From the IMG/VR virus record IMGVR_UViG_3300032334_002567, positions 310,001 through 374,000 of that record: a stretch of 64,000 nucleotides of DNA, one strand, 5' to 3'. Of the stretch, positions 1 to 64,000 are shown one piece after another; positions within the stretch are counted from its first letter, which is position 1, and each line of letters opens with the position of its first letter. The notes under the pieces are model-generated. The model did no database searches. It was not told where the DNA came from and was given only the letters and a program-made list of their open reading frames with translations. The translations under genes and the position numbers were made by a program.

Positions 1-1
1 C

Positions 2-226
2 AACAGTGCTTCCGGCCCTAGCTGGAATGAATGGAGCGGTGGAGATCCGGGTTCCTCGGCTTTCCTCGACATTCATGGTTGGTCTGTCGATTCGATCACG
101 GTCGGAAAGACTCTGGTTGATTATGACACTCTGCCTGAGGAAACTAAGAAAAAGATCGACGGTTTTATCGATAGCAGCTTCGATGACATCGAAGCTCAAA
201 TCTGGGCTTCAGTGAGCGATGGGTGA
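2..226 (+). CDS. Hypothetical protein, 5'-truncated (frame 2, ...SWNEWSGGDPGSSAFLDIHG...WASVSDG*)
   Basis: Open frame from the window edge to TGA 224-226; acidic composition like neighbouring genes; more plausible than track ORF 6..215. Confidence 0.55.
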   Translation, partial: NSASGPSWNEWSGGDPGSSAFLDIHGWSVDSITVGKTLVDYDTLPEETKKKIDGFIDSSFDDIEAQIWASVSDG

Positions 227-232
227 AGGGGC

Positions 233-260
233 TTGACAAACTAATTGTACCCTGTAAAAT
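233..260 (+). promoter_or_regulatory. Sigma70-like promoter TTGACA-N16-TAAAAT straddling the first repeat copy
   Basis: TTGACA 233-238, TAAAAT 255-260. Confidence 0.45.
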
Positions 261-285
261 GGAAGCAACACCCCCCGGAGATCCA

Positions 286-558
286 ATGATGACAAGCGTT
301 TATGCGAAGATTACTGGTCGTGGCGAGTTTCCAATGGATATGCTGCGGTATGACAGTTGCAGCCCTGCTACTGAGTCCGACAGCTATTTGATTGCTCGCA
401 CCTTTCATGACTTTGATAGGTGGGAGATTTTTGTGAAGTGCCGCCCGCTGGAGAAGAGGCGTTCTCCTTGGACGGTTGGCAGGTGGGAGAGCTTCGGTTG
501 CAAGATCGAAGAAATTGACTATCATCCGCCACTTACCCGCAACACACAGCTTGCCTAA
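286..558 (+). CDS. Hypothetical phage protein (FPMDMLRYD motif)
   Basis: GGAG then ATG 286 after a repeat copy; track ORF 223..558 trimmed. Confidence 0.75.
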   Translation: MMTSVYAKITGRGEFPMDMLRYDSCSPATESDSYLIARTFHDFDRWEIFVKCRPLEKRRSPWTVGRWESFGCKIEEIDYHPPLTRNTQLA

Positions 559-564
559 GCTGTT

Positions 565-647
565 GCCGAAGTGGTGAAATTGGCATACACGCCAGACTCA
601 AAATCTGGTGCCCAAAAGGCGTGTGGGTTCGACCCCCACCTTCGGCA
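565..647 (+). tRNA. trnL: tRNA-Leu (anticodon CAA), CCA not encoded
   Basis: Acceptor stem GCCGAAG/CTTCGGC, anticodon arm CCAGA-CTCAAAA-TCTGG, long variable arm, T-loop GGTTCGACCC. Confidence 0.95.
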
Positions 648-672
648 TATTTAAATTGTACCCTAACAAAAC

Positions 673-747
673 GTTCCGATGGTGCCAACGCATTCGCTAG
701 GTGTTGGGCTTGGGTAAATGGTTGCCTTCTCAACCAGCCAACGGAAC
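673..747 (+). ncRNA. Putative three-way-junction RNA / structured 5' leader
   Basis: P1 673-683/737-747, P2 685-691/701-707, P3 719-724/731-736; begins 7 nt after the repeat core. Confidence 0.55.
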
Positions 748-777
748 ACTGATCTTAACCCCAACGGAGATAACCAA

Positions 778-1035
778 ATGGATAACTATGTTCATTTTGA
801 TGGTGAGTACGCTGATATTCCTGAGCTTACCCAAGGTGCTATCTTGCGGTATGTGCTTCAAAAGATTCCCCCCGGCAGTTTTCTGACGGCGGTTCTTTGC
901 AATGACCTCTATAACGCAACGGGTAGGGCAGATGCAAATAATCTGGTAGCTCTGCCTCTTATCGTGCGATGGTTTGCTAACAAGTGTCCGCATCTTTACG
1001 GTGCAGATAATATGTACAAGTACCTCGGCACCTAA
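778..1035 (+). CDS. Hypothetical phage protein (IPPGSFLTAVLCNDL motif)
   Basis: CCCCAACGGAG leader then ATG 778. Confidence 0.8.
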   Translation: MDNYVHFDGEYADIPELTQGAILRYVLQKIPPGSFLTAVLCNDLYNATGRADANNLVALPLIVRWFANKCPHLYGADNMYKYLGT

Positions 1036-1088
1036 ATAAAAATTGTACCCTATAAAGTTGTCCTTCTAACCCCCAACGGAGCTAACTT

Positions 1089-1400
1089 ATGCGTTATGCT
1101 GATTCCCGCTGTGAGATGATCGAAACTTACCAGCCTGATCACACCTACACCTTTGTCGGCCCGTGCATCGTGACCGGCAAGGAGCAGCGTGTCACGGTCA
1201 AAGCTCCCGACCTTTTCAAGTATCGGACGGGAGCATATGTTCAGGACGCTTTCCCCTACCTTGATGCCGCTGATCGTGAGTTTCTCATGACCGGCATGAG
1301 TGCAGAAGGTTGGCTTTTGACCTTCGGTGACGGTGCGGAAGACGATGAAGATTATGAAGATGATTGGGATGATGATGGAGAGCTTGGGGATCGGGATTGA
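1089..1400 (+). CDS. Hypothetical phage protein (QDAFPYL..DREFLMTG motif), acidic tail
   Basis: Repeat module and RBS upstream; stop abuts the next repeat. Confidence 0.8.
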   Translation: MRYADSRCEMIETYQPDHTYTFVGPCIVTGKEQRVTVKAPDLFKYRTGAYVQDAFPYLDAADREFLMTGMSAEGWLLTFGDGAEDDEDYEDDWDDDGELGDRD

Positions 1401-1440
1401 TTTGTACCCTAACTCTAACTCTACTCCCAAAGGATTATCT

Positions 1441-1902
1441 ATGACAGTTCACGATAAGATGTGCACACCTAGTGGCTTACAGGAATTGGCAAAAGAATGG
1501 TGGGACTGTCTTGTCTCTGATGAGCTAGCTTTGAGCCTAAGTACAGCTTATATAAAAGCAACTGAAGGATTCGAACCTGAAGCGGGCTCGTTCTCTGTTC
1601 CTTGTCTATGCTCCTCCGGCACAGGCCAGATTGTTTGGTTGAAAAACAGAATCAATGATTTGAATCTATTGCCCGTAGGCGAAGCACGAATGCACGACGA
1701 TATCCCAGCTGTTACAACAGCTGTATTGCATGTAGGTTTTTTGTCTGTGTTCGAAACAGAAGAAATGGTTTGCCGATTACGCAACGAGCCTCTACGTCAA
1801 AATTGTGAAAACCCAGCAAGGTCGAAGATGTTTGCGACAGCTCAAAAGCAGGATGTGGCTCCGATAGATCGTACTGCGTCAATCGTTTCTAGATCAAATT
1901 GA
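1441..1902 (+). CDS. Hypothetical protein
   Basis: AAGGA RBS then ATG 1441 after the repeat at 1400. Confidence 0.65.
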   Translation: MTVHDKMCTPSGLQELAKEWWDCLVSDELALSLSTAYIKATEGFEPEAGSFSVPCLCSSGTGQIVWLKNRINDLNLLPVGEARMHDDIPAVTTAVLHVGFLSVFETEEMVCRLRNEPLRQNCENPARSKMFATAQKQDVAPIDRTASIVSRSN

Positions 1903-2096
1903 TTTGGGAGTATCAAATGTCAATGAAAGTTTCTGAACTATCTGATTGGATCAAAACTCTTGAAAAAGATGATGTAGTCTGGATAGATGAGGGTGGACTA
2001 AACCTAGAAACTAAGGATGGAGCCTATCTGGAACTAGGCGGCAAAGTAGAGTTCTACGACGAAGATGATGACCCAAAAGGATTCTGGAGTAAATAA
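1899..2096 (+). CDS. Hypothetical protein
   Basis: Overlaps the upstream stop; start could be ATG 1917. Confidence 0.55.
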   Translation: MIWEYQMSMKVSELSDWIKTLEKDDVVWIDEGGLNLETKDGAYLELGGKVEFYDEDDDPKGFWSK

Positions 2097-2098
2097 CA

Positions 2099-2257
2099 AT
2101 GACTAAGCCTTACTTGGTGATCAAAAACAACTGCGCCATTGGTGTTGTTTTTGCTGGGAGTGAAACCGATGCACTCGTTATCGCTTGTGAAGCATATTGC
2201 GATGGCGTGACTGTAGAGTTGAGCCGTCAAAGTGGTCTAAGATCAGTAGGAGTATAA
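2099..2257 (+). CDS. Small hypothetical protein (52 aa)
   Basis: ATG 2099 to TAA 2257 fills the gap between adjacent genes. Confidence 0.5.
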   Translation: MTKPYLVIKNNCAIGVVFAGSETDALVIACEAYCDGVTVELSRQSGLRSVGV

Positions 2258-2260
2258 CCT

Positions 2261-2566
2261 ATGGAATGGATTAGTTTTTTCGGGCCACGTCGTCCAATCA
2301 ACGGACAAAAGATTTTCTATTACGGTGAGTGCATCGGTGTTTGGAGCGGAAATTACAGCTTAGACTGGAATGATCCAGTTAGCCCCCATCGGATAATTTG
2401 TGGGGAAAAAAGCAATGATGAAGTCTTAGCCGAATATGGTTTGAACAATCTGACTATGATTGTAGACCGTATGGATGCACCGTGGTGGATGCCTGACGAG
2501 GGACAGGAAAAGCCCAAAAAGCCAGAAACCGACTACCCAAAGGATTATCCAAGTCGAGAGGGCTAA
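2261..2566 (+). CDS. Hypothetical protein
   Basis: AGGAG RBS; ORF track. Confidence 0.7.
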   Translation: MEWISFFGPRRPINGQKIFYYGECIGVWSGNYSLDWNDPVSPHRIICGEKSNDEVLAEYGLNNLTMIVDRMDAPWWMPDEGQEKPKKPETDYPKDYPSREG

Positions 2567-2654
2567 ATAAAACCATTGTACCCTAAAAGGTCGTTACCCC
2601 ATTTGCACTTGAACGACTAATTCCTAAAATCTAAAATATAAGGGGAGAATAAAA

Positions 2655-2855
2655 ATGCAAAAGTTTATTTTTACAAACGTGAAGATCGAATACTTTGATT
2701 GTGAATGCTGCAAAGGTATGAAACCACCAGCAACCACAGTTTCAGAAGGGCCATTTGAGATAATGGCTCCAATTGGCATCAAACCAGAAAACATCGTAAA
2801 TGAGTTTTTTGGCGAGCCGGGACGAGTCATTGATTTCGAATGTCAAATTACCTAA
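2655..2855 (+). CDS. Hypothetical protein
   Basis: GGGGAG RBS; ORF track. Confidence 0.65.
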   Translation: MQKFIFTNVKIEYFDCECCKGMKPPATTVSEGPFEIMAPIGIKPENIVNEFFGEPGRVIDFECQIT

Positions 2856-2878
2856 TTCATCATTATTGACATTCAAGC

Positions 2879-2912
2879 AGACCCTTGAGATAAATCTCAG
2901 GGGTCTATTTTT
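2879..2912 (+). terminator. Rho-independent terminator
   Basis: AGACCCTTGAGA-TAAA-TCTCAGGGGTCT followed by a T-rich tract. Confidence 0.75.
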
Positions 2913-2935
2913 ATTTGTACCCTAAGGAGAATATC

Positions 2936-3229
2936 ATGTACAAACTATTTATCGATGATGTTCGTGACGCCCCGGATAGCCTCTGGACGGTGTGCAGATC
3001 ATCACATCAGGCTATTGAGCATATCAAGATTTATGGTATGCCAGCCCTTATCAGCTTTGACCATGACTTGGGCGGAGAAGACACCACCATGCTTTTCCTC
3101 CGTAGACTTGTGAACGAGCTTTGGGACGGTAAAACACCACCACCCAATTACAGAGTTCATTCTGCGAATCCTGTTGGCAGCGAAAATATCAAAAGCTTTA
3201 TGGAGAGTTGGAAAAAGTCGATTGAATAA
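2936..3229 (+). CDS. Cyclic-phosphate-processing receiver (cREC-type) domain protein
   Basis: KLFIDDVR, ISFDHDLG and VHSANPVG motifs. Confidence 0.8.
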   Translation: MYKLFIDDVRDAPDSLWTVCRSSHQAIEHIKIYGMPALISFDHDLGGEDTTMLFLRRLVNELWDGKTPPPNYRVHSANPVGSENIKSFMESWKKSIE

Positions 3230-3338
3230 ACTCTAAGGAGAGAGAAATGTCTAAGTTGACTCTTGGCGATAAGATTCTTTTCACTGCGTGTTTTATTGCT
3301 GGCTGTTTTGTTGTTTATCTAATCAACTAAGGAATAAA

Positions 3339-3605
3339 ATGACTGAGCTTTTTACCGACATTGCTATTGTTGTTATGTATCTTGGAACTGCTTTGGCGCT
3401 TTGTGCATTTGTTGGAATTGTTCTTCGGGTTGGTGATTTGGGATTTTGGTGCTTTGGGAAACTTGACGAATATCTGCAAGATAGGCATTTTGAGAAGCTC
3501 AGGAAGTCTTGGGAAAAGAATTGTACCCTAAAAGATTGTTCTAAACCCCAACGGAGTTCTTATGTCAATTCATATAACCAACTTTGTTCGACGCCAGACT
3601 GCTGA
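3339..3605 (+). CDS. Hypothetical membrane protein whose 3' end reads through the repeat at 3519
   Basis: N-terminal hydrophobic helix; AAGGA RBS. Confidence 0.55.
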   Translation: MTELFTDIAIVVMYLGTALALCAFVGIVLRVGDLGFWCFGKLDEYLQDRHFEKLRKSWEKNCTLKDCSKPQRSSYVNSYNQLCSTPDC

Positions 3606-4119
3606 AAGCCATTTCTCGCATTGGACGATCAGTGACGAGGAACTTATCTTTTGTGTTAGCCAGAACATGGACAGGGCTCATAAGGGATACCGGGATGGAG
3701 TTATTCTTGTCCCGATTAGTCCCGAAGGCTTTTTCAGTGCTGTGGCTGAATTGCAGATCAATGACACTCTGAATGGTTCTTTTTCTTGCCGTCGAGCTGG
3801 CGAGGAACCACGAAAAAGTGTCTTTATGATTGGTGAGAAGGTTCCCGCCCAAACAGTCTGGGTTGTTTTATACGCTCATCACGTTCTTGCTGAAAAGAAT
3901 GAAAACGAGAGCGATGCCGATTATGAAATTGTGAGCATCAACACCAGTCCTAGTGTTGATCAAAAGCCTGCTCCTATGCCGCCGGAAACGCTTATTGCTA
4001 ATCACTTTGAGCTTTCTGGGGGAACTGCAACAAATATGACCGATAGCGAGTTTGTTGCATCGCTGCGTGAAAGTGTGATGTATTGGAAAGATAAAGTTCA
4101 GGTTCAGCCTAACCTCTAA
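3562..4119 (+). CDS. DUF3228-family protein
   Basis: GYRDGVILVP, RRAGEEPR, VVLY.HHVL.E.NE, YEIVSIN and PM.PET....GGT motifs. Confidence 0.75.
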   Translation: MSIHITNFVRRQTAESHFSHWTISDEELIFCVSQNMDRAHKGYRDGVILVPISPEGFFSAVAELQINDTLNGSFSCRRAGEEPRKSVFMIGEKVPAQTVWVVLYAHHVLAEKNENESDADYEIVSINTSPSVDQKPAPMPPETLIANHFELSGGTATNMTDSEFVASLRESVMYWKDKVQVQPNL

Positions 4120-4128
4120 AGGAATAAC

Positions 4129-4401
4129 ATGAGAAGCACAACATTGCCTCTTTTTGAAAAGTGGTACGCAACAGCAACACCAGAGCAAATTGAGTTTGTT
4201 GATCAGGTTTATGCTATTTGTGAAGAAAACTACGAAAAGGGTGGAGATAGAATTGTTGAGTGCTATGGGCCAGAGGAAATCATCGAAGATTTCAATACAA
4301 TAGCTGAAGTTCGAGAGCACTGCAATTTGATGGTTGAGCAAGAGCTAAATGCCCGTTGGGGCGAAGATGATGACCCAGAGTTGAGTCGTGGCAAGTGGTG
4401 A
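4129..4401 (+). CDS. Hypothetical acidic protein
   Basis: AAAGGA RBS; ORF track. Confidence 0.75.
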   Translation: MRSTTLPLFEKWYATATPEQIEFVDQVYAICEENYEKGGDRIVECYGPEEIIEDFNTIAEVREHCNLMVEQELNARWGEDDDPELSRGKW

Positions 4402-4459
4402 GTTCTAAATAAATTGTACCCTAACAGGTTGTTCCGAATCACCCCTAACGGAGACAATC

Positions 4460-5023
4460 ATGTCTTACGAGAACGCTCCCCAGACGATTATGCTGGCGAC
4501 CAATTGCTGCTGCTGTGGTCGTCCGCTTTGCGATGCCATCTCTGTTGAGCTTGGTATCGGCCCGGAGTGCCGTGGTGGAAACAACGGTACTCTGACCGAG
4601 GAGCAGCGGCGTGAGTGCAACCAGCTTACACATGCTGCTGCCCTTGCGGCTCAGGAAGGAAAGATCGAAAACGTCCGATGGTGTTCGGAAGCTATTCGTG
4701 AGCTTGGCTTGCCAGAGCTTGCGGATAAGGTGGCTCACCGCTTTGTGAATGCAGAGCGGACGGCGAAGATCACCATTCGGATGGAGGACGGTATGCTCCT
4801 CGTCACTACGCCTTACAAGCGTTCGATGAAGGATGAGTTTACCGCCGCTTGGCGTAATGTCCCCGGTCGGCGGTGGGTTAGCCGGAAGCGGTGCAATGCG
4901 GTGCCTGTGAGCAGCAAGCCCCACTTGTGGGCTTTGCTCAAGCGGTTCTTCCCCGGCGAGTTCGGCATGGGCCCGAATGGGGTGTTCAGGGTTCCTGCCG
5001 AAAGCAAGAACGCCGCCGCATAG
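4460..5023 (+). CDS. DUF6011-like Zn-finger protein, C-terminus ...KNAAA
   Basis: C..CGRPL.D.IS.ELGIGPEC motif. Confidence 0.75.
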   Translation: MSYENAPQTIMLATNCCCCGRPLCDAISVELGIGPECRGGNNGTLTEEQRRECNQLTHAAALAAQEGKIENVRWCSEAIRELGLPELADKVAHRFVNAERTAKITIRMEDGMLLVTTPYKRSMKDEFTAAWRNVPGRRWVSRKRCNAVPVSSKPHLWALLKRFFPGEFGMGPNGVFRVPAESKNAAA

Positions 5024-5027
5024 CATC

Positions 5028-5068
5028 CAAACGGGGCGGGAGTGAAAATAATCCTCCCGCCCCGTTTG
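5028..5068 (+). repeat. GC hairpin (GGGGCGGG family), no U-tract
   Basis: 15-bp perfect stem CAAACGGGGCGGGAG/CTCCCGCCCCGTTTG. Confidence 0.8.
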
Positions 5069-5107
5069 TGATAAGTGATAAATCCCTTTACTCTTCTTTT
5101 GTGAATA

Positions 5108-5281
5108 ATGGAAAATATAAATTCTGTAGATACGATCAAAGAAATTGCAAGCCGTTTTTCTTGTATTCCCTTGAATGATATGACTTTTGCCGAAAAGGAC
5201 GTAGCAAATCTTTTGCTTGAAAAAGGATTTCTAACAATCGGTATAGATCATTGCGGTAAAAGAGTTTTTCATACTCTATAA
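5108..5281 (+). CDS. Small AT-rich hypothetical protein (57 aa)
   Basis: ATG 5108 to TAA 5281, ending just before a repeat copy. Confidence 0.5.
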   Translation: MENINSVDTIKEIASRFSCIPLNDMTFAEKDVANLLLEKGFLTIGIDHCGKRVFHTL

Positions 5282-5329
5282 AATAATTGTACCCTAGAAA
5301 GTTGTTCGATCCCACTCAAAGGAGTTGAC

Positions 5330-5455
5330 ATGGATCCCAACTACGACTTCTTTCTGGACTTCACGCAGGACTTGCAGAACGACGCAGAGTATAACGCTTG
5401 GCTCGACGAGCAGGAGCTTTACTCGCAACAGCAGGAAATGCCCGAAGACTTCTAA
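5330..5455 (+). CDS. Small acidic protein (41 aa)
   Basis: AAAGGAG RBS after the repeat at 5285. Confidence 0.65.
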   Translation: MDPNYDFFLDFTQDLQNDAEYNAWLDEQELYSQQQEMPEDF

Positions 5456-5615
5456 TTTCCTTCTAACCAACGGAGCTTTACCAGTGGTGTAAATACGAGG
5501 TTTTGGCGACAAGAGCCTCATCCAAGTCGCCCTAGGGCAGTCAGGCCACTGTCCTAGATTGTTTTTATTGTACCCTAGTAAGTTGTTCAATCCCAACCAT
5601 CAACCGGAGCTAACC

Positions 5616-5771
5616 ATGACCAGCTTTCTTCTGACTGTGAGCAGCTTTCTCGTTTCTGCCGCCCAAACGCCCTATCTGGACGGCTACTTTGCTGGTGCTG
5701 TGGCTATCGCCGTAACGATTGCGGTGAATGCTATTGTCATTGACTGCATCTACCGCTTCGGTACAAAGTAA
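5616..5771 (+). CDS. Small membrane protein
   Basis: CCGGAG RBS; hydrophobic segment; stop overlaps the next repeat. Confidence 0.65.
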   Translation: MTSFLLTVSSFLVSAAQTPYLDGYFAGAVAIAVTIAVNAIVIDCIYRFGTK

Positions 5772-5819
5772 TTTGTACCCTATAGAAGTGTTCAATCCTA
5801 ACCCCAACGGAGTTTCACG

Positions 5820-6164
5820 ATGAAGTGCATTAGCAATACTTTGGTGATTACTGCCGATATTTGGGAAGATCCGGGTGACTACCCTAATTCCCTTGCCGGT
5901 GGCCCGCTTCCCAGCCACTCTTACATTGAATCCAGCGGTGAACTGGTGCTGGAAGCTGAGAATAACGAGGAACTCGAAAGTTTCGACGCCCTAAACGATT
6001 GGTTCTCTGACTGGATTCATTGTGGTGCAGAGGCCAGCACTATAGGTGCATACGTTGATGTCCCCAGTTATTGGCATATTGACTGGGAGTTCAAAGTGGA
6101 GGGAAACATTCTCACCGTGACGGTCGGTGATGATTGTGAAGCTAACGAGCCAGATTATGATTAA
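5820..6164 (+). CDS. Hypothetical acidic protein
   Basis: Repeat module upstream; stop overlaps the next repeat. Confidence 0.8.
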   Translation: MKCISNTLVITADIWEDPGDYPNSLAGGPLPSHSYIESSGELVLEAENNEELESFDALNDWFSDWIHCGAEASTIGAYVDVPSYWHIDWEFKVEGNILTVTVGDDCEANEPDYD

Positions 6165-6211
6165 TTGTACCCTAACAGGTTGTTCTGATTTCCTCTAAAA
6201 CGGAGAGACAA

Positions 6212-6370
6212 ATGAACTGTTGGAAAAAGGCGTGGAATTGCTGCCTCAAAAACAAGGGCAGTGCAAAGGGCCGCAAAGAACTCAAGCGGGCCAACCATCG
6301 TGCCAACCGCCGTGTCGGTAAGAAGCTGGATAATGTTCACATTCGTCTGAACGGCTGGGACGTTATCTAA
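6212..6370 (+). CDS. Small basic protein (52 aa, MNCWKKAW...)
   Basis: CGGAG RBS; stop abuts the repeat at 6371. Confidence 0.7.
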   Translation: MNCWKKAWNCCLKNKGSAKGRKELKRANHRANRRVGKKLDNVHIRLNGWDVI

Positions 6371-6413
6371 AATTGTACCCTAACAAGTTGTTCGATCCTC
6401 ACCCCAACGGAGA

Positions 6414-6728
6414 ATGACCATGGCAATGTGCGAAGACTTCCCTTGTTGCGGACACGAGCCGGGATGCTGCCCCCGGTTCGATGAGAGCGGTCGGCAGTTG
6501 GATATGGTCTGCACTTGCGGTGCCAGACTGCCGGTTCACAATCGGTACAGTATTTGCGACCGTTGCCTTCGCATGGACGAAGACGGTTGCTATGACGACG
6601 ATTGTGAAACCTACGATGACGATGACTGCGAGGAAGACGACTGTGACGATGCCGATTGCGGTATCGAAGATCAGTTCCTCGACAGTTTCATGGAAGACCG
6701 CCTCAGTGGCGGCTTTTGTGAAGAATGA
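6414..6728 (+). CDS. Cys-rich (Zn-binding?) protein with acidic tail
   Basis: CEDFPCCGH, CTCG and C..C motifs. Confidence 0.75.
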   Translation: MTMAMCEDFPCCGHEPGCCPRFDESGRQLDMVCTCGARLPVHNRYSICDRCLRMDEDGCYDDDCETYDDDDCEEDDCDDADCGIEDQFLDSFMEDRLSGGFCEE

Positions 6729-6781
6729 AACACGGTTGCCGGGGCGGGTTGAGACTAACTCCCCGCCCCGGCCCGTTGGGG
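6729..6781 (+). repeat. AACACGG-GC hairpin-CCGTTGGGG element (copy A)
   Basis: Near-identical to the elements at 9689 and 11937. Confidence 0.85.
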
Positions 6782-6803
6782 CTTTCAAACAAGGAGACAA
6801 GTA

Positions 6804-7019
6804 ATGTCTGTATATTTCAACAAGCAAATGGCTAATCTTATCAACGTCTATGTCAAGTGTCCTACCAGTGGTCGAACGCTGGACGCAGATAGGCACGATG
6901 ACAAAGTATTGTGCAACTGCCCAGAGGCTATGAGCCGGGGCGGTACCCATATTGTTTCAAAGTGTGAACCGTCAACGGTCGAACAGTTCATGGTAGAAAA
7001 CAATTTTACAGAGAACTAA
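6804..7019 (+). CDS. Small Cys-containing hypothetical protein
   Basis: AGGAG RBS; ORF track. Confidence 0.7.
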   Translation: MSVYFNKQMANLINVYVKCPTSGRTLDADRHDDKVLCNCPEAMSRGGTHIVSKCEPSTVEQFMVENNFTEN

Positions 7020-7028
7020 AACCCACCT

Positions 7029-7066
7029 TAGGGTACAAATAAAGTAATTAAAATAATTGTACCCTA
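7029..7066. repeat. Inverted pair TAGGGTACAA-N18-TTGTACCCTA
   Basis: Direct reading of the sequence. Confidence 0.9.
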
Positions 7067-7102
7067 GAAAAGTGTTCGATAACCCCCAACGGAGAATCCC
7101 TC

Positions 7103-7333
7103 ATGCCAGTCGAAGTTCACACCAGCGGTTCTGTTTCTTATACCGGTGAAGACGGCGTAGCTCTTTTCCGTCTCATTACTCTTCACTCTGCCCTGCGCCT
7201 TCAGGCCACCACCGGCATGAAAGCGTCAAGGATCAGTGCTGTGGCTTGTGCCAAGCGACTTGGCTATACAGGCCGCACCGCAAAGGCTCTGCTTGCAGAC
7301 ATCGAACGGAAGCACCCTGAGCTGAAGAAGTAA
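7103..7333 (+). CDS. Hypothetical protein
   Basis: Repeat module upstream; stop overlaps the next repeat. Confidence 0.8.
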   Translation: MPVEVHTSGSVSYTGEDGVALFRLITLHSALRLQATTGMKASRISAVACAKRLGYTGRTAKALLADIERKHPELKK

Positions 7334-7378
7334 ATTGTACCCTAGTTAATCGTTCGACACCCCCAACAAGAGGATGCA

Positions 7379-7582
7379 ATGAGTAACATCGAAGACAAGA
7401 TGGAAGCAATCGAAAAGTGGCGCAATGACAATTTGTGCTTTCTCGACGGCCAGCCTGCAAAGATTGTGGGTTGGAAAGAAAAGTTTCCAATCGTGAGCCA
7501 AATCGACGGCCCTCTTGCTTTTGAGTGGTCGTGGGCCGCTGTCAACAGGATCATGTCCGGTGATCGACAGTTCAAGAGCTAG
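7379..7582 (+). CDS. Hypothetical protein
   Basis: Repeat module and GAGGA RBS. Confidence 0.8.
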   Translation: MSNIEDKMEAIEKWRNDNLCFLDGQPAKIVGWKEKFPIVSQIDGPLAFEWSWAAVNRIMSGDRQFKS

Positions 7583-7624
7583 ATCATTTGTACCCTATTA
7601 AAGCGTTCAACACCCCAACGGAGA

Positions 7625-7957
7625 ATGATCATGGAATACACCGAAGCCCTCAAAGTTCTTGGCAAGCGTGATTCGAAGAAAGTCGGAAACAACACCTACA
7701 TGATCCGGCTGGGTTCGGACATCGGTATTCGACTTCACAACACCGTTGTGGTGACCATCCATCCCGACAATACCTACACACTCAATAGCGGTGGATGGCA
7801 GACAGTGACAACAAAGGATCGGATCAACCAGTATTCACCGGTTCGTGTGTATCAATCAAAAAGCGTTTGGTATGTCGGTCAAGGCGAGCTGTTTTACGAC
7901 AACATGAAAGTCGGTGTCGTTTGCGGTGAGCCGCTAGCTTTAGGAATTGTACCCTAG
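7625..7957 (+). CDS. Hypothetical phage protein (TLNSGGW.T.TTK.RIN motif); stop TAG lies inside the repeat
   Basis: Repeat module upstream; 3' end reads GGAATTGTACCCTAG. Confidence 0.8.
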   Translation: MIMEYTEALKVLGKRDSKKVGNNTYMIRLGSDIGIRLHNTVVVTIHPDNTYTLNSGGWQTVTTKDRINQYSPVRVYQSKSVWYVGQGELFYDNMKVGVVCGEPLALGIVP

Positions 7958-7996
7958 TAGGTTGTGTAACCACCCCCAACGGAGTTGTGAAAAAAC

Positions 7997-8278
7997 ATGA
8001 TGAACTACAGCGGTTGTAACAGCTGGATCTACATCTACGCCATCGGTGGCAATTGGAACCCCGGCCCCAGCGGTGACGAGTTCGTGGGCTGTGCCTACGA
8101 CGCCTCCACTGCCCTCAGCCTGCTCGACTTGGTCGAGTTGAAGGGTGGCTATGCCGTCAGCCTGCACGGTGACAACCTGCATACGCTCAATGCCGTCAGC
8201 GGCGAGTGTGGTGTGCGGGAAGCCCGTATCATGTTCAAGCTCTGGAAAGAGAAAGAGGCGGTCGTTGTCGCTGGGTAA
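7997..8278 (+). CDS. Hypothetical protein
   Basis: Repeat module upstream. Confidence 0.75.
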   Translation: MMNYSGCNSWIYIYAIGGNWNPGPSGDEFVGCAYDASTALSLLDLVELKGGYAVSLHGDNLHTLNAVSGECGVREARIMFKLWKEKEAVVVAG

Positions 8279-8331
8279 CAATAAATAAATTGTACCCTAA
8301 AAGAGTGTTCGATCCCAACGGAGAAGCGATC

Positions 8332-8475
8332 ATGGAAATTAAATTCAACTTCAAAACACGTCAGTACGACGTTTGCATCACATTCTTCGACGGCAGAACC
8401 CCCATAAATGTTTGCTCTTTCTACAAAGAGTCGGATGCTCGCGCCTACGTCATGGTTCACAATGTCAAGTGTTAG
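8332..8475 (+). CDS. Small hypothetical protein (47 aa)
   Basis: CCAACGGAGAAGCGATCATG leader. Confidence 0.7.
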   Translation: MEIKFNFKTRQYDVCITFFDGRTPINVCSFYKESDARAYVMVHNVKC

Positions 8476-8534
8476 ATTCAATAAATAAATTGTACCCTGA
8501 CAGAGTGTTCGATCCACCCCAACGGAGTTTTGAA

Positions 8535-8687
8535 ATGACCGAAAACGAAATCAATGTTCTGGAAGAGGCCGCATCGCACATTCGAAACGATGCTTACAAC
8601 TGCGATAGCAGTCTGGATCGCAAGTATTTCGAAAAGCTTGCCGATAAGATCGAAGACATTATCGCCAAGCATAATCAAAGCAAATAA
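8535..8687 (+). CDS. Small hypothetical protein (50 aa)
   Basis: Repeat module upstream; stop overlaps the next repeat. Confidence 0.7.
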   Translation: MTENEINVLEEAASHIRNDAYNCDSSLDRKYFEKLADKIEDIIAKHNQSK

Positions 8688-8736
8688 ATTGTACCCTAGA
8701 TGATTGTTCGATTCACACCCCAACGGAGAAGCGATC

Positions 8737-9117
8737 ATGGCAAGCTGGTACACCGTCAGCGAGAGCAAGATTCAGTGGGCTCCCATCGGCACCCGTGTTC
8801 TGAAGACTGGCGAGACTAAGCCGAAGTTTTCCCGGATCGGCGTCCGTATCAATATGGTGGACGGTAGCTGGTGGTTCCACAGCTTCAAGCACGATAGCTG
8901 GACGCAACACTATCCCCGGAAGCAGGCCACCGACAAGCTGGGACGGCCCATTTTCGAGGATGGTCAGCCGCTCCTGCGACCGGAACGCAAGGAAACCTAC
9001 CGCAACTGGATGGCGGTTGTGAGAGAGTTCGGCACTCGACTGCCCGCTCTGGTTGTCGCTCTGGAAAACGGTCACGCCGAAGCTCTGCTAGCCGAAGCAG
9101 AGAAAACGGCAGCGTAA
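8737..9117 (+). CDS. Hypothetical protein, C-terminus ...EKTAA
   Basis: Leader CCAACGGAGAAGCGATCATGG, shared with the gene at 8332. Confidence 0.8.
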   Translation: MASWYTVSESKIQWAPIGTRVLKTGETKPKFSRIGVRINMVDGSWWFHSFKHDSWTQHYPRKQATDKLGRPIFEDGQPLLRPERKETYRNWMAVVREFGTRLPALVVALENGHAEALLAEAEKTAA

Positions 9118-9190
9118 AACGTGTGCTAGGGGCGGCAAGGCTCTACGGCCAAAAGCCGCGAAACTGCTAGCCGCCCCTAGCCCGTTGGGG
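9118..9190 (+). repeat. GC hairpin-CCGTTGGGG element (divergent copy D)
   Basis: GCTAGGGGCGGC ... GCCGCCCCTAGC stem, then CCGTTGGGG. Confidence 0.75.
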
Positions 9191-9253
9191 TACTTATAAA
9201 TAATTGTACCCTAAAAGTGTGTTGCGAACGCCCCTCTTTTTCAAGGATGAAAA

Positions 9254-9424
9254 ATGTACGCTCTGACGATGATCATAGGTTTTCTTGGCTACGGGTTCGG
9301 GTACGAGGGTTGTGAAAAAGGAAAGATATATTTCGGCGTGTATACCCCCAAAGCCGAATATGGTTGGGTCATGACAGAAAAAGACGTTTATCTGGATACC
9401 GTGTACCAGAAAACTTCTAAATAA
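9254..9424 (+). CDS. Small hypothetical protein (56 aa)
   Basis: AAGGA RBS; stop overlaps the next repeat. Confidence 0.6.
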   Translation: MYALTMIIGFLGYGFGYEGCEKGKIYFGVYTPKAEYGWVMTEKDVYLDTVYQKTSK

Positions 9425-9465
9425 ATTGTACCCTAGTTGATTGTTCGATCCAACCCCAACGGAGA

Positions 9466-9690
9466 ATGACAATGCCAAATATCAACTGGTTCGACGGTCA
9501 GAATGCGGTTGGCAAGTACGTTATGGAACTCATGTACGACGACGGTAGCGTCAGCTACATGAAAAATGAGAACTACGAGCAGATTTGCCACTACTACCGG
9601 CTTGCTTTGGAAATGTCGGAAGTGGTGGGTGCGACCATCTACAACCCAAAGTGGCAAGTAGTTTGCTCGACAGCACGGGCCGCAGCGTGA
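9466..9690 (+). CDS. Hypothetical protein, C-terminus ...ARAAA
   Basis: Repeat module upstream. Confidence 0.8.
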   Translation: MTMPNINWFDGQNAVGKYVMELMYDDGSVSYMKNENYEQICHYYRLALEMSEVVGATIYNPKWQVVCSTARAAA

Positions 9691-9770
9691 ACACGGTTGC
9701 CTGGGCGGGTTGAGACAAAACTCCCCGCCCTGGCCTGTTAGGGTATTTATATTGTACCCTATAGAAGTGT
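9678..9770 (+). repeat. About 90-bp linker (Ala-Ala-Ala-stop, hairpin, repeat core), near-identical to 11926..12024
   Basis: GGCCGCAGCGTGAACACGGTTGCC(T/G)GGGCGGGT...TTTATATTGTACCCTATAGAAGTGT in both copies. Confidence 0.9.
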
Positions 9771-9796
9771 CAGCCACCCCAAACACAGGAGCCAAT

Positions 9797-9958
9797 ATGA
9801 GCAATAACGAAAAACCGTACTGCTTCGAAGAAGCCCGTTTCAAGCGTGAAATGGAATACGTGGCTCGTAAGCTCAAAGAGGCGTTGGAACTCAAGGAATA
9901 CGCCAAACAACTGGCAAAAGAAAAAGAACAAAAAGAGAAAGAGGAAAGCCGGGACTAA
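9797..9958 (+). CDS. Small charged coiled-coil protein
   Basis: AGGAG RBS after the repeat at 9750. Confidence 0.7.
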   Translation: MSNNEKPYCFEEARFKREMEYVARKLKEALELKEYAKQLAKEKEQKEKEESRD

Positions 9959-9987
9959 CACCCCCGGTTCTCTTTTTTAGTCGGCCA

Positions 9988-10033
9988 TAGGGTACAAATA
10001 AAATAAAAAGGGATATACAATAATTGTACCCTA
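9988..10033. repeat. Inverted pair TAGGGTACAA-N26-TTGTACCCTA
   Basis: Direct reading of the sequence. Confidence 0.9.
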
Positions 10034-10040
10034 TAACAGT

Positions 10041-10155
10041 GTGAATGATTGCGAGGCCGCACCATCGGCACTACTGTCCGGTTGCAAACGGCAGTAACTC
10101 GCGGGAGCGGTATGCCGAAAGGCAGCGAGTGGTGCACCCCATCGCAATCGTTCAC
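10041..10155 (+). ncRNA. Structured ncRNA (~115 nt) occupying its own unit of the array
   Basis: 14-bp closing stem 10041-10054/10142-10155; GCACCA/TGGTGC; hairpin 10072-10096; CTCGC/GCGAG; TGCC-GAAA-GGCA; no RBS or ORF between two repeat copies. Confidence 0.75.
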
Positions 10156-10209
10156 AACAAAACAATTGTACCCTAGAAAAGTGTTCGATTCACCCCAACG
10201 GAGACGATC

Positions 10210-10545
10210 ATGACTTTCGTCAACCTGACCCCGCACACGATCACTGTGGTTCTCGACAATACCAGCGTGCAATTCCCGGCTTCTGGCAACGTGGCCCGTG
10301 TTTCCACCAGTCGAGTCTCTGGCCCCACGCTAACCGTCTACGGCGATTCTGTCGGTATCCAGACTTCCCGTGTCGAGTTCGGGGCAGTCGAGGGGCTTCC
10401 CGATCCCGTGGACGGCACGGTTTACATTGTGAGCGGAATGGTCGCAGCCCGTGTCAACCGGCCCGACGTTTTCGCTCCCGGTGAACTGGTGCGTGATGCA
10501 AACGGCCAGCCCACCGGCTGCAAGGGTCTGACTTGCAGCGGTTGA
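10210..10545 (+). CDS. Hypothetical phage protein (VNLTPH.I N-terminus)
   Basis: Repeat module upstream; N-terminal motif I recall from phage hypothetical proteins. Confidence 0.8.
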   Translation: MTFVNLTPHTITVVLDNTSVQFPASGNVARVSTSRVSGPTLTVYGDSVGIQTSRVEFGAVEGLPDPVDGTVYIVSGMVAARVNRPDVFAPGELVRDANGQPTGCKGLTCSG

Positions 10546-10602
10546 TTATTATAATTGTACCCTATAGAAGTGTTCGATCCCAACCCCAACGGAGACTCAC
10601 GA

Positions 10603-11043
10603 ATGAACGACATTCTTCTCGCCGCCCTGACCAGCTGCTTCAGCAAGATGGCAAAGGCCGCTGGCCCGATTGCCCCCGGCCTGCACCAGGTCGATGAAAC
10701 GATCACGATGCGGGTCAAGGGCGAGGTGCTGAAGTCGGACGACGAAACCTACGTCCCGACGATTGCGATTCCCGTCAAGGCCGTGATGGCTACGTTGCTC
10801 CCCCGGTTGGGTGCGACACGGGAGGCTGCGATGGAAACGCTTATCGCCGCCATGACTGAAGCGGTCAATCTGGACAAGCTGGGCGATGAAACGCTCAAAG
10901 CCCGGATGAAAGACGTTGACGCGGCTTTCGAGCATGTGCAGAACGTGCTCGACGCCCTCCCGCCAAAGACACGGACGGGAAAGACGAACGTGGACGTGAC
11001 CCTTGTGGTCGCTCCCACGCCCGCCGTCGCACTTGTCCCGTGA
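10603..11043 (+). CDS. Hypothetical protein
   Basis: CCCCAACGGAG then ATG 10603. Confidence 0.8.
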   Translation: MNDILLAALTSCFSKMAKAAGPIAPGLHQVDETITMRVKGEVLKSDDETYVPTIAIPVKAVMATLLPRLGATREAAMETLIAAMTEAVNLDKLGDETLKARMKDVDAAFEHVQNVLDALPPKTRTGKTNVDVTLVVAPTPAVALVP

Positions 11044-11045
11044 CG

Positions 11046-11098
11046 ATACGGCATCGGGGGCGGGAGGAACTAACAACTCCCGCCCCCACTAGCCGTTT
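11046..11098 (+). repeat. GC hairpin (GGGGCGGGAG/CTCCCGCCCC; copy E)
   Basis: Same stem family as 5028 and 6729. Confidence 0.75.
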
Positions 11099-11152
11099 GT
11101 GCAATTGTACCCTATTGGTTTGTGTGATTCGTCCCTTTACTTTGGAGCAGTT

Positions 11153-11335
11153 ATGGAAGCGAAAATCGAGAACGGCTTTCTGGTTCTGCGAGTCCCGATG
11201 AATGCAACGCCGATTCGTTCGTCTACCGGCAAGACTTTGGTGGTTGCCTCGACCTATGGCAACAAGGCAACCGAAGTGACGGTGGACGGCAAGACGGTCA
11301 CCGTGGGCGTCAACGCCTATATCAAGGCCGCTTGA
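11153..11335 (+). CDS. Small conserved beta-rich protein (S.TGKTLVVAST.GN), C-terminus ...YIKAA
   Basis: GGAG RBS; ATG 11153. Confidence 0.8.
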   Translation: MEAKIENGFLVLRVPMNATPIRSSTGKTLVVASTYGNKATEVTVDGKTVTVGVNAYIKAA

Positions 11336-11356
11336 CCCCAACGGTTCGGATCGAAA

Positions 11357-11393
11357 GCCGGAGGGGACAGCCACCCCCTCCGGTTCTTTTTTT
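11357..11393 (+). terminator. Rho-independent terminator, repeated at 12470
   Basis: CCGGAGGGG-ACAGCCAC-CCCCTCCGG followed by TTCTTTTTTT. Confidence 0.85.
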
Positions 11394-11402
11394 AGCCCGC
11401 CA

Positions 11403-11439
11403 TAGGGTACAAATAAATATATAAAATAATTGTACCCTA
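11403..11439. repeat. Inverted pair TAGGGTACAA-N17-TTGTACCCTA
   Basis: Direct reading of the sequence. Confidence 0.9.
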
Positions 11440-11482
11440 GATAAGTGTTCGATCTAACCTTCCCTCTCACTTGGAGTCAACG

Positions 11483-11551
11483 ATGATCGCTCTCGTTCTC
11501 GCGTTTGGCCTTGGTTTCGCCGCCATTTCTGCCGTTTACTGGGTGCTGTAA
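11483..11551 (+). CDS. 22-aa single-helix membrane peptide (MIALVLAFGLGFAAISAVYWVL)
   Basis: TTGGAG RBS inside its own repeat-bounded unit. Confidence 0.55.
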   Translation: MIALVLAFGLGFAAISAVYWVL

Positions 11552-11644
11552 AGCTCCCAGTCTAACACCTGAGTGATTAGGGTATAAAGTAATTGTACCC
11601 TAGATAAGTGTTCGATCCGATCCCACCCCAACCGGAGACGCACG

Positions 11645-11938
11645 ATGAAGAACGCTTTCGACCGCACGAACAGCATGAAGAACAAGCTCAAGGCCGATTG
11701 GAACCGGATGGTGGGGGAACTGGTGTCCATCCCCGCCGGTTGCCAGATTCACAGCCTGACGCTCACGCAGACCAACTTCGGTTGGGTCTACGCCCGGAAG
11801 CACGGCCAGCCCGTGCCGGTCGCCCAGTTGCGGAACGCCGCCGTGACGAAGGGTTACTGTATCCTGCACGACGGCCCCAACTTCCGGGTGGCCCTCCCGC
11901 CGAAGCGGAACGGGGAGCCGGTCAAGGCCGCAGCGTGA
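11645..11938 (+). CDS. Hypothetical protein, C-terminus ...VKAAA
   Basis: Repeat module upstream. Confidence 0.8.
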   Translation: MKNAFDRTNSMKNKLKADWNRMVGELVSIPAGCQIHSLTLTQTNFGWVYARKHGQPVPVAQLRNAAVTKGYCILHDGPNFRVALPPKRNGEPVKAAA

Positions 11939-12024
11939 ACACGGTTGCCGGGGCGGGTCGAGACTAACTCCCCGCCCCGGCCCCGTTGGGGTACTTGTAT
12001 TTATATTGTACCCTATAGAAGTGT
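11926..12024 (+). repeat. Linker copy C (Ala-Ala-Ala-stop, hairpin, repeat core)
   Basis: Near-identical to 9678..9770. Confidence 0.9.
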
Positions 12025-12054
12025 TCGATCCCCACCCCCAACCGGAGCCGCCCC

Positions 12055-12444
12055 ATGTTGAATGAAGCGTTCTTTCAGGTGTGCAACGATGCCGTCCCCG
12101 CAAAGTCCAGCTACGTCTCGCTCTACGTCAACGTGCCGTACTACGGTGGGCCGGAGGAAGGTGGATGGTGGGGCAGTGACACCGCACTAGTCGCTCACTA
12201 CAAGTGTGACAGCCAGCCCCATGCCGAAGCTGTGAAGGCCCGTGTCGAGGAGCTGGCCCAGCAGTTGAGCGACGATGCCCGCCGGTCGTTTGGTCAAGCC
12301 TGCAAGGCCCAGTGTGAATGGCTGGACGCACGTGGGTTGGACGCCGACTACCTGCCCGAAGTGGACGGGGAGGAAACCTACTGGGTCGCCGTCGAGGATC
12401 GCCCCGGTGAACACGCCAGCCAAGGGTGCAGGCACTACGAATAA
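12055..12444 (+). CDS. Hypothetical phage protein (YGGPEEGGWW motif)
   Basis: Repeat module upstream; stop abuts the next repeat. Confidence 0.8.
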   Translation: MLNEAFFQVCNDAVPAKSSYVSLYVNVPYYGGPEEGGWWGSDTALVAHYKCDSQPHAEAVKARVEELAQQLSDDARRSFGQACKAQCEWLDARGLDADYLPEVDGEETYWVAVEDRPGEHASQGCRHYE

Positions 12445-12469
12445 AATTGTACCCTATCAAGCACACCGA

Positions 12470-12504
12470 CCGGAGGGGACAGCCAACCCTCCGGCTTTCT
12501 TTTC
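12470..12504 (+). terminator. Rho-independent terminator, paralogue of 11357
   Basis: CCGGAGGG-GACAGCCAA-CCCTCCGG followed by CTTTCTTTT. Confidence 0.8.
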
Positions 12505-12513
12505 AGCCCGCCA

Positions 12514-12552
12514 TTGGGTACAAATAAAGTAATACATAATAATTGTACCCTA
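12514..12552. repeat. Inverted pair TTGGGTACAA-N19-TTGTACCCTA
   Basis: Direct reading of the sequence. Confidence 0.85.
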
Positions 12553-12699
12553 GTAATATACAGGAGGGTATTACAAAGATAATAATACAGAAATAAAAAG
12601 CGAAAACCTTTTAAAAAAATTGTACCCTAGGTACCCTCCCCCCCGCAATTACTGTCTTATTTTTTAAGTCGTCCTGACTTTTTTTCCCGTATTAGCACC

Positions 12700-12768
12700 G
12701 TTGCAAAATCCCGGTTACAAACGTTGCAAAATCCCGGTTACAAACGTTGCAAAATACCAGTTACAAAA
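12700..12768 (+). repeat. Three tandem 23-bp repeats GTTGCAAAAT(C/A)CC(G/A)GTTACAAA(C/A)
   Basis: Copies start at 12700, 12723 and 12746. Confidence 0.9.
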
Positions 12769-13182
12769 TTTTGGCCCTAGTAATTCTTTATTTTCTCCAT
12801 ATGGGCTTAAGATTTTAATATTGATGACATCTTTAAAAAATCCAGCCAAAAAATTCCATAAAATTCTATTACAAATTTTGGCCCCAACAATTCTTCGTTC
12901 TATGCCGTATAAATAAATTAGGCAAAATGGAGTGCCTCTAAAAAAATGCGGCACGAAATTTTTAACGAAGGAGTGTTATGGATTATTATTCTATAAGTGG
13001 ATTGGCAGTAATTACATCAATTATTTGGTTGTTTTGCTATTGTGTAAAAATAACAATGGACAATAACGAATAGACCCCCTAGACAAAACCTACTCTTCTG
13101 GTAAGATGTCCCGTAAGGAGATCACAAAGAAGTTCTCTAGGAGAAAAAATGAAAGTCAAAAGCAGGTAGTGTTCTTACTAAA

Positions 13183-13365
13183 ATGATAGCAAAACTTATT
13201 TTAGCTTTTTTGCTGATTATAACCATTCTTGTTGGTTATAGTTCTATTCAAGCTGTTGCAGAACCTACAAAAGTAGAGAAAAAAGTAGAAGACAAATCGA
13301 AATGTTTTTGTAATGGATTAAGTTTGCCCCAAGAGCGTCAGTGTCCAACAATGAACGATTTGTGA
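13183..13365 (+). CDS. Small exported/membrane protein
   Basis: N-terminal hydrophobic signal. Confidence 0.55.
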   Translation: MIAKLILAFLLIITILVGYSSIQAVAEPTKVEKKVEDKSKCFCNGLSLPQERQCPTMNDL

Positions 13366-13595
13366 GATTCTTCATGGCATGGAATATCCCAGAAATTAAA
13401 AAATGGGCAAAGAACCATAAAATAGAAGTTAAATTAGACAAAGAGTCTAAAAAATACAGATGGACAATAGATGATAAAGTAAGTGAACTTTTATCTATAG
13501 ATGATTTAGTCCCTCAGGTATTTAACTTTTTAACGGACAACAAGTACGTTCAGCATCAGGAAGAATATAGGAACAAAAAAGACACTAAATTATAA
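13341..13595 (+). CDS. Hypothetical protein
   Basis: ORF track. Confidence 0.6.
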   Translation: MSNNERFVRFFMAWNIPEIKKWAKNHKIEVKLDKESKKYRWTIDDKVSELLSIDDLVPQVFNFLTDNKYVQHQEEYRNKKDTKL

Positions 13596-13611
13596 CATAT
13601 ATAAAATTGTT

Positions 13612-14154
13612 ATGTTATTTTTTAGAAGTTTTATTTGTTTTAGGTTAAATGGGAAAATAAATTCAAAAACAGTTAGTGAATTTGAAGAAATACTTTCAAA
13701 TTGTTTAAAAACAAAACAAAATATACTTCCTATAGTAATAAACTCAACAGGAGGTTGTGCTTATTCTTTAGTATCTTTATATGAAAAAATTAAAAAATCA
13801 AAAATAAAAGTAGCAACAATAGTTGAGCACAAAGCATTATCAGCAGCGGCATTTCTTCTGTCTTGTGGCAATCAAGGATACAGATATATGGCCAAAGAAG
13901 CAGTTGTTATGATACATGATGCACATTCAGCGGATTTAAAACCAGACTTAAAAGAAATAGAAAGAATTAATAGCGTATTATACAACATATTAGAAAACAA
14001 CTCTAATAAAAAAAACAACTTTTTTAAGAACATAATGCAAGACAATAAATGTTCAGATCTATATCTAAATGCTGAACAATGTCTCAAATATAAAATTATT
14101 GATTTTATTGGAATTCCTATAATTAAATCAATAATAGAAAAAGAATATTCATAG
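13612..14154 (+). CDS. clpP: ClpP-like protease subunit
   Basis: INSTGG, KALSAAAFLLSCG (catalytic Ser) and VMIHD (His) motifs; DLYLNAEQCLKY.IID tail. Confidence 0.85.
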   Translation: MLFFRSFICFRLNGKINSKTVSEFEEILSNCLKTKQNILPIVINSTGGCAYSLVSLYEKIKKSKIKVATIVEHKALSAAAFLLSCGNQGYRYMAKEAVVMIHDAHSADLKPDLKEIERINSVLYNILENNSNKKNNFFKNIMQDNKCSDLYLNAEQCLKYKIIDFIGIPIIKSIIEKEYS

Positions 14155-14841
14155 TTTTATATGGTTATTCTCTAAGAACATCTTCATTCTATCTAGTTTA
14201 TTCCTCATATGACCTTCGTAATAGTTAAAATGGAATATCTTATCTTCAGAATAGCTGGTTTTTTCGTTAGAATATAATCTAAATCTATCAGTCATGTCCT
14301 TCCAGATAATCTCTGGGTGGGAATAAAAGAACATATTGAACATAGATTGCTCTAACTTAGGCGGATCTAAGTTCTTTTTTAGCTTTTCTTGCATATATTG
14401 GGATAACTTTAGAGCTAAATCTTTACTTAAACTAAAGAATCCAGCATTAATTCCCATATACTTTCTTTTAATTTCTATATCCCACCCCGTAGAACACCAC
14501 TCGTTCAATTTTAAGCGGGTGTAGCTTTCATAGCAGTAAAGATTGCTTTCTTTATTAAAATCCTTTTTAAACCACAACACATCGCTATCTATGTATATGA
14601 ATCGGTCATAGTCTAAATTGAATATAGTTGGGCTGTATTTAAGGTCTCCAATATAATCCCAATCAGGTCTTATTTTTTCTGCTGGGGTTATTTCAGTTTC
14701 GTATTTTTCTTTTTGATCAATAGGAGCTACTATTTTGAAATTTATATCTCCTAAATTAGCTTTTAGTGATTTATGTAGTAGTTTTGAGCATTCGAGTGCT
14801 TCGTGGTCTGGGGTGGATAATGTGTAAAATAAAATTTGCAT
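14149..14841 (-). CDS. GT-A fold glycosyltransferase (GT8-like)
   Basis: IYIDSD (DxD), INAGFF, EQSMFN and IFHF motifs. Confidence 0.7.
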   Translation of the reverse strand: MQILFYTLSTPDHEALECSKLLHKSLKANLGDINFKIVAPIDQKEKYETEITPAEKIRPDWDYIGDLKYSPTIFNLDYDRFIYIDSDVLWFKKDFNKESNLYCYESYTRLKLNEWCSTGWDIEIKRKYMGINAGFFSLSKDLALKLSQYMQEKLKKNLDPPKLEQSMFNMFFYSHPEIIWKDMTDRFRLYSNEKTSYSEDKIFHFNYYEGHMRNKLDRMKMFLENNHIKL

Positions 14842-14913
14842 AAAAGTATGTACTTGTTTTGCAATCTATTATTTTTATGATATACTGTTGTTCCTCTTTT
14901 ATAAGGAACAAAT

Positions 14914-15102
14914 ATGACTCCCAGAAGAAGTAGAAAACAGGCGTTTCGGGATTATTGCGAAAAGGTGCGTATGTATTTGTCTGAGGAATGCATGGTAAAT
15001 AACGTCGATGCTAAAGTGGATGATGAAGATATAGGGTTTTATTTTCGTGATAAGCACGATGTTCAGACTGCTGCTATGCTTATAAAGGAAGTTTTAGATT
15101 AA
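14914..15102 (+). CDS. Hypothetical protein
   Basis: AAGGA RBS; TTGCAA-N16-TATACT upstream. Confidence 0.65.
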   Translation: MTPRRSRKQAFRDYCEKVRMYLSEECMVNNVDAKVDDEDIGFYFRDKHDVQTAAMLIKEVLD

Positions 15103-15974
15103 TGTTGAAATTGGTGAGGCCAGCATATTCTGAGATATGTCTTTTAGTAAAGTCATATAATGAAATAGATTTTGAGGATTGGCTGCGTCACTATACTTCT
15201 TTAAAAGCTGATAAAATAACCATATTTGATAATGAGTCCAGTATAAATGTTCGTAAAATAGTAAAAAAGGTAGATAATAACAGGGTAGCGGTTAGGGAGA
15301 TAAAGGGATTTCCTAATCAGTCTCGTTTATATACAAATTATTGTAAGGAGAGCGATTCTAGGTGGGTTTTCTTTGTAGATGATGATGAGTTCTTGTATTT
15401 GAATAATAAAGCGAATGATATAAACAGCTTGTTGTGTAATTATGAGAAGTATTCTGGGCTTTGTTTTAATTGGTTGTTTATGAGTTATGATAAGCCTATT
15501 GTAGATCGTCCAGTTCCGTCTTGTATAGATTATTGTTTATATTCCAGTGATAGGAAGAATAGTTTAAATAGTCATGTAAAGACCTTTGTGAATCCTAAGA
15601 TGGTGCGTGGTTATGGGGATCCTCATTTGCCAGCTTTTAGGAGTGGCTTTGCAGTAAACTTTGATTATAAGCGGTGTAAACGTCCAGTTTTTGAGAGGTT
15701 TACTGATTCTGTTATATTATTTCATTATTATTTGAAGTCAAAATTAGATTGGGAGGAGAAGCGTAAACGGGGTAGGGCCACAACTTTATCTGTTCGCATC
15801 TCAGCGTACGAGAAAATAGTTAACTTTCGTTTATGTAAGAATTTTGATACTAGGATGATGGAGTATAAGAAGAGATGGGGCCAGTTCACTCCCGATAGTT
15901 TGAATTGGCGAGATTTGTCAATTACGGGTCGTCAGAATATTGATTCGCCTAATCCAATTAGAAAAATGATTTGA
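15102..15974 (+). CDS. Glycosyltransferase family 2/92-like protein
   Basis: WLRHY...IFDNES, WVFFVDDDEFL, KTFVNP and HY.LKS motifs. Confidence 0.8.
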   Translation: MLKLVRPAYSEICLLVKSYNEIDFEDWLRHYTSLKADKITIFDNESSINVRKIVKKVDNNRVAVREIKGFPNQSRLYTNYCKESDSRWVFFVDDDEFLYLNNKANDINSLLCNYEKYSGLCFNWLFMSYDKPIVDRPVPSCIDYCLYSSDRKNSLNSHVKTFVNPKMVRGYGDPHLPAFRSGFAVNFDYKRCKRPVFERFTDSVILFHYYLKSKLDWEEKRKRGRATTLSVRISAYEKIVNFRLCKNFDTRMMEYKKRWGQFTPDSLNWRDLSITGRQNIDSPNPIRKMI

Positions 15975-16022
15975 ATTTAATAAAAGGGCCGATTGTGGAA
16001 TTTAATAAAAGACCCGATAGTG
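15973..16022 (+). repeat. Two tandem 25-bp repeats GAATTTAATAAAAG..CCGAT.GTG
   Basis: Copies at 15973 and 15998. Confidence 0.75.
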
Positions 16023-16108
16023 ATATTTTATAGTTAGTTACTTGTTTAGGAAATTATAATACAAGTGGCGGCACAATATCTAATTGTGCCTATTTTGGAA
16101 TATTGTTT

Positions 16109-17101
16109 ATGAAAAAAATATCGATTCTTTTTTATGGAATTAGTAAACCGATTATAGAGCATGATTATATTGTAAAAGATATATTTATGGACTATAGTGT
16201 TACATGTGACTATATTTTGGCCAACAAAGAAGAAGTAAATAGAAAGTATGATATTTTTGTTTATAATTGTAGGAATCCAAATTGTAAAACTCATTTTGGT
16301 TTTGCTCCATCGTATGAGCAAGTTAAGAATGCGATTCTTAGGTTTGAGCCAAAAGTTGTCATCCAACTATCAGACGAGTGTTGGAGGGAACGCAACGACG
16401 TTCATAACTTGCTAGGTAACTTTTGTGGTCTTTTTTTAAGACAGTATAGGCATCATTGTCATTTAGCTTTATATACAAAAAACACAGTGCAAATTCCACT
16501 AGGATATTTAAACGGGTTTTATGATAGGTCTGTTGAAGTAAAAAAAATTAAAGATAGAAAGTACACATGGTCTTGGGTGGGATATTTGAAATCTGATCGG
16601 CGGGAGATGATTAATATTTTTTGGAAGATGTGGAACAACATTACTATTTGCAATTCAAATGTCCCTGCAAATGAGGTTTTTGATATTTTTTCTAATTCTA
16701 TTTTTGTTCCATGTGGTAGAGGCAATTTTACTTTAGACTGCTTTAGAAATTACGAAGCAACAATTGCTGGGGCCATTCCTGTGGTTGTTGGGTCTCAAGA
16801 AGAAATTAATTGTGCATATAAATATGAAGAAGCTCCGCCATGGATATATGCAAATAATTGGGCTGAGGCGGTTGTTAAATGTCAAAAAATTCAATTTGAC
16901 TTTAACAGGCTACAAGAAATGCAAGAAGCAAACATTGCATGGTGGAATCGCACAATAGACTCGATACGTAATAAAATATCAGATGCTCTTAGGGATGAAA
17001 AAAGTGATTATTCTTCTTTGTTAGTAAAAAATCTTCAAGAAAAAATATTAGAACAAGAATCTATTATTCAAAAGCCAATTTCTATAGTACGATATAGTTA
17101 G
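16109..17101 (+). CDS. Exostosin (GT47)-like glycosyltransferase
   Basis: SIFVPCGRGN..DCFR.YEA..AGAIPVV motif. Confidence 0.75.
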   Translation: MKKISILFYGISKPIIEHDYIVKDIFMDYSVTCDYILANKEEVNRKYDIFVYNCRNPNCKTHFGFAPSYEQVKNAILRFEPKVVIQLSDECWRERNDVHNLLGNFCGLFLRQYRHHCHLALYTKNTVQIPLGYLNGFYDRSVEVKKIKDRKYTWSWVGYLKSDRREMINIFWKMWNNITICNSNVPANEVFDIFSNSIFVPCGRGNFTLDCFRNYEATIAGAIPVVVGSQEEINCAYKYEEAPPWIYANNWAEAVVKCQKIQFDFNRLQEMQEANIAWWNRTIDSIRNKISDALRDEKSDYSSLLVKNLQEKILEQESIIQKPISIVRYS

Positions 17102-17136
17102 TTAAAAAAGCGTATTATTTTGCTAAATATGTTTAT

Positions 17137-17916
17137 ATGAGATTCTCTAATTTTCTAATTTTATCAGAATACGCCCAAGGCATGTCAGACTTGGCGACAA
17201 GATACTTACAGGGCCAAATAAAGCCTGAAGATTTTGAGGCACTTACCAGAAGCAATTATGTCCAAAGAAATATGGATCTTTGGCGAAGCAATACTCAAGG
17301 CGGTTTTAGCCCAAGATTCCAACAATGGAAAGAGTGGTACAATAACATCAAACAACAATTAATTTCTAGTATGGAAAAAATTGGTTGGATTAATGATGAA
17401 AACCCCGGCTGGTTTCAGTTTAGTTTGCCAAAACAAAATCGGGATAAAATTGACGGCAAAACTTTTAAACTCTATTATTCTGTTGATGTGAAAGATTGTG
17501 CTAATTTTGTTCAAAATCTTCCAAGTTTAGCCAATAACTTAAGTCAAGTTAATACTCAAAACCAACTTTCCTTTAAGATCCCAAGCACTTATTCAACGTT
17601 CATGACCGAAAGAGATTCTCTTGTTGTTCATTTTTATGATAAACAAGCAAATCAAGAAATTAATCAAGCTGTTATTTCTTTCTTTCAAAATGCTGGGGTT
17701 ACTCCACAAGATAGAAGAAAAATTTACCAGACAACTGATCACGGTGTTGATCTTGACGGCAAGTCTGATACTCAATTAGTAGTTCAAAAATTTATGCAAT
17801 TTATAGACCACAACAAACAGTATTTGTTAGACTTACAAAAAAGAGATCCTTCTAAATTTACAAAAGATTTAGACCAATTGTGGCAGCATATATCGCAAAA
17901 AGGATATCATAGGTAA
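17137..17916 (+). CDS. Hypothetical protein, possibly HopA1-like fold
   Basis: FKLYYS...SFKIP...RDSLVVHFY pattern; weak recall only. Confidence 0.5.
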   Translation: MRFSNFLILSEYAQGMSDLATRYLQGQIKPEDFEALTRSNYVQRNMDLWRSNTQGGFSPRFQQWKEWYNNIKQQLISSMEKIGWINDENPGWFQFSLPKQNRDKIDGKTFKLYYSVDVKDCANFVQNLPSLANNLSQVNTQNQLSFKIPSTYSTFMTERDSLVVHFYDKQANQEINQAVISFFQNAGVTPQDRRKIYQTTDHGVDLDGKSDTQLVVQKFMQFIDHNKQYLLDLQKRDPSKFTKDLDQLWQHISQKGYHR

Positions 17917-17943
17917 ACTTAATTTACATGAATAACTACCTTT

Positions 17944-18336
17944 CTATTTGGTATTCCCTATTGTTATATGGTATTCGCTTCTTTGAATTCCTCCATAAAA
18001 TCTATCGTCACGATATTGGGGCAGACCTAGTTCCTGCCTTATATAGCCTATTTCACTGCTATAAGCATTTATCCAGAAATACATACCATCTGTTTGTATG
18101 ATGGGTTCATATTGGTATGTTATGATTCTGCCTTCGTGCTTCCTCCAAAACTCCATTTTTGTTGGAGTTTCTTTGTTCTTTCTTACAATTGTTATATGTG
18201 CAAGAGCTTTTTGGGGCTTTGCATAATAGTATCTTGGGATAAGACTTCTATAGTAGTCGCTTATACTTTGGTCTATGTTTGCAACTACTTGTATATTTTC
18301 ATCATATGCAACGATTGCCTTAGCTGTATACAACAT
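17944..18336 (-). CDS. 2H phosphoesterase-superfamily protein
   Basis: Two HxT motifs (AHITIV, YHITIG) about 76 aa apart. Confidence 0.75.
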   Translation of the reverse strand: MLYTAKAIVAYDENIQVVANIDQSISDYYRSLIPRYYYAKPQKALAHITIVRKNKETPTKMEFWRKHEGRIITYQYEPIIQTDGMYFWINAYSSEIGYIRQELGLPQYRDDRFYGGIQRSEYHITIGNTK

Positions 18337-18394
18337 TTCTATCTTTCAAATACGTATATACAATAGCACAATAGTGCTAACAAGGAGGTTTATT

Positions 18395-18934
18395 GTGGGA
18401 GCTACAACAACAGAAGGAACTGGTCCGGGTTCTGTGGACAAAATTCTACCAACTATAAAGAATGGTAAAATCTATTTGTCTAATATTATAAACATAAAAA
18501 GTCTTCTTGAAGGAGTTCTCGTTCTTGAGGAATTTGAACCAAGTTTTTCACAATTGTCGGCACCTGTGGAAAATTATGTGGAAAAAGTTCAAAAAGAACA
18601 AGTGGAAAAGAAAATTCAAATTTCGCAAAGCTTTAAGCACAACATTAATGTCCACCATTCAGTTACTATAAAACCAGAAGCTGTTTTACCTTTGTCTTTA
18701 GATAAGAAGGAATCTTATAAGGTAGTTATATCCAAACAAACTAGATCAAAGAACAAAAATATGTTGAGCCATTCTAATAAAAAGCAAACCAAACAAAGAA
18801 GAAAAGTAATTTTAGAGCCTAGAAATAAAATTCAGAAAAAACAAAGAAAAAAAATAATTAGTTCTGAGGTTTTGTTAATTGGAAATAATCAGAAGGTAAT
18901 TATTTCAAAAAACAGTAGTATTTTTGATAAATAA
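18395..18934 (+). CDS. Hypothetical protein (GTG start; N-terminus shared with the next gene)
   Basis: AAGGAGG RBS; MGATTTEGTGPGSVD. Confidence 0.7.
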   Translation: MGATTTEGTGPGSVDKILPTIKNGKIYLSNIINIKSLLEGVLVLEEFEPSFSQLSAPVENYVEKVQKEQVEKKIQISQSFKHNINVHHSVTIKPEAVLPLSLDKKESYKVVISKQTRSKNKNMLSHSNKKQTKQRRKVILEPRNKIQKKQRKKIISSEVLLIGNNQKVIISKNSSIFDK

Positions 18935-18972
18935 TTATGTAGGAGTTAGTCTTTAACCAAGGAGGTGTACAC

Positions 18973-19521
18973 ATGGCTGCAACTACAACAATGGGAACCG
19001 GTGTTGGTTCTGTGGATAATGTCTATAATAAATTAAAAAATGGTGTTGTTAATTCATCAAATGTTGTTAACAATTCTTTAAAGTCTGTTGACGTTTTACG
19101 TAAGCCACTTTTGGTAACAGCTGATACTTTAACTGTCACGGAAGATTATGCAGGTAGAGTTGTTTGTTTAGATAGGGCTGCTGGCGTTACTGTTACTTTA
19201 CCAGCCGCAACTGGAACTGGAAATGTTTACAAGTTTGTTGTTTCAACAACAGTAACAAGCAACAATGACGTAATCAAAGTTGCCAATGCTGTTGATTCAA
19301 TGGCAGGTCGTGCATTAGCTTGTGCTGATAGCGGCAACACTGTCAATGGTTGGGAAGTTGTATCCGGTGATGATACTATCACACTAAACGGTGGAACTAA
19401 AGGTGGATATGTTGGCGACACAATTGAAATTATTGATATCAAAGCCAATCTCTTTTTAGTTAATGCTTACCTAAATCAGACAGCCTCAGAAGCCACTCCA
19501 TTCAGTGCAACTGTTTCTTGA
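18973..19521 (+). CDS. Putative virion structural (decoration-like) protein
   Basis: AAGGAGG RBS; Thr/Val/Gly-rich beta pattern (VTVTLPAATG.G..YKFVV); strong terminator downstream. Confidence 0.6.
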   Translation: MAATTTMGTGVGSVDNVYNKLKNGVVNSSNVVNNSLKSVDVLRKPLLVTADTLTVTEDYAGRVVCLDRAAGVTVTLPAATGTGNVYKFVVSTTVTSNNDVIKVANAVDSMAGRALACADSGNTVNGWEVVSGDDTITLNGGTKGGYVGDTIEIIDIKANLFLVNAYLNQTASEATPFSATVS

Positions 19522-19546
19522 TTTTAAATAATATTTATTAAATGGT

Positions 19547-19584
19547 AGTGAGGGTAGGGTGAAAGCCTTACCCTCACTTTTTTT
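19547..19584 (+). terminator. Rho-independent terminator
   Basis: AGTGAGGGTAGG/CCTTACCCTCACT stem followed by a T-tract. Confidence 0.85.
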
Positions 19585-19610
19585 GTATTGATACCTCATA
19601 AATAAAGATT

Positions 19611-19970
19611 ATGAGCAATAATTCTTTTAAATCGTGGTTGAAACTATCGGAAGATGGTGGAGGTGCCGGTGGTGGTGGAGGTGCCGGTGGTGGTGGAGGT
19701 GCCGGTGGTGGTGCCGGTGGTGGTGGAACTAGTGGTGGTGGAACTAGTGGTGGTGGAACTAGTGGTGGTGGAACTAGTGGTGGTGGAACTAGTGGTAGTG
19801 GAACTAGTGGTGGTGGAACTAGTGGTGGTGGAACTAGTGGTGGGCAAAATCCTCCCATGGGCAGTGGAACTGGCAAAGATAATATCGCCAAAGTTCCTAC
19901 ACGTTGGGGATGTTGTGGAATTTGGCCATATTGGAAAAAGAAAAGAAGAAAAAAGAAAAAAAGTGGATAA
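19611..19970 (+). CDS. Gly-rich repeat protein with a basic C-terminus
   Basis: (GGGGA)n then (GGGTS)n from 15-nt tandem repeats at about 19660-19842; ends KKKRRKKKKSG. Confidence 0.65.
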   Translation: MSNNSFKSWLKLSEDGGGAGGGGGAGGGGGAGGGAGGGGTSGGGTSGGGTSGGGTSGGGTSGSGTSGGGTSGGGTSGGQNPPMGSGTGKDNIAKVPTRWGCCGIWPYWKKKRRKKKKSG

Positions 19971-20439
19971 TAAAGAGCTACTGCCTTCCATTCCTGATGA
20001 TCAAAAAAAGAAGGTATTCTCGTTAATAGAGGAATTTAAGAATTTTGCTTTTAAGGGCAACGTTGTTGATCTAGCTGTGGGTATGGTTATTGGGAGTTCT
20101 TTTAGTAATATAGTAAACAGTTTAGTCAACAACCTAATTACTCCGATAATAGGTATAGTTTTACCGGGTGATGTTGGACTTAAAGATTGGCAAATAGTTG
20201 TTGGCGAAAAACGAATACCTTTTGGTGCATTCTTTAATGATGTATTTGGATTCTTACTCACTGCGACTATTTTGTTCTTATTCTTGAAGAAGTTTTTAGT
20301 TTGGTTGTTGAAGTCTAGAAGAGAGGTGGACTTGAACAAACCTCCTCTAACTAAAGACCAAGAACTATTGCGTCAAAACAACGAAGTACTTAACCAAATA
20401 AAAGACATTTTATTGAGAAGTCAAAGTACCGGACTATAG
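19963..20439 (+). CDS. mscL: Large-conductance mechanosensitive channel MscL
   Basis: EEFKNFAFKGNVVDLAVG..IG..F..IVNSLV, G.FFN.V..FL and ELL...L..I.D.L motifs; GTG start is approximate. Confidence 0.9.
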   Translation: MDNKELLPSIPDDQKKKVFSLIEEFKNFAFKGNVVDLAVGMVIGSSFSNIVNSLVNNLITPIIGIVLPGDVGLKDWQIVVGEKRIPFGAFFNDVFGFLLTATILFLFLKKFLVWLLKSRREVDLNKPPLTKDQELLRQNNEVLNQIKDILLRSQSTGL

Positions 20440-21332
20440 ACTGCGGCGTGTTTGACAGCATAGTTAATTACATCTTTTTTAATTTGTCTGATTCTTTCTT
20501 TGGATACATCAAAGATTTTGCCAACATCTTGTAGAGTCATGCCCTCTTCTTGGTCTATTCCAAAGTAATACTTCAAAATAGTAATTTTGGCATCGGCATT
20601 TTTCATATTGCTCCTAATAATTTCAAATACTCTTTCAACAACTTCCCTGTTATGTTTATTTTTTAATTCCACAACAGCAAAATCTTCTTTTTGTTGTTGT
20701 AAGGTTTCTGGTTCTTCTATTCCTGTGAATCGTTCTTCTAGCTTCCTATAGTTTGAGTAATCTCTATGGAGGTTTCTCTTAAGAACATTTACATAATAGG
20801 TGGAAAATTTAAAGTTGAGTCTATAATCGAAGTATTCGATAGACTTTAACATATGCATGTATGCGTTTGAAAAGAATTCGTCTCTTTGTGGTCCATCTTG
20901 TTCAGCAAATTTACTTACTTGCTTGACGATTAATCTCATATTGGATTTAAGTAGAATGTTTCTTACTTCTTGTAGTTTGTTAATGGTATCCTCTATTTCT
21001 AAGAGGCTTTTCTCTCTAAGTCTTTCCAACTTCACGGGGGGAGATTGCTTAGGAGATTTGTTGTCTTTTGGTTTCTCAAATCCTGTGGTTAGTTTTTTAA
21101 GTCTATATTTCAAGTAATTGTATTTGCGAAAAAGGTGGTATTCTTGTTCTTTCTTCAACAGGGGAGAACAGTTTAGAATGTTGTTATGATCGACTTTGTC
21201 ATAGCAAAGATTAACATCTGCCAATAATGGCTTTCTGTTGTTGCCCTCAAAAGATTTCTCGAAGAAAAATCTATCAGGAATGCATGAAATAATCTTTTCA
21301 AGTCTTTCATTCTTGGTCATGCTTATCTCCAT
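20421..21332 (-). CDS. Sigma-70 family RNA polymerase sigma factor
   Basis: Region 2 SNMRLIVK...FDYRLNFKFSTY; region 4 HTH MTLQDVGKIFDVSKERIRQI. Confidence 0.9.
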   Translation of the reverse strand: MEISMTKNERLEKIISCIPDRFFFEKSFEGNNRKPLLADVNLCYDKVDHNNILNCSPLLKKEQEYHLFRKYNYLKYRLKKLTTGFEKPKDNKSPKQSPPVKLERLREKSLLEIEDTINKLQEVRNILLKSNMRLIVKQVSKFAEQDGPQRDEFFSNAYMHMLKSIEYFDYRLNFKFSTYYVNVLKRNLHRDYSNYRKLEERFTGIEEPETLQQQKEDFAVVELKNKHNREVVERVFEIIRSNMKNADAKITILKYYFGIDQEEGMTLQDVGKIFDVSKERIRQIKKDVINYAVKHAAVYSPVL

Positions 21333-21358
21333 CCTTGGTTTAAAGAAAGGGGATTTTG

Positions 21359-21386
21359 ATTATAGCATGGAATTTTTGCTTGACAA
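21359..21386 (-). promoter_or_regulatory. Sigma70-like extended -10 promoter for the sigma gene
   Basis: TTGTCA-N16-TATAAT with TG upstream of the -10 element. Confidence 0.55.
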
Positions 21387-21408
21387 GTTTGAGTTTCTTT
21401 AAATTAGA

Positions 21409-22182
21409 CTAAATTATAATTTTGCTTTTGCCATTTAGATACTTGCCATATAATTTTTGTGCTTCAAGGAATACTAATTTTTCTTGATGTGGCAGCCATT
21501 CAACCATTTTGTTTTCCATGATAATATCGTCTAACCTATAATGAAAATTTTCACACAACTCAAAAATGTAATCTTTTTTTCCCATGTAAAAGTTATCTAT
21601 GCCAAGGCAGTTAGTATTTGAGGTGAAAAGTATGTTCTGATTTTTGTAGCTTTTAGTAAAGTTTAGTAGATTATTGGCTTGAAATTGTTCTTCTTTTACG
21701 TCATTGTTTTGATAAACATTAAATATATCAAATCTTGTATTGACAACAGCTTTGTATCTTATTTTTGATTTTTGAGCTTTGTTGACTGCATGAAATATTC
21801 CGTACCACATTTTCTTCCAAGCAATCACTGGGCACCTACTTGCATAGTAGCGTTTAACAGGAGCAGGAAGAAAATTTGTGAGTTTTTCTCCTAAGTTTCC
21901 ATGGATTTCTCCATTTATTTGTATTTCACTATCATCTTCTATTGTTAGATCTTTTATATTTTTTAAATTTCTATCAAAGTAAGACATGATTAGTTCTTCT
22001 TTGATTTCATAAGTTGGAGATTGCAAGATTCTCCAACTTGATTCTGCTTCGTTTTTATTCCAAGTATGGATGAATATATCTAAATCAAAATTTTGTGATA
22101 GTTCGAATATAAAATCACTAAATTCTGTGTTTTTGGTCACTTCTCTTTCGTGTCCACGTATTAGAATAGCGATTTTTTCCAT
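21409..22182 (-). CDS. Putative glycan-synthesis/transferase protein
   Basis: IAILIRGH.R, DIFIHTW, MWY and TRFD motifs, seen in glycosylation-cluster proteins. Confidence 0.5.
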   Translation of the reverse strand: MEKIAILIRGHEREVTKNTEFSDFIFELSQNFDLDIFIHTWNKNEAESSWRILQSPTYEIKEELIMSYFDRNLKNIKDLTIEDDSEIQINGEIHGNLGEKLTNFLPAPVKRYYASRCPVIAWKKMWYGIFHAVNKAQKSKIRYKAVVNTRFDIFNVYQNNDVKEEQFQANNLLNFTKSYKNQNILFTSNTNCLGIDNFYMGKKDYIFELCENFHYRLDDIIMENKMVEWLPHQEKLVFLEAQKLYGKYLNGKSKIII

Positions 22183-22185
22183 AGT

Positions 22186-22980
22186 TTAGATTACCATAGT
22201 AAGGCATTTACAAGCTCCACCGGCCTTTATAAATTCACTCATATTTGTTTCGTGAACTTTGTAGCCTCTGCTCTCTAGCAATTCCTTGGTACTACTGCAT
22301 CCTGCCGGTATAACAATATTGTTTTCAATAAGAACTGCATTACAGGCAAACTTTAATGCATCTTCTTGTGCGACTTCTAGCAATTCAAACTTACTTCTTA
22401 AGAAAGAAATTTTGTCATCATCAAAAGCCTTTGGATATATCAAAATTTGCTTGTTATTTAAAGGACAGAAGCATGTATCTAAATGATAAAAATAAGGATC
22501 TACAAGATTGAGCCTTATACACTTAACGTGGTAGTCTAACAAAGATTGCCAAATTTCATGGTCATATGCTTCTTCGTCACTTCTGAAGCCGTAACCCATA
22601 AAGATGTACCGATCTTTTATCAGACAATCTCCAGCTCCTTCAAACCTTAAATTTTCAGGAAGCTCAAAAGTTTTACAATTATTGCTCAAGAACCAATTTT
22701 TGTAAAGTTGCTTTTCTGGGATTCTTTCTTTATATTTAAAATTTGAAAGTAAAATGTTGTTTTCAATTAATATTCCTGCATTGGCTGTAAAGACTATGTC
22801 TGGAAGCTTGTCGGCAGGGGGCATTCTAAGGACATTAACGTTCAAAGATTCTAGGATTGAAATTAAGTTTTGCCATTGTTGATTGGCTAGTTCTTGGTTT
22901 ACCTTTTTTTCTAGGCTCATCCAAGGGTTAATTTCATAGTCAATTTGATAAAAAGATGGATCACAAGTAAGTATATTCAT
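22186..22980 (-). CDS. Amidinotransferase / dimethylargininase (DDAH) family protein
   Basis: YEINPWM, PD.VFTANAG, FEG.GD, YHLDT and EF.KAGG..KCLT motifs. Confidence 0.9.
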   Translation of the reverse strand: MNILTCDPSFYQIDYEINPWMSLEKKVNQELANQQWQNLISILESLNVNVLRMPPADKLPDIVFTANAGILIENNILLSNFKYKERIPEKQLYKNWFLSNNCKTFELPENLRFEGAGDCLIKDRYIFMGYGFRSDEEAYDHEIWQSLLDYHVKCIRLNLVDPYFYHLDTCFCPLNNKQILIYPKAFDDDKISFLRSKFELLEVAQEDALKFACNAVLIENNIVIPAGCSSTKELLESRGYKVHETNMSEFIKAGGACKCLTMVI

Positions 22981-22994
22981 TGATAATATTATAG

Positions 22995-23264
22995 TTATGA
23001 ATTAGGTAATTTTATTACTTTCACAACAAGATCTCCACTACCTTTTATAATACGATGCCACTCATTCGCTTTTATCTTGATTTCTTGGTTTATAGGGATG
23101 GGCAGTTCATTTTCTCTCTGAAAAAGCCAATCATTTGTACCTATGGGAAATACAATTCTATCTTCTAGGTCTTTATGCCACTTTAGTTCACTAGAATCTA
23201 AATCCTTGGAAAAAGTTCTAATAAAAATATTTTCTAATTTTTTTTCTGAAAATGGAAGTTCCAT
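22995..23264 (-). CDS. Small cupin-like phage protein
   Basis: ELKWH.D.EDR and IK...WHR.IKG motifs. Confidence 0.6.
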   Translation of the reverse strand: MELPFSEKKLENIFIRTFSKDLDSSELKWHKDLEDRIVFPIGTNDWLFQRENELPIPINQEIKIKANEWHRIIKGSGDLVVKVIKLPNS

Positions 23265-23277
23265 AATACATATCCTT

Positions 23278-23883
23278 ATGAGTTTTAAAGAGTATATATC
23301 CAGCAAAAAAGTACAACCTATGGAATTATTAGAATCCATAGAAATTAGTGATAATTTGAAGTATCACTTAGAGAATAATATTTCCTTATGTGAAAATGTA
23401 TTCAGAGTTTATAGTGAAGCATATTTTAGTTTGATAAGAGAGGTCAGAGAACTTTATAATAAGGATATGATAGCTATTAACGATGAAGATGCAGAGTTGC
23501 TAGAAACTGACTTGGGTGAATTTATAGAATTAAATGGAGAGGTCATTTATTTTGATGCACCAATGTTAGAAGAGAGTGAAATAAATGAAGCTGAGGTGGC
23601 GGGTAAAAAAGTAAAACTTAATAAACCAACTAGAACTCCTGGTGGGCCAAAGAAATTCAAAGTACACGTAAAAACTTCTAGTGGTAGGATTAAAACTGTG
23701 CGGTTTGGAGACTCAAAAGCTTCAGGACTAACAATTAAAAACTCAAATCCCGCAAGAGCAAGAAGCTTTAGAGCAAGACATAAATGTAGTGAAAAGAAAG
23801 ATAGAACGACACCGGGCTATTGGTCTTGCAATGTGGGCAGGTATGCCAAGGCTCTTGGATTATCTTCGTCTAGACCTTGGTAA
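23278..23883 (+). CDS. Conserved phage protein, likely virion-associated
   Basis: KLNKP.R.PGGPKKF.V...VRFGD...R.SFRARHKC...YWSC domain; MSFKEY start. Confidence 0.7.
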   Translation: MSFKEYISSKKVQPMELLESIEISDNLKYHLENNISLCENVFRVYSEAYFSLIREVRELYNKDMIAINDEDAELLETDLGEFIELNGEVIYFDAPMLEESEINEAEVAGKKVKLNKPTRTPGGPKKFKVHVKTSSGRIKTVRFGDSKASGLTIKNSNPARARSFRARHKCSEKKDRTTPGYWSCNVGRYAKALGLSSSRPW

Positions 23884-23885
23884 TT

Positions 23886-24830
23886 TTATTGCCAAGTAGG
23901 CATTAATATCTGCTTCTTTATCTTTTCTTTGTCAGTTACTTTTTGTTTAGTTTCTTTGTCGTTTATCGGTATTTCTTGAACAAATAAACTTCCAAAAAGT
24001 AAGTCTCCTAACATGCTATTATCAGGTAATGCCTTATAATAAGGTTGCTGTCCTCCGCCTTTGTGGTTGAGAGCAAATGCTTTTAAAAACTGTGCTATTG
24101 ATACGTTTTCTTTATCTTTTAAAGCGTCGTATGTAGTCTTGAATCTTAAAGCAAAAACGCCTCTAGTAGATAGCATTTCAGCACTAGAAGAACTAATAAT
24201 TAATGCTTCTTCATACGCCCCACTATCCTCTCCGTAGTCTATAGATTCATCTTTTCTAATATCAAATATGCCTATGAAAGGAAAGATAATTCTATTGTTT
24301 TTACTTGGTAGCTCTGGGAGGAATGCGATCCCTTTCTCAATCTCTAGATTTCTTAACAATTCCCCATTCTCTTTAAATCCTTCTTGTATTCCACCTTGGG
24401 CATGACAAGTATCAATTAGCACTATCAACCTTTTAACTTTTTTGGATTTAGCTATCGATTCTAGTGCTTTGCTGAATTTAAAACTACCGCCTCTTGCTTG
24501 CATACCAAAATTATTTCTACTACCGCCTCCATGACCATTTAAATATAATAAAAGTGTAGATCTATCTGTTATTTTTTTTGATGTTTCTGTAATTGTTGAG
24601 TATATTTGCTGGGAAGAAACATTATGATGCCGTTCCGATTTAAAACCAAGTTTCTTATCTTTAAATACAGATTCCATTAAGTCTAAATTCTTTGTTCTTC
24701 CCCCTTCATCTGACATGGTGAAGAGCAGAGCTATGTTATTTTCAAGAGGATCGTACGCCATACCGGTTTCAACCTCTTGTCCATAACAAGTAGATGTAAA
24801 AAGTAACAACAGTATTAAAATATTTTTCAT
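23886..24830 (-). CDS. Exported caspase-like (clan CD) cysteine peptidase
   Basis: Signal peptide; LYLNGHG and LIDTCH dyad. Confidence 0.75.
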   Translation of the reverse strand: MKNILILLLLFTSTCYGQEVETGMAYDPLENNIALLFTMSDEGGRTKNLDLMESVFKDKKLGFKSERHHNVSSQQIYSTITETSKKITDRSTLLLYLNGHGGGSRNNFGMQARGGSFKFSKALESIAKSKKVKRLIVLIDTCHAQGGIQEGFKENGELLRNLEIEKGIAFLPELPSKNNRIIFPFIGIFDIRKDESIDYGEDSGAYEEALIISSSSAEMLSTRGVFALRFKTTYDALKDKENVSIAQFLKAFALNHKGGGQQPYYKALPDNSMLGDLLFGSLFVQEIPINDKETKQKVTDKEKIKKQILMPTWQ

Positions 24831-25879
24831 ATTATTGGTGTTTGGAAGGATGGCCCCGAATATAAAGAGCCATTGTAGCCGGGAATTTGTTTTATTTTTT
24901 CTTCATATTTGTCTAGATGATTCATCGACTGTTTTTTATCTATCAATTCTTTTATATAGTTAAGATTATGTGTAACTATTTGAGGAAAATTAGTAGGTGA
25001 TTGCAGGTTCTCAAGCGGTATGTTTCTGCTTCTAATTATCCTAAAACTTCTTGGTCTGAATTTATTAACTGCGTTTAACTCTTCATGCAGAGTGTATAAA
25101 TCCACTAAAATATGCATATCTTCTGATATTGGATTTCTTTTAAATGTTATTTTTTCAACAACTGCGAGGTCTCTTCCGTTTATCACAAATTTTCCAATTA
25201 TATTTTGTTCGGGGAAAATTTTTCTAATTTTTAAGAGTTGTTTTCTTAGCTCTTGTTTCTCAAATCTAGCTTCTTCTATATCTTGCTTGTGATATTCTTT
25301 TCTTTGTTCGATGTATTCTTTTAAGTGGTCATTTTTTGCTAGTTTAAGTAATCTTTCAATAAAAGGTTTCCTTAAATACACTCTGGTGTTTGATATATGA
25401 CTTTTTTCTGGCTCATTCTGTACGATTTCCATATCGGTTAGTTTTGATATGAAAGTGTGGTATACTAGTAGCATATCTTTCTCATAAGGGGAAAAAGATA
25501 TGCCATCTACACGTTTGGTGTCAATCAATTTCTTAATACCAAACATAATTTTTTCATATATCGCATTAGATTGAGAGTTACTTCTTGTTGCACTGTAGGT
25601 GTTATCTTTTAAGAAGTCGATTTGATATATATTTTCTAAAATACTATTAGGATCTTCTATCCCACTATCCATCATTGCATCCTCAAGACCTCCAGCTATT
25701 GTGCTACCTTTTTGCATCTTTACAACATATTTTGATTTTGAAACATCATCTATGAATTCATATTCATATCCTTCTTTGTTTCCAAAATATGTAGGAATTA
25801 ACTCGATGTGACTAGTATCTGCGTTTACTAAATCTCTTATTTCAAAAATATAGAAAAATTCTTTAAAATTCATATACAA
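24827..25879 (-). CDS. Hypothetical protein
   Basis: 350-aa ORF; MNFKEF start. Confidence 0.75.
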   Translation of the reverse strand: MYMNFKEFFYIFEIRDLVNADTSHIELIPTYFGNKEGYEYEFIDDVSKSKYVVKMQKGSTIAGGLEDAMMDSGIEDPNSILENIYQIDFLKDNTYSATRSNSQSNAIYEKIMFGIKKLIDTKRVDGISFSPYEKDMLLVYHTFISKLTDMEIVQNEPEKSHISNTRVYLRKPFIERLLKLAKNDHLKEYIEQRKEYHKQDIEEARFEKQELRKQLLKIRKIFPEQNIIGKFVINGRDLAVVEKITFKRNPISEDMHILVDLYTLHEELNAVNKFRPRSFRIIRSRNIPLENLQSPTNFPQIVTHNLNYIKELIDKKQSMNHLDKYEEKIKQIPGYNGSLYSGPSFQTPII

Positions 25880-25925
25880 GCTTAAGCAAAGGTAATATGC
25901 TTATATAGAAATGTTTAAACTTATT

Positions 25926-26546
25926 TTAAATTAACATATCAGATATTTCTTTGTTTGTTAATACGTTGACAATCTTAATCAGTTGGTCTAAATTAAGGTC
26001 TGTTTTTAGATCAATTGAGTCGCAATAAGCTCTATGGATAGCATTTGCAGAAAATTGTTCTGGGGAATTAAGGACTACTGAAGATAAAGCTGGGAAGGCA
26101 CAATCTAATCCTTCTTCCTCTTCATCAGCTGTTTGCAATTTTGTGTGAAGATTATAGGCTGATTCTTTTGAAGTGTCTTTACCGCTTAAGTAAGACAAAG
26201 CCCAATTTTTAAACTCTTCATTTTTAACAAGGCTGTATGCACACAATATGGCCAGCGTTATTCTCTTCTCTGGTACTGGAAAATTTATATCGTGCTTTTT
26301 TATTGTTTTGACTTTAGAGCATTTACTTCTTAAACCGCCATCCAATACATCTGACAGCGTTTCAACGCTCCATAATATTTTGTCGAAAGCCGTTTCTTCA
26401 TAAAATGGATATAGATAAACAGCCTTTTCGGGAGAGTCATATATGGTAAAATAATAATTGGAATTTAACTCTTCATTTGTAACCTCTTCTCCCCATAGAA
26501 TGTCTCTTTCTGTCTTATTATCATTTTTTGTAATTAAAAAATACAT
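25926..26546 (-). CDS. Hypothetical protein
   Basis: ORF track. Confidence 0.7.
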   Translation of the reverse strand: MYFLITKNDNKTERDILWGEEVTNEELNSNYYFTIYDSPEKAVYLYPFYEETAFDKILWSVETLSDVLDGGLRSKCSKVKTIKKHDINFPVPEKRITLAILCAYSLVKNEEFKNWALSYLSGKDTSKESAYNLHTKLQTADEEEEGLDCAFPALSSVVLNSPEQFSANAIHRAYCDSIDLKTDLNLDQLIKIVNVLTNKEISDMLI

Positions 26547-26760
26547 TTATTTCCACCATTTATTAAGCATATAGTTTAGTGCTGCGTATAGGCTTGGGCC
26601 TATAAACAATAGGTCCATAAGGTCAAAATGAAAATGAGTACAGGGACACAGCCCAACTAAATGCAGGATATAGTTTATCATAGTTTTATTTTACCAAAAA
26701 ACATGATTATGTCAACAAAAAAAATGAAAAAAACGATATGTAGGATCACTAGATATTGTT

Positions 26761-27492
26761 ATGCGCTTGGCAATAATCACGCTTATGTTAACCTTTAATG
26801 TAGCTTGTGGTGGAACTATCGATCCTTCTACTCCTGATTCAAAATATGTGGAGTATGCCAAAGACTTCGAATGTATACTAAAAATATGTGGAAAAGATGA
26901 AAAAGATAGAAGTTACTGTGCTTCAGCAGTTGCTGTTGCCCCGCATTGGATCATGACCGCTGCTCATGTTGTGAAAGATGTGAAGTCAAGCTTTGTTGTA
27001 GTCAACCACAAAGTTTTTGAAGTAAAGAAAATAGTTTGCCATGATCAGTATGAAGAAAAAAACTATGGAACTTGTGATTTAGCTTTAGGCTATATTGAAG
27101 AAGATCTGGGGCTTAAGTTCTATCCAGAGATATATAAAAATCAGGATGAAGTAGGAAAGATTTGTTCTATTTCTGGTTACGGCATTACAGGTACCTTTAA
27201 TACGGGTGCAAAAAATAGTGACAACCAAAGACGAGCTGGATCTAATAAAGTCGAATCAATTGACAGAAAACTTCTAGTTTGCACTCCATCAAAAGAAAAT
27301 AGAACTTCTTTAGAATTTCTTATCGCACATGGCGATAGTGGAGGAGGCTTATTTATAGATGGAAAACTAGCGGGCATTAATTCTTGTGTAATGGCAACAG
27401 ACAAAAAGCCAGATTCAACTTATGGCGATGAGAGTGGTCACACAAGACTAAGTCTTTATAAGGATTGGATTAAAGAAGTCATGCAAAAATAA
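26761..27492 (+). CDS. Trypsin-like (S1) serine protease, possible lipoprotein
   Basis: TAAHV, DLALG and GDSGG triad motifs; VAC lipobox-like signal. Confidence 0.9.
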   Translation: MRLAIITLMLTFNVACGGTIDPSTPDSKYVEYAKDFECILKICGKDEKDRSYCASAVAVAPHWIMTAAHVVKDVKSSFVVVNHKVFEVKKIVCHDQYEEKNYGTCDLALGYIEEDLGLKFYPEIYKNQDEVGKICSISGYGITGTFNTGAKNSDNQRRAGSNKVESIDRKLLVCTPSKENRTSLEFLIAHGDSGGGLFIDGKLAGINSCVMATDKKPDSTYGDESGHTRLSLYKDWIKEVMQK

Positions 27493-27493
27493 A

Positions 27494-27937
27494 TTATACT
27501 TCCCAAGGAAATATAATCCATCCACTCTCGTAGTCTCTATCAATTTTTCTTGCTTTGTAATCTGAACAAAATCTCTGCCTAATATTGTGGAAAAGGCTGC
27601 AAGTTTTGATATCGGAAAAGTCTTTCTTTAAAGAATAAAAAACTTTTTCTAAAGTTTTTCCGCTATCACAAATGTCATCAACAACAAGCAATCTTGCATC
27701 CTTAGGTAGATCAACTATTTCTAGGGGATAAAATTCTTCTTTGCCATCTCTTAGTTGACAACTTATCACGCTTAAGGGCAAGTGCATTTTGTGACTCAAA
27801 GATACTGCTGGGACTAGTCCACCCCTTTTTATCCCAACAATAAATTGAGGCATCCACCTAGAATCATATATTTGTTTTATAATTAGTAAAATATCTTTGT
27901 CAAATTCTTCCCAAGAATAACGTATTTCTTTATTCAT
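27494..27937 (-). CDS. Type I phosphoribosyltransferase (purine salvage-like)
   Basis: GIKRGGLVPA, LLVVDDICDSGKT and WI.FPWE motifs. Confidence 0.9.
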   Translation of the reverse strand: MNKEIRYSWEEFDKDILLIIKQIYDSRWMPQFIVGIKRGGLVPAVSLSHKMHLPLSVISCQLRDGKEEFYPLEIVDLPKDARLLVVDDICDSGKTLEKVFYSLKKDFSDIKTCSLFHNIRQRFCSDYKARKIDRDYESGWIIFPWEV

Positions 27938-28284
27938 TTTATTTCCCAAGAAGCGTTTGGTCTCCTCAAGTTTTCTTTCTTTAAAGATTTACTGCAAGCT
28001 TCGGTAACGCTTGCTACTGATTTTTTTGCTTGCGACAAAGTATCTGCACTCCCCATATAGAATAGTTCTTTTGCAGAATGCAAATTTTCACAAGAATAAG
28101 GCAAGTCTATTTCTTCTTTTACCAGACCTTCCTTATTGTAGGTTTGATCTATGATTTTTGGGACATGATAACACGTAAAACACATTCTTGGGTAAAGATT
28201 GCCATCAACATAGGGCTTTGTTTTGTGGACCGTGGTGTGTATGTCCATTTTTTGATTACACAAAGAGCAGACGTCTTTTTTCAT
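27934..28284 (-). CDS. Hypothetical protein with CxxC pairs
   Basis: CSLC and CFTC motifs. Confidence 0.65.
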   Translation of the reverse strand: MKKDVCSLCNQKMDIHTTVHKTKPYVDGNLYPRMCFTCYHVPKIIDQTYNKEGLVKEEIDLPYSCENLHSAKELFYMGSADTLSQAKKSVASVTEACSKSLKKENLRRPNASWEIK

Positions 28285-29105
28285 GGACCTTTAAGGAAAA
28301 GCCTTATTCCCTTTTTATCATGAATATAGTAATTGTTCCTACCATATTCTACCCCAACTTTGCAGCGATTGAAATACACACTGTCAAAAGCCAGATTATT
28401 TGGTTCAACAAGGTGTATGTTGACATTTTTAAATTTTGGATCATCTTCCTCCCTAATGCAGGAAAAAATATCTCTAATCATAATTTCATATAGACTGATA
28501 TCCAGTGCTCTAAATGCCATGTTTAGAGCTTTAAGAAAACCTTTTGGCTTTTCCCAAGGCTCTAAAAAAGCTGGTCTGCCCATTATCACATATATTTCGT
28601 CGCAACCAGCTTCTATACATTGTTCTAAAGGGGCCAATTGCCTACTCCCCGCATCTACCCAACCATTGCGATCTTGTACCAATCCAGTAATTGCCACGCT
28701 GCCTAGAATTGCTTCTTTAAATTCTTCTTTTGTACAATGTTTGTTTGAAACGTATTGAAGTTCACCTGTTTCTATGTTCATCCTACAAACGACGCTTTCA
28801 CATAAAGGTTCATTTTCTAATGATTTTTTTACAATTTTTTCCATTGGCTTCTGATTGAATATCCCAGTAGAAAAAAGAAAATTAATATTAGGTTGAAAAA
28901 CATCGAAAATATTTGAAATGTTTTTCCACATATTCGCCAAACCTTCTGGTCCTAAATACGCATAAGAAGCCGCACATATAGAACCAGAGGAAATCCCTAT
29001 AGTAAAATCTGCATTGATTCCCTTTTTAGATAGGTCTGCTGCAATGCCAGCTTGTACAGAACCTCTAGCTCCCTCCCCGGTAAAACAAAAACCTATTTTA
29101 GTCAT
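28281..29105 (-). CDS. Patatin-like phospholipase
   Basis: GEGARG, GISSG and DAG motifs. Confidence 0.85.
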   Translation of the reverse strand: MTKIGFCFTGEGARGSVQAGIAADLSKKGINADFTIGISSGSICAASYAYLGPEGLANMWKNISNIFDVFQPNINFLFSTGIFNQKPMEKIVKKSLENEPLCESVVCRMNIETGELQYVSNKHCTKEEFKEAILGSVAITGLVQDRNGWVDAGSRQLAPLEQCIEAGCDEIYVIMGRPAFLEPWEKPKGFLKALNMAFRALDISLYEIMIRDIFSCIREEDDPKFKNVNIHLVEPNNLAFDSVYFNRCKVGVEYGRNNYYIHDKKGIRLFLKGP

Positions 29106-29976
29106 TTATATTCTTTCTTTGATTAATATATTCTTTAGCTAGATTTGAAATATAGAAAACATTTTCTGACTGATGTGAATTAGCAAGTAATTCAAACGGA
29201 TTGCCAAAAGACATAAACATTGGTGGAGTATATGAAAACATAGACTTATAAAAATTTTTACCTACACCATTTTTATAGCTTATAAAGTTGCCAGTACCTT
29301 CTGAATTAGCTGGCACAGTTAAATACTGGCCGTGTATAACCATATTACTTCTGTTTTGAAACAGAGATATACACAGAGCTACTTTAGAAGTTTCACTCCA
29401 AACCTCTTTGTTGTCAAGCATCTGTTGGAGTGCTAGTTTTTCCATATTTTCTATCATCATCGAAATAAAGCCGATATGAATATTTGAAAAACCATAGCAA
29501 CCGCTAACAGAATGCCAATTTTCTTTTAATTCTTCTTCTTTTATATTGAAAATTTCAAGAAATTCATCTCCAATATTTTCTTTTACAAAATCTAAAGTAA
29601 ACAAAGGATCTACCGAGTAAACACATTCAGGGAAGTTTGTCAAAAACACAGCTTCGCTTGGCTGTCTGTAAAGAACTGTGTCGTTCTCTAAAACAAAAAA
29701 AGATTCTTTTATAATATCATTGAATAGAGAAGAGTATAAAGAATAAAATTTGTTGAATCCTTTTACTTCTTTTGCTTCATCTATATTTTCAAAAGTGTTT
29801 ATGTTTTTAAGCTTTTTAATACCTGTGTTGTAAAGCTCTAATGATTGTGAGTCTTTTTTATTTGTTAGAGCCACTATCAATTTATCAGTGCATCCTTGGT
29901 TTTCAAAGCTTTGCACCATTAAGTCTAATTGCCATTGGTAGTAAGGCTCATTGTCTAAATATAAGAAGTATTGCAT
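29098..29976 (-). CDS. Putative glycosyltransferase (HPAT-like Y..WQ motif)
   Basis: PYYQWQLDLM..SF and F.LE.D.V motifs; weak recall. Confidence 0.45.
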   Translation of the reverse strand: MQYFLYLDNEPYYQWQLDLMVQSFENQGCTDKLIVALTNKKDSQSLELYNTGIKKLKNINTFENIDEAKEVKGFNKFYSLYSSLFNDIIKESFFVLENDTVLYRQPSEAVFLTNFPECVYSVDPLFTLDFVKENIGDEFLEIFNIKEEELKENWHSVSGCYGFSNIHIGFISMMIENMEKLALQQMLDNKEVWSETSKVALCISLFQNRSNMVIHGQYLTVPANSEGTGNFISYKNGVGKNFYKSMFSYTPPMFMSFGNPFELLANSHQSENVFYISNLAKEYINQRKNIND

Positions 29977-29994
29977 GAACTATAATAGTAAAAA

Positions 29995-30381
29995 CTATTT
30001 AACTCTAAATTTGCTACATTTATTATTATCGTTGTCATCCGTTTGTGGGAAAAAATATGATTCATATATTCTATAAACTTCACTATAGGCTACCCCCCAA
30101 GAAGCATCATGAGACATTTTTTCAAAATCTTCCCAAGAAAGCTTATCGTGCAAGTGGTTCCAAGCTCTTGCATGTGCCCACTCATGAAGCACGGTATCCA
30201 TAGCAGCAGATTCTGTCATTTCTTTGTTTATCCTGATAAAGAACTTTTTTGAAGCCAGACTACAGTCGCCATCTAAATTATTCATAGGAACCCTTTTCAC
30301 GCTCACAGGATATGCCAAAGGACAGTTTTTTTTAAGTATAGACACTAATTTCCTATAATGCTTAAAGTTTTTTTGTTTCAT
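29995..30381 (-). CDS. Zincin-like metallopeptidase
   Basis: LHEWAHA (HExxH) plus a downstream H..SW. Confidence 0.7.
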   Translation of the reverse strand: MKQKNFKHYRKLVSILKKNCPLAYPVSVKRVPMNNLDGDCSLASKKFFIRINKEMTESAAMDTVLHEWAHARAWNHLHDKLSWEDFEKMSHDASWGVAYSEVYRIYESYFFPQTDDNDNNKCSKFRVK

Positions 30382-30476
30382 TGTCCTCCGATAATTTATC
30401 AAGAAGTAACACCTTAGTATATACCCTAAGGGAGGAAACAAACGAAATTTAAGAAATCATGTAAATTGGTAAGAAT

Positions 30477-31949
30477 TTATTTCTTTAGTGAATCTATCCA
30501 TTTTTTTGTTGATAGATTTTGCTTAACATAGTCGAATTCTTTACCTTGCGGCGATCTGCCTAAAAGATCAGTATATGCTGGATTTATTGCTCTTTTTCCT
30601 TTTTCATCCGTTATATAAGGGGCTAAATCGCTTTCATCGTGGTCAATAAAACTATTAAATTCATCTTTATCTAGGTTGACCATCTTCATCCAATCCTTGA
30701 TTTTGGACTTTGTTAATCCACTATGAGCCTTTTTTATACTATAAAATTGATTTGAATCAAAATTGTTATTTTTACCCCAATTATAAAGTTTGACAAGATA
30801 TGCAATATCGTTAGCTTCTTGGCTAGTCCAACCATTCGATGTAAGAAGTTCTTTTACTTGATCTGGGGAATTATTCCTTAGAACCCAAGCGACACTCAAC
30901 CATCTGTCCCCTACAAAGTTTTCTGGCATTTCTTCTTCTGTTGAGAATTCCACACCAGGAAAAATTTGACTAAATATATCAAGTGAATGGGCCGTCTTCA
31001 TTAGTTTTCTAGGATCTACATCAGGATGCTCTAAAGTACTGATAAAATCTTTTTTCACTAATTCTTTTGGAAGACTGGCGATGCTCTTTGAATGGCTTTT
31101 TATTATCTTTGCATAATCCTTTGGCAGAGATTCTGGGTTGCCGTATCTTGCATTTGTTTTTAGAAGTCTTAGTGCAATTGCTGGGTCTTCTTTGAGTCTA
31201 TCTTCTAGTTTTTCTCCTACTACCTTTATTTGGCTGTTCTTTAGATGGGTAGCTCCACCATATGGATCTATTAGTTCACTATTATCGCCATCTGCGTTTG
31301 ATAATGGTATGTATAGAGAGTTTATAGTTAAGTCTCTATTTGACGAATCTTCTTCTATAGATGAAGCAGACTCAGCCTTATCAGGTTGTATTCTTCTGCT
31401 TTTTAGACTCTTTGACAAAGTTGCTATTTCAAACTCTTCACCATTTATTTCTACCGTTATCTCTAATTCTTTTCCCTGTTTATCCCACCTAGAAACATAG
31501 AAAGATTTCTTATTTGTAGATGTTGGTAGCTTTGCATATCTTTTTTCTTCAGGAAGATTTTTTGGTTTAACTTCTGAGAAACCTTCTTCGGATTGGTCTA
31601 ATATCATTCTTACTTCACTTATTGTAGCGTCTGTTACCAAGTCATAATTTCTTGGTGTCTTGCCTTTTAAGTGATCACGCACGGCACCACCGGTTAAATA
31701 CAAAGATTTTTTCTTTAACTGTGGCTCTATTTCGCCTTTTGATTTGTCGATAGTGGTATAGCCCAGTCCAACTTGGTTCGAGCCATTAAAAGCTTTTACA
31801 AGATATCTCAAATTAGCATGAGAGTTTTTATTGATGGCAAAAGGAGTAAACTCTTTGTCTCCTAGTTTCTTCTGAAGTTTAACCTTAGATGTAACTGATT
31901 CTGGCTCTTTGGCTTGCTCCCTGAACTGATAATACTTTGAGAATTTCAT
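30477..31949 (-). CDS. CCA-adding enzyme / poly(A) polymerase homologue with a degenerate active site
   Basis: YLTGGAVRD, NYDLVTDA, NRDLTINSLY, IDPYGG and EDP..ALR motifs. Confidence 0.85.
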   Translation of the reverse strand: MKFSKYYQFREQAKEPESVTSKVKLQKKLGDKEFTPFAINKNSHANLRYLVKAFNGSNQVGLGYTTIDKSKGEIEPQLKKKSLYLTGGAVRDHLKGKTPRNYDLVTDATISEVRMILDQSEEGFSEVKPKNLPEEKRYAKLPTSTNKKSFYVSRWDKQGKELEITVEINGEEFEIATLSKSLKSRRIQPDKAESASSIEEDSSNRDLTINSLYIPLSNADGDNSELIDPYGGATHLKNSQIKVVGEKLEDRLKEDPAIALRLLKTNARYGNPESLPKDYAKIIKSHSKSIASLPKELVKKDFISTLEHPDVDPRKLMKTAHSLDIFSQIFPGVEFSTEEEMPENFVGDRWLSVAWVLRNNSPDQVKELLTSNGWTSQEANDIAYLVKLYNWGKNNNFDSNQFYSIKKAHSGLTKSKIKDWMKMVNLDKDEFNSFIDHDESDLAPYITDEKGKRAINPAYTDLLGRSPQGKEFDYVKQNLSTKKWIDSLKK

Positions 31950-32003
31950 TTTTACCCCAATCATTATTTTAATAAAGTTATTTATGCCTTATTATAGTAT
32001 TTT

Positions 32004-32309
32004 TCACAAAGGAGGTGATTGTAGACCCAAAGCATAAAGTATATACGCTGCGATAGTCATCAGACCTATTTTCCAAATAGTATCAAAAATATTAGACCAT
32101 TTAAGATCATGACTGCCAATCCTAACGTTTATCATTTCTATCTTTATTTCAATATCTTTTATCTTTCCTTGAAATTCTTCTAACTCCTCTTCTATAACCT
32201 CCTTGTTTTCCAACAATATTTTTATTCTTTCGTCCATCCTAGAAGTTAAATCTGAGACTAATTTAAGGTTGTCCAATAACTGTGAAATGTTGGGTGTTTG
32301 TCGATTCAT
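32004..32309 (-). CDS. Coiled-coil protein with a C-terminal TM helix
   Basis: Heptad pattern and hydrophobic tail. Confidence 0.65.
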   Translation of the reverse strand: MNRQTPNISQLLDNLKLVSDLTSRMDERIKILLENKEVIEEELEEFQGKIKDIEIKIEMINVRIGSHDLKWSNIFDTIWKIGLMTIAAYILYALGLQSPPL

Positions 32310-32350
32310 TTTTTTCCATTTCTAAGTCCCTACATTCTATATATTAACAT

Positions 32351-32887
32351 ATGACAAAACCAGAAGTAGTAAAAGTTGAAGAAATAACAGAAAGTCCTAT
32401 AGAACCAATATACGAAGGACCCAGAGAAGTTGACTTAGAAATAAGCACAGAAGATATAGAGGGAATGGTGCCTCAAATGAACGTTTCTGTGCCGGATCAG
32501 CCTAAAAATGAATCTATGCTAATAACGGATGACCAATACCTAGGACTTTTAGATGAAATTTTAAGCTCAATTAGAGAAGATAGAAAACAAGTAAGTGATT
32601 ATATTGATAATTTTGCAGATATGGTTATGAATGATGGAGATGCTACTACTTCTACAAAAGAAGCACTTGTGAACTTAGTTAAAGTAAAAACCGACCTACA
32701 AGATAAAATGTTAAAAACAGCGGATTTAATGACAAGATTAAAGATGAAGAATACGTACGCATACTCAGGGCCACATTTAAATGCTATGCAACAAAATAAT
32801 TTCAATATAGGTGCGGATGCTGACTTTGGCAGGAAAGAACTTATCAAGGCAATTAATCAAGCTAAGAAAAAGAAAAAGGAACAATAA
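32351..32887 (+). CDS. Hypothetical phage protein
   Basis: First of a tightly coupled gene run. Confidence 0.75.
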   Translation: MTKPEVVKVEEITESPIEPIYEGPREVDLEISTEDIEGMVPQMNVSVPDQPKNESMLITDDQYLGLLDEILSSIREDRKQVSDYIDNFADMVMNDGDATTSTKEALVNLVKVKTDLQDKMLKTADLMTRLKMKNTYAYSGPHLNAMQQNNFNIGADADFGRKELIKAINQAKKKKKEQ

Positions 32888-34206
32888 TGTCTAAAATAGC
32901 AATTGATGAATGGTACAAAGAAGCCAGTGGTGATATAGCTGCAAATCAATCTTCTATGGGTACACCAGATGGCTCACCTATGGATGCTCCTAATGCCCAA
33001 CAAGCTCAACAACCAAGTGTAGGAGTACCACAAGACCAGCAAAATGCAAAACAAGGCACAGAGCAGAATCCAGATCAAGGATCACAACAGCCACAGATGC
33101 CAGATGTCTCACAGGATCCAGTAGCTCCTGATATGCCTGAGGAGAAACAGGATCAAAACTTTGAAGATTGGAAAAACAATTATTTCAGAGAATCAATCAA
33201 AGGCGATGTAAGTAAACTTATAGAAATGATTCAACAAGTCAGAGACACCGAACTAGACTCTTACCCCAGAAAATTTGTTGAAGACAATTTGCAAATTTGC
33301 TTTTTAAGACAACATGCCAACATTGAAAAAGCTAGCAAAGAAATAAGAAAACTAATTAGAGATAATCTCGATAGAAATAATCCAAGTGTTTCTTTAGTTA
33401 ATCACATCGATAGCACCTTGCAAACAATGCCAGAACTGAATAGTGTTTTTATAAAGCTTAAAGGACTTTTAGGTATGAAGGGCGATCTTCATAGAAAGTT
33501 TGTATCAGCTATTATAGGTGGTGTACAGGTTGGAACAGGTGGAAACAATGAAGATGTAATTTATAATGAAAGAGATTATTCTATAAGGCTTTCTACGAGA
33601 TATAACGATAAGTGGGGCAGAGTAGATATTGGAAAATGGAGTCTTAAAGAAGATGACACAGAAAGATACCTTACAGAACCTGAGCAAAGAAGATTAGAAG
33701 AAGGATCCCCAGAAGAAAAAGACGTCCTCAGAAGAAGAGTCGTTGTGGAGAGTATTTCTGACATCTTCAAGAAAAGAGGATTCGTTATAAATATTGTAGG
33801 AGAAGATGGCACCATTTATACTTTAGGCTGGGATATATCAGGTAGCCTAAAGAATGCCTATACTAGCGGCAAAATAATCGTAAAAACAATTCAAAGTGAA
33901 AACTCTGAGGCCATGATAGATGATGATGGAAAGATAACTCCTTATGTTGATGTAAAAATAAAATATACTAAAGAGACTGGGGAGGTTGACGAAGATGGAA
34001 AGCCAGTTCAAGAAGAACATGACTTCATGGAAAGAATAGATGGAATGCTTTTCTTGACAGCACAGTTTCAAATACTAAAAGAAGCTGCGTCTTCATTTAG
34101 TGGAATGGTTCTAAAAGAAATTCCATATAATGGAAACCCAAGTGACTTAAGAATAATACAAAGATGTGTTCCCTCGGCCCCAGAAATATTAATGCGTCAG
34201 TGCTAA
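32887..34206 (+). CDS. Hypothetical phage protein with a Gln/Pro-rich N-terminus
   Basis: 439-aa ORF overlapping the upstream stop. Confidence 0.8.
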   Translation: MSKIAIDEWYKEASGDIAANQSSMGTPDGSPMDAPNAQQAQQPSVGVPQDQQNAKQGTEQNPDQGSQQPQMPDVSQDPVAPDMPEEKQDQNFEDWKNNYFRESIKGDVSKLIEMIQQVRDTELDSYPRKFVEDNLQICFLRQHANIEKASKEIRKLIRDNLDRNNPSVSLVNHIDSTLQTMPELNSVFIKLKGLLGMKGDLHRKFVSAIIGGVQVGTGGNNEDVIYNERDYSIRLSTRYNDKWGRVDIGKWSLKEDDTERYLTEPEQRRLEEGSPEEKDVLRRRVVVESISDIFKKRGFVINIVGEDGTIYTLGWDISGSLKNAYTSGKIIVKTIQSENSEAMIDDDGKITPYVDVKIKYTKETGEVDEDGKPVQEEHDFMERIDGMLFLTAQFQILKEAASSFSGMVLKEIPYNGNPSDLRIIQRCVPSAPEILMRQC

Positions 34207-34214
34207 GGAGAAAA

Positions 34215-34688
34215 ATGCAGAACTTTTTTGAATTTGTCGATAGAAAACAACGAGAGTCAAGAAAACACCTACAGCTTGTCGAAAAGGCTTTAAAAAAAGC
34301 TGGGATGAATGTAATCAATTTTATAGATCAAGATGATTCTTATGTGTTTGTTAAAAACAAACATCCTGATGCCCCTTTTGCTGGAGTTAGAATCTATGAA
34401 ATAGGAGACTCATTGGCCTACAGAGTACAAAAAGAGCCTGAGACTGAACCTTATGGTAAGGCCTATTTAATAGACCTAGAGGAAATGTTCAATGACTTTA
34501 TGGGGGAAGGAATGAAAGAAGAAAAAGCTGGCGAAAAAGTCGTTGATAGCTTAGTTTTAGAAATAAACAAGTTCTTTGAGAAAAGTGCGAAAGCCCAAAC
34601 AGAAGTAGAGAACACACCAGTTGGACTTCCTGCAATTCTAAAGACGGGTGGAACTGATTACTCTGGCTTGGTTACAAGTAAAATGTAA
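34215..34688 (+). CDS. Hypothetical phage protein
   Basis: AAGGAG RBS; ATG 34215. Confidence 0.75.
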   Translation: MQNFFEFVDRKQRESRKHLQLVEKALKKAGMNVINFIDQDDSYVFVKNKHPDAPFAGVRIYEIGDSLAYRVQKEPETEPYGKAYLIDLEEMFNDFMGEGMKEEKAGEKVVDSLVLEINKFFEKSAKAQTEVENTPVGLPAILKTGGTDYSGLVTSKM

Positions 34689-34689
34689 A

Positions 34690-35385
34690 ATGGATGACGC
34701 CATAATAATCAGCGATATCCACCTAGGCAGCGAAGTTAGTCAGTCAAAAAAGCTGATTAAATTTTTTGAAGAAATTGAAAGTGGATCTCGTCTTGTAAAA
34801 TCCTTGATCATTAATGGAGATCTTTTTGACAGCTGGGATTTTCGAAAGCTTAAGAAGAGCCATTGGAAAGTTTTATCACATATAAGAAAACTTTCTAAAA
34901 TTTTGCATATAGTCTACGTTAATGGGAATCACGATGGACCTGCAGAAATTATATCTCATCTTTTAGGAGTTGAGTTTTTAGAAGAATATATTTTTGAAAG
35001 CGGTGGTAAAAAAATACTAGTTCTGCATGGTGATAAATTTGACAAATTTATAGCCGATTATCCGATACTAACCAGATTGGCAGACAATATTTATAGGCTT
35101 ATACAAAAAATAGATAAAAGTTTTTATCTTGCAAAAATGGCAAAAAAGAACAGTAAAACATTTCTCAGGTGCTCAGAATTAATTAAAGAAAAAGCAAAAA
35201 AATACGGAGAGCAAAAAAAAGTTAATATGGTTTGTTGTTCACACACACACTTGGGCATGGAAGATAATGAGGGAAAGGTAGGATATTACAACTCAGGCTG
35301 TTGGACAGAAGAACCTTGTACCTTTCTGACCATTAAAGATGGGATTATAAAGCTCAACAGTTTTGTTCAAAAAGAGCATATATAA
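34690..35385 (+). CDS. LpxH-like (UDP-2,3-diacylglucosamine hydrolase) metallophosphoesterase
   Basis: ISDIHLG, NGDLFD, GNHD, HGD.FD and HTH motifs. Confidence 0.85.
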   Translation: MDDAIIISDIHLGSEVSQSKKLIKFFEEIESGSRLVKSLIINGDLFDSWDFRKLKKSHWKVLSHIRKLSKILHIVYVNGNHDGPAEIISHLLGVEFLEEYIFESGGKKILVLHGDKFDKFIADYPILTRLADNIYRLIQKIDKSFYLAKMAKKNSKTFLRCSELIKEKAKKYGEQKKVNMVCCSHTHLGMEDNEGKVGYYNSGCWTEEPCTFLTIKDGIIKLNSFVQKEHI

Positions 35386-35417
35386 TATAGACGATTAACC
35401 GTTTAACAAGGAGGTTT

Positions 35418-35597
35418 ATGGAAAATAAAGACATAAGTTTGTTGGCTCTTTTGTTAGCCATTTTTATACCACCCGTAGGTGTTCTTATAAAAGAAGGACT
35501 AGGAGTACAGTTTCTAATTAACTTAATTTTAACCTTTTTAGGATATATACCTGGCATAGTCCATGCCTTGTACATAATACTAAGAGAAAAACAATGA
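35418..35597 (+). CDS. YqaE/Pmp3-family membrane proteolipid (59 aa, absent from the ORF track)
   Basis: LLAIFIPPVGV...G.G..FLINLILT.LGYIPGIVHALY; AAGGAGG RBS. Confidence 0.9.
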   Translation: MENKDISLLALLLAIFIPPVGVLIKEGLGVQFLINLILTFLGYIPGIVHALYIILREKQ

Positions 35598-35914
35598 AAT
35601 TAAAATCTTTTGAAAGTTGGCTTACAGCAAGAGGTGTTGAGCCTCTTGCTGTACAAGCTAAAAAAATTAGCGAAGCCTCTAATGACGGTAATGAGATGCT
35701 AAAAAACAATCTCAATGACATTATAGAATACGCTACTAAACTTTCTAGCGTTGTTGAGTCCACATCAGAATTAGACGAGTGGATGGAGAATAAAATAACA
35801 GTTGCTAGAACTTATTTATCTGACGTTACTCATGCTTACCTAAACGATCTAAAGAACCAAAGTCCTTGTGGTGGGATGTTAGGTCAAGCTAGCGAATTCG
35901 GTCCAACCCCGTGA
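35594..35914 (+). CDS. Hypothetical phage protein
   Basis: EL.EWME.KIT.A..YL helical motif. Confidence 0.7.
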   Translation: MKLKSFESWLTARGVEPLAVQAKKISEASNDGNEMLKNNLNDIIEYATKLSSVVESTSELDEWMENKITVARTYLSDVTHAYLNDLKNQSPCGGMLGQASEFGPTP

Positions 35915-35924
35915 AAAATATAGC

Positions 35925-36680
35925 CTATGCAGGGGCAAAACTTGAAGCAGCTTCTGGTGTCGATGGATTCTTGCCCATGATTTTCATTACTTCTTTCTTC
36001 TTCATAACTTGATCGTACTTATCTGGAAATACTTTTGCAATAGTAGCTTGAATTTGGGCTTTTGCTTTGCTGCTTACTCTTGGGCTTAGATAGGCTCCGA
36101 CCAAGCTGTGAAACAACTTTTCTCTCTCTAGTGCTTTTTCATCCTGTTGCTGGGTCTGCTTGGCTTGAGCTTTAACAGCTTTGGGAGCCTGAACTTTAGA
36201 GACTTGTTTTTGGGGCTGTTCTTCATCCTCTCCAGAATTTAAACCAAATATATTTTGCCAAGGTTTATTTTGCTTTCCACCGGGACTATAAACTCCGGTG
36301 ATATCAAAGGGACTTTCACCAGCCGCCTGAACACCTCTTATTGCCGCTGTTAAAGGTGATGCACCAATTTGCAGGGCTCCTGTACCTATTTGCTTTCCTG
36401 CATTCTGGCCTAGCTGCCATCCTCTCCTGATTTTTTCTCTGCCCTTCTTTTTTCCTCCACCTATAATTTCAAGAGCACCAGCACCCATTTGTCCTAAACC
36501 ATAAGCACTTCTAGCCGTTCCTCCTAGAATGTTGCCTCCACCCCTTGCAATTTGTGTTCCTAAATTTGAGGCTGCACCTGCAAGACCTGTGAGGATGCCT
36601 TCTTTTACAAGCCTATCATGCTCGGCTTGAATCCATTGCTCAAAAATTTCTTGTTCTAATACGTATTCTTTAAATTCCAT
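35925..36680 (-). CDS. Hypothetical Gly/Gln-rich protein
   Basis: MEFKEY start; ORF track. Confidence 0.75.
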   Translation of the reverse strand: MEFKEYVLEQEIFEQWIQAEHDRLVKEGILTGLAGAASNLGTQIARGGGNILGGTARSAYGLGQMGAGALEIIGGGKKKGREKIRRGWQLGQNAGKQIGTGALQIGASPLTAAIRGVQAAGESPFDITGVYSPGGKQNKPWQNIFGLNSGEDEEQPQKQVSKVQAPKAVKAQAKQTQQQDEKALEREKLFHSLVGAYLSPRVSSKAKAQIQATIAKVFPDKYDQVMKKKEVMKIMGKNPSTPEAASSFAPA

Positions 36681-36855
36681 GCCTTATCTATTGGGCATAA
36701 TAGCTTTTTTAAATTTAAAAACAAACAACGCAATATTATATTGAAGCTTTTGAAAAACGCTCATGTTGTTATGAATATCAACAAATTCCCTGATCATCAT
36801 AGGGTTGTTCTTAAGCCCTTCCCACAATTCATTTTCCATTTACATTCTCCTATTT

Positions 36856-37350
36856 TTAAATGCCTTTGACTTTTTTGTAAAGAGAAGCAGCCATTTCTGA
36901 TAATTTATTCTTTCGTTCTTCCGAGTAAGGAGACTTGGGCTTTTCAGAGGGTGCTGCTTCGTTGTATTTCCTCACATACTTATTGTATTCTTCTGCGATG
37001 TGGGGCTTTTGCTCAGGATAGTCCCAAGGCAAAGGCCTTGCACAACTATGACATACATATGGACCGTTATAGCCCTTATTAGGAAATGGGCCTTTTGGTC
37101 GGTGAGGAGAGTTACTGAATATCCAATTTAGGTCAATTAAAGAACTACAAAAAGTGCAATTAGCTAAGTCGTTGATGTGAGGCCCATGATTAAGGGGCGA
37201 AATATACTCATACAACAAGTTTCTAAATACAGGTTGATCTGCGTGGACGCCTCGAAATCGCCATTCGCACTTTGGGCACTCCCAAATTTGGAATAAGTTA
37301 TAGTCTTTTGCGTTAATTACCTTCTCACACCTAGGACAAGAGATGTGCAT
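36856..37350 (-). CDS. Multi Zn-ribbon protein
   Basis: Four CxxC pairs; TTTACA-N16-TATACT upstream. Confidence 0.7.
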   Translation of the reverse strand: MHISCPRCEKVINAKDYNLFQIWECPKCEWRFRGVHADQPVFRNLLYEYISPLNHGPHINDLANCTFCSSLIDLNWIFSNSPHRPKGPFPNKGYNGPYVCHSCARPLPWDYPEQKPHIAEEYNKYVRKYNEAAPSEKPKSPYSEERKNKLSEMAASLYKKVKGI

Positions 37351-37470
37351 TTTATATTTCTCCGGCTTTAAATTCTCTCCAAATGACTCTAATTCTAGTA
37401 TAGCACAACATATTGACTTGTAAAGTCATTCAAAAGCTAATTTAGAATTTGCCAAGCCTAAATAAAAGAT

Positions 37471-38010
37471 ATGCAAACCCCATTTTTAGACGCTTTTTTA
37501 CCCTCAAAAACAGTTAGGCCCATGTCAATGGTGGTCATGCGTGGGAGCTTAATAACCTTTAACTACACATTTCACAAACCTAACCACGACTCTTTCCCTT
37601 TAGTTTTAGTGACCGATACCGAGTATCCATCAGAGGATAAACCAGCTAGGCCTAATGCAGCACCACAAAGAAGAGGAACCTACTTAAGAGGAATAAATTT
37701 ACACTATTTAACATTTCCCGTTATTAAGAACTTGATATATCCAAATAACAAGCAATCTGTATGTGATAACCCTAATTTTACGTATCAATATATCAAAAAC
37801 AATGGATATATAACATCAGCCTTTCGACAATACAAAAGAAACGGCATAGCGAACATTAAAAAACTCGACTGCCAGTTTGTTGTTAATGCAATGGGAATAT
37901 CTAGGTCATTTGATCCAAATGAACTAGAAGCCATACGCAGGTCTGTGAGGGAGCAAATAAACCGCATGGTCAATCCAAGAGCAGCATCAACCGATGAAAT
38001 GCCAATTTAA
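37471..38010 (+). CDS. T4 gp2-like DNA end-protector protein
   Basis: F.Y...D.FPLV...GINLHYL motif. Confidence 0.6.
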   Translation: MQTPFLDAFLPSKTVRPMSMVVMRGSLITFNYTFHKPNHDSFPLVLVTDTEYPSEDKPARPNAAPQRRGTYLRGINLHYLTFPVIKNLIYPNNKQSVCDNPNFTYQYIKNNGYITSAFRQYKRNGIANIKKLDCQFVVNAMGISRSFDPNELEAIRRSVREQINRMVNPRAASTDEMPI

Positions 38011-38023
38011 ATAAAAATTAAAA

Positions 38024-41000
38024 ATGCCAGAATTATACGACAACCTAGGAAGAAAAATAGATGCTGCCAAAATGAGCATTGGCGAGCTAAAGGGTTTAGT
38101 CGGCACATTGATGAAGTCTAAAGTTGGACCAGCAAAACCTATTGGTGGTCAAGAAGAAGAAGCTAAAACACAAGACTCAAATCTAGAACTTATTAAATTA
38201 TTTGAAGACTATGTAAAAGGATTTAACGAAGAAGTAGATGAACAAAAGAGTTTACTTCAAAATATAGTAGATGCATTAAAAAATATTAATTCTAAAAAAG
38301 AAGAAAAAGCTAATCAACCAAAAGACAACAAAGAAGAAAAAGATGAGATAAAAGAAACATTTCCAGAAAAATTAAGAAAAGCTCTTACTGGAAAAAACAA
38401 GCCTAGCAAAGAAGAGCATACAACTGCTAAGGCTACAAATTCTTTAGCAAATCTATTCGGGAAAAAAGGTTCTGGCTATACCCATGATATACACTGTGAG
38501 GCATGGCTAAGACAAATATATCAGGTTTTAGCTAAAGATAGAGAAGGCGTAGCAACGCCAGAAGCCGCTGCTAGGCAGGTTGAAGAAGATGTAACAAGAG
38601 TCACAGCAAGAGAACCTGCAGAAACAGCTGCAAGGGAAGCTTCTGAGGCAGCTACTACTGGAGGGGGCGAGACTATAAGAGCGAGAGATTGGCTAGATGC
38701 CGAAGAGTACTACCAAGAGTTAAACGGATTAGAAAATGATTACTATCAACACACAGTAGATTCAATATTTGGACTATGGAACAAAGAAAAAGATTTATAC
38801 GAAAGAATAACAGGCTTAGAAAAAGAAAAAAATGCAATTCACCGTGCTTATTTGAAGGAAGGCATCAGCAAAGAGGAAAAAGAAAGACTAGCTTTAGCTT
38901 ACAGGCAAATGGGCATAGAAATAAGCAATCAAAAAATCATAAAAAGAAATTTAAAAGAACAAGAGAACGCTTGGAAAGAGATTGGAAAACAAATAGAGAC
39001 AGCAGAAAAATATTTATTAGGTTTCAAAGGAGGCGGGGCGTTTGAGGTACTAACAAAAGGAATAATAAAAGAAGAAAGAGAATTTACACAAAATATTAGA
39101 CAAGCGGCATATGAAACTGCTGGAGTCACTTCTGAGTCTAAGGCCCTGCAAAAAACATACGAAGAGATAGGCAAAACTTCTAAACTAACCGGAATGAATA
39201 GGAGTGAAACTCAAAAAGCTTATACAAAAGCATTAAGGTCAGGTGTCAAAGATCAAAAGAAAGCACTTAGTCTATCAGTATCACAACTAAACACAGAAAA
39301 ACAAATAGGTGCCACAGCAGATTCTTTAGGTGAATTCTTCATAGAAATGGGCACCCAACTTCAGTTCAACAATGATCAAATGTCAGAGGTTGGAAGAGGC
39401 ATAAGAGAAGCTGGTCGAAACACTGGTTTGGTAGGAGATAAATTAGCTGGCGTTGTCAGGGGCAGTGCAGAATTTGTAAAAATGATGAAAAATGCTGGTA
39501 CTGCGTCTGCATCTGCCGTGAGTAATATTGTTGGTTTACAAGCAGAGTTTACAAAGACAGGCGTAGAAGGAGGAAAGCTTCTTAAAGGACTAAGCAGTAC
39601 ATCTGGATTCTTAGGTAGTGATGCACAAACATTGGCTTTGATTGCTAATGCTGCTAACAGAGTTGGTCTTACTCAAGAAATGATTAATGGAACAATACTA
39701 AAAAGTTCAGCTAGCATTAAAAAGTTTAACAGAGGCTTGACTCAAACTGTCAATGACATGGGATTGGGTGGTAGAAACGCCGAAGAAATGCGAGCAAACT
39801 TTGACAAATTGTCAGATGAAGGCAGAAGAGATATCAATTTAAGACTCAACGCAGCTTTTGGGATGGAAGCCGGTGAGTTAATGTTAGCAATAGAAGGAAT
39901 CGAAAATCAATCTAAATCACTTTCTGATCGTTTGGGAGAACTTAATAAAAAGAAATCTCAAAACTTAACATTAGAAGAAAAAGCTACATTGCTTGAAGAA
40001 GAAAGAAGCTTGAAACTTGGTGCAGCAACAAAAGCTCTGACTGCAATATCTGAGGCCGCTAAGGGCACAAAAGACATGAACGAGGCCTTAGCAAAATTTA
40101 GCAGTAGAAGATCCGAATTTGAAGGCGACATGAAGGCACTCGGACAATCCTGGACAACCGAGACAGATGTTGCTAGGGGAGCTATAAAAAGTGCTTTAGA
40201 AAATGTAAATGCTGGCTTGAAAAAAGCAGGAAAGAAAGAACTAAAAATAGACTCGTCGGAAATAGAAAAAGCAATAAAAGACCCAGCAGCATTCAGAGAA
40301 CTAACGTCTCAAATAACTAAGGGAGAGCAAGAATTAGCTACTGCACAAAAAGCACAATTAGACCCATTGAGTGCAATAGAACAAAAGTTAACTGAAATAA
40401 ACGACTCTGTGAGAAACTTGAGCCAAAGTTTGATATCGGGTATTTTTAATAGTTTTCTAGGAAAAATGCTTGTGGGGATAACAGCTTTAGGAGCTTTAAT
40501 TGTAGGTGCCATAGGTGGATTGAATTCAATAATCATGCCTATTTGGAACTTAATGACTCTTTTAGGAAGATCTTTATCCGGTATGGGACAAAGAACATCA
40601 CAGGATAGAATGGGAAGTCTTGGGAAGGTATGGGATCGCTTAACTGGGCGTGATACAACCCCAACCCCAGAAAGATTAACAGAAGCAGAAGTAACAGCTA
40701 CCGGTAAAGATAAAACTATAACTAAAACTGGTTGCTGCGAGGATCTTGTAAGTATAAACAAAGCAATGTTGGATGTTTTAAATGCCATTAAAGATTGTGT
40801 TTGTGGCAAACAACCAGAAGCTTCTACTCAAGCAAGTCAAACAAAACAGGAGTTAAGAGAAGCGGAACTAACACCCAAATCAGTAGTATCACCAGATCAA
40901 GTTGCAGCTGGTAAAGCAGGAGAAGTTGCCAAAAAAGAAGTAGGAACAGACTTAGCTTCTAAATCAGTAGTTTCACAGCCACCACAAACTACTCCAGAAA

Positions 41001-44000
41001 AAATAGAAGAAGCTGTTAAAAAAGAAAGTAGGAAACCAAAGTTATCTCCTGAGGAGATTGCCACAAGAAAAGCAGCTGGACAGGCAGCTAAAGAGAGATC
41101 ACAAACAGCCGGTATAAGTCCTTCAGTAGCAAAGTCCATAAAGAGACAAGAAGTCAAAAATATAAAAATGGATGCTTCATTAAACAAAATGCAAAGAAGG
41201 AATATAATTCAAGAATTGCAGAACGGAAAAAAAACAAAGACAATGATCCTAAGAGAGCAGGAAGCTGCTAAAGGACCAAAGCCCTTAGAAGTACCCCAGC
41301 CACCAGATACAGGAAATTTTGATTTAAATAAATTAATTGCAAGTGGTCAAGATATGGCAAAGAGTGCTGCTGCTGTTGCCCTACTTGGTTTAGGAGTTGT
41401 TGCTCTAGGTGCAGCAATAGTGTTCTTGTCCAAGAAAATATTGAGTGGGTTCAACTTAGACACTTCAACAATACTACAAACAGCTGGTGCTATAGCTGCA
41501 CTTGCGGTAGCAGGTGGTGCGATTGCTGCTGCTGGTATTGTGGCATATGAGGCACTAAATAAGAAAGAAAATAAAGAATTTGTAGATACTGCTCCAAAAA
41601 GTAAAACCGAAATGCTAAAGCAAATAGCAGCAATGATGCTATTGGGGCCAGCTCTTGTACTATTAGGTGCAGCTATAGTCAAGATGTCCCAAATGGTTAT
41701 AGACGCTTTTGGACTTGATTTAAATACGGTTGCAATGGTTGCCGGAACAGTAGCTGCAATTGTAGCTGCTGCTGGAGCCTTGACTCTAGGTGCTTCAGAG
41801 GCTCTTGAAGGTTTTGAGAAACTAGAGGGCAATAAGCTTATAAAAAATCCTGGTAAACTTGTTAGTGCGATGGCTAAGGGAGCATTAGCTCTATTGATCG
41901 TTGGTCCGGGACTAGTTGCACTTTCTGCCGCAATAATCAAGATGTGTCAAGGTATATTAAGCTATGCAGAAATAGATCTAAACACAATCAAAACTGTAAC
42001 TGGACAAGTAGCCGCACTTCTCGCTGGCACTGGTGCAATAGCATTAGGTATAACAGCGGCTGCTGGAGGATTAATACTATTAGGTAAATTCGCAGACTTT
42101 GCCAAGAGCTATGCTAAAGACATGATAATAGGAGCGGCAGCACTAATACTTATTGGTCCTGCAGTTGTAGCCCTTGCAGCAGGTCTAAATTATATAATTA
42201 ATCAAATTTTATCTGCAACAGGTGTGGACGCAGCAAAAGCAGCAAAAACAGCGTGGAATGTAGCTGGTTTGATTGCGGCCACAGCTGTAATTGCTCTTGC
42301 GGTTATGGGTGCGATGGCGGGCTTAACAGCTTTAGGTGCACTTGCTACTGCCATGACAGGACCACAAATTGGATTCATGCTTTATGGTGCTGCTGCATTA
42401 TTATTGTTAGCTCCATTAGTTACCGGACTAGCTGCGGCTGTTTTATATTTAACCAAGTCTTTCATGGGTGGGTTTGACGCAAAACAAGCAACCAAAGTGG
42501 CATACGATCTATCTGCAGTTTTAATGTCTGCCTCTGTTATAGCCATAGCTGTAATGGCGGCCATGGCTGGACTGGGTGGTTTAGGAGTTCTTGCAGCTGG
42601 TTTACCTGCTTACATACCTGCTATGTTGGGTGGTGCAGCAGCTCTAATGCTGCTTACCCCGGTAATGACAGCTTTGGCAACTTCAGTAATAGGAATGACA
42701 GAATCCATAATGGATGGAATTGATGCTAAACACGCAGCTAAAGTTGCATATGATTTGGGGTCAATAATAATGTCTGCTGGCTCAATTGCTCTTGGGATCA
42801 TGGGAGCCATGGCAGCTCTAACAGGATTAGGATTATTGGCAGGTGCTTATATTGGATTTATAGGACCAATGATTGGCGGTGCTCTGGCATTGAGTGTAAT
42901 GACACCGGCTGTTGTAACCCTTGCTGGCTCCATTATATCGATGTCTGAATCTTTAATGAAAAATATGGTTAGCCCAGATGCTGCAAAGAAAACAGTTGAA
43001 AGCTTAAATTCTATTCTTGATAGTGCTGGCAATATAGCTGTGTCAATTATAGCCAACGCAGCTTCTCTGGCTCTTTTGGGAACAATGTTTGGTGTTTCTT
43101 TAGTAGCTATACCATTTATGAAGCTAGGCACTATGGCTTTGTCTAATCTAACACCTAGTATAGCAAATTTTGTAAACACTATTGTTAATATGGCAAAACA
43201 ATTTTCTACTTTAGTGTCTCCAAAAGAAGCTGTAAGCCTCTCTAAAGACGTCGCCGCTATAATGGGAGCGGTTGGAGATATAAGTGAACAAATATTCAAA
43301 ATTAAAGATAAAATGCTTTCTGTGCCTGTTTATGGAAGCGTTTGGAATGCAATAAGAGGTGTAAAAGTAGCCGATTATATGAATAGTGGGGTCAAAGCTC
43401 TGAAAGAATTAGCTGCTCCTGTTCAAGATTATGTTGCTGCCATAAAAGATTTTGCACTTAATGTTGGAAGAACAGTTAATCCAAGAAATGCTGCTGAAAT
43501 GGCGAGAGGCGTTGCCGCAATACTTTGTGCTGTTAGCAATGTAACTTCTAATATGATGACTGCTAAAGACGGTATACTTTCTATTCCTAAAAATGGAGGA
43601 ATTTTTGCGACTTTAACACGCACAAGAATTTCAGATTACCTTAATGCTGGCGTTGGTTCTTTGCAAGAAATGGCCGCACCAATTAAACGATATGTAGCAG
43701 CAGTGAAAAAATTTGCAAGTGAAATTGGATTTGATCCTAGACAAGCTGCTGAGATGGCTAGCGGTGTGGCAGCGATACTTTGTGCTGTTGGTAAGGTTAC
43801 TTCTAACATAATGACTGCTAAAGATGGAATAATGAGCATACCAGACAACGGTGGAATATTTGCTTGGATGCTAGGTGCTCAGTTATCCCAAAGAATGAAC
43901 AAAGGCGTCGAAGCACTTAAAGTACTTGGAAAACCAATACAAAGATTCGTTAAAGCAATAAAAGATTTTTCAAGCAAACTTGGAAACAAGCTGCCTCCTA

Positions 44001-47000
44001 GTCAAGCAGCCGGTATGGCAAAAGGAATAGCAGACATACTTTCTGGAGCCTCTGAAGTTACCAAACAAATAATGGAAACCAAAGATAAAATAATTGGAAT
44101 AAAGTCTGCACGAGGATGGGGATTCTTTAGAAAAGATTATGTCGTATTAATGGAAACAGGCAGAAAAGCCTTAGTTGAACTTTCCAAGCCAATTATAAAT
44201 TATATAGAATCTATTAGGGATTTTGCTTCACAAGTGGGTGCTAGATTAGATCCTAGACTAGCAGCGTCTATGGCCAGAGGAGTAGCTGATGTATTGACAG
44301 CTTCTGGCGACGTTACAGAAGGAATAATGAAGACCAAAGATAAATTGGTTACCATTAAATCAAGCGAAGGATTCTGGTTATGGAGCACTAGCATAGCAGA
44401 CTCCATGAAAGCAGGAGTTGTAGCTTTAAATACATTAAAACAGCCATTAATGTCGTACTTAGATACTATTGTTACTTTCTCAAATGAGCTCAAAGACAAG
44501 ATCAACCCGACTGATGCTAAGAAGGCGGTAAAGTCAATAACAAGTGTTTCAGAAGTAATAGACATGATCAGCAAAGTCATGAATGATCTAGGTTCAAAAA
44601 TTGCACCAATGACACAAGGAGGATGGTTTACCAGTTCTCCTGTAGAACAGATTAAAGAAGCAAAAACAAAAATGGATGCGTTTTTCCCTGTGCTTTCTAG
44701 CTTCATTACATCGATTGTTTCGCATGTAGATTCTTCTTTGGGTGAGTCCAAGAGTCTAAAGGGAACTGTTAAGTCCATGGGTCAAATATCAGAGCTTTTA
44801 AACAATATTAAGCCTGTAGTGGACACCATGATGTCTTCAATTGTTCCAATGACTCAAGGTGGGTTCTTTAAAGGTTCAGCAGTTGATAGCATCAAGGGTG
44901 CAATACCACAGTTAAATCAGTTTTTTGAATCAATATCAAGCTTTATATTAAACGGGTTAGTTAATCCAATTAAGAAGTCTGCGGAGAGCATTGATGACTT
45001 AAAGGAAACAGGCAAAAGAATTGTAGTTATTGCAGATGTTCTTAAAGGAACAAAAACTTCTATTGACTCTTTGTCGTCTATGATGACTTTGATGCAAGAT
45101 GGAATATTTACAAATTCACCAATAAAAACAATATCCAATAATATAACTGGTTTTTCTGATTATTTTAATGCTATATCAAATTTTGTAAGTAGTGGATTAA
45201 TCGAACCAATAACAAAAATGGGAGAAGTAAGTGGACTTAGCAAAGCAAAAGGAATTCTAATAACTGTCGGCAATTTCCTATGTGCCACCAAATTAACTAT
45301 AGAAAGCTTAGCTGGGGTTATTGGTTTGTTGGATTCAAAGTCAGTTTTTTCCTCTTCTCCAATTGACAATATAATTAATAATAAAGATAAATTTAGAAAA
45401 CACTTTTTAGCGATAGCCGACCTTGTAAAGAATGGAATTGCAGAGCCTGTTGCTCTAATGGGCGGAGATGGAACTTCTTTAGGTAAAGCAGCAAAAGTTA
45501 TAACAGCTATGGCCTCAATAGCTTGTAGGATTGTACCATTAATAAAGAATTTAGCTACTGCTGTTTCAATGGCTACAGATAAGACAGAGTTTTTTAGTGT
45601 AGCACCCATGCAAAAAATAATTGATGCTAAAGGTCAATTTGCAGTATGGTTCCAGCAAATAGCAGCTTTTGTTAGAGACGGCATTGTTCTGCCTGTCAAT
45701 AATGAGATGGAGGGGGTCAATATAGGTTCAGCTGCTAAGAATATATCCTCCATGACCAGCATAGCTGGTTCTGTTATGCCCCTTATAAAGAATCTAGCCA
45801 ATGTTATGGGCATGATGAGTGAAGATGCAGCAAAATCTTTAGACACAGAATTTCCTATAGACAAAATTATATCCTATAAAGATAGCTTCGCCATATTTTT
45901 CAGACAAACAGCAGGATTCATTAGAGATGGAGTTATTGCTCCAATTGTAGAAGAAATAAAAGATACACAGGAAATAACAAAAGCAAGTAGGATATTAAAT
46001 CAATTAAGCTCTAATATTGTTACCATACCAAAAGTTATAAAAGGAGTTTCTGAGGGTTTAATTCCGCTGGTAGAAGTGAGGTCAGGTCTAGCTCCTATGG
46101 AAGTTATAGCTGACTCTGCAAAAGATTTTGAAAAATGGTTTACAAAAGTAGCAGTCTTTATTAGAGATGGAGTAGTAACTCCAATCGTGAGAGAGTTTGA
46201 GGGAACACAAGATATTATTTTAGCCACAAGAATACTAAACAATATATCTTCAATGATCTCAGCTTTACCTAAGGTTATAACAAGTCTATCCAGTGTTTTT
46301 GTTGGACTAAACGCAAAAAGTTGCCTATCAGAATCTCCAATAGGTATGCTTGCAACTAATGCTGAGACTTTCAAAGCTTGGTTCAGAAGCGTCACTAGTT
46401 TAATACAAGAAGGTATAATTAAGCCATCTCTTGAAATAATGCCAGATAATTCTTTGCTTAAAGAAGTAAAGGTAAAATTAGCACTCAACGAGATAGCAAT
46501 CAGAGCGGTAACCCCTTGGTTGAATTCTTTGAGTTCTAGCATCCAAGGATTATCTGGTGGTATTTTCTGGAGAATATTTACTGGAATTAAGGTTTCTAAG
46601 TTTAGTAAAAACTTCATGTATATGGCCAGCCTAATAAATGATGGCCTCATAAAACCAATAAAGAAGAATCTTGCTTCTTCTGCGGAATTAGAAGAAGTTA
46701 CAAGTCAACTTGATGGTTTAGTTGATGTGGTAGACAGAGTTACATTTATACTAGGAATATTAGGAACAGCCTTTAACAATATAAGCCCAGTTAAAATAGA
46801 TGTGGGCAAGATGTTCAGTGTAACTGGGAGCATACGTGCTTTTAAAGAAGCCATAAACGAAGAGGCTAAAGATAAATTAGCATTATCCAGACAAATGCAA
46901 GGAGAGCTACAAGAAGTATTCATGGCTCCAGAAAAAATGATGAGGCAAGTTAGTGAAAAAGCTGTTGGGGGGACTTTTGAAGCCAAAGCTGTAGAGCCAA

Positions 47001-50000
47001 TTATATTCGGAGACGCAGAAGACATACAAGATTCTATAGGTGATGCCAAATTAACAGCTCTCGCAAAACTTAGTGAGAAGCTCGGAAGATCACAATTATC
47101 TGGTGTTGAATATGAGGTAAAAGTAAGTAAAGATTTTGTAGAAGCAACAGCTAAATGGTCAAAAGAGAATGAAGATGCAGCTCTAGGTTTAAAGAAATCT
47201 ATGGATGCACTTAAGGCAGGAGAAGGTGGAGCAGGAAGATCAAATTTACCAATAGTGCCAGCACCGGCTGCAAGAATTGAACCTGCACAAGCGGCTACTA
47301 AGGCAGTTGAAATGGAGAAAGATGAAAAATTCCAGAGAGACATGAAGATTTTTGGAAAAGGCAAAGCCACAGAGAAGTACTATCGTAGAAAATCGCTTGA
47401 AGAGGCTGTTACAAAGAATAACCCCACAGTTCAGCAAGACAGAAAACAAGAAACGGCACAATCAGCAGCTAATGCTGGAGTCAAAGCATATGGCGAGAAA
47501 AGCAAGCCGCTGACTGTTGAGTATAAAGTAGATATACTATTCATGCATGATAGTGCTAACATAAGAGAATCTTTAGAAGAGGCTGCTACAGAAGCTAAAG
47601 CCATGATAGCAGAAAGACTAGGAGTAAAAGAAGTACTAGGATCACAAGTTAAAATAGAATACTCTATAGACAAGAAAACAGAACAAGCAATAGCAACGGC
47701 CACATATACACCCGACAATAAGTTCTCTGAATTTCTTACAGAACAAAACAGAAGAGTAGCTGGTGTTCCTGCTTCGACAAATATAATACCTACCAATTCT
47801 GGGAGGACTAAAAATTCTGGTATTGGGGACGCCGTTATAGAAAAGGGTATGCTAGAAGCTTCTGCGAGAGAAGCAATTATAGGAAAGACAGAAATAGCCA
47901 TAGAAGTTGCAGAAAGAAAGGCAGAAGACAAAGCTAGAAAAGCCTTAGGTGCAATGATGGCCAAATCAGGAATTAAAGATTTTATTGGCATTGAAGTAGA
48001 TTCAGAAATAGAAGGTAATATTGTCAAGGCTACAGCACGTTGGTCTGAAGAAGCTCAAAAAGAGGCAAAGGGACTAAGAGAAAGCTTTGAAACTTTAGGT
48101 GCAAGCAAGGGAGGGTTAGGAAGAGCAGGTATGCTGCAGGCACAGGAACCAGCTCAAGCAGCAACACAAGCATCAACACAAGCAGCAACACAAGCAACAA
48201 AGACATCGACGGCTGCATTCGATCAATTCGATATTATAGAACAGCGACAAATAGAAGCAGAAAATCGTCTTCTAGACGCTGCTGCAAAGCAAGGGGTGAG
48301 TGGACCTTTACTTAGTGGTATAACTTCGGGTAAAAGTATAGCTGTAAGCACTGGTATTACCGGAGTTCAGGATGCAACAAAGGCAATAAAAGCTCAACAA
48401 GCTCAACAAGCTACAAAAAAAGAACCAGCTCAAGCAGCAACTATAGCTACAAAAAATAGTCCCGTTGTTCAACAGGCACAAAAAATGGAGCCAGCACAAG
48501 CCGCAGTAGACGCTGGCGTTAGATCAGCTAGCGAGAAAAGCAAGCCACTGACTGTTGAGTATAAAGTAGATATACTATTCATGCATGATAGTGCTAATAT
48601 AAGAGAGTCTTTAGAAGAAGCCGCCACAGAGGCTAAAGCTATGATCGCAGAAAGACTAGGAGTAAAAGAAGTACTAGGATCACAAGTTAAAATAGAATAC
48701 TCTATAGACAAGGAAACAGAACAGGCAATAGCAAAAGCCACGTATACACCCGACAATAAGTTCTCTGAATTTCTTACAGAACGAAACAGAAGAGCAGCTG
48801 GTGTTCCTACTTCGCCAAATACAGTGCCAGCCAAGTCTGGGGCGGCTAAGACATACACTTTTGGAGACGCAGGTATCGAGAAAGGTATGCTAGAGGCTTC
48901 TGCTAGAGAAGCAATTATAGGAAAAACAGAAATAGCCATAGAAGTTGCAGAAAGAAAGGCAGAGATAAAAGCCAGAGAAGCCTTGGGTGTAATGATGGCT
49001 AAATCAGGAATTAAAGATTTCATTGGAATAGAAGTAGATTCAGAAATAGAAGGTAACATTGTCAAGGCTACAGCACGTTGGTCTGAAGAAGCTCAAAAAG
49101 AGGCAAAGGGACTAAGAGAAAGCTTTGAAACTTTAGGGGCTAGCAAGGGAGGTCTAGGTAGAGGTGGTATGCAGATACAAATGCAAGAACCAGCACAAAC
49201 AGCAACAGCTGCTACGCAGTCAAATCCTGTTGTTCAGCAAGCTACAAAACCAGAACCAGCACAAGCAGCAACTAAGGCAGTTGAAATGGAAAAGGATGAA
49301 AAATTCCAGAGAGACATGAGAGTTTTTGGAAGAGGAAAAGCAACAGATAAATACTATCGTAGAAAATCGCTTGAAGAGGCTGTTGCAAAGAGCAATCCTA
49401 CAGTCCAGCAAGCTACAAGAACAGAACCAGCACAAGCAGCAACCGCTTCTACAAATTCAAATCCTGTTGTTCAGCAAGCTACAAGAACAGAACCAGCACA
49501 AGCAGCAACTCAAATAGCACAGCCTATGGCTCAACCGCAAAGTTTACCAGCACAAGAAAGATTTTTAATTACCAAAGATGTAAAAACTAATAAAGATTCT
49601 ATTGAAGTGGTTCTAAGAAAAGAACTAAAACTTTTAGATGATGAAGAATTAGAAGAAGAAATATTAACAACTAAAGTATTTGAAATATTAAAGAAAAAAG
49701 GTATAAGTCCATCAGGAGTAAACCTTGATACCAGTTTAAAACAAGGAATTTTAGAAGTTAAAGCCACAACAAGCCCAGAAGATCTTAGTTTTTCTGAAGG
49801 CCTTAGCAAGGAATTTTCAAGGATTAATGCTGGCGGTGGTGGCGTGGGAAGATCAGCAATCCAACCAACAATAGCACAAGAACAAATGCAAGCTGCAAAT
49901 CAGGTTGTTGCAGAGGCTACAGCAAGAATGACAAATAAGTCAGAGTCCTCATTTAATGCTGCTGAAAAGATGGCTATTTTAGATCTTAAGGGAACTTTAT

Positions 50001-51238
50001 TAGAAAGAAACATACCACAATCTAGTGTTGATATAGAAACTGCAATAGAAGGTAAATTTGTAAAAGCAGTGGCAAAGTTAAAACAAAATGAAATAGAACC
50101 GGCACAAGCAGCCACACAAGTAGCACAAGTTCAATCTGGCAATAAACGGGGAAGTTTCTTAGAGGCCTCAGGACAGGCTCTGACTATAGGTAGGACAGAA
50201 GAAGACTGGGATTTAGCCGAAGATAAGGCTACTGATGCTGCGATGGGTGCACTTAAACAAATGATGATCAAGTCTGGATTTGGGGAAAGAGAAATTAGTG
50301 GCATAGAGGTTGAATCACAAGTAGATGAAAAAACAGGAATAGTAAAAGCAGTAGCAAGGTGGTCTGATGAAGTTCAAAAAAGTGCACAAGCCCAAGGAGC
50401 ATCTTACGAGGCACTAGGAGCAGGTAAGGGAGGGCTAGGCAGAGGTGGCATCCAAGTACAGGAACCAGCACAGGCAGCAACTACTGCTACCCTTGCCGAT
50501 ATATCTGGTTATTTTTCTTCTACAGGCACAAAACCAGAACCAGCACAGGCTGTAACTCAAATTGCTACAGAAGCTAGAATAAAAGGCAGGACAGAGGCCG
50601 CAATCGGTGCTGCTGAGAAGGTGGCTATTTTAGATCTCAAGGGTATTCTCTTAGAAAGAAACATGCCACAATCTAGTGTTGATATAGACACTAAAGTAGA
50701 AGCAACGCTTGTAAGAGCAATAGCAAAATTCAAACAAAATGATGTAGAACCAGCACAGGCAGCAACTCAAAAAGCAGCTAATGCAGCAGTCCCAAGTGCA
50801 AATGGTAACATAGAAAGTGTAGTGCCTAACACAGATGTAGACACTTCTAAAGCTCTGCCATCGACAGCAACACCAGTGCCTGTCAGCACAATATCTCCAA
50901 GTGCATCTATTGCTAGTATAGAGCAAAAAATGCTACAAGACAAAGCGGCAGCTTCACCAGCAAAAGCAGAAATAACATCTCCAGAACTAGGAAATATAGT
51001 TTCAGAAAATGAAGAACAAACAATTATATTGTCAGAAATGAGAGATTTGTTTGAGAAGTTCTTGGCTGCGATTAAGCCAAGATCAGATATAAATTCTTCT
51101 GGCGGCGGTGAGCCAGGAAATACATCTTCTATTCCAATAGCTGGTAAGCCTGCTAACTATTATAGAAGAGTCACAGGTAATGTATCACAGACTCCAGGCA
51201 AGGGAGTTGTCAATTTAGGAGCAAAGGCACTAAGTTAA
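38024..51238 (+). CDS. Giant tape measure protein (4404 aa) with C-terminal repeat domains
   Basis: Long Ala/Leu/Ser-rich helical repeats with hydrophobic stretches; lies immediately before the baseplate genes. Confidence 0.85.
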   Translation: MPELYDNLGRKIDAAKMSIGELKGLVGTLMKSKVGPAKPIGGQEEEAKTQDSNLELIKLFEDYVKGFNEEVDEQKSLLQNIVDALKNINSKKEEKANQPKDNKEEKDEIKETFPEKLRKALTGKNKPSKEEHTTAKATNSLANLFGKKGSGYTHDIHCEAWLRQIYQVLAKDREGVATPEAAARQVEEDVTRVTAREPAETAAREASEAATTGGGETIRARDWLDAEEYYQELNGLENDYYQHTVDSIFGLWNKEKDLYERITGLEKEKNAIHRAYLKEGISKEEKERLALAYRQMGIEISNQKIIKRNLKEQENAWKEIGKQIETAEKYLLGFKGGGAFEVLTKGIIKEEREFTQNIRQAAYETAGVTSESKALQKTYEEIGKTSKLTGMNRSETQKAYTKALRSGVKDQKKALSLSVSQLNTEKQIGATADSLGEFFIEMGTQLQFNNDQMSEVGRGIREAGRNTGLVGDKLAGVVRGSAEFVKMMKNAGTASASAVSNIVGLQAEFTKTGVEGGKLLKGLSSTSGFLGSDAQTLALIANAANRVGLTQEMINGTILKSSASIKKFNRGLTQTVNDMGLGGRNAEEMRANFDKLSDEGRRDINLRLNAAFGMEAGELMLAIEGIENQSKSLSDRLGELNKKKSQNLTLEEKATLLEEERSLKLGAATKALTAISEAAKGTKDMNEALAKFSSRRSEFEGDMKALGQSWTTETDVARGAIKSALENVNAGLKKAGKKELKIDSSEIEKAIKDPAAFRELTSQITKGEQELATAQKAQLDPLSAIEQKLTEINDSVRNLSQSLISGIFNSFLGKMLVGITALGALIVGAIGGLNSIIMPIWNLMTLLGRSLSGMGQRTSQDRMGSLGKVWDRLTGRDTTPTPERLTEAEVTATGKDKTITKTGCCEDLVSINKAMLDVLNAIKDCVCGKQPEASTQASQTKQELREAELTPKSVVSPDQVAAGKAGEVAKKEVGTDLASKSVVSQPPQTTPEKIEEAVKKESRKPKLSPEEIATRKAAGQAAKERSQTAGISPSVAKSIKRQEVKNIKMDASLNKMQRRNIIQELQNGKKTKTMILREQEAAKGPKPLEVPQPPDTGNFDLNKLIASGQDMAKSAAAVALLGLGVVALGAAIVFLSKKILSGFNLDTSTILQTAGAIAALAVAGGAIAAAGIVAYEALNKKENKEFVDTAPKSKTEMLKQIAAMMLLGPALVLLGAAIVKMSQMVIDAFGLDLNTVAMVAGTVAAIVAAAGALTLGASEALEGFEKLEGNKLIKNPGKLVSAMAKGALALLIVGPGLVALSAAIIKMCQGILSYAEIDLNTIKTVTGQVAALLAGTGAIALGITAAAGGLILLGKFADFAKSYAKDMIIGAAALILIGPAVVALAAGLNYIINQILSATGVDAAKAAKTAWNVAGLIAATAVIALAVMGAMAGLTALGALATAMTGPQIGFMLYGAAALLLLAPLVTGLAAAVLYLTKSFMGGFDAKQATKVAYDLSAVLMSASVIAIAVMAAMAGLGGLGVLAAGLPAYIPAMLGGAAALMLLTPVMTALATSVIGMTESIMDGIDAKHAAKVAYDLGSIIMSAGSIALGIMGAMAALTGLGLLAGAYIGFIGPMIGGALALSVMTPAVVTLAGSIISMSESLMKNMVSPDAAKKTVESLNSILDSAGNIAVSIIANAASLALLGTMFGVSLVAIPFMKLGTMALSNLTPSIANFVNTIVNMAKQFSTLVSPKEAVSLSKDVAAIMGAVGDISEQIFKIKDKMLSVPVYGSVWNAIRGVKVADYMNSGVKALKELAAPVQDYVAAIKDFALNVGRTVNPRNAAEMARGVAAILCAVSNVTSNMMTAKDGILSIPKNGGIFATLTRTRISDYLNAGVGSLQEMAAPIKRYVAAVKKFASEIGFDPRQAAEMASGVAAILCAVGKVTSNIMTAKDGIMSIPDNGGIFAWMLGAQLSQRMNKGVEALKVLGKPIQRFVKAIKDFSSKLGNKLPPSQAAGMAKGIADILSGASEVTKQIMETKDKIIGIKSARGWGFFRKDYVVLMETGRKALVELSKPIINYIESIRDFASQVGARLDPRLAASMARGVADVLTASGDVTEGIMKTKDKLVTIKSSEGFWLWSTSIADSMKAGVVALNTLKQPLMSYLDTIVTFSNELKDKINPTDAKKAVKSITSVSEVIDMISKVMNDLGSKIAPMTQGGWFTSSPVEQIKEAKTKMDAFFPVLSSFITSIVSHVDSSLGESKSLKGTVKSMGQISELLNNIKPVVDTMMSSIVPMTQGGFFKGSAVDSIKGAIPQLNQFFESISSFILNGLVNPIKKSAESIDDLKETGKRIVVIADVLKGTKTSIDSLSSMMTLMQDGIFTNSPIKTISNNITGFSDYFNAISNFVSSGLIEPITKMGEVSGLSKAKGILITVGNFLCATKLTIESLAGVIGLLDSKSVFSSSPIDNIINNKDKFRKHFLAIADLVKNGIAEPVALMGGDGTSLGKAAKVITAMASIACRIVPLIKNLATAVSMATDKTEFFSVAPMQKIIDAKGQFAVWFQQIAAFVRDGIVLPVNNEMEGVNIGSAAKNISSMTSIAGSVMPLIKNLANVMGMMSEDAAKSLDTEFPIDKIISYKDSFAIFFRQTAGFIRDGVIAPIVEEIKDTQEITKASRILNQLSSNIVTIPKVIKGVSEGLIPLVEVRSGLAPMEVIADSAKDFEKWFTKVAVFIRDGVVTPIVREFEGTQDIILATRILNNISSMISALPKVITSLSSVFVGLNAKSCLSESPIGMLATNAETFKAWFRSVTSLIQEGIIKPSLEIMPDNSLLKEVKVKLALNEIAIRAVTPWLNSLSSSIQGLSGGIFWRIFTGIKVSKFSKNFMYMASLINDGLIKPIKKNLASSAELEEVTSQLDGLVDVVDRVTFILGILGTAFNNISPVKIDVGKMFSVTGSIRAFKEAINEEAKDKLALSRQMQGELQEVFMAPEKMMRQVSEKAVGGTFEAKAVEPIIFGDAEDIQDSIGDAKLTALAKLSEKLGRSQLSGVEYEVKVSKDFVEATAKWSKENEDAALGLKKSMDALKAGEGGAGRSNLPIVPAPAARIEPAQAATKAVEMEKDEKFQRDMKIFGKGKATEKYYRRKSLEEAVTKNNPTVQQDRKQETAQSAANAGVKAYGEKSKPLTVEYKVDILFMHDSANIRESLEEAATEAKAMIAERLGVKEVLGSQVKIEYSIDKKTEQAIATATYTPDNKFSEFLTEQNRRVAGVPASTNIIPTNSGRTKNSGIGDAVIEKGMLEASAREAIIGKTEIAIEVAERKAEDKARKALGAMMAKSGIKDFIGIEVDSEIEGNIVKATARWSEEAQKEAKGLRESFETLGASKGGLGRAGMLQAQEPAQAATQASTQAATQATKTSTAAFDQFDIIEQRQIEAENRLLDAAAKQGVSGPLLSGITSGKSIAVSTGITGVQDATKAIKAQQAQQATKKEPAQAATIATKNSPVVQQAQKMEPAQAAVDAGVRSASEKSKPLTVEYKVDILFMHDSANIRESLEEAATEAKAMIAERLGVKEVLGSQVKIEYSIDKETEQAIAKATYTPDNKFSEFLTERNRRAAGVPTSPNTVPAKSGAAKTYTFGDAGIEKGMLEASAREAIIGKTEIAIEVAERKAEIKAREALGVMMAKSGIKDFIGIEVDSEIEGNIVKATARWSEEAQKEAKGLRESFETLGASKGGLGRGGMQIQMQEPAQTATAATQSNPVVQQATKPEPAQAATKAVEMEKDEKFQRDMRVFGRGKATDKYYRRKSLEEAVAKSNPTVQQATRTEPAQAATASTNSNPVVQQATRTEPAQAATQIAQPMAQPQSLPAQERFLITKDVKTNKDSIEVVLRKELKLLDDEELEEEILTTKVFEILKKKGISPSGVNLDTSLKQGILEVKATTSPEDLSFSEGLSKEFSRINAGGGGVGRSAIQPTIAQEQMQAANQVVAEATARMTNKSESSFNAAEKMAILDLKGTLLERNIPQSSVDIETAIEGKFVKAVAKLKQNEIEPAQAATQVAQVQSGNKRGSFLEASGQALTIGRTEEDWDLAEDKATDAAMGALKQMMIKSGFGEREISGIEVESQVDEKTGIVKAVARWSDEVQKSAQAQGASYEALGAGKGGLGRGGIQVQEPAQAATTATLADISGYFSSTGTKPEPAQAVTQIATEARIKGRTEAAIGAAEKVAILDLKGILLERNMPQSSVDIDTKVEATLVRAIAKFKQNDVEPAQAATQKAANAAVPSANGNIESVVPNTDVDTSKALPSTATPVPVSTISPSASIASIEQKMLQDKAAASPAKAEITSPELGNIVSENEEQTIILSEMRDLFEKFLAAIKPRSDINSSGGGEPGNTSSIPIAGKPANYYRRVTGNVSQTPGKGVVNLGAKALS

Positions 51239-51255
51239 AATAGATAGGAGAAATA

Positions 51256-51867
51256 ATGGCAAAAGCTACAATTAACGGAGGTCAATACTCTGGAACATTA
51301 AATAGGATACCGGACTGCTACATTGCAGTGGGAGGAAGCCCCGGTATTCTACCTGACGGTACTAGGGTAGAAGGTGGGCTAAAATACATAGATATGTATA
51401 TTTTACCGGATGTATCTGATTCTAAGTCCGCAAATTATGCCCCAGAAAATGGAATAGGAAGATCTAATCCTTTTACAATATTTTCTTATTCAGAACTTAG
51501 AACAATATCTTGGACTTGTCACTTCATAGTTCAGACTTTAAAAGGACCAAATTCAGCAGACAATATTCTAGACAATATAAGAACTCTACAATCTGCGGTT
51601 TATCCTAGAGACAGCTTTGGATCTCCTCCTCCTTTGTGCAAGCTTAAATGTGGCGACTTATTAGCGTCAAATGACACTGAAATTTGTGCTGTGCTCAGGT
51701 CTTACTCGGTAAAGTACGACACATCAGTTCCTTGGTTTAGTTCTGATTCGGGCACCCTACCTAACAGACTAGTTCCTTATAAAATAGATGTAGACTTACA
51801 ATTTGATGTGGTCTACAACCAAACTTCACTACCAACTTCTAGTATAATTTTGACAACAGGTTATTAA
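51256..51867 (+). CDS. Tail tube initiator / CIS tube-like protein
   Basis: GRSNP...S.S..RTISW..HF...YP.....PP motif; position after the TMP. Confidence 0.65.
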   Translation: MAKATINGGQYSGTLNRIPDCYIAVGGSPGILPDGTRVEGGLKYIDMYILPDVSDSKSANYAPENGIGRSNPFTIFSYSELRTISWTCHFIVQTLKGPNSADNILDNIRTLQSAVYPRDSFGSPPPLCKLKCGDLLASNDTEICAVLRSYSVKYDTSVPWFSSDSGTLPNRLVPYKIDVDLQFDVVYNQTSLPTSSIILTTGY

Positions 51868-51868
51868 A

Positions 51869-52204
51869 ATGGCAAATTACATAGAAAAAACAAATATAGA
51901 TCCAAAAAGATTTGTTACACCAAGTAGTAGGTATGCTGGTTCTGCCATAGTGTACTACACAGAAAACAAATTATTAACGTTTGAAACTTATAAAAAAAGT
52001 AAAAAAACTATTGATAATACTAGTAAAAACAACAAATATTATGTTATCACTCCTGGCACTGAGTATAGACCTGACTTGGTTGCAGCTGAGGCTTATGGCA
52101 GCACTGATTTTTGGTGGAAAATCATGGAAGCCAATAACATAAAAGATGTTTTTAATTTCAAAGCTGGTTTAAACATCATTATACCAAATGTTATATTAAG
52201 GTAA
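51869..52204 (+). CDS. gp53/LysM-like baseplate wedge protein
   Basis: YRPDLVA..AYG...WW.I..AN.I....F..G..I.IP. Confidence 0.8.
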   Translation: MANYIEKTNIDPKRFVTPSSRYAGSAIVYYTENKLLTFETYKKSKKTIDNTSKNNKYYVITPGTEYRPDLVAAEAYGSTDFWWKIMEANNIKDVFNFKAGLNIIIPNVILR

Positions 52205-52206
52205 TT

Positions 52207-53718
52207 ATGGCCATAGAATTAGAATGTTTATCAACTTATGGTTGTGCAAATGAAGAAGGAGAAGTATCAGTAAAGGGAGCTCCCTATGAAGCAGTTTATA
52301 CCCCGTATTGTGCTTTATGGGTTGCTGGAAAAGAGATTGTACTTCAAACTGGGAATGAATCTGCTCCTGGTACAAACCATCATACATTAATAAAGTCTTT
52401 TGAGTATGGATGTCAATCTGGCACTGGCGGGTGCGGGGTTAAGTTTGAAATAATTGATGAAGGCGGTGTTTTATATCAGCAATTAGTTCAAGGTTTAAAT
52501 AAGGATATAAGTTTCACGCTAAGTGCTGTGACGGGAGTTAATAGTTGTGAAGTTGAATTTGGATGGATAGTTGTTGGTTGTAATGGTGAGTGGAGAAAAA
52601 TTACAAACAAGGAGCTCGGAAGTCCTCTGTTTTTTTTACCTAAAAATGTAGAAACTACATTTGAGGGCGGATTAATTAAGTTTACATTTGAAGCAACAGA
52701 TATATTTACTAGATCTTCAGACACTAGATTAGACAAAAATATAGGAACAGAAGATGATAAAGTTCATCTTAAAGAAGCCCTTCAAAGGCTATTTAGAAAC
52801 AAAGACCCACAGTTTGAACAAGTAATATTTGAAAATCAATATGGCGACTCAGGAGATGGTGATTTTGAATTTGAAGAAGATCCCGATGGACCGAGAGGGG
52901 TATGGACTACAGACCAAGAGAGTCAAATAGAATGTGCAAGAAAGTGGCTTAACAAGGTTAGAACTGTAGAAAAAAATGGATGTTTAGCAATGTATGATCC
53001 TAAAAGAAAAGCAGCTGTAATAAAGGAAAGGCCAGAAGACAAAGGAGACTGCTGTGACAACAACAATCTAGGAACTTATATAGTTAACGGAGGAAATAGT
53101 TCTCCTGTAATTAGTTTTAACCCGAACTTTAAATGGAATTTAGGATCCAATGCTTCAAGTGGTGGTACTTCTGGTGCCGGTTCTTCAGCAAGGCAGGATG
53201 TAAAAGCTGTAGAAGAAGAAGGAATTCAGAATACTGGTACTGAGACTTCTCCTACTAATGAACAATGTAAGTATCAATGGCAAGATCCAGGAGAACACAC
53301 TGAGAGAACAGAAAAAACTTTTCAGGCAAATATGGAAGCCGCAAAACCTTTTGAGGTTTTACCTGCTATTGAAGCAGAATTAAGAATAATAGGTGATCCC
53401 ACTCTTAACAACCCTGTTTTTCTAACAGGAAAATGGATTTCTATTGTAGTTATAGATCCTTATTATATTGCTGGGGGTGAGTCGGACAACACCTCTTGTG
53501 AATGGATAAGCAAACCAAATTGCAACCCTATTTTAAGCAACAAAAAATGGATGATTTTAGGAGCAAACCATCAAATTCAATCTGGTTCTTATGTAACTAC
53601 ATTAAAAGTATCTTTAAACACTCCAAATATTAATATATCTGCGAGTGAAACTTTAGGCGGAGATGGATGTGGCACAGAGCAGGCTCAAGAAGCAACTGGC
53701 GGGGAACCTTTGGAGTAA
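52207..53718 (+). CDS. Baseplate hub (gp27/late control D-like)
   Basis: Synteny; AELRIIGDP and V..V.H.I..GSY.T.L-type C-terminal strands. Confidence 0.65.
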   Translation: MAIELECLSTYGCANEEGEVSVKGAPYEAVYTPYCALWVAGKEIVLQTGNESAPGTNHHTLIKSFEYGCQSGTGGCGVKFEIIDEGGVLYQQLVQGLNKDISFTLSAVTGVNSCEVEFGWIVVGCNGEWRKITNKELGSPLFFLPKNVETTFEGGLIKFTFEATDIFTRSSDTRLDKNIGTEDDKVHLKEALQRLFRNKDPQFEQVIFENQYGDSGDGDFEFEEDPDGPRGVWTTDQESQIECARKWLNKVRTVEKNGCLAMYDPKRKAAVIKERPEDKGDCCDNNNLGTYIVNGGNSSPVISFNPNFKWNLGSNASSGGTSGAGSSARQDVKAVEEEGIQNTGTETSPTNEQCKYQWQDPGEHTERTEKTFQANMEAAKPFEVLPAIEAELRIIGDPTLNNPVFLTGKWISIVVIDPYYIAGGESDNTSCEWISKPNCNPILSNKKWMILGANHQIQSGSYVTTLKVSLNTPNINISASETLGGDGCGTEQAQEATGGEPLE

Positions 53719-53730
53719 TAAAGAGGATTT

Positions 53731-55863
53731 ATGGGATTTGTACATGAAAATGAATTAGAAATACTAAAAAGAAGAATTGCAACTATAGAAAATAGGTTCG
53801 GAAATATAAGCTACGAACTAAAAGGCGTAGTGAAGTCAGAACTCACAGCAGGAATGACAGTAATACAAGCCTCGCAAATGCAATATGGGCTTTATACCGC
53901 TATGTGCATAGACACAATAGATATATGGAAACAAAATAGAATAAGATGGTTTTCACCTTTGTTTCATAATCCCAAACAAGATTACAAAGAATTTCCTTGG
54001 GCTTTACCTGTCTCTTCTATGGGTGGATTTGATGATTGTGGATTAACTTGGGTGCCACCGGCAGGATCAACGGTTTGTGTACTATTTGAAAATGGAAATA
54101 GGGAATGCCCATTTTATATAGGCACAACGTGGCACAGAGACAGAGGACCAGATGGTAATCACAAATTCGGAGTAGGAATACCAGAGTATCAAAGAGTTTC
54201 AGAAGGACATAGAAGAGGGTACATGGTTGGTCCAAACGATGGTTCACAGGTTTTTCCACCATGGAATACAGAAAATTATAACGGATACGATCTATCCTCT
54301 GTTGTTGATTTTGCAAGTAATCCAGAAGCTCAGAAGATCATAACTTATCCCAACATTTATGGCTTTAAAACTCCAGAAAAACATATGATCAAAATGGTTG
54401 ATGGAGATCCAAAATGCAATAGAAAGTGGAAAAGATTTGAAATCATGTCTAGTTGTGGAAACTGGATAATGTTGAAGGACGATCATCTTCACTATGCAGG
54501 CCAGTGGGCCAATCCTCAATGTGGTGGAGTTCGTCAAGGAGAAACAAGCTGTGTGGAAGGGGCATCTAATAGTGGTGCAGCAAACACAACAAACACAGAA
54601 GGTGCCAATCCGGCAAATACAAAAGACATAACTCCAAAATTTGGAAAGAAAAAAGAAGAGACAAGTTGTGATGGAAATCAAAGCAACTCAAAAATAATAG
54701 GGGGACATCCAAATACAGGACACCCACAAACAAAATATATAGAAACACAAGTAGGACACAACCCATTCTTTAAACATAGTCAAGAATGCAGGCCATACAG
54801 AGGACCGGGAACTCCTCAAAATCCAGCTGTAGATTTACCTCAGTCTGGAATACAGATTATGTCCATATCTGGTCACACTTTTGTTATGGACGATTCTGTT
54901 GAAGAACCTTCTGGTAACCCAGAGTGGGAAAGGTCAATGCAAGAGTTTGATTTTGGTTGTAATAATCACTATGTAGGAAGAACATATTGGCAATCTGCAA
55001 CCGGTCACAGAATAGAGATGAGTGACGTTGAAAGCCCACAAGGAGATGAAGGAGCAAATTTAAGGGGCGAAGACAATTATATTAAAATGACCACTGCTAA
55101 CGGCAATAAAATTGAAATGAATGATCACACCATTCAACAAAAAGATTGTCCTGGTTGTCCACCTAACATTGCAGGAGAAAGAAGAGGAATTCACCTTCAA
55201 TCAACTAGCAATCACACAATTGATATGGTGGATTATACAAACGAGCAGTGCGGGCCGTGCAGAAGAGAGGGCGGAGTACCAATCAGTGAAGCTAAAAGAG
55301 CCTATGTAAGAATAAGAACCGGTTATGGTTTAGAAATGACTTACAATGATGATTTTAGTCAAAAAGAGACACAACAACAGTATATTCAAATTTTCTGTCC
55401 ACAAAAAGATAACAAAGAAAGAGGCCCACATATACATCGTTACCAAGAAGCACCAAGTGGGCCTGGACTAATATTTCTCAGAGCAGGAGGAAACTATGTT
55501 GTTTCTACATATGATAATCAAATATCTATCATAGGAGACCCAGACCTAAATCCTTCAGATAAAATTGAGATTATTAGTAGAATTAAATTAGTTTATTGTA
55601 AAGACGTTTACGTTAACGTCACTGATAAGCTGCATCTGTTCTTAGCAAAAGATAAAATACTATTATTGGCCGGTGAAGATAATGATGCTCCGCCAGGAGG
55701 TTGTTGTGGTGCAGAGCAACCAAACGTTGGGCCTGTTTTAGTTTATGACCCATGTTCTGGATGTATAAGATTGAGCGATAGAATATTCGGCAGTACGAGT
55801 TCGAATGCTCCTGCTGCTTCTATTTTTATGCTGACCCCGTTTGCAAAGTGTCCAGGCTGTTAA
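53731..55863 (+). CDS. Baseplate central spike (gp5/VgrG-like)
   Basis: OB-fold WVPP.GS.V.V.FENG....P.YIG; repeated GH..E.D beta-helix motifs. Confidence 0.8.
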   Translation: MGFVHENELEILKRRIATIENRFGNISYELKGVVKSELTAGMTVIQASQMQYGLYTAMCIDTIDIWKQNRIRWFSPLFHNPKQDYKEFPWALPVSSMGGFDDCGLTWVPPAGSTVCVLFENGNRECPFYIGTTWHRDRGPDGNHKFGVGIPEYQRVSEGHRRGYMVGPNDGSQVFPPWNTENYNGYDLSSVVDFASNPEAQKIITYPNIYGFKTPEKHMIKMVDGDPKCNRKWKRFEIMSSCGNWIMLKDDHLHYAGQWANPQCGGVRQGETSCVEGASNSGAANTTNTEGANPANTKDITPKFGKKKEETSCDGNQSNSKIIGGHPNTGHPQTKYIETQVGHNPFFKHSQECRPYRGPGTPQNPAVDLPQSGIQIMSISGHTFVMDDSVEEPSGNPEWERSMQEFDFGCNNHYVGRTYWQSATGHRIEMSDVESPQGDEGANLRGEDNYIKMTTANGNKIEMNDHTIQQKDCPGCPPNIAGERRGIHLQSTSNHTIDMVDYTNEQCGPCRREGGVPISEAKRAYVRIRTGYGLEMTYNDDFSQKETQQQYIQIFCPQKDNKERGPHIHRYQEAPSGPGLIFLRAGGNYVVSTYDNQISIIGDPDLNPSDKIEIISRIKLVYCKDVYVNVTDKLHLFLAKDKILLLAGEDNDAPPGGCCGAEQPNVGPVLVYDPCSGCIRLSDRIFGSTSSNAPAASIFMLTPFAKCPGC

Positions 55864-55876
55864 TTTTGGAGTTATA

Positions 55877-56305
55877 ATGAAAAAATTTTTAGGAGCACCA
55901 TACCCTATAGAAAAAAATCCGAATGGTTTTCTATATTCACAAAGTGGAATAAATCAAATAAAAGCAGATATGCTTATATTACTTTTGACTAATCCTGGCG
56001 AGCGTGTAATGAATCCTGCGTATGGGACTCCTTTAAAAAAGTTAATATTTGAGCCAAATGACGAAATTTTAAAACAAAAAGCCAGAAATATAATTTTTAA
56101 CTCAATTAGTAGATGGGAACCTAGAGTAGTAATAAATCAGGTTGAGGTTTTAACTAATATTGAAAATTCTTCTCTAAATAGCAATGACGACCTAACAGAA
56201 AAAAGTCACATTCTATTTGTTAGAATTATTTTTATAGATCCTCAAAACATACAACAAGTACAAGAACTGACCTTAGAAGTCCCATTAGCTGGAACAGGAG
56301 CTTGA
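55877..56305 (+). CDS. gp25-like baseplate wedge subunit
   Basis: LLTNPGER.MNP.YG..L..L.FEP...I..WEPRV. Confidence 0.9.
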   Translation: MKKFLGAPYPIEKNPNGFLYSQSGINQIKADMLILLLTNPGERVMNPAYGTPLKKLIFEPNDEILKQKARNIIFNSISRWEPRVVINQVEVLTNIENSSLNSNDDLTEKSHILFVRIIFIDPQNIQQVQELTLEVPLAGTGA

Positions 56306-56306
56306 T

Positions 56307-57863
56307 ATGCCAATAAACAATTGTCCATTTGATGTTACGCCTTATTCACAATCAAATAATATTGTTACACCAAATATATTTAATTTAAATTATACTAATC
56401 AAGACTACTGGTCTATGAAGACTAGGCTTATAGACTTTATAAGACAAAAATTTGATAAAGAGTTCTCAGACTTTGTTGAGTCTTCTTTAGCAATAATGTT
56501 AATAGAGAATTGGGCTTTTATTGCAGATACTTTAAGTTTTAAGATGGATCAAATTGCAAATGAAGTTTTTATAGACACAGTTACAGAATTAGAAAATGCC
56601 TTCAGACTAGCAAAATTGGTAGGGTTTCAACCACAGCCTCCTATAGCAGCTAGTTCATTGTGGACAGCTAGACTCAACAACCCTTTACTTTCTGACGTAG
56701 TTGTTCCGGCTCCTTTTGCAATAGAAACTACAGCAGGTGCAACTGGAATAGACTTAGAATTGTTCCCTGCCGATGCAAATAATAATCCTATTTTTAATCA
56801 AGATATAACAATACCTGCTGGAGGTGTGGTTAATGCGAGCATAGTTGGTCTAGAAGGAAAAACAAGAAAAATAAGCTCGGTAGGGGATGGATCTGTTGGA
56901 CAAACTATAACATTGAATAGAAACCCAGTAATATTTAATTCAGTTAGTGTAGAAGTTGATGGAGTTAAATGGACACAAGTAGAGTACTTTACAGACTCTC
57001 AGCCTAGAAGAGAGTATAGAGTAGAATATGACTCTACCTACACAGCTTATGTTATATTTGGCAACAATAGAGCTGGTCTGATTCCTTCTAAAGGAAGCAA
57101 AATATTAGTAACTTATAGAAATGGCGGAGGCAACATAGGCAATATAGTAAGTGGAACAATAACTAAACAAACCGTTATAAATGTATCAGGAATAGCTTAT
57201 CCAGTATCTGTTTCTTTTTCAAATTATACTAAGGGTCAGTATGGATATGATGGAGATACAATAATAGATATTAAAAATAAACTTCCAGCTTGGACAAGAG
57301 CCCAACAAAGAGCAGTAACGGGATTAGATTACAAAACTTTGGTAGATCTTTTTGCAACACCATATCAAGGCCAAATAGGCAAATCAACAGCAGTACTAAG
57401 AAACTATGGATGTTCAGGAAATATAATTGATATCTATGTATTAGCTTTAGATGGCACAGATAAATTAGCAGAAGCTAGTGATGAGTTAAAAGTTGAGCTT
57501 ACAAACTATTTGAACGAAGTAAAAATGCTAACAGATTATGTGTGTATTAAAAATGGATCAATAGTTATTGTAGATGCATCGATAGACGTAGTTCTAGATA
57601 GATTTTATAGAAAATTTGAAGATGAATTTAGAATAAAAATAGAAAGAAGAATAAATAATTTCTTTTCTTTACAAAAATGGGATTATAACAAAAATCTTAA
57701 AGATAGTGAAATTGTAAAAAGCTTATCTGATCTAAGAGAAATTAATAGAATAGATGTTAACTTTGTTACAAACGATGCAAATAACGGTGGTACAAATGTC
57801 ACAACTAAGTTTTATGAAATTATACGACCAGATCTAATTGAAATATCTTTTACATACGAGTGA
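56307..57863 (+). CDS. Baseplate J / gp6-like wedge protein
   Basis: Q.RAVT..DY, FGN...G.IP..G and V.Y..GGG..GN motifs. Confidence 0.85.
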   Translation: MPINNCPFDVTPYSQSNNIVTPNIFNLNYTNQDYWSMKTRLIDFIRQKFDKEFSDFVESSLAIMLIENWAFIADTLSFKMDQIANEVFIDTVTELENAFRLAKLVGFQPQPPIAASSLWTARLNNPLLSDVVVPAPFAIETTAGATGIDLELFPADANNNPIFNQDITIPAGGVVNASIVGLEGKTRKISSVGDGSVGQTITLNRNPVIFNSVSVEVDGVKWTQVEYFTDSQPRREYRVEYDSTYTAYVIFGNNRAGLIPSKGSKILVTYRNGGGNIGNIVSGTITKQTVINVSGIAYPVSVSFSNYTKGQYGYDGDTIIDIKNKLPAWTRAQQRAVTGLDYKTLVDLFATPYQGQIGKSTAVLRNYGCSGNIIDIYVLALDGTDKLAEASDELKVELTNYLNEVKMLTDYVCIKNGSIVIVDASIDVVLDRFYRKFEDEFRIKIERRINNFFSLQKWDYNKNLKDSEIVKSLSDLREINRIDVNFVTNDANNGGTNVTTKFYEIIRPDLIEISFTYE

Positions 57864-57870
57864 GGAAAAC

Positions 57871-60800
57871 TTGGCTGTTCTTACAATTAATGATAATCCT
57901 TCTATAAGTGATACAATAGTATTCGATCTAAACACAACTTTATCAAGTGAGTGTATTAGTGATCCGTATAAAGTTAATAGTATAGTCATATACTTTGTTT
58001 CCAGAGACTTTGCTAGTGGAAATACTCAATCTTATGAAAAAGAAGTATATGATACCAATAAATTAAGAGCGGCGGAAGAAGCAGAAGCCTTGGCTTGTAA
58101 TGATCCTACAGAAGATAATATTTTAAAAGCTAAGAAGTATAGAAATGAAGCGGAAGACAGCAAAAGCCTAAATTCTTTCTTTTTTAAAGAGGCTGTTCCA
58201 GTAAAAATAATTGGTACCGAGGGGTATCCAGCTTGGCTAAGCACCGATTTAGATGAAAATAACCATTTAAAAATACAACCTTTAGACAAAGTGGGTATAG
58301 GAAAATTTCAATATACATGGGAGCCAGAGGGAGCAAGAGAAGGAGATTACTTTATATGCTGGACTTGGACCCCTAATATAGCCGGGGATAGCTTTTCTTC
58401 TCATCAAAAATTTAGTTTGATGGGTGACACACAGACAACGACAAGTATACCCACGCATTTTACTGATCCTAAAAAGTATATTACTTTGCTTGACAAATAT
58501 ACTCCAGAGATGTTTAAAAATATTATAACTGATGGTGATAGAACTGCCGATGTTATTGATAAGTTTAATAAATCTATAGCAATGGGTTTTGATGTTCTGG
58601 AGAATTTGACAAATCAAATTGTGGATCTTCAAGATGCAAATTCATTGCATGAATTTTTAATTCCTTATCTATCAAACCTTTTTGGCTTAAAATTAAGTAC
58701 AGATGATCCCACACGTTGGCGTGGACAAATAAAAAGAGCCATTCCTTTGTACAAATCCAAAGGAACAAAAAGAGCACTACATGAAGCACTTGAACATAGT
58801 GGTACCACCCTTCATAGCGTTAAACAGCTTTGGCAGGTAATCTCTTCTTATACTTGGCAAGAATCTTTTGTTTACGATGGAACTAATAATACATTTATAT
58901 TAGAAAAAAATATTCAAGGAATAGACACAGACAATTTTGAAATTTATTGGAGAGCGGATTCAGGTGATTTATGGGAAGAATACGATTCAAACTATGTAAA
59001 TTTTAGCTATGAAGATGGCAAAACTATTATGACTTGGATTGGAGATCAAATAGCTGGAGAAGAAAAGAAAGTTTTAGAAGCTGGAGATGAGGTAAGAGTT
59101 TTATATTTGTATAGAGACATACCAAGTAGCTCACAGACTATAGAGAGTTACATAAGAACATTGCCTCTAATGGATACCAGAGATGGAGAACAACTTTCTG
59201 AATTTCCTCCAAAAAACTGGAACGTTCGGTTAATCTCAGAAGATGATCCAATGTTTAATATGGTTATACCAGATAGAAATCCATTTCACGACCCATTAAT
59301 TTATGGAAAGATAAGAACTGAATTTCCATATAGTGAAAACATCTATAACATGGAAGAATACAACGGAAGCATTAGAGACTCAAGAAATCCTTGTGATATT
59401 GATAAAAGATTCATAGACCCCTGTACGGCTTGTATAAGCAGCAACTACAATTTAGACTTAGAAGTTGAAGAGATATGTGATGATAAAATCTTAGAAGTAA
59501 AAGAAGTTATAAAAAACAATACGCCTTTTCATGCTGTTCTGTACAGTTGTAATTTTACTGGTGGTTTGAATGAATTCGTAGAACCTCCAGTAGAAAGCTT
59601 AGAAGTTCTAGCCACATATTCAGGCGGAGACTTTGTTCTTTCTGGCACCGCCGATCCTTATTTTCACAGAATAATGCTAAATGTAGAAACACAAGGAATA
59701 AAAAGAAATGAGCTGGCAAACAAAGACATTGTTTTTTCTGGAACTGGTTTGGCCTATAACGAAAAAATAGTAATGTTTTGTCCTTCTACGGTTTTATCAG
59801 ACTCTGGTTTATCAAGTGATGGCTCTTGTTATGTCGATGTCAAATCTCCTTCGCCTATAAGTGGACAGTACAACATAGTAGGAGCAAAAACAAATACAGT
59901 TGAACTAGCTAGTGCTGCAGAACCTTTGGATAGTTGTGATTCGGTCTTTGACTCATCAGAACTTAACTCTTGTGCTTTTACATTTGACATTAATGGTGAG
60001 ATGAACCTAATTAATGGCACTAATTGCAATATAGAACAAGATAATTTATATAAATTAAGTGATGAAAATGTAAACTTTTATGATCTTGGAGTCAAATCAC
60101 AGAAGGAACCTGCTTCTTGGAAGGTTTTAATAGAAGAATACTCAGCCACTCCTTATCTTATAAAAGATATATTGCCTAGCGGAGAATTAGTTCTAGAAAA
60201 TGACGGATCTTTACCCGCATCAAATGCATCAAATGTAATATACTCTATATTAAATAATGAAGATGAAGAAATAGTTCCATCAGAAACAGGAATGCTAAAT
60301 CTGGAAAAAAGAGGTTTGGTTACAGTGCTAAACTTGAAAATATCTGGCCTATTTTTAAATAAAGAATATTACCAAAAAGTTAGTGGCAATGAATATTTGG
60401 TAGGGGCAAAGATAATAGGAGAGGGCGGAGATCCAGATCAATATTATATAGAAGGATATAACCTTGGAGACATGAATGGAGTAGAAATAAAAATAATAGA
60501 AAAAATAATCAAATCTAAGGTGGGTTATCTTAGCTATAATGGTCTAAAGCTTAAGGTTGATGGAAATTTAGAGATGGATCTGAGTATACAAAATGGTGCA
60601 AGTCAAATTGGTGGTGATCTTTCAAATCCAAGTAATTTTTGGTTAGATAATAATAATTTTAAAGAGAATTTTATTATACTTCTTGATGAAGTGGCTTATT
60701 GGATATCTGAAATAGAGTATAATTCTGGTGGTAATTATACTATAATTACATTATCCGGTCCCAGTACATACTGGAAGACCTTACCTTTTGGTGGAACTAG

Positions 60801-61056
60801 TGTGAACATAGAAATATATCAATATGAGAAACTAGGTAGAACCATAATTGGACAAAATTTTGATCTTCCTGAACATGAATTCCAAACTATAGATAGGAGT
60901 GGAAGAGAAGTAATATACGGGATTGACACAAATCAAGACACAGTTGTAAGCCTATCTGAACCTGTAAAGCCCGAGGGTTTTAATGATTCTATAGGTCAAA
61001 AAGAAGAAATATCACTGAAAATTGAAAGAAAGAAAAAGGAGAATAAAGATGAATGA
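57871..61056 (+). CDS. Large baseplate wedge (tail protein I / gp7-like) protein
   Basis: L.YLSNLFG...R.QIK.AI.LYKSKGT.R.L motif; TTG start inferred from GAGGA. Confidence 0.7.
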   Translation: MAVLTINDNPSISDTIVFDLNTTLSSECISDPYKVNSIVIYFVSRDFASGNTQSYEKEVYDTNKLRAAEEAEALACNDPTEDNILKAKKYRNEAEDSKSLNSFFFKEAVPVKIIGTEGYPAWLSTDLDENNHLKIQPLDKVGIGKFQYTWEPEGAREGDYFICWTWTPNIAGDSFSSHQKFSLMGDTQTTTSIPTHFTDPKKYITLLDKYTPEMFKNIITDGDRTADVIDKFNKSIAMGFDVLENLTNQIVDLQDANSLHEFLIPYLSNLFGLKLSTDDPTRWRGQIKRAIPLYKSKGTKRALHEALEHSGTTLHSVKQLWQVISSYTWQESFVYDGTNNTFILEKNIQGIDTDNFEIYWRADSGDLWEEYDSNYVNFSYEDGKTIMTWIGDQIAGEEKKVLEAGDEVRVLYLYRDIPSSSQTIESYIRTLPLMDTRDGEQLSEFPPKNWNVRLISEDDPMFNMVIPDRNPFHDPLIYGKIRTEFPYSENIYNMEEYNGSIRDSRNPCDIDKRFIDPCTACISSNYNLDLEVEEICDDKILEVKEVIKNNTPFHAVLYSCNFTGGLNEFVEPPVESLEVLATYSGGDFVLSGTADPYFHRIMLNVETQGIKRNELANKDIVFSGTGLAYNEKIVMFCPSTVLSDSGLSSDGSCYVDVKSPSPISGQYNIVGAKTNTVELASAAEPLDSCDSVFDSSELNSCAFTFDINGEMNLINGTNCNIEQDNLYKLSDENVNFYDLGVKSQKEPASWKVLIEEYSATPYLIKDILPSGELVLENDGSLPASNASNVIYSILNNEDEEIVPSETGMLNLEKRGLVTVLNLKISGLFLNKEYYQKVSGNEYLVGAKIIGEGGDPDQYYIEGYNLGDMNGVEIKIIEKIIKSKVGYLSYNGLKLKVDGNLEMDLSIQNGASQIGGDLSNPSNFWLDNNNFKENFIILLDEVAYWISEIEYNSGGNYTIITLSGPSTYWKTLPFGGTSVNIEIYQYEKLGRTIIGQNFDLPEHEFQTIDRSGREVIYGIDTNQDTVVSLSEPVKPEGFNDSIGQKEEISLKIERKKKENKDE

Positions 61057-61519
61057 GGAAGTAAAAGTTTTTGGACATGTTTATGGTCAAATAGAACACA
61101 AAGATGGAACAAAAGTTCCTTTTGACTTCCCAAATACAATATTGTCAAAAGGAAGACAAGCTTTAGCCTCATCCTTAGCAAAGAACTTTACAGGAGACTT
61201 TGAATTCTATATTTCTAGAATGTTATTCGGTGACGGAGGTACTACTGAAGATGGGATAAAGAAGTATGTTAATACAAGCAGAGATGGTTTGTTTGGAACT
61301 TTAGTAGCATCAAAGCCAGTAATGTCTTCTGTCGATAGCAATATGCCATATCAGGCAATATTTACGTCTGTACTTAGGTTTGACGAAGCCAATGGATTAA
61401 TAAATGAAATGGCGCTACAGATGTCTAACGGCAACCTCTATAGTATGGTTACATTTCCGGATTTAAACAAAAGCGATGAAATGCAGATCACTTTTAATTG
61501 GAGACTCAGTTTTGTTTGA
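61049..61519 (+). CDS. Baseplate/tail-collar-associated protein
   Basis: N.I...GR..LA...I..M.FGDGG...F...EAN..INEMAL...W..SF pattern. Confidence 0.6.
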   Translation: MNEEVKVFGHVYGQIEHKDGTKVPFDFPNTILSKGRQALASSLAKNFTGDFEFYISRMLFGDGGTTEDGIKKYVNTSRDGLFGTLVASKPVMSSVDSNMPYQAIFTSVLRFDEANGLINEMALQMSNGNLYSMVTFPDLNKSDEMQITFNWRLSFV

Positions 61520-61653
61520 TTTGGGGGACAATGAAAAATTTTTGGCTAGATAAGTATGAAGAAAAAATAAAAAAACAAGAAGAAGCAGAAAAAGAAAACC
61601 AAAATAAAGATACAGAAGAAACAGAGTGGATACTAGACGTATAAGGAGATGTT

Positions 61654-62934
61654 ATGCCTGACTTAAATAAAATGCCGGTGCCAAAATATTCTGCTGATCA
61701 GCCCTACCATTGGGAGTATGATAATCTACCTCTACAGGCATTAGAAGATCGAGATATCGCAATAAACAATGCCGTAGATCAGCAAACTCAAATATTAGTA
61801 GATGCCGCAGGCACACAAGGAAATATTGCAAATAGGCTAGATCAGTCTATCAATGATGACGGCAATTTAAAGTCTTCCGCTGTTGATGAGACGATACACA
61901 ATGTAGCCAAACATTCAGATGGAACAATTACTGTAGATACAGAAGAACTAAATTTTTATGTTGACACATTAGGCTATTCAACAGTTGTCAACCCAGTTCC
62001 CTTTGTCAGAATGTTAGAGGCAGAAAGAAATAAACTTGCCTTGATTGCTGAAGAGGCTACGAATTTAAAGGTAGAGATTTGCACAGAGGATAGAGGGTTA
62101 GAATCAGCTTGTACATCTGAAAATAAAGTAAATCTTTTTGATGATGGAACTTTAAAGTTAAGGCCCTCAGACAGCATACACTGGGAGTTTGAGTCTCCAA
62201 ACATAATAAGACCAGTTTTGAGTGCTTCTTTAGAATTTGCTCATAGACATTATTATGATATTACACCAATATCACAATCGGAAGAACCAACAGAAACTGA
62301 ACTTTATTATAAAGTTTTTGATGTGACTTCTACCAACACGGCTTACACACCAGGAAGTTTAAGAGTTTATTTAAACGGAGTTAGATTGAGTGGTGAATCA
62401 GAAGTTTACTATCCTCCTGCAACTGATCAATCTAATTTAAATTTTTCTAAAAATCCCGAAATTTATCCCTCAAGTGTAGATACTGTACCCTCTCAACCTT
62501 TAAATTTGTCAGGATCACCAGCAAACGGATCTATAGTTCTTTCGTGGAATGCACCAGCTTCTAATGGTGGCAGCTCAATAACAAATTACGTTTATCAGTA
62601 TAGTACAAACAACGGTGTATCATGGTCTATAGCTGCGAGCACCAGTTCGACATCTACTACTTATACAGTAGGAGGCTTAACTAATGGAAAAGGGTATGTT
62701 TTTAGAATAGCTGCTGTAAACATAGTGGGTCGTGGCCCTTATACAACCCCAACTTCTGGGGTTTGGAGTGCAGGTAAGTGGTTGACTAACAAGTACACGG
62801 AAGATCCAAGAGGTGGAACTTTCACTCTTCTACATGCAATAACAGAATCAGATGTAATTAAAATAGATTTCGATGTTTGCGTGTCTAGTCTGCCTTGCCA
62901 AGCCGATCACATGGGCAGCCTTTCTGTAGAATAA
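61654..62934 (+). CDS. Virion protein with a fibronectin type III (Ig-like) domain
   Basis: P.NL.....NG.I.LSW.AP..NGGS.IT.Y...Y...GL.NG..Y.FRI.AVN..G.G. Confidence 0.8.
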   Translation: MPDLNKMPVPKYSADQPYHWEYDNLPLQALEDRDIAINNAVDQQTQILVDAAGTQGNIANRLDQSINDDGNLKSSAVDETIHNVAKHSDGTITVDTEELNFYVDTLGYSTVVNPVPFVRMLEAERNKLALIAEEATNLKVEICTEDRGLESACTSENKVNLFDDGTLKLRPSDSIHWEFESPNIIRPVLSASLEFAHRHYYDITPISQSEEPTETELYYKVFDVTSTNTAYTPGSLRVYLNGVRLSGESEVYYPPATDQSNLNFSKNPEIYPSSVDTVPSQPLNLSGSPANGSIVLSWNAPASNGGSSITNYVYQYSTNNGVSWSIAASTSSTSTTYTVGGLTNGKGYVFRIAAVNIVGRGPYTTPTSGVWSAGKWLTNKYTEDPRGGTFTLLHAITESDVIKIDFDVCVSSLPCQADHMGSLSVE

Positions 62935-62935
62935 T

Positions 62936-63472
62936 ATGAAACTATACGTAAAAAAGAAGCTAGATTATGGATTCATAATCTTGTGTCATGACAACAATAT
63001 TGGGCTACTAAAATCTACCGCAAATTCTATAAAAAGAAGGTATGAAGGGGTGCCATACATATGCATAACAGAAAAAGATGCTAAAACAATTGATATTAAA
63101 TCAATGAAAGATGTGTGCCCCACCTTTAAAGGAAAAAGTACTTTTAGCTCTTTGATAAACTCTGGAATGAAGAATACCAAAGCAGAATGGAATTTTATAG
63201 TCTTTGCAGGCACGACTGTACGAAGCAGAATGGACGAAAAATTTTTTCTATTTATCAATAGCAAAAAAGATGTTTTATTTCCTATTGCAGACAATAAAAC
63301 CGACTTTGTCAGCGGAACTTTGAATGGACTTTTATTGAATAAAGAAACTTTTAAAGAAATAGGAGATATAGAAGAAAATGGAAGCTTAGATTATGTAAAA
63401 ACTATGTGGGCCTGTGAGGCGATACAAAAAGGGTGTAATTTCAAGGCTATAGCAAATACAAAAATTTGTTAA
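62936..63472 (+). CDS. Degenerate GT2-like protein
   Basis: GFIIL...L..T..SI and EWNFIV pattern; no clear DxD. Confidence 0.45.
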   Translation: MKLYVKKKLDYGFIILCHDNNIGLLKSTANSIKRRYEGVPYICITEKDAKTIDIKSMKDVCPTFKGKSTFSSLINSGMKNTKAEWNFIVFAGTTVRSRMDEKFFLFINSKKDVLFPIADNKTDFVSGTLNGLLLNKETFKEIGDIEENGSLDYVKTMWACEAIQKGCNFKAIANTKIC

Positions 63473-63981
63473 ATGATTTCATAACAAAAATGCCATCTGT
63501 TGTTGTAAGAGTGCTTTCCATTGTCAACTTCTTGTAAATGATCGTAAATTTCATCCCAAGATCCAAAAAAATTAGAATGATCCATATATCCGTAGAACCA
63601 TGCAGGGACCTTTTCTTTTCCTTGAGGGCAAATTATAAATGTAGGTTTTTTTGAATCATTACTTCTAATAACCTCTTCTGTTGTGCCGGTTGTGGGAACT
63701 TTATATGGCATATAAGCTATAAGAAGATCGCATCTATCAACCATGCATAGGTCTTTTCTTACAAAGCATCTAGCTATACTTGCCATCCGTTCGTAATCTT
63801 TATTCTGTCTGGCGGTGGCTAACTCTTCTGTCCACTGGTTTTTGGGATCAGCATGTGGATCAAAAACAGAAAGACCGAACTTTTCAAATAAGTTTTTTTT
63901 CGGTTCATCTCTCCAATTTGGTCCAGAGTCAAACTCTATAGCTCCAGATAAATATACATTCTTTCCTTTTAAATAATTCAT
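63469..63981 (-). CDS. Nucleoside 2-deoxyribosyltransferase-like protein
   Basis: VYLSG.I, WR, DL..VD.CD..IAY and GT..E motifs. Confidence 0.8.
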   Translation of the reverse strand: MNYLKGKNVYLSGAIEFDSGPNWRDEPKKNLFEKFGLSVFDPHADPKNQWTEELATARQNKDYERMASIARCFVRKDLCMVDRCDLLIAYMPYKVPTTGTTEEVIRSNDSKKPTFIICPQGKEKVPAWFYGYMDHSNFFGSWDEIYDHLQEVDNGKHSYNNRWHFCYEII

Positions 63982-64000
63982 TTTTACTCCTGACTTTTTG

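What the first reader, a model, noticed from the sequence alone, without database searches (positions are those of the whole stretch)
5028..11991. Family of GC hairpins without U-tracts directly after array genes
Seen: related stems with a GGGGCGGG/CCCGCCCC core at 5028-5068, 6729-6781, 9118-9190, 9689-9743, 11046-11098 and 11937-11991. They begin within a few nt of a stop codon, are often bracketed by AAC...GTT, and lack the T-run of the true terminators at 2879, 11357 and 12470. Four of the six follow AA-ending genes. Inference: 3' stabilisers or processing signals, polymerase-specific terminators, or single-stranded DNA recombination substrates.
Basis: partly seen in the sequence, partly recalled or inferred. 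Interest (0 to 1): 0.6.

Follow-up and report, generated by a model that had tools for sequence, protein, structure and literature searches.

The report
Stop-codon-hugging GC hairpins in phage gene array
Six related, very stable GC-rich stem-loops sit right behind the stop codons of the GC-richest genes in a huge phage's 50-kb array of small promoter-driven genes; relatives keep the pairing through compensating changes, so they are real selected 3' elements of a familiar kind, not recombination sites.

Summary
All six hairpins are where stated. GGGCGG..CCGCCC hairpins occur 5 times against 0.03 expected. They start 1-6 nt after a stop codon, whereas the T-run terminators start 22-25 nt after one. 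They lack a contiguous T-run, and four follow genes ending in Ala-Ala.

They form three sub-types of one family. A covariance model built on one type finds only these six sites in the 381-kb phage record, all on the + strand.

Metagenomic relatives at 70-95% identity keep the stems through G-C to G-U to A-U changes and whole-stem replacements. The loop motif (GAG-A-rich-CUC) and a nested inner hairpin stay put.

Two hairpins lie inside operons, before conserved genes with no promoter, so they cannot be efficient terminators.

Cassette gain and loss breaks at the promoter/5'UTR repeats, not in the hairpins. No integrase, Y1 transposase or RNase III gene is present.

Best reading: RNA-level 3'-end hairpins (leaky attenuators and exonuclease barriers), the stem-loop half of PeSL-like cassettes. 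No transcript data could be obtained.

The parts
5028..5068 (+). Hairpin h5028 (type B): 15-bp stem, 11-nt A-rich loop, 4 nt after the stop of the DUF6011 gene 4460-5023 (ends AAA*). It is followed by the promoter-less conserved ORF 5108-5281.
   Evidence: (-35.9 kcal/mol, z -7.6); identical in L116 and L120
6729..6781 (+). Hairpin h6729 (type A, site 1): outer ACGG/CCGU helix, 11-bp all-GC stem, UU bulge, apical GAG-ACUAA-CUC. It lies between genes 6420-6728 and 6804-7019 with no promoter in between.
   Evidence: orthologs in L133 and L139 have a different, fully complementary stem followed by a T-run
9118..9190 (+). Hairpin h9118 (type C): outer ACG/CGU helix, 12-bp stem, internal GGC/GC(U/C) helix, nested 4-5-bp hairpin, conserved unpaired AAACUG. 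It starts 2 nt after the stop of gene 8737-9117 (ends TAA*).
   Evidence: 66-nt copy at genome 288608-288673, 98.5% identical; same architecture with different stem sequences in L139 and L140/L142, shortened in L136
9689..9743 (+). Hairpin h9689 (type A, site 2): as h6729 but with a U-U mismatch in the stem. It follows gene 9472-9690 (ends AAA*).
   Evidence: in L116, L120, L122, L123 and L124 the ortholog is perfect, and in L116/L122 it is 100% identical over 70 nt to window 11926-11995
11046..11098 (+). Hairpin h11046 (type B): 11-bp stem, 10-nt loop, two outer helices that overlap the stop codon of gene 10603-11043.
   Evidence: (-37.9 kcal/mol, z -5.7); the outer helices change A-U to G-U and C-G to U-G in relatives
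11937..11991 (+). Hairpin h11937 (type A, site 3): follows gene 11645-11938 (ends AAA*). One stem pair shows the series G-C, G-U, A-U among relatives.
   Evidence: columns 32-53
9229..9241 (+). Remnant of a hairpin right arm plus T-run inside the 5'UTR of gene 9254-9424. In L139 and L133 the homologous gene sits directly behind the intact T-run hairpin, so this is a rearrangement junction inside a hairpin.
   Evidence: alignment
2879..2906 (+). Canonical T-run terminator, used for contrast; it starts 23 nt after the stop.
11356..11395 (+). Canonical T-run terminator, used for contrast; it starts 22 nt after the stop and is followed by an inverted promoter core.
12470..12505 (+). T-rich terminator closing the array. 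Its counterpart in L140 keeps the stem and the inverted promoter core but has no T-run.
245..12629 (+). The part of the promoter-gene cassette array that lies in the window: 33 of the 71 exact + strand TTGTACCCTA motifs in the record (68 of them between genome 272015 and 322620). This is the context in which all hairpins lie.

Best explanation
The hairpins are RNA-level 3'-end modules of individual cassettes in the phage's early-type gene array. They are transcribed as the first nucleotides of the 3'UTR. There they fold into hyperstable stem-loops that mark and protect the 3' end of the upstream message, acting as a barrier to 3'-5' exonucleases, and at most attenuate transcription into the next cassette.

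They are the stem-loop half of promoter-plus-stem-loop regulatory cassettes, analogous to the PeSLs of T4-type phages. Within a genome the copies are homogenised or copied as short modules that run from the stop codon to the 3' base of the stem. Between lineages the stems drift under pairing constraint.

Shown: the existence of the family, selection on pairing, the position at stop codons, placement inside operons, module copying, and the absence of a link to indel junctions. Inferred: the RNA strand of action and the stabiliser/attenuator activity.
For: - Structure under selection. In 15 distinct type-A sequences 99.6% of pair cells are standard pairs, against about 50-60% when the partner columns are slid. 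No shuffle out of 500 reaches the observed pairing or covariation score. Three pairs of the 11-bp stem changed on both sides.
- Stem replacement. Distant orthologs carry entirely different but perfectly complementary stems, while the apical GAG/CUC helix and A-rich loop stay.
- Type C architecture. It keeps a four-helix layout with different helix sequences in the window, L139 and L140.
- Strand hint. Single-sided changes observed in stems are C-to-U or A-to-G, giving G-U on the + strand. No A-C mismatch was seen.
- Orientation. All copies have gene orientation, and the covariance model scores the + strand far higher.
- Not efficient terminators. h5028 and h6729 are followed by conserved ORFs with no TTGTACCCTA motif. 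The hairpins start 0-6 nt after stops, where a terminating ribosome would cover the 5' arm. The T-run terminators sit 22-25 nt away.
- The hairpin belongs to the upstream gene's cassette. The window stretch missing from L120 (7902-9203) takes h9118 with it and ends at the next promoter; in L120 that spot is a scaffold N-gap, so this rests on an assembly gap.
- Module copying. A 66-nt copy at 98.5% identity sits behind an unrelated gene. The upstream proteins are unrelated to each other.
- Known parallel. PeSL stem-loops with polyG/polyC tracts next to early promoters in ORFan-rich regions (PMC2839356).
Against: - No transcript data.
- A comparison of folding energy on the two strands is not significant: 18 against 14, P=0.21. 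DNA-level action is therefore not excluded.
- Among the close relatives alone the stems are not significantly less variable than the neighbouring coding sequence: 11/142 against 129/1128 variable columns, P=0.20. The h9689 alignment in that test is noisy.
- The ortholog of h6729 carries a T-run in L133 and L139, and PeSL stem-loops were reported as effective terminators. Real termination activity is therefore possible.
- Only about 9 of about 100 array genes carry such a hairpin. A general stabiliser role does not explain that.
Confidence: 0.5

Rival explanations
1. They are genuine, efficient factor-independent terminators for the polymerase that reads the array, one that does not need a U-tract. 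That could be a phage-encoded or phage-modified polymerase.
For: - Orthologous hairpins switch between T-run and no T-run in different lineages. In L139 and L133 most 3' hairpins have no T-run and are followed by an A-rich stretch plus the inverted promoter core.
- Four of the six are followed by a promoter within about 20-60 nt.
- PeSL stem-loops terminate strongly in reporter assays (PMC2839356).
- From my own memory only: the array motif with its following bases resembles single-subunit phage polymerase promoters.
Against: - Two hairpins precede conserved genes with no promoter.
- No RNA polymerase gene was detected, while sigma-70-like genes are present.
- Canonical T-run terminators coexist in the same array.
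- The hairpins abut stop codons, where ribosomes would interfere with folding.
Confidence: 0.17
2. They are specific protein-binding or translation-termination-coupled RNA elements. The conserved apical loop and the type C internal motifs would be recognition sites. A hairpin placed against the stop codon would slow termination or tune the fate of proteins that end in Ala-Ala, a ClpX-degron-like tail.
For: - Loop and bulge geometry are conserved while the stems are replaced.
- Hairpin genes end in Ala-Ala in 5 of 9 cases, against 3 of 92 for other array genes (P=8e-5).
- 8 of 100 array genes end in Ala-Ala against 0.6 expected.
- The DUF6011 homologs in four other lineages all end in Ala-Ala.
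- A ClpP-family gene lies just past the array, at window 13612-14154.
- From my own knowledge: E. coli REP elements within about 15 nt of a stop codon were reported to stall ribosomes and trigger tmRNA tagging.
Against: - No candidate binding protein was identified.
- The loop does vary: ACUAA, AAUAA, ACAAAA, ACACAA.
- The Ala-Ala codons differ between genes and persist in homologs without an adjacent hairpin (L146). The tail is therefore a protein property that may only correlate with high GC.
- No Rfam family matches.
Confidence: 0.13
3. They are RNase III-type processing sites that cut read-through transcripts into monocistronic messages ending in a protective hairpin, as in the T7 early region.
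For: With the outer helices, the stacked stems reach about 17-22 bp and are interrupted by bulges or internal loops. The hairpins sit between cistrons, including two inside operons.
Against: No RNase III gene is in the record, and the host is unknown. Cleavage cannot be tested here. The stems are much more GC-rich and regular than known T7 sites (my own knowledge).
Confidence: 0.1
4. They are DNA-level elements: attC-like or REP/MITE-like single-strand recombination or transposition substrates that move cassettes or move themselves.
For: - They are copied as discrete short modules behind unrelated genes.
- There is within-genome homogenisation: the L116 site-2 copy is 100% identical to window site 3, while the flanks are about 92% identical.
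- One junction inside a hairpin is seen against distant relatives.
- In RB49, PeSL crossovers were mapped to the loop (PMC2839356).
Against: - 15 of 17 indel junctions lie in promoter/5'UTR repeats and none in the six hairpins.
- Only about 9% of cassettes have one.
- No tyrosine recombinase or Y1 transposase is present.
- No target duplications are visible.
- The wobble changes are tolerated on one strand only.
Confidence: 0.08

Closest known systems
PeSL cassettes (promoter-early stem-loops) of T4-type phages RB49/phi1, PST, nt-1 (PMC2839356, PMC4122927)
   Same: - Short intergenic cassettes: stop codon, G-tract/C-tract stem-loop, AT-rich stretch, strong promoter, Shine-Dalgarno, start codon.
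- They are concentrated around small ORFan genes in a plastic region.
- Cassette gain, loss and shuffling between relatives happens by recombination in the repeated regulatory sequence.
   Different: - There is no sequence similarity, and the promoter motif is different.
- The phage is an uncultured huge phage. A Gp23 search found nothing, but the control for that search did not ring.
- Only about 9 of 71 promoters are paired with such a hairpin.
- Two hairpins stand alone inside operons.
- Junctions fall in the promoter/UTR part, not in the stem-loop.
- Terminator activity is untested here.
Intrinsic (Rho-independent) terminators
   Same: A GC-rich hairpin just downstream of a gene. Orthologs in L133 and L139 have the full hairpin plus T-run form.
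   Different: - The window copies have no U-tract.
- The stems are far more stable than usual (-27 to -41 kcal/mol).
- They begin 1-6 nt after the stop.
- Two are followed by genes with no promoter.
REP/BIME elements of enterobacteria and pseudomonads
   Same: A family of GC-rich imperfect palindromes in 3'UTRs and between cistrons. They are known as structured mRNA elements that need RNase R/PNPase for decay (PMC12320835). Copies are homogenised within a genome.
   Different: - These hairpins are phage-borne, with 9 copies confined to one array.
- No RAYT transposase is present.
- There is no sequence likeness.
Integron attC sites
   Same: An imperfect palindrome at the 3' end of a gene cassette in a one-directional cassette array, with AAC and GTT near the two ends.
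   Different: - The AAC and GTT are not in pairing register with each other.
- Most cassettes have none.
- The cassettes carry their own promoters.
- No IntI is present.
- The junctions are not at GTT.

Membership tests
Intrinsic terminator | GC-rich stem-loop | tested here: met
Intrinsic terminator | Run of U (about 4 or more) within 0-2 nt after the stem | tested here: not met
   None of the six main stems is listed by the terminator scan. The tails read from the sequence are mixed or G-rich. The feature is met only in the L133/L139 orthologs of h6729.
Intrinsic terminator | Ends the transcription unit, so the downstream gene has its own promoter | tested here: inconclusive
   4 of 6 are followed by the promoter motif. 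h5028 and h6729 are not.
PeSL (T4-type phages) | Stem-loop with G and C tracts next to an AT-rich stretch and an early promoter, ending in SD and start codon | tested here: met
   4 of 6 in the window
PeSL (T4-type phages) | Flanks ORFan genes in a plastic region, and indels between relatives break in the cassette | tested here: met
   Met for the promoter/UTR part. The hairpin part is not a junction among close relatives.
PeSL (T4-type phages) | Stem-loop terminates transcription in a reporter | not testable with these tools
   Needs an experiment.
PeSL (T4-type phages) | Sigma-70-like -35/-10 promoter of a T4-type phage | tested here: not met
   The array motif is not among the sigma-70 consensus matches, which are at chance level. 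There is no Gp23 match, but that search's control did not ring.
Integron attC | R''/R' core sites (RYYYAAC ... GTTRRRY) that pair with each other | tested here: not met
   Read from the sequence: the 3' side is GTTGGGG or GTTAGGG, and the 5' side does not fit RYYYAAC. The pairing is ACGG/CCGU, one register off.
Integron attC | One site per cassette, with promoter-less cassettes | tested here: not met
   About 9 hairpins for about 100 genes, and 71 promoter motifs.
Integron attC | IntI tyrosine recombinase next to the array | tested here: not met
   No PF00589 match in the 381-kb record, and the control rang in 14 of 14 genomes. The record is 79% complete.
REP/RAYT | Family of GC-rich extragenic palindromes | tested here: met
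REP/RAYT | Associated Y1 (RAYT) transposase | tested here: not met
   No PF01797 match. The host genome is unknown.
RNase III processing site | About two turns of stacked helix with internal loops | tested here: inconclusive
   17-22 bp when the outer helices are counted.
RNase III processing site | Cleavage within the stem | not testable with these tools
   No reads could be obtained.
Recoding (read-through or frameshift) stimulator | Conserved ORF extension beyond the stop | tested here: not met
   The in-frame extensions are 8, 17 and 41 codons at the three type-A sites, with no conserved product (read).

The most novel reading that the evidence does not exclude
The hairpins are not generic 3' stem-loops. 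They would be a dedicated recognition module: a conserved bulge, an apical GAG-A-rich-CUC hairpin and, in type C, a conserved multi-helix core. Placed against the stop codon of selected early genes, many of which encode proteins with a ClpX-degron-like Ala-Ala tail, the module would let a phage or host factor couple translation termination, message fate and protein turnover.
Probability: 0.12. Interest if true: 0.7.

Novelty: new member of a known kind. Interest (0 to 1): 0.35.

Why it matters
The finding shows that the promoter-plus-stem-loop cassette design described for T4-type phages also organises a 50-kb early-type gene array in an unrelated, uncultured huge phage and its relatives. In that design the stem-loop is kept by selection on pairing, while the promoter/UTR repeat does the shuffling.

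It also yields a clean natural set of hairpins to test with. The set includes orthologs with and without U-tracts, and copies inside and at the ends of operons. These can show what a U-tract-less hairpin at a stop codon does to termination, mRNA decay and translation termination.

Tried and rejected
- IMG/VR scans: they returned only a 100% identical 146-kb contig. GenBank phages gave no DNA match.
- Nearest GenBank phage: by a baseplate protein it is LR756511.1 at 43% identity. It shows no enrichment of the array motif.
- Rfam: no family matches the hairpins.
- Attenuator-like alternative hairpin (right arm with the G-rich 3' flank): one compensatory cell only, reached by 72 of 500 shuffles. 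Rejected.
- 3' flank pairing with the cognate downstream 5'UTR: the flank CCGUUGGGG is the reverse complement of the consensus UTR CCCCAACGG. Cognate UTRs pair no better than non-cognate ones. Rejected as a specific interaction.
- Strand test by folding energy: not significant.
- Stem conservation among close relatives only: not significant.
- Scaffold N-gaps directly after hairpins in L116 and L122 look like breakpoints but are assembly gaps at a repeat.
- attC, REP/RAYT, recoding stimulator and phage RNase III: see the membership tests.
- Search for a phage RNA polymerase: PF00940 and PF00562, Pfam on ten ORFs of 600 aa or more, and PDB sequence search on the three of those ORFs that have no Pfam match all found none. 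The 4404-aa ORF has no Pfam or PHROG match.
- A structural alignment of type C by MAFFT is out of register, so the single-sequence folds were used instead.
- The genome search could not reach the records behind L142, L144 and L145.

Full report
**Context.** The window is bases 310001-374000 of a 381,443-bp IMG/VR virus record, rated 79% complete. The record holds 71 exact + strand copies of TTGTACCCTA. Sixty-eight of them lie between genome 272015 and 322620, which reaches window position 12620.
- The motif is preceded by an AT-rich stretch. It is followed, after 7-60 nt, by a Shine-Dalgarno sequence and a start codon, or in a few places by a tRNA gene. I therefore read it as a promoter.
- The array has 41-57% G+C, against 33-38% elsewhere in the record.
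- The record encodes sigma-70-like proteins. I found no RNA polymerase, tyrosine recombinase, Y1 transposase or RNase III gene.

**The observation.**
- GGGCGG-N(4-34)-CCGCCC occurs 5 times against 0.03 expected.
- Folding energies are -27 to -41 kcal/mol.
- Counting the outer helix, each begins 1-6 nt after a stop codon. The three T-run terminators of the window begin 22-25 nt after theirs (P=0.015).
- None has a contiguous T-run. The consensus scan lists 2879 and 11356 but none of the six main stems.
- Four of the six upstream genes end in Ala-Ala.
- The 'AAC...GTT' bracket is an outer ACGG/CCGU helix.

**One family, three types.**
- Type A (6729, 9689, 11937) shares about 60 nt from the stop codon to the flank CCGUUGGGG: an outer 4-bp helix, a 2-nt bulge, an 11-bp stem, a 2-nt bulge and an apical GAG/CUC helix with an A-rich loop.
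- Type B (5028, 11046) has the same GGGGCGGGAG core and an A-rich 10-11-nt loop.
- Type C (9118) has a long loop that holds a nested hairpin.
All score better on the + strand: 80-96 bits for type A, 30 for h9118, 20 for h5028 and 17 for h11046.
- Three further GC hairpins of this kind lie in the same array upstream of the window: genome 288616-288672 (a near-identical copy of h9118), 289931-289968 (a different stem with a similar A-rich loop) and 298108-298155 (an imperfect stem with a GGGGCG core).
- The nine upstream proteins are unrelated to each other.
- Their genes are the GC-richest of the array: mean 0.57 against 0.44, P=8e-6.

**Relatives.** The 97-aa protein before h11937 has one 90%-identity cluster in 5.8 billion proteins. 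Its members gave thirteen contigs at about 90-95% DNA identity to the array. A metagenome scan with the promoter/UTR pattern gave a second tier at about 70-80% identity, with the same promoter motif and a shuffled cassette order: L133, L135, L136, L138, L139, L140 and L142.
- On 15 distinct type-A sequences, 99.6% of pair cells are standard pairs, against 47-63% when the partners are slid. No shuffle out of 500 reaches the observed pairing or covariation score.
- Three pairs of the 11-bp stem changed on both sides. A fourth such pair, in the outer helix, is an artefact of the T-run in two distant rows.
- One pair shows the full series: G-C in the window, G-U in L116, L120, L121, L123, L124 and L125, and A-U in L113 and L114.
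- The orthologs of h6729 in L133 and L139 have a different, perfectly complementary stem and a nearly unchanged apex.
- Type C in the window, L139 and L140 folds into the same four-helix layout with different helix sequences. GGCU and AAACUG stay conserved and unpaired.
- Single-sided stem changes give G-U on the + strand, and I saw no A-C. However, a two-strand energy comparison is not significant, and stems are not significantly less variable than coding sequence among the close relatives alone.

**Terminators or not.** Three lines of evidence argue against efficient termination.
- h6729 is followed by gene 6804-7019 and h5028 by ORF 5108-5281. Neither gene has the promoter motif, and both are conserved in relatives. 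For 5108-5281 many of the substitutions against L116 are at silent positions.
- The hairpins sit against the stop codon, where a terminating ribosome covers the 5' arm.
- Canonical T-run terminators coexist in the array.

Against a clean dichotomy:
- The L133/L139 orthologs of h6729 are followed by 6-7 T and then directly by the SD and start of the next gene.
- The counterparts of the window's T-run terminators in L140, L139 and L133 keep the stem and the inverted promoter core but have no T-run.

The T-run is therefore a lineage-variable accessory of a conserved hairpin.

**Rearrangements.** Between the window and the close relatives I found 17 indel junctions inside the array that do not involve N-gaps.
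- Fifteen have an end within -10 to +51 nt of a promoter motif. None lies in the six hairpins (examples).
- The window stretch missing from L120 (7902-9203) carries h9118 with its gene and ends at the next promoter. In L120 that spot is a scaffold N-gap, so this example rests on an assembly gap. On that evidence the hairpin belongs to the upstream cassette.
- The hairpins do behave as copyable modules. There is a 66-nt copy at 98.5% identity behind an unrelated gene. The L116 copy at site 2 is 100% identical to window site 3, while its flanks are about 92% identical.
- One junction inside a hairpin is visible against distant relatives, at window 9229-9241.

**Mechanism.** I take these as RNA 3'-end hairpins that protect the upstream message and leak or attenuate transcription, the stem-loop half of PeSL-like cassettes (PMC2839356, PMC4122927). 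Confidence is about 0.5. Efficient polymerase-specific termination, a specific protein-binding or termination-coupled role, RNase III processing and DNA-level mobility remain as rivals in that order. No transcript data could be obtained.

**Novelty.** This is a new member of a known kind. The hairpins are real and selected, but their likely role is ordinary. The most unusual features are the strict placement against stop codons, the conserved apex and type C core, and the association with Ala-Ala-ending genes.

Noticed in passing
window 245-12629 (genome 272015-322620): A 50-kb one-directional array of 68 TTGTACCCTA promoter-like motifs (71 exact + strand copies in the whole record). Each drives a small gene or a tRNA. 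G+C is 41-57% in a 35% genome. In the window part a further conserved 5'UTR follows the motif (GTGTTCGATCC...CCCCAACGGAG). Relatives share the motif but have a shuffled cassette order.
   Followed up: partly
window 7029-7038, 9988-9997, 11403-11412, 11578-11587, 12514-12523: Inverted copies of the promoter core (TAGGGTACAA) sit just after terminators and form a palindrome with the next promoter across an AT-rich spacer. In L139 and L133 nearly every 3' hairpin is followed by this inverted core. Its function is unknown.
   Followed up: partly
array genes, e.g. window 4460-5023, 8737-9117, 9472-9690, 11153-11335, 11645-11938: 8 of 100 array genes end in Ala-Ala against 0.6 expected (P about 2e-7). 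The DUF6011 homologs in four other phage lineages (L143-L146) all end in Ala-Ala as well. A ClpP-family gene lies at window 13612-14154. This could be an encoded ClpX-type degron on early proteins.
   Followed up: partly
window 10034-10165: A stretch with no convincing ORF lies between two promoter motifs and folds at -60.7 kcal/mol (z -5.9), closed by a 14-bp terminal helix. It is a candidate promoter-driven structured RNA. It has no Rfam match and is absent from L120, L123 and L124.
   Followed up: partly
L144 (ENA KRAE22-1 scaffold_1547), whole locus: A different phage lineage holds 24 cassettes in 8.5 kb. In each, the stop codon is followed by TACCAACTAG and, in 19 of the 24, by a GC-rich hairpin bracketed by AACTAG...CTAGTT, with variable and compensated upper stems. 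This is an independent version of the same design.
   Followed up: partly
window 565-647: A tRNA gene lies inside the array (Rfam 57.7 bits). Relatives also carry tRNAs directly behind the promoter motif (L140 around 3383-3497).
   Followed up: no
window 38024-51238: A 4404-aa ORF upstream of the baseplate/tail genes has no Pfam or PHROG match.
   Followed up: partly
window 30477-31964 (- strand): A protein with a poly(A) polymerase/CCA-adding head domain (PF01743). It could act on tRNAs or on structured RNA 3' ends.
   Followed up: no
window 5456-5567: A 105-nt non-coding stretch with a terminator-like hairpin at 5532-5557 is missing in L116.
   Followed up: no

What the first reader, a model, noticed from the sequence alone, without database searches (positions are those of the whole stretch)
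9678..12024. A duplicated ~90-bp linker appends Ala-Ala-Ala-stop, hairpin and the next start module to unrelated genes
Seen: 9678-9770 and 11926-12024 are near-identical from GGCCGCAGCGTGA (the last three codons and stop of two non-homologous ORFs) through the hairpin to TTTATATTGTACCCTATAGAAGTGT. Copy 6729 shares the hairpin but not the Ala codons. Inference: the linker is a portable junction that gives a captured gene a degron and a 3' structure; this is the most direct sign of recombination between units.
Basis: partly seen in the sequence, partly recalled or inferred. Interest (0 to 1): 0.75.

Follow-up and report, generated by a model that had tools for sequence, protein, structure and literature searches.

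The report
Portable terminator-promoter junction with Ala-Ala tail
Two unrelated small genes of a 381-kb freshwater jumbo phage share their last three alanine codons, their stop codon, an RNA hairpin and the next gene's promoter, because a ~95-bp junction cassette is copied and exchanged within a 50-kb array of small genes; the Ala-Ala protein end it carries looks like a degradation tag that the phage's own ClpX/ClpP protease could read.

Summary
Window 9678-9770 and 11926-12024 are 86% identical, with 24 bases exact. The match starts sharply 12 nt inside two non-homologous ORFs, so both end Ala-Ala-Ala-stop.

The segment is a composite junction: a G/C stem-loop, then a second hairpin that buries the promoter core, then a phage-specific promoter-like motif (TTGTACCCTA), then a 5'UTR with SD. 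About 72 such junctions punctuate a 50-kb, GC-heterogeneous array of roughly 110 small genes.

Relatives from other lakes keep both copies. They share polymorphisms between the two copies, which points to ectopic exchange. The slots just downstream of each copy hold different gene cassettes in different relatives. This matches the PeSL promoter/stem-loop cassettes of T4-like phages, built here on a non-sigma70 promoter.

The Ala-Ala end is not a by-product of the DNA.
- It changes only synonymously.
- It is enriched in the array (9 of ~113 genes, against 2 of 447 elsewhere).
- It recurs with other codons and other hairpins.
- It ends 48 of 114 homologues of one array protein, after spacers of variable length.

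The phage encodes ClpX with all the Ala-Ala-binding residues, plus two ClpP. Degron function is inferred, not shown. No deletion variant could be tested, because only contigs were available.

The parts
9466..9690 (+). Gene A, 74 aa, an ORFan that ends ...STARAAA-stop
   Evidence: ORF and frame. There are no Pfam or PHROG hits. Homologues of 78-88% identity all end TARAAA. The AF2 model has pLDDT 80, its last strand is residues 65-70, and the tail 71-74 has low confidence.
9678..9690 (+). Copy 1 of the shared coding tail GGCCGCAGCGTGA (Ala-Ala-Ala-stop)
   Evidence: In relatives the Ala codons change only synonymously (L011 has GCC GCT GCC).
9693..9738 (+). Copy 1 of the G/C-rich stem-loop, with a U.U mismatch in this genome
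   Evidence: RNA fold of 9688-9765: -35.8 kcal/mol, z -4.6. In the alignment of 15 copies, 98% of cells are paired.
9739..9761 (+). Second hairpin, AGGGUAU..loop..GUACCCU, whose 3' arm is the promoter core
9752..9775 (+). Promoter-like motif TTGTACCCTATAGAAGTGT, followed by a 5'UTR with SD AGGAG at 9787-9791 and ATG at 9797
   Evidence: 72 same-strand copies lie in G000:272-322.6 kb; consensus tAaAatAATTGTACCCTA..TGTTCGA. It is not a sigma70 consensus.
9797..10165 (+). Variable slot after copy 1. In this genome it holds a 53-aa gene (9797-9958), a terminator, and a promoter-driven structured RNA (10040-10162)
   Evidence: Relatives differ here: L004 has an 83-aa gene, L011 has 106-aa and 80-aa genes, and L010/L012/L013/L015 have nothing, so the linker abuts the 111-aa gene.
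11645..11938 (+). Gene B, 97 aa, GC3 0.90, ends ...EPVKAAA-stop
   Evidence: The close homologue P0006 keeps KAAA. The remote homologues P0007 (ends VSKG) and P0008 (ends PQSA) do not. AF2 model: pLDDT 85, last strand ends at residue 83, residues 91-97 average 53.
11926..11938 (+). Copy 2 of the shared coding tail GGCCGCAGCGTGA
   Evidence: L010 and L012 have GCC GCT GCG, a synonymous change.
11941..11986 (+). Copy 2 of the G/C-rich stem-loop (18 pairs)
   Evidence: -45.2 kcal/mol for 11936-12019, z -5.0. One stem pair shows the series G-C > G.U > A-U among relatives.
11987..12015 (+). Second hairpin, GGGGUAC..loop..GUACCCU, burying the promoter core
12006..12054 (+). Promoter-like motif plus 5'UTR plus SD (GGAG 12045-12048) of the next gene (12055-12444, 129 aa)
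   Evidence: In L004 this ~50-nt stretch is present twice, flanking an extra 51-aa gene. L011 has a 54-aa gene here and L010 an 81-aa gene.
6726..6781 (+). Copy 0: the same stem-loop after gene 6420-6728 (ends CEE-stop), with no Ala codons and no promoter after it
9103..9217 (+). Diverged member of the same junction family: ACG GCA GCG TAA (T-A-A-stop), a larger stem-loop, GGGGTAC, then the promoter
13612..14154 (+). ClpP-family protease gene about 1 kb past the end of the array. It is context for the degron reading, not part of the junction
   Evidence: PF00574, 69 bits.

Best explanation
The repeat is a composite terminator-promoter junction cassette, the functional analogue of the PeSLs of T4-like phages. 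It sits in a ~50-kb hyperplastic array of ~110 small, mostly ORFan genes in a 381-kb freshwater jumbo phage. Each copy reads: the last codons and stop of the upstream gene; an 18-bp G/C stem-loop that probably ends, attenuates or stabilises the upstream transcript; a small hairpin whose 3' arm is the promoter core; the phage-specific promoter-like motif TTGTACCCTA; and a 5'UTR with Shine-Dalgarno for the next gene. Because about 70 junctions share 30-95 nt of homology, the phage's general recombination machinery uses them as crossover points. Cassettes are gained, lost and replaced just downstream of them, and junction copies convert one another. In one such event the left crossover fell 12 nt inside a coding region, so two unrelated genes now share Ala-Ala-Ala-stop. 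That tail has been kept because a C-terminal Ala-Ala is itself useful. It most likely acts as an ssrA-like (C-motif-1) degron that hands these small proteins to ClpXP, probably the phage's own ClpX with its ClpP, and so limits their lifetime. Shown here: the anatomy, the conservation, the cassette turnover at the junctions, the shared polymorphism, the enrichment and protein-level conservation of Ala-Ala ends, and the presence of a competent-looking phage ClpX. Inferred: promoter and terminator activity, the recombination mechanism, and the proteolysis. My confidence is about 0.8 for the junction and recombination part and about 0.45 for the degron part.
For: Anatomy and repeat.

Array: 72 same-strand promoter motifs in G000:272-322.6 kb. 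GC3 of neighbouring genes ranges 0.30-0.90, against ~34% GC for the rest of the genome. Gene 12055-12444 is 75-80% identical in DNA to actinophage genes.

Turnover at the junctions: there are four different contents after copy 1 and four after copy 2 in relatives. The 51-aa unit in L004 is flanked by a duplicated promoter/5'UTR. One gene sits at different array positions in the window and in L004.

Ectopic exchange: 4 of 7 variable sites among copy-2 orthologues carry the same two alleles as copy-1 orthologues (GCA/GCT, loop C/T, ACAC insertion, TAC/TGC). A GAGAAT loop variant is shared only by copy 0 and copy 2 of L004.

RNA level: stems are 98% paired, loops vary, and one pair shows G-C > G.U > A-U.

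Gene families recur in arrays of other phages that use different junction motifs (L032, L033, G001).

Ala-Ala ends:
- Only synonymous changes in the Ala codons, 4 of 4.
- 9 of ~113 array genes end AA, against 2 of 447 elsewhere (Fisher 1.6e-5). 7 of the 9 are followed by hairpins from at least five sequence families.
- G001's array has 4 of 71.
- L036 has 6 of 19, with different codons (binomial 3e-9).
- In the DUF6011 family 48 of 114 end AA. Of members with a 2-15-residue tail, 44 of 70 end AA after K/E-rich spacers of 1-13 residues.
- The PRKAA tail is conserved between G000 paralogues and a G001 homologue.
- The tails are predicted to be unstructured.

ClpX and ClpP: the phage ClpX scores 545 bits, over the equivalog cut-off. 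It has a Zn finger, a Walker A motif, GYVG, ITRDV and GRKHP, which are the six residues that contact Ala-Ala-COO- according to PMC7652416. There are two ClpP genes, one of them 1 kb from the array end. G001 has ClpX too.

Literature: the PeSL definition and mechanism (PMC2839356; PMC4122927). Terminal Ala-Ala is the key ClpXP determinant (PMC7652416; PMC10862746).
Against: - No transcript data exist, so promoter and terminator activity are unproven. The main stem-loop is not followed directly by a U tract.
- Covariation support is thin: one compensatory pair, and 129 of 500 shuffles do as well.
- Shared polymorphisms could in part be assembly chimeras between strains within a 95-nt repeat.
- No deletion or circle junction was seen, but only contigs could be examined.
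- Gene A has no remote homologue, so which gene donated the tail is unknown.
- Ala-Ala is necessary but not sufficient for strong ClpXP degradation in E. coli (PMC10862746). The residues before it here (K, R, E, T, A) are not the optimal Leu.
- The host and its ClpX are unknown.
- In G001 the Ala-Ala ends do not associate with hairpins.
- The 60-aa KAA gene's homologue in G001 ends YPPK, so the tail is dispensable for at least some families.
Confidence: 0.65

Rival explanations
1. Convergence. The mobile or duplicated unit starts at the stop codon, as in copy 6729. Both genes acquired an Ala-Ala-Ala end independently under protein-level selection, and the identical codons are coincidence.
For: Ala-Ala ends arise repeatedly with other codons and other hairpins. 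Copy 0, and the 9117/288609 pair, share the hairpin only from the stop codon on.
Against: The identity covers GCC GCA GCG and the preceding G, 10 coding bases in all. Given typical Ala codon usage, three identical codons are expected about 2% of the time (my estimate). The GCA/GCT polymorphism at the same Ala codon occurs in both copy sets, so exchange tracts include the codons. The diverged member at 9117 also has GCA GCG before its stop.
Confidence: 0.1
2. The 13 nt are conserved for a nucleic-acid reason, for example an upstream element of the terminator, a processing site or a recombination signal. On this reading the three alanines are a translational by-product.
For: The association of AA ends with downstream hairpins in G000 (7 of 9 against 13 of 104, Fisher 5.8e-5). 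The 13 nt are invariant in most relatives.
Against: Where the 9 nt do change they change at third positions only, and the protein stays AAA (4 of 4). AA ends in this array and in L036 use many different codons. The predicted folds do not use these bases consistently. The DUF6011 family shows selection on the terminal residues across very different DNA contexts.
Confidence: 0.08
3. The Ala-Ala end is functional but is not a self-destruct tag. The small proteins might be decoys or competitive inhibitors that saturate the host ClpXP or its trans-translation clean-up. Alternatively the tail might dock them to the phage ClpX as adaptors or partners rather than substrates.
For: The enrichment and conservation are the same as for the main explanation. 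The phage ClpX itself ends ...NKAA in both jumbo phages. Many tails have a hydrophilic K/E spacer rather than the hydrophobic residues that make the strongest E. coli degrons (PMC10862746).
Against: Nothing here distinguishes it from the degron reading. The simplest expectation for an accessible Ala-Ala-COO- with a competent ClpX is degradation (PMC7652416).
Confidence: 0.15
4. Site-specific cassette system of the integron type, with the hairpins acting as attC-like recombination sites.
For: An array of small cassettes, each followed by an imperfect inverted repeat. Cassette content varies among relatives.
Against: There is no tyrosine recombinase in the 381-kb record (the record is 79% complete). 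Every cassette has its own promoter. Breakpoints map to the promoter/5'UTR homology, as with the duplicated ~50 nt around the L004 51-aa unit, not to the hairpins. Many junctions have no hairpin at all.
Confidence: 0.03
5. Assembly artefact: a repeat-induced misjoin or a collapsed duplication.
For: The genome comes from a metagenome, and the repeats are shorter than the reads.
Against: The same two copies sit at the same two positions in independent assemblies from JGI, ENA and Logan, from other samples (L004-L007, L010-L015, and the 146-kb IMG/VR contig). The source run's contigs cover both copies without differences.
Confidence: 0.01

Closest known systems
PeSLs (promoter-early stem-loops) of T4-like phages phi1/RB49, PST, nt-1 (Arbiol et al. 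2010, PMC2839356; Comeau et al. 2014, PMC4122927)
   Same: A ~100-bp composite intergenic cassette that runs from the upstream gene's stop codon, through an AT-rich stretch, a promoter and a GGGG...CCCC stem-loop, to the SD and start of the next gene. The cassettes are concentrated in hyperplastic regions full of ORFans. Insertions, deletions and replacements between close relatives are bounded by the elements, and they are proposed to act as homology for general recombination.
   Different: The promoter here is not sigma70-like: TTGTACCCTA, and TAGGTCCAGTGTACCCTAG in a sister phage. The stem-loop precedes the promoter, and a second hairpin buries the promoter core. The array is far larger (~72 junctions in 50 kb) and lies in a 381-kb freshwater phage. 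Here one cassette pair extends into coding sequence and carries an Ala-Ala-Ala end. Activity and mini-circles were shown experimentally for PeSLs but not here.
ssrA tag and other C-motif-1 ClpX degrons ending Ala-Ala-COO- (Flynn 2001/2003 as cited in PMC7652416; PMC10862746). Natural Ala-Ala substrates such as Caulobacter CtrA are cited from my own knowledge.
   Same: An accessible C-terminal Ala-Ala. [quoted passage not shown]
   Different: The tail is genome-encoded on phage proteins rather than added by tmRNA. The residue before Ala-Ala is K, E, T, A or R rather than Leu. No degradation data exist.
Integron gene cassettes with attC sites
   Same: Arrays of small, often ORFan cassettes, each followed by an imperfect inverted repeat, with cassette content differing between relatives.
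   Different: No integrase was found. Each unit has its own promoter and SD. Exchange points lie in promoter/5'UTR homology.
Morons of lambdoid phages (Hendrix), and Botstein's linker sequences for modular exchange (as discussed in PMC2839356)
   Same: Single genes flanked by their own promoter and terminator. Conserved linkers target exchange to harmless sites.
   Different: [quoted passage not shown] Here, as in PeSLs, they appear to.

Membership tests
PeSL-type promoter/stem-loop junction cassette | Composite intergenic element spanning stop codon, AT-rich stretch, promoter, stem-loop, and SD/start of the next gene | tested here: met
   definition from PMC2839356.
PeSL-type promoter/stem-loop junction cassette | Promoter matches the sigma70 -35/-10 consensus | tested here: not met
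   Sigma70-type sites are not enriched (6 found, 4.7 expected) and none coincides with the repeated motif. The motif is TTGTACCCTA. So this is an analogue, not a homologue. The PeSL authors describe similar non-sigma70 analogues at the T4 IP loci.
PeSL-type promoter/stem-loop junction cassette | Stem-loop with a G tract followed by a C tract | tested here: met
   GGGGCGGG...CCCGCCCC; folds of -35 to -50 kcal/mol with z of -3.2 to -5.5.
PeSL-type promoter/stem-loop junction cassette | Concentrated in a hyperplastic region of ORFans, with indels and replacements between close relatives bounded by the elements | tested here: met
PeSL-type promoter/stem-loop junction cassette | Demonstrated promoter and terminator activity, and excised mini-circles | not testable with these tools
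   Only assembled contigs of DNA runs were served. No RNA was laid.
ClpX C-motif-1 (ssrA-like) degron | Protein ends in Ala-Ala with a free carboxylate | tested here: met
   RAAA-stop and KAAA-stop, conserved in all close homologues.
ClpX C-motif-1 (ssrA-like) degron | The tail is unstructured and accessible | tested here: met
   AF2 prediction only: the last strands end at residues 70 of 74 and 83 of 97, and tail pLDDT is 53-58.
ClpX C-motif-1 (ssrA-like) degron | A ClpX with Y153/V154, T199/V202 and R228/H230 equivalents is available | tested here: met
   The phage ClpX has GYVG, ITRDV and GRKHP and aligns to solved ClpX at 441 bits. Residue roles come from PMC7652416. The host ClpX is unknown.
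ClpX C-motif-1 (ssrA-like) degron | Favourable residues upstream of Ala-Ala (such as Leu at -3) and a tag of sufficient length | tested here: inconclusive
   The tails are ARAAA, VKAAA, KNAAA, EKTAA, YIKAA and PRKAA. Arg or Ala at position 2 is favourable in E. coli, but there is no Leu.
ClpX C-motif-1 (ssrA-like) degron | ClpXP-dependent degradation that is abolished by AA>DD | not testable with these tools
   This needs an experiment.
Intrinsic (Rho-independent) terminator | Stable G/C hairpin immediately followed by a U tract | tested here: inconclusive
   The hairpin is present, but the main stem is followed by GUUGGGGUAC. Only a smaller alternative hairpin (11974-11992, 9727-9744) precedes a U-rich tail. 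The neighbouring junction at 11356-11395 is a canonical terminator.
Integron cassette array | Tyrosine-recombinase integrase and promoterless cassettes with attC | tested here: not met
   No PF00589 hit in the record. Each cassette has its own promoter motif.

The most novel reading that the evidence does not exclude
The junction is a plug-and-play 'express, terminate and expire' cassette. In jumbo phages that carry their own ClpX and ClpP, a genome-encoded ssrA-mimic (hydrophilic spacer plus Ala-Ala-COOH) is a portable tag. It puts newly captured small genes under a phage-run proteolytic timer, and it can be transferred together with the terminator and the next promoter by recombination between junctions. 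The conserved ...NKAA end of the phage ClpX itself would make the protease self-limiting.
Probability: 0.3. Interest if true: 0.8.

Novelty: new variant of a known kind. Interest (0 to 1): 0.6.

Why it matters
This extends the PeSL idea, in which regulatory junctions double as recombination linkers that shuffle ORFans. The idea moves from T4-like coliphages to an uncultured 381-kb freshwater phage with a different promoter type and a far larger array, and it shows junction copies exchanging sequence. More interestingly, it exposes a protein-level signal that seems not to have been described for phage accessory genes. Ala-Ala C-termini are strongly enriched in such arrays, and they recur after variable spacers in a large phage protein family. 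They co-occur with a phage-encoded ClpX that retains every Ala-Ala-binding residue. If these are degrons, phages would time the lifetime of early or accessory proteins by mimicking the ssrA tag. That is directly testable with reporter fusions, and it could be used to recognise short-lived phage effectors from sequence alone.

Tried and rejected
- Read evidence for the 9770-11926 deletion. All 13 runs are held only as Logan contigs. Laying four of them gave many 'joints' with 19-35-nt sides, which are cross-matches of the repeated promoter. One joint, 9690>11938 in X3 (51-nt side), is best explained by a relative whose copy-1 hairpin equals this genome's copy-2 hairpin (compare L010). This gives no verdict on deletion variants.
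- Exact-pattern scans for the hairpin in IMG/VR and in JGI metagenome contigs found only this phage, its near-identical 146-kb contig, and chance hits.
- One IMG/VR scan was wasted on a promoter pattern with the wrong spacing, which was my error. The corrected scan found the sister phage G001.
- Rfam: no family for the hairpins or for the 10040-10162 RNA; only tRNA-Leu matched.
- ESM Atlas look-alikes of the 74-aa protein scored 0.83 or less and were uninformative.
- Foldseek against PDB gave no match with E < 0.08 for either protein.
- Covariation test of the stem: too little variation to be significant.
- Stop-codon read-through or recoding of the TGA before the hairpin was considered and rejected. 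The downstream frame is open in copy 2 but closes after 16 codons in copy 1 and 8 codons in copy 0 (sequence). No alternative genetic code was used.
- Paralogy of genes A and B was rejected (sharp boundary).
- NCBI cluster names for DUF6011 homologues gave nothing.
- The record behind L036 could not be searched for ClpX.
- Complex prediction was not used. A ClpX hexamer plus substrate exceeds its size limit, and the host is unknown.

Full report
**Where the window lies.** The window is G000:C1:310001-374000 of a 381,443-bp IMG/VR virus record, estimated 79% complete. The genome is about 34% GC, except for G000:272,000-322,620 (window up to ~12,620), where GC rises to 41-57%. That stretch holds 72 same-strand copies of TTGTACCCT(A). 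The consensus is tAaAatAATTGTACCCTA..a..TGTTCGA. Each copy lies 30-60 nt upstream of a Shine-Dalgarno (often CCCCAACGGAG) and the start of a small ORF. About 110 plus-strand genes fill the array. Most have no Pfam or PHROG hit. Five tRNA genes are interspersed. GC3 of neighbouring genes ranges from 0.30 to 0.90. Gene 12055-12444 is 75-80% identical at DNA level to genes of Gordonia and Mycobacterium phages. Both observations suggest a heterogeneous origin for the array genes. Runs that hold this sequence are lake and freshwater metagenomes.

**Checking the observation.** Gene 9466-9690 (74 aa) ends CGG GCC GCA GCG TGA, and gene 11645-11938 (97 aa) ends AAG GCC GCA GCG TGA. The 24-mer GGCCGCAGCGTGAACACGGTTGCC occurs exactly twice in the window, with none in 100 shuffles. 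Window 9678-9770 aligned to 11926-12024 gives 86 identical of 100 columns. The 90 nt to the left are 25.6% identical, so the boundary is sharp. The proteins are unrelated. A third copy at 6729 shares the stop and the stem-loop but not the Ala codons, and it has no promoter after it. A fourth, diverged member at 9115-9217 follows ACG GCA GCG TAA. Its stem-loop recurs nearly unchanged at G000:288609 after a gene ending LVL-stop.

**Anatomy of the junction.** As RNA, each copy folds into two adjacent hairpins. The first is an 18-pair G/C stem (ACGGUUGCCGGGGCGGG ... CCCCGCCCCGGCCCCGU). The second is a short hairpin in which GGGGUAC pairs with the GUACCC of the promoter core across an AU-rich loop. 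The fold gives -45.2 kcal/mol (z -5.0) for copy 2 and -35.8 (z -4.6) for copy 1. The same GGGTAC(AA)...(TT)GTACCC inverted repeat accompanies most junctions that have a terminator-like hairpin.

The main stem is not followed directly by a U tract. A neighbouring junction at 11356-11395 is a textbook intrinsic terminator. The repeated promoter-like motif is not a sigma70 consensus. The genome has no T7-type RNA polymerase hit but has three sigma70-region-2 hits. A phage sigma factor reading a -10-like TACCCT is therefore a reasonable guess, but it is only a guess.

**Relatives.** Close homologues of both proteins (78-90% identity) exist only in syntenic arrays on lake metagenome contigs from other samples: L004-L007, L010-L015, and a near-identical 146-kb IMG/VR contig. 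All keep TARAAA and PVKAAA.

Both linker copies are present at the orthologous positions, but what follows them differs.
- After copy 1:
  - this genome has a 53-aa gene plus a promoter-driven structured RNA;
  - L004 has an 83-aa gene;
  - L011 has 106-aa and 80-aa genes;
  - L010, L012, L013 and L015 have nothing, so the linker is fused directly to the 111-aa gene.
- After copy 2:
  - this genome and L005 have nothing;
  - L004 has a 51-aa gene;
  - L011 has a 54-aa gene;
  - L010 has an 81-aa gene.

The ~50-nt promoter/5'UTR at window 12006-12057 aligns to both flanks of the L004 51-aa unit. That is the footprint expected of homologous exchange between junctions. A gene with 77% DNA identity sits at different array positions in the window and in L004.

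**Exchange between the copies.** In an alignment of 15-17 linker copies, four of the seven variable sites among copy-2 orthologues carry the same two alleles as copy-1 orthologues. These are GCA/GCT in the second Ala codon, the loop C/T, an ACAC insertion, and TAC/TGC. A GAGAAT loop variant is shared only by copies 0 and 2 of L004. My rough estimate for four such coincidences by independent mutation is ~5e-5. This points to gene conversion or ectopic recombination whose tracts include the Ala codons. One caveat is that strain-level assembly chimeras inside a 95-nt repeat could contribute.

The stems are almost invariant (13 of 18 pairs never vary, 98% of cells paired) while the loops vary. One pair shows G-C > G.U > A-U, as expected for a plus-strand RNA structure. 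There is too little variation for statistical support (129 of 500 shuffles do as well).

**More distant arrays.** A deep HMMER search with the 97-aa protein found two remote homologues. P0008 (87 aa) ends ...ARPQSA and P0007 (82 aa) ends ...GVSKG. Homology stops at residue ~86, so RNGEPVKAAA is lineage-specific. P0008 lies in an array with the promoter variant ATTGTACCT and the same inverted-repeat architecture. P0007 lies in an array with a different repeated motif (TAGTACGGTC) and CCCTCCCC..GGGGAGGG terminators. Both arrays also hold homologues of other window genes, in a different order.

A 340-kb sister phage, G001, has an analogous 28-kb array with about 65 copies of TAGGTCCAGTGTACCCTAG. 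Gene families therefore move between arrays, and each phage lineage has its own junction sequence. This fits junctions that are homogenised within a genome.

**The Ala-Ala end is a feature in its own right.** By the promoter-anchored gene calls, 9 array genes in G000 end in AA: EAA, PRKAA twice, EAA, KNAAA, KTAA, RAAA, KAA and KAAA. That compares with 2 of 447 ORFs elsewhere in the genome. The binomial test gives 5e-9 and the Fisher test 1.6e-5. Seven of the nine are followed by strong hairpins belonging to at least five unrelated sequence families, against 13 of 104 other genes (Fisher 5.8e-5). The codons differ between genes.

Among relatives, the Ala codons of four tails changed four times, always synonymously. 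The two PRKAA genes are paralogues, and their G001 homologue ends PTKAA. The first gene of both arrays is RuvB-like and ends AA in both phages. G001's array has 4 of 71 AA ends. An unrelated 177-kb, 56%-GC contig (L036), with a different junction motif (GGGACACC), has 6 of 19, again with varied codons (3e-9).

The strongest evidence comes from the DUF6011-family protein at 4460-5023, which ends KNAAA. It has 114 homologue clusters, of which 48 end in AA and 71 end in A. The conserved core ends GPQGxF[RK][IV]P. Of the 70 members with a further tail of 2-15 residues, 44 end AA after a K/E-rich spacer of 1-13 residues, for example KAA, EAA, GDKKKKAA and KKDDEKKDDAA. The homologue in Myxococcus phage Mx1 stops at the core. 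Selection therefore acts on the terminal dipeptide itself, not on any particular DNA. AF2 models place both tails beyond the last secondary-structure element, with low confidence.

**A protease to read the tail.** The phage encodes a full-length ClpX at G000:194772-196031. It scores 545 bits on TIGR00382, over the equivalog cut-off, and 441 bits to a solved ClpX. It has the zinc-finger cysteines, a Walker A motif, and GYVG, ITRDV and GRKHP. Fei et al. [quoted passage not shown] They also show that human ClpX, which lacks the T199 and H230 equivalents, does not degrade ssrA substrates.

Two ClpP-family genes are present. One is at window 13612-14154, about 1 kb beyond the array. G001 has ClpX as well, and both phage ClpX proteins themselves end ...N(K)KAA. 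Jumbo-phage ClpX and ClpP have been noted before, without a link to substrate tails (PMC7824862). A randomised-tag screen found terminal Ala-Ala in 91% of the strongest E. coli degrons, necessary but not sufficient (PMC10862746). The degron reading is therefore well motivated, but it remains an inference.

**Comparison with what is known.** The closest known system is the PeSL of T4-like phages. PeSLs are ~100-bp cassettes running from the stop codon through an AT-rich region, a promoter and a GGGG...CCCC stem-loop to the next SD. They are dense in hyperplastic regions, bound the indels between close relatives, and are proposed, with mini-circle evidence, to mediate modular shuffling by homologous recombination (PMC2839356; PMC4122927).

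All the structural and comparative criteria are met here. The exception is the sigma70-type promoter, so this is an analogue built on another promoter, as the PeSL authors already described for the T4 IP loci. An integron-like mechanism is unlikely: no tyrosine recombinase was found, every unit has its own promoter, and the breakpoints lie in promoter homology. Two things are new relative to PeSLs. One is the extension of a cassette into coding sequence. The other is the link to a recurrent, protein-level Ala-Ala end and a phage-borne ClpXP.

**What could not be settled.** Deletion or circle variants could not be assessed, because only contigs were available. Promoter and terminator activity remain untested for lack of RNA data. 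Which gene donated the tail is unknown, because gene A has no remote homologue. Whether the tails cause degradation has not been tested. No alternative genetic code was invoked, and nothing in this work touched a toxin or effector gene.

**Verdict.** The linker is a portable junction and a site of recombination, and it is a new variant of a known kind. The 'degron' idea survives with independent and rather striking circumstantial support, but the tail belongs to a wider phenomenon than this one linker.

Noticed in passing
window 10024-10165: A promoter motif is followed not by an ORF but by a 123-nt RNA closed by a 17-bp terminal stem (10040-10162; MFE -60.7 kcal/mol, z -6.8). It has no Rfam match. 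It is present in L004 and absent from L010 and L012. It is a candidate phage small RNA with its own promoter.
   Followed up: partly
G000:194772-196031; G000:88767-89186; window 13612-14154; G001:149979-151229: The phage encodes a complete ClpX and two ClpP-family proteases, and the sister phage G001 also has ClpX. Both phage ClpX proteins end ...N(K)KAA, unlike the cellular ClpX sequences they align to.
   Followed up: partly
window 7022-7066, 9981-10033, 11396-11439, 12507-12552 and others: The inverted repeat (A)GGGTACAA - AT-rich 15-25 nt - TTGTACCC(T) flanks promoters that follow terminators. In RNA it sequesters the promoter core; in DNA it could be a dimeric binding site. In G001 the post-terminator promoters are a distinct subclass (TCTATTGTACCC rather than TCCAGTGTACCC).
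   Followed up: partly
window 564-648; G000:284552, 284840, 287661, 294124: Five of the phage's ten tRNA genes sit inside the small-gene array, between a gene and the next promoter motif. No tmRNA was found.
   Followed up: yes
G000:272380-273465 and G001:265584-266681: The first gene of both arrays is a RuvB-like AAA+ ATPase (PF05496, 41.7 bits; 64% identity between the phages). It is a branch-migration-type protein sitting at the head of a recombination-prone region.
   Followed up: partly
window 12055-12444: A 129-aa gene (PHROG 24642) has 75-80% DNA identity over ~100 nt to Gordonia and Mycobacterium phage genes, despite the 34%-GC backbone. GC3 of array genes ranges 0.30-0.90.
   Followed up: partly
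G000:296837-297115, 297859-298107; G001:279186-279452: A family of ~85-aa proteins has AT-hook-like GRGRP/GRPRK motifs at both ends and a conserved ...(R/T)KAA terminus.
   Followed up: partly
window 9466-9690: The AF2 model of the 74-aa protein weakly resembles the T4 antitoxin Dmd (5hy3_B; prob 0.96, TM 0.58/0.72, but E 0.8) and other small phage inhibitors (AcrIF9, phi29 p56). This is a lead only.
   Followed up: no
window 2936-3229: A stand-alone cREC_REC (cyclic-phosphate processing receiver) domain protein sits in the array (PF20274, 76.7 bits).
   Followed up: no
window 19639-19866 and 47267-50800: There are 15-nt tandem repeats (GGTGGTGGAACTAGT-type, Gly-rich coding) and long internal repeats of 200-300 nt with CAAGCAGCAACA-type Q/A/T-rich units in large genes of the low-GC part of the window.
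   Followed up: no
window 12447-12700: The array ends with three promoter motifs in 180 nt that are not followed by convincing ORFs. The last overlaps a GTACCTAGGGTAC palindrome, and then GC drops to 33%.
   Followed up: no

What the first reader, a model, noticed from the sequence alone, without database searches (positions are those of the whole stretch)
12530..13180. Sharp compositional boundary with 23-bp tandem repeats at the end of the array
Seen: GC falls from 40/60 in line 12241 to 13/60 in line 13621. The gene-free gap holds the last two cores (the final one followed by a second GTACCCT), three 23-bp direct repeats at 12700-12768 and recurring AAAATTTT/TTACAAA tracts. Established: T5-like phages end their first-injected pre-early region with a repeat-rich stop signal, and origins often carry iterons. 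Inference: an injection-stop, terminal-repeat boundary or origin separating a host-like-GC early region from the AT-rich core genome.
Basis: partly seen in the sequence, partly recalled or inferred. Interest (0 to 1): 0.6.

Follow-up and report, generated by a model that had tools for sequence, protein, structure and literature searches.

The report
Far end of huge-phage gene-cassette array
The sharp GC drop and the 23-bp repeats are real. They mark the downstream end of a 50-kb array of 72 small gene cassettes in a 381-kb freshwater phage, each cassette led by the same 10-base promoter-like signal, and not a demonstrated injection stop, genome end or replication origin.

Summary
GC falls from 59-71% to 29-41% per 100 bp at window 12,500. 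Three ORF-less TTGTACCCTA cores lie at 12447, 12543 and 12620, and a unique 3 x 23-bp tandem lies at 12699-12767.

The window belongs to a 381,443-bp jumbo phage. The core occurs 72 times on one strand over genome 272,015-322,629, each copy 20-50 nt before a ribosome-binding site and start codon.

Leader conservation and GC both rise towards this boundary, and cassettes get shorter. Freshwater relatives carry the same core with shuffled, partly different cassettes. One relative (L019) has the same boundary design but no 23-bp tandem.

A 595-kb relative (LR756511.1) has an analogous array with a different core (GCTGTACT). It shows the same gradient and the same kind of end: terminator, inverted core, ORF-less core.

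No integrase, serine recombinase or reverse transcriptase was found. There is no DnaA box and no GC-skew turn at the boundary.

Best reading: this is the distal insulator and anchor of a promoter-led hyperplastic array that shuffles as PeSLs do in T4-like phages. It may also be the point where the array grows. Injection-stop, terminal-repeat and origin readings are unsupported but not excluded. An assembly chimera is rejected.

The parts
1..12444 (+). Window part of the cassette array. The whole array is genome 272,015-322,629 and holds 72 cores. In the window, 33 + strand cores TTGTACCCT(A/G) each precede an RBS and start codon of a small ORF. From about 3521 onward the 26-nt leader after the core is also conserved.
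12055..12444 (+). Last ORF-bearing cassette (129 aa, GC3 0.74). It matches phrog_24642 and is 50-53% aa identical to hypothetical proteins of Mycobacterium and Gordonia phages.
12447..12456 (+). ORF-less core 1, a promoter-like core followed directly by a terminator.
12470..12504 (+). Intrinsic-terminator-like hairpin (8-bp G+C stem, 12470-12477 with 12487-12494, -17.3 kcal/mol) plus a T-rich tail. The hairpin is conserved in L019.
12511..12525 (-). Inverted core variant (CCATTGGGTACAAAT). Its exact reverse complement occurs only once more in the genome, 24 nt before the first core of the array (genome 271,989-272,003).
12543..12552 (+). ORF-less core 2, followed by an AT-rich 67-nt spacer that holds ATTACAAAGATAATAA. 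That motif is conserved in L019.
12620..12637 (+). ORF-less core 3, overlapped by a second GTACCCT. GTACCCTAGGTAC (12622-12634) is a palindrome, and a C7 run follows.
12645..12689 (+). Block conserved with relative L019: GCAATTACTGTCTTATTTTTTA ... TTTTTTTCCCG. TTTTTCCCGT occurs only three times in the genome, and the other two copies are at the left array boundary.
12699..12767 (.). Three tandem 23-bp units, which amount to six GTT(A/G)CAAA boxes spaced alternately 14 and 9 nt (about one helical turn). The unit is unique in the genome, absent as a tandem in L019, and has no significant RNA fold (z +0.33).
12766..12895 (+). Two copies of a 23-nt direct repeat AAATTTTGGCCC..AATTCTT (12766-12788 and 12873-12895, 87% alike). 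AAATTTGGCCC is also present in L019.
12978..13073 (+). First ORF of the AT-rich side (31 aa, hydrophobic), preceded by GGAG. L019 also starts its AT-rich side with a small hydrophobic ORF.
13596..14154 (+). CATATATA motif, the class enriched upstream of core-genome genes and absent from the array, followed directly by a ClpP-like protease gene (13612-14154).

Best explanation
Window 12445-12977 is the fixed downstream terminus of a 50.6-kb, one-strand array in a 381-kb freshwater jumbo phage. In the array every small gene or short operon is led by the same 10-nt promoter-like core (AAAAnAA-TTGTACCCTA-nnAAnnTGT). In the last 9 kb each gene also has a shared 5' leader ending in GGAG and ATG.

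The terminus contains a strong terminator, an inverted core, three cores with no gene behind them, a roughly 45-nt block conserved in a relative, and a lineage-specific triplication that makes six helically phased GTTRCAAA boxes.

Inferred function, in three parts:
1. It stops and insulates array transcription from the AT-rich core genome, which uses a different upstream motif (CATATATA).
2. It provides the constant right-hand flank between which cassettes are gained, lost and shuffled by homologous recombination at the repeated cores and leaders. This is what PeSLs do in T4-like phages.
3. The phased boxes bind a protein or bend the DNA locally, as a regulatory add-on that is not essential.

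Shown: the anatomy, the compositional step, conservation of the design in two relatives, and cassette shuffling. Inferred: promoter activity of the core, the recombination mechanism, and the role of the 23-bp repeats.
For: Array and core:
- 72 + strand cores lie in genome 272,015-322,629. Only four + strand copies lie outside the array, and two of those sit upstream of genes.
- The information profile shows one 26-nt element with an A-rich upstream tract and no -35 element.
- Upstream stop codons overlap the A-tract, and an RBS plus ATG follow 20-50 nt downstream.
- Some cassettes end in terminator hairpins, so the next cassette needs its own promoter.

Composition and polarity:
- GC3 is 0.28 in core genes, 0.40 in the left array, 0.53 in the right array and 0.74 in the last cassette.
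- Spearman rho is 0.70 for position against leader score, 0.52 for GC and -0.54 for spacing.

Not a chimera:
- An identical IMG/VR fragment spans the boundary.
- Logan contigs of run X2 cover 12435-12728 and 12781-13273, and a contig of X6 covers 12062-12732 at about 94% identity.
- JGI contig L019 crosses an orthologous GC-rich to AT-rich boundary.

Shuffling:
- L014-L020 carry the same core, with cassettes 40-76% aa identical to ours but in a different order and mixed with unrelated ones.
- The X6 strain has a cassette absent from this genome right after the leader at 12051.

Conserved terminus design:
- L019 has the hairpin, inverted core, core, TTACAAA-ATAATAA, partial core, ATTACTGTCTT.TTTTTTA and TTTTTCCC.
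- LR756511.1 (595 kb; baseplate protein 46% aa identical) has a 46-copy GCTGTACT array. Its gradient is the same (rho 0.59 and 0.60). Its end is a terminator, an inverted core, an ORF-less core and a short tandem.
- In that phage the same core also precedes minus-strand genes elsewhere, as a promoter class would.

Other:
- A different motif class is found downstream of the boundary.
- No tyrosine or serine recombinase and no reverse transcriptase were found.
Against: - No transcript data exist, because no RNA run holds the locus. Promoter activity, start sites and termination are all unproven.
- The core matches no sigma-70 pattern. No phage RNA polymerase was detected (one search was uninformative). 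The enzyme that would read the core is therefore unknown. Three sigma-like genes are candidates only.
- The record is estimated to be 79% complete, so a recombinase could lie in the missing part.
- The 23-bp tandem has no assigned binder.
- Homologous recombination explains shuffling among relatives. It does not explain how foreign GC-rich ORFs became fused to the leader at a precise distance.
Confidence: 0.65

Rival explanations
1. Growing point of the array. New cassettes enter next to this boundary, and the ORF-less cores at 12447, 12543 and 12620 are the acceptor. Cassettes then age leftwards, losing leader identity and drifting towards the phage's low GC. This would be polar accretion like an integron attI site or a CRISPR leader end, but without a recognisable integrase. 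It is compatible with the best explanation and adds a mechanism to it.
For: - Polar gradients of leader identity, GC and cassette length appear independently in this phage and in the 595-kb relative.
- ORF-less or decayed cores sit at the distal end in all three arrays seen.
- The two terminal cassettes of L019 and the four terminal ones here have no homologue in each other, while cassettes just inside them are shared.
- The last cassette has the highest GC3 (0.74). It is still 75-80% identical in DNA over about 100 nt to actinophage genes.
Against: - Only three arrays were seen, and the relatives are fragments.
- Shuffling is also seen deep inside the array.
- No recombinase or reverse transcriptase was found.
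- The gradient could also come from a single block exchange of the distal 9 kb, or from stronger gene conversion there.
- Larger, clade-conserved genes in the left part suggest two kinds of region rather than one ageing series. One example is the RuvB-like ATPase, whose orthologue lies elsewhere in LR756511.1.
Confidence: 0.25
2. Injection-stop signal or edge of a long terminal repeat. The array is the first-injected, early-expressed DNA, and the repeats pause DNA entry or mark the edge of the repeat.
For: - The array looks like an early or host-takeover block: many small genes, each with its own promoter-like core.
- A repeat-rich, gene-free gap ends it.
- In LR756511.1 the array starts at base 700 of the record.
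Against: - The tandem is not conserved in L019.
- No DnaA boxes are present.
- The locus is 59 kb from the nearer contig end.
- IMG/VR finds no end repeats.
- Contigs cannot show termini or coverage steps.
- The phage is not T5-like.
Confidence: 0.08
3. Replication origin with iterons.
For: Three exact-phase direct repeats lie next to AT-rich DNA.
Against: - There is no GC-skew extremum here. The only local minimum lies near 262-270 kb, at the other end of the array.
- No initiator gene is adjacent.
- The repeats are absent in L019.
- In LR756511.1 the corresponding site is a point of convergent transcription.
Confidence: 0.05
4. Edge of a foreign mobile element or satellite inserted in the phage, bounded by the 15-bp inverted repeat.
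For: - Composition differs from the rest of the genome.
- A unique 15-bp inverted pair lies at the two ends.
- Both flanks are gene-poor.
Against: - No integrase or serine recombinase (resolvase) gene was found; transposase families were not searched.
- The same core drives genes elsewhere in the genome, and genome-wide in the 595-kb relative.
- The array holds phage tRNAs and clade-conserved genes.
- L019 does not use the same inverted-core variant specifically at its end.
Confidence: 0.04
5. Assembly chimera joining two genomes at a shared repeat.
For: The GC step is abrupt, and de Bruijn contigs break at 12730-12780.
Against: - Cores 2 and 3 lie inside the AT-rich side.
- Contigs from other samples and other studies span the GC step.
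- The break at 12730-12780 is what a 69-bp tandem does to 31-mer assembly.
Confidence: 0.02

Closest known systems
PeSLs (promoter-early stem-loops) of T4-like phages (Arbiol et al. 2010, PMC2839356; Comeau et al. 2014, PMC4122927)
   Same: - Small repeated regulatory units lie between ORFan genes of hyperplastic regions.
- The upstream stop codon sits in an AT-rich tract, followed by a promoter, then SD and the start of the next gene.
- Some units carry a stem-loop terminator.
- Relatives differ by insertions, deletions and replacements that break at the units.
   Different: - The core is not sigma-70-like.
- It is invariant over 9-10 nt.
- All copies lie on one strand in one 50-kb block of 72, rather than being scattered over several regions.
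- The cassettes are strongly GC-foreign.
- A polar gradient runs towards a defined terminus.
- Mini-circles were not tested.
Integron cassette arrays (IntI, attI, attC, Pc)
   Same: A one-way array of many small, unrelated, promiscuously shared ORFs. There are signs of polarity towards one end, and a constant flank lies next to the youngest-looking cassettes.
   Different: - No tyrosine recombinase was found.
- The repeat is a 5' promoter and leader, not a 3' attC.
- Every cassette has its own promoter-like core instead of sharing Pc.
T5 first-step-transfer region and injection stop signal (own knowledge)
   Same: A block of small, probably early genes ends in a repeat-rich non-coding stretch.
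   Different: - The locus is not at a shown genome end.
- No DnaA boxes are present.
- The repeats are not conserved in a relative.
- The phage is unrelated to T5.
SPO1 host-takeover module (own knowledge)
   Same: A dense run of small early genes, many with their own strong promoter and RBS, in a large phage that encodes its own sigma factors.
   Different: SPO1 early promoters are host sigma-A type, and its module lies in the terminal redundancy. Neither is shown here.
Phage-specific short promoters (T7, SP6 or Syn5 class; own knowledge)
   Same: One short, almost invariant element with an AT-rich upstream part, repeated many times.
   Different: No single-subunit RNA polymerase gene was detected. 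That search was uninformative, because its control gave no signal.

Membership tests
PeSL-type regulatory cassettes | Sigma-70-like -35 and -10 promoter in each unit | tested here: not met
   The information profile shows a single 26-nt element with no -35 or -10 pair. The consensus scan finds no such site at the cores.
PeSL-type regulatory cassettes | Upstream stop codon in an AT-rich tract, with SD and start codon at the 3' end of the unit | tested here: met
   gaps of 0-5 nt between the stop codon and the core are common, and GGAG lies 5-9 nt before the ATG.
PeSL-type regulatory cassettes | Stem-loop terminator or attenuator within the unit | tested here: inconclusive
   A minority of units have one (inverted core or G+C hairpin before the cores at 7057, 10024, 11430, 11593 and 12543). 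Most units have none.
PeSL-type regulatory cassettes | Units mark the break points of gene gain, loss and replacement between related phages | tested here: met
PeSL-type regulatory cassettes | Excised mini-circles | not testable with these tools
   Only contigs were available. One 'goes back' joint in X2 (10584 to 9419, 31 letters on the shorter side) is too weak to count.
Integron | IntI tyrosine recombinase next to the array | tested here: not met
   PF00589 is absent from the 381-kb record, while the control gave a signal in 14 of 14 genomes. The record is about 79% complete.
Integron | attC inverted-repeat site at the 3' end of each cassette | tested here: not met
   Only 5 inverted cores occur among 38 units in the window.
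Integron | Polar insertion at one end | tested here: inconclusive
   Gradients appear in two phages, but no insertion event was observed.
T5-type injection stop or terminal-repeat edge | Position at the inner edge of a terminal repeat or first-injected end | not testable with these tools
   The runs are held as contigs only, and IMG/VR reports no end repeats.
T5-type injection stop or terminal-repeat edge | Repeats and DnaA boxes conserved among relatives | tested here: not met
   No DnaA box, and the tandem is absent in L019.
Iteron origin | Three or more phased direct repeats next to AT-rich DNA | tested here: met
Iteron origin | Skew inflection, adjacent initiator gene, conservation in relatives | tested here: not met

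The most novel reading that the evidence does not exclude
Huge phages of this clade carry an integrase-free, polar gene-accretion array. Foreign ORFs are fitted with a standard promoter, leader and RBS, and are added at the distal end. The ORF-less cores at 12447-12629 would be the acceptor and the conserved block at 12645-12689 the anchor. Older cassettes move inward, lose the leader and drift to phage GC.
Probability: 0.25. Interest if true: 0.85.

Novelty: new variant of a known kind. Interest (0 to 1): 0.62.

Why it matters
Hyperplastic regions are where phages keep their fast-changing host-takeover and probably counter-defence genes. Here the region has an unusually clean grammar: one invariant core, a standard leader, a defined terminus and a polar gradient. 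That grammar recurs in a 381-kb and a 595-kb phage that use different cores.

This gives three things.
1. A ready handle for finding accessory genes in uncultured huge phages: scan for the clade's core.
2. A testable case of how phages capture and re-wire foreign genes without a site-specific recombinase.
3. A candidate non-canonical promoter class for phage-encoded sigma factors.

For the finding itself, the practical lesson is that a sharp GC step with repeats inside a phage genome need not be a terminus, an origin or a misassembly.

Tried and rejected
- L001 (IMG/VR) and L028 (Pontibacter): single in-gene matches to the core-leader pattern, taken as chance.
- The boundary block ATTACTGTCTTNTTTTTTA in IMG/VR gave 10 further hits. 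None has cores nearby, so they are chance.
- The ClpP-like and glycosyltransferase neighbours find only the same phage in IMG/VR. ClpP-like relatives at 60-76% identity lie on contigs that are short or lack an array, so they yielded no extra boundaries.
- Rfam gave only two sub-threshold miRNA-family hits in 11000-14000.
- RNA folding of the tandem is no better than shuffles.
- My test of cassette identity against flanks by global alignment was too noisy to use.
- L019 and L020 are not held as whole records, so the left end of that relative's array could not be read.
- The giant 4404-aa ORF and the genes behind the two extra-array cores gave no Pfam clue to the polymerase.
- Paper searches for the motif and for LR756511 found nothing relevant.
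- An early note placed the actinophage DNA hits on cassette 7103-7333. They belong to 12077-12204 in the last cassette, and this was corrected.
- Depth figures were not used, as the tool advises.

Full report
**1. What is at the coordinates**

- Line 12241 has 40 G+C of 60 and line 13621 has 13 of 60.
- In 100-bp steps, GC is 54-71% up to 12,500 and 29-41% from 12,501 on.
- Cores TTGTACCCTA lie at 12447, 12543 and 12620, with a second GTACCCT at 12631.
- Tandem Repeats Finder reports 12699-12767, period 23, three copies, score 124.
- The unit is unique in the genome, even allowing five mismatches.
- TTACAAA is locally enriched: five copies in 560 nt, against 95 in 381 kb. AAAATTTT occurs only once.

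**2. The context changes the question**

- The window is bases 310,001-374,000 of a single 381,443-bp contig at 36.5% GC.
- It is a jumbo tailed phage. It has baseplate wedge and tail proteins, a tRNA nucleotidyltransferase, a ClpP-like protease and sigma-70-like genes.
- The core TTGTACCCT occurs 72 times on the + strand between genome 272,015 and 322,629. Only four + strand copies lie elsewhere, and two of those sit in intergenic DNA upstream of genes.
- Each core lies 20-50 nt before an RBS and a start codon. The previous stop codon often overlaps the A-rich tract in front of the core.
- The information profile shows one 26-nt element, AAAAnAA-TTGTACCCTA-nnAAnnTGT, and no -35 box.

**3. The array is polar**

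- Along the array, similarity of the 26 nt after the core to the consensus leader (…GTGTTCGATCC..CCCCAACGGAG) rises from random level to about 15 of 26 in the last 9 kb (Spearman rho 0.70).
- GC rises (rho 0.52) and core-to-core spacing falls to about 280 nt (rho -0.54).
- GC3 is 0.28 in core-genome genes, 0.40 in the left array, 0.53 in the right array and 0.74 in the last cassette.
- The left part holds larger genes: AAA/MoxR ATPases, VWA proteins, a DUF2201 peptidase, an ATP-dependent ligase, UvdE, and five tRNAs.
- The right part holds short ORFs of unknown function. Some belong to families seen in cyanophages, Microcystis phages, Paenibacillus phages and actinophages.
- The last cassette (12055-12444) is 50-53% identical in protein to Mycobacterium and Gordonia phage genes. 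It is still 75-80% identical in DNA over about 100 nt.

**4. Not a misassembly**

- An IMG/VR fragment of the same phage is 100% identical across the boundary.
- Logan contigs from another sample of the same study cover 12435-12728 and 12781-13273.
- A lake metagenome from a different study has one contig covering 12062-12732 at about 94% identity.
- A third study holds 97-100% identical pieces on both sides.
- No unitig crosses 12730-12780. That is expected of a 69-bp tandem under 31-mer assembly.
- Two of the cores lie inside the AT-rich side.

**5. Relatives**

- A scan of JGI metagenome contigs for the core and leader found seven loci from at least three projects.
- All carry the same core at cassette spacing. 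Their ORFs are 40-76% identical to some of ours, but in a different order and mixed with unrelated ORFs.
- In the 94% strain, a cassette absent from this genome follows the leader at 12051.
- Contig L019 reaches an orthologous boundary. After two GC-rich cassettes (60-63% GC) with no homologue here, it has this sequence of elements:
  - the same hairpin;
  - an inverted core;
  - a core followed by TTACAAAAATAATAA;
  - a partial core after an A-run;
  - ATTACTGTCTTCTTTTTTA;
  - TTTTTCCC;
  - one GTTACAAAAAT;
  - then AT-rich DNA and a small hydrophobic ORF.
- The design is therefore conserved, but the 23-bp triplication is not.

**6. A deep relative with a different core**

- The closest phage record is LR756511.1, an uncultured 595,163-bp phage. 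Its baseplate protein is 46% identical.
- It has no TTGTACCCT at all.
- Bases 700-19,200 hold 46 + strand copies of TAAAGCTGTAC(T/A)AA. Each is followed by a leader (…ACCTCTAACGCAAAGGAG…) and a small ORF.
- GC there is 0.49-0.60, against 0.42 for the genome.
- The same polarity is present: leader rho 0.59 and GC rho 0.60.
- Its distal end is built in the same way:
  - a decayed last cassette;
  - a terminator hairpin;
  - an inverted core;
  - an AT spacer;
  - an ORF-less core;
  - about 250 nt of non-coding DNA with an 8-bp tandem;
  - then a two-way terminator facing convergent genes.
- The same core, in sense orientation, precedes minus-strand genes over the next 80 kb and sporadically beyond. 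That is how a promoter class behaves.
- The two arrays share almost no cassettes.

**7. What the boundary most likely does**

From left to right it contains:
- a core followed at once by an 8-bp G+C hairpin and a T-rich tail (-17.3 kcal/mol);
- an inverted core variant;
- two more cores with no ORF behind them;
- a block conserved in L019;
- six GTTRCAAA boxes spaced 14 and 9 nt apart;
- a second pair of 23-nt repeats;
- the first AT-rich ORF.

Downstream genes carry a different upstream motif, CATATATA. It occurs 29 times in the genome and never in the array, and the first copy after the boundary is at 13596, before the ClpP-like gene.

I read the region as three things. It is the terminator and insulator that closes one transcription regime. 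It is the constant flank of a recombination-prone array. It also carries a lineage-specific set of phased protein-binding or bending boxes.

The tandem has no RNA structure signal (z +0.33) and no Rfam match.

**8.

- Origin: cumulative GC skew has no turn here. The only local minimum is near 262-270 kb, at the other end of the array, where a 2.4-kb gene-poor, repeat-rich stretch lies. No initiator gene is adjacent.
- Injection stop: no DnaA boxes, and the repeats are not conserved.
- Terminal repeat: IMG/VR reports no end repeats, and the available runs are contigs, which cannot show termini.

None of the three is excluded by direct data. None is supported.

**9. Mechanism of cassette turnover**

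- No tyrosine recombinase, serine recombinase or reverse transcriptase was found. The controls gave signals. The record is estimated to be 79% complete.
- The nearest known mechanism is recombination between repeated promoter-terminator units (PeSLs) in T4-like phages (PMC2839356, PMC4122927).
- This array shares the unit layout and the break-point behaviour. It fails the sigma-70 promoter criterion and differs in scale, strandedness, composition and polarity.
- The polarity, seen twice independently, leaves open a more novel reading: cassettes are added at the distal end, with the ORF-less cores as acceptors.

**10. Limits**

- Promoter activity is inferred from position and conservation only. 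The polymerase or sigma factor that reads the core is unknown: Rpb1/Rpb2-type genes were not found, the T7-type search was uninformative, and three sigma-like genes are candidates.
- The host is unknown, so 'host-like GC' is untested.
- The 15-bp inverted pair that brackets the array is a single observation.

Noticed in passing
window 12511-12525 and genome 271,989-272,003 (outside the window): TTGTACCCAATGG occurs only twice in the 381-kb genome. One copy is on the + strand, 24 nt before the first core of the array. The other is on the - strand near the last cassette. Together they form a 15-bp perfect inverted repeat bracketing the array.
   Followed up: partly
L011 7600-10000 (genome 269,600-272,000): The left boundary of the array is a 2.4-kb gene-poor stretch with a 43-bp x 2.6 tandem (L011 8422-8534) and sigma-70-like TTGACA boxes. 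TTTTTCCCGT occurs three times in the genome: twice here and once at window 12681. A local minimum of cumulative GC skew lies just upstream (262-270 kb), so this end is the better origin or regulatory-hub candidate.
   Followed up: partly
window 656-1042 and 10024-10165; L014, L018, L019: Some cores are followed by no ORF but by sequence conserved in relatives. One example is GGTGCCAACGCATTCGCTAGGTGTTGGGC, found after the core at 656 and also in L014. Another non-coding cassette is shared by L018 and L019. These may be small RNAs. L019 3383 has a core followed by a tRNA-like 5' end.
   Followed up: no
window 564-648; genome 284,552-294,209: Five tRNA genes (Glu, Gln, Arg, Leu-taa, Leu-caa) lie inside the array. 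At least two of them follow directly after a cassette ORF rather than a core.
   Followed up: no
window 20421-21332 (-); genome 162,481 and 197,871: The phage has three sigma-70-like genes. One intergenic extra-array core (genome 198,762) lies about 370 nt downstream of the second sigma gene, after an intervening 89-aa ORF, and is followed by a 160-nt structured leader.
   Followed up: partly
window 38024-51238 (+): A 4404-aa ORF next to the tail and baseplate genes has no Pfam match.
   Followed up: partly
window 19654-20439: An ORF made largely of GGTGGN-type tandem repeats (periods 6, 12, 15 and 18), so glycine-rich. The contig itself starts and ends in similar simple repeats, so it probably broke inside such a gene.
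   Followed up: no
window 9419 and 10584 (run X2): One contig joins 10584 (inside a leader) back to 9419 (just before a core). A circular or tandem cassette junction would look like this. Only 31 letters lie on the shorter side, so it may be cross-mapping between leaders.
   Followed up: no
L040 (LR756511.1 1-20,000): The 595-kb uncultured phage has a 46-unit + strand array with core GCTGTACT at 0.7-19.2 kb. It is the only large + strand block in a genome otherwise transcribed on the - strand. The array begins 700 nt from the start of the record.
   Followed up: yes
window 13596 and genome-wide: CATATATA(A) is enriched within 100 nt upstream of core-genome genes (15 of 29 copies) and is absent from the array. 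It may be the promoter of another temporal class. TATAAATA lies at window 12908.
   Followed up: partly
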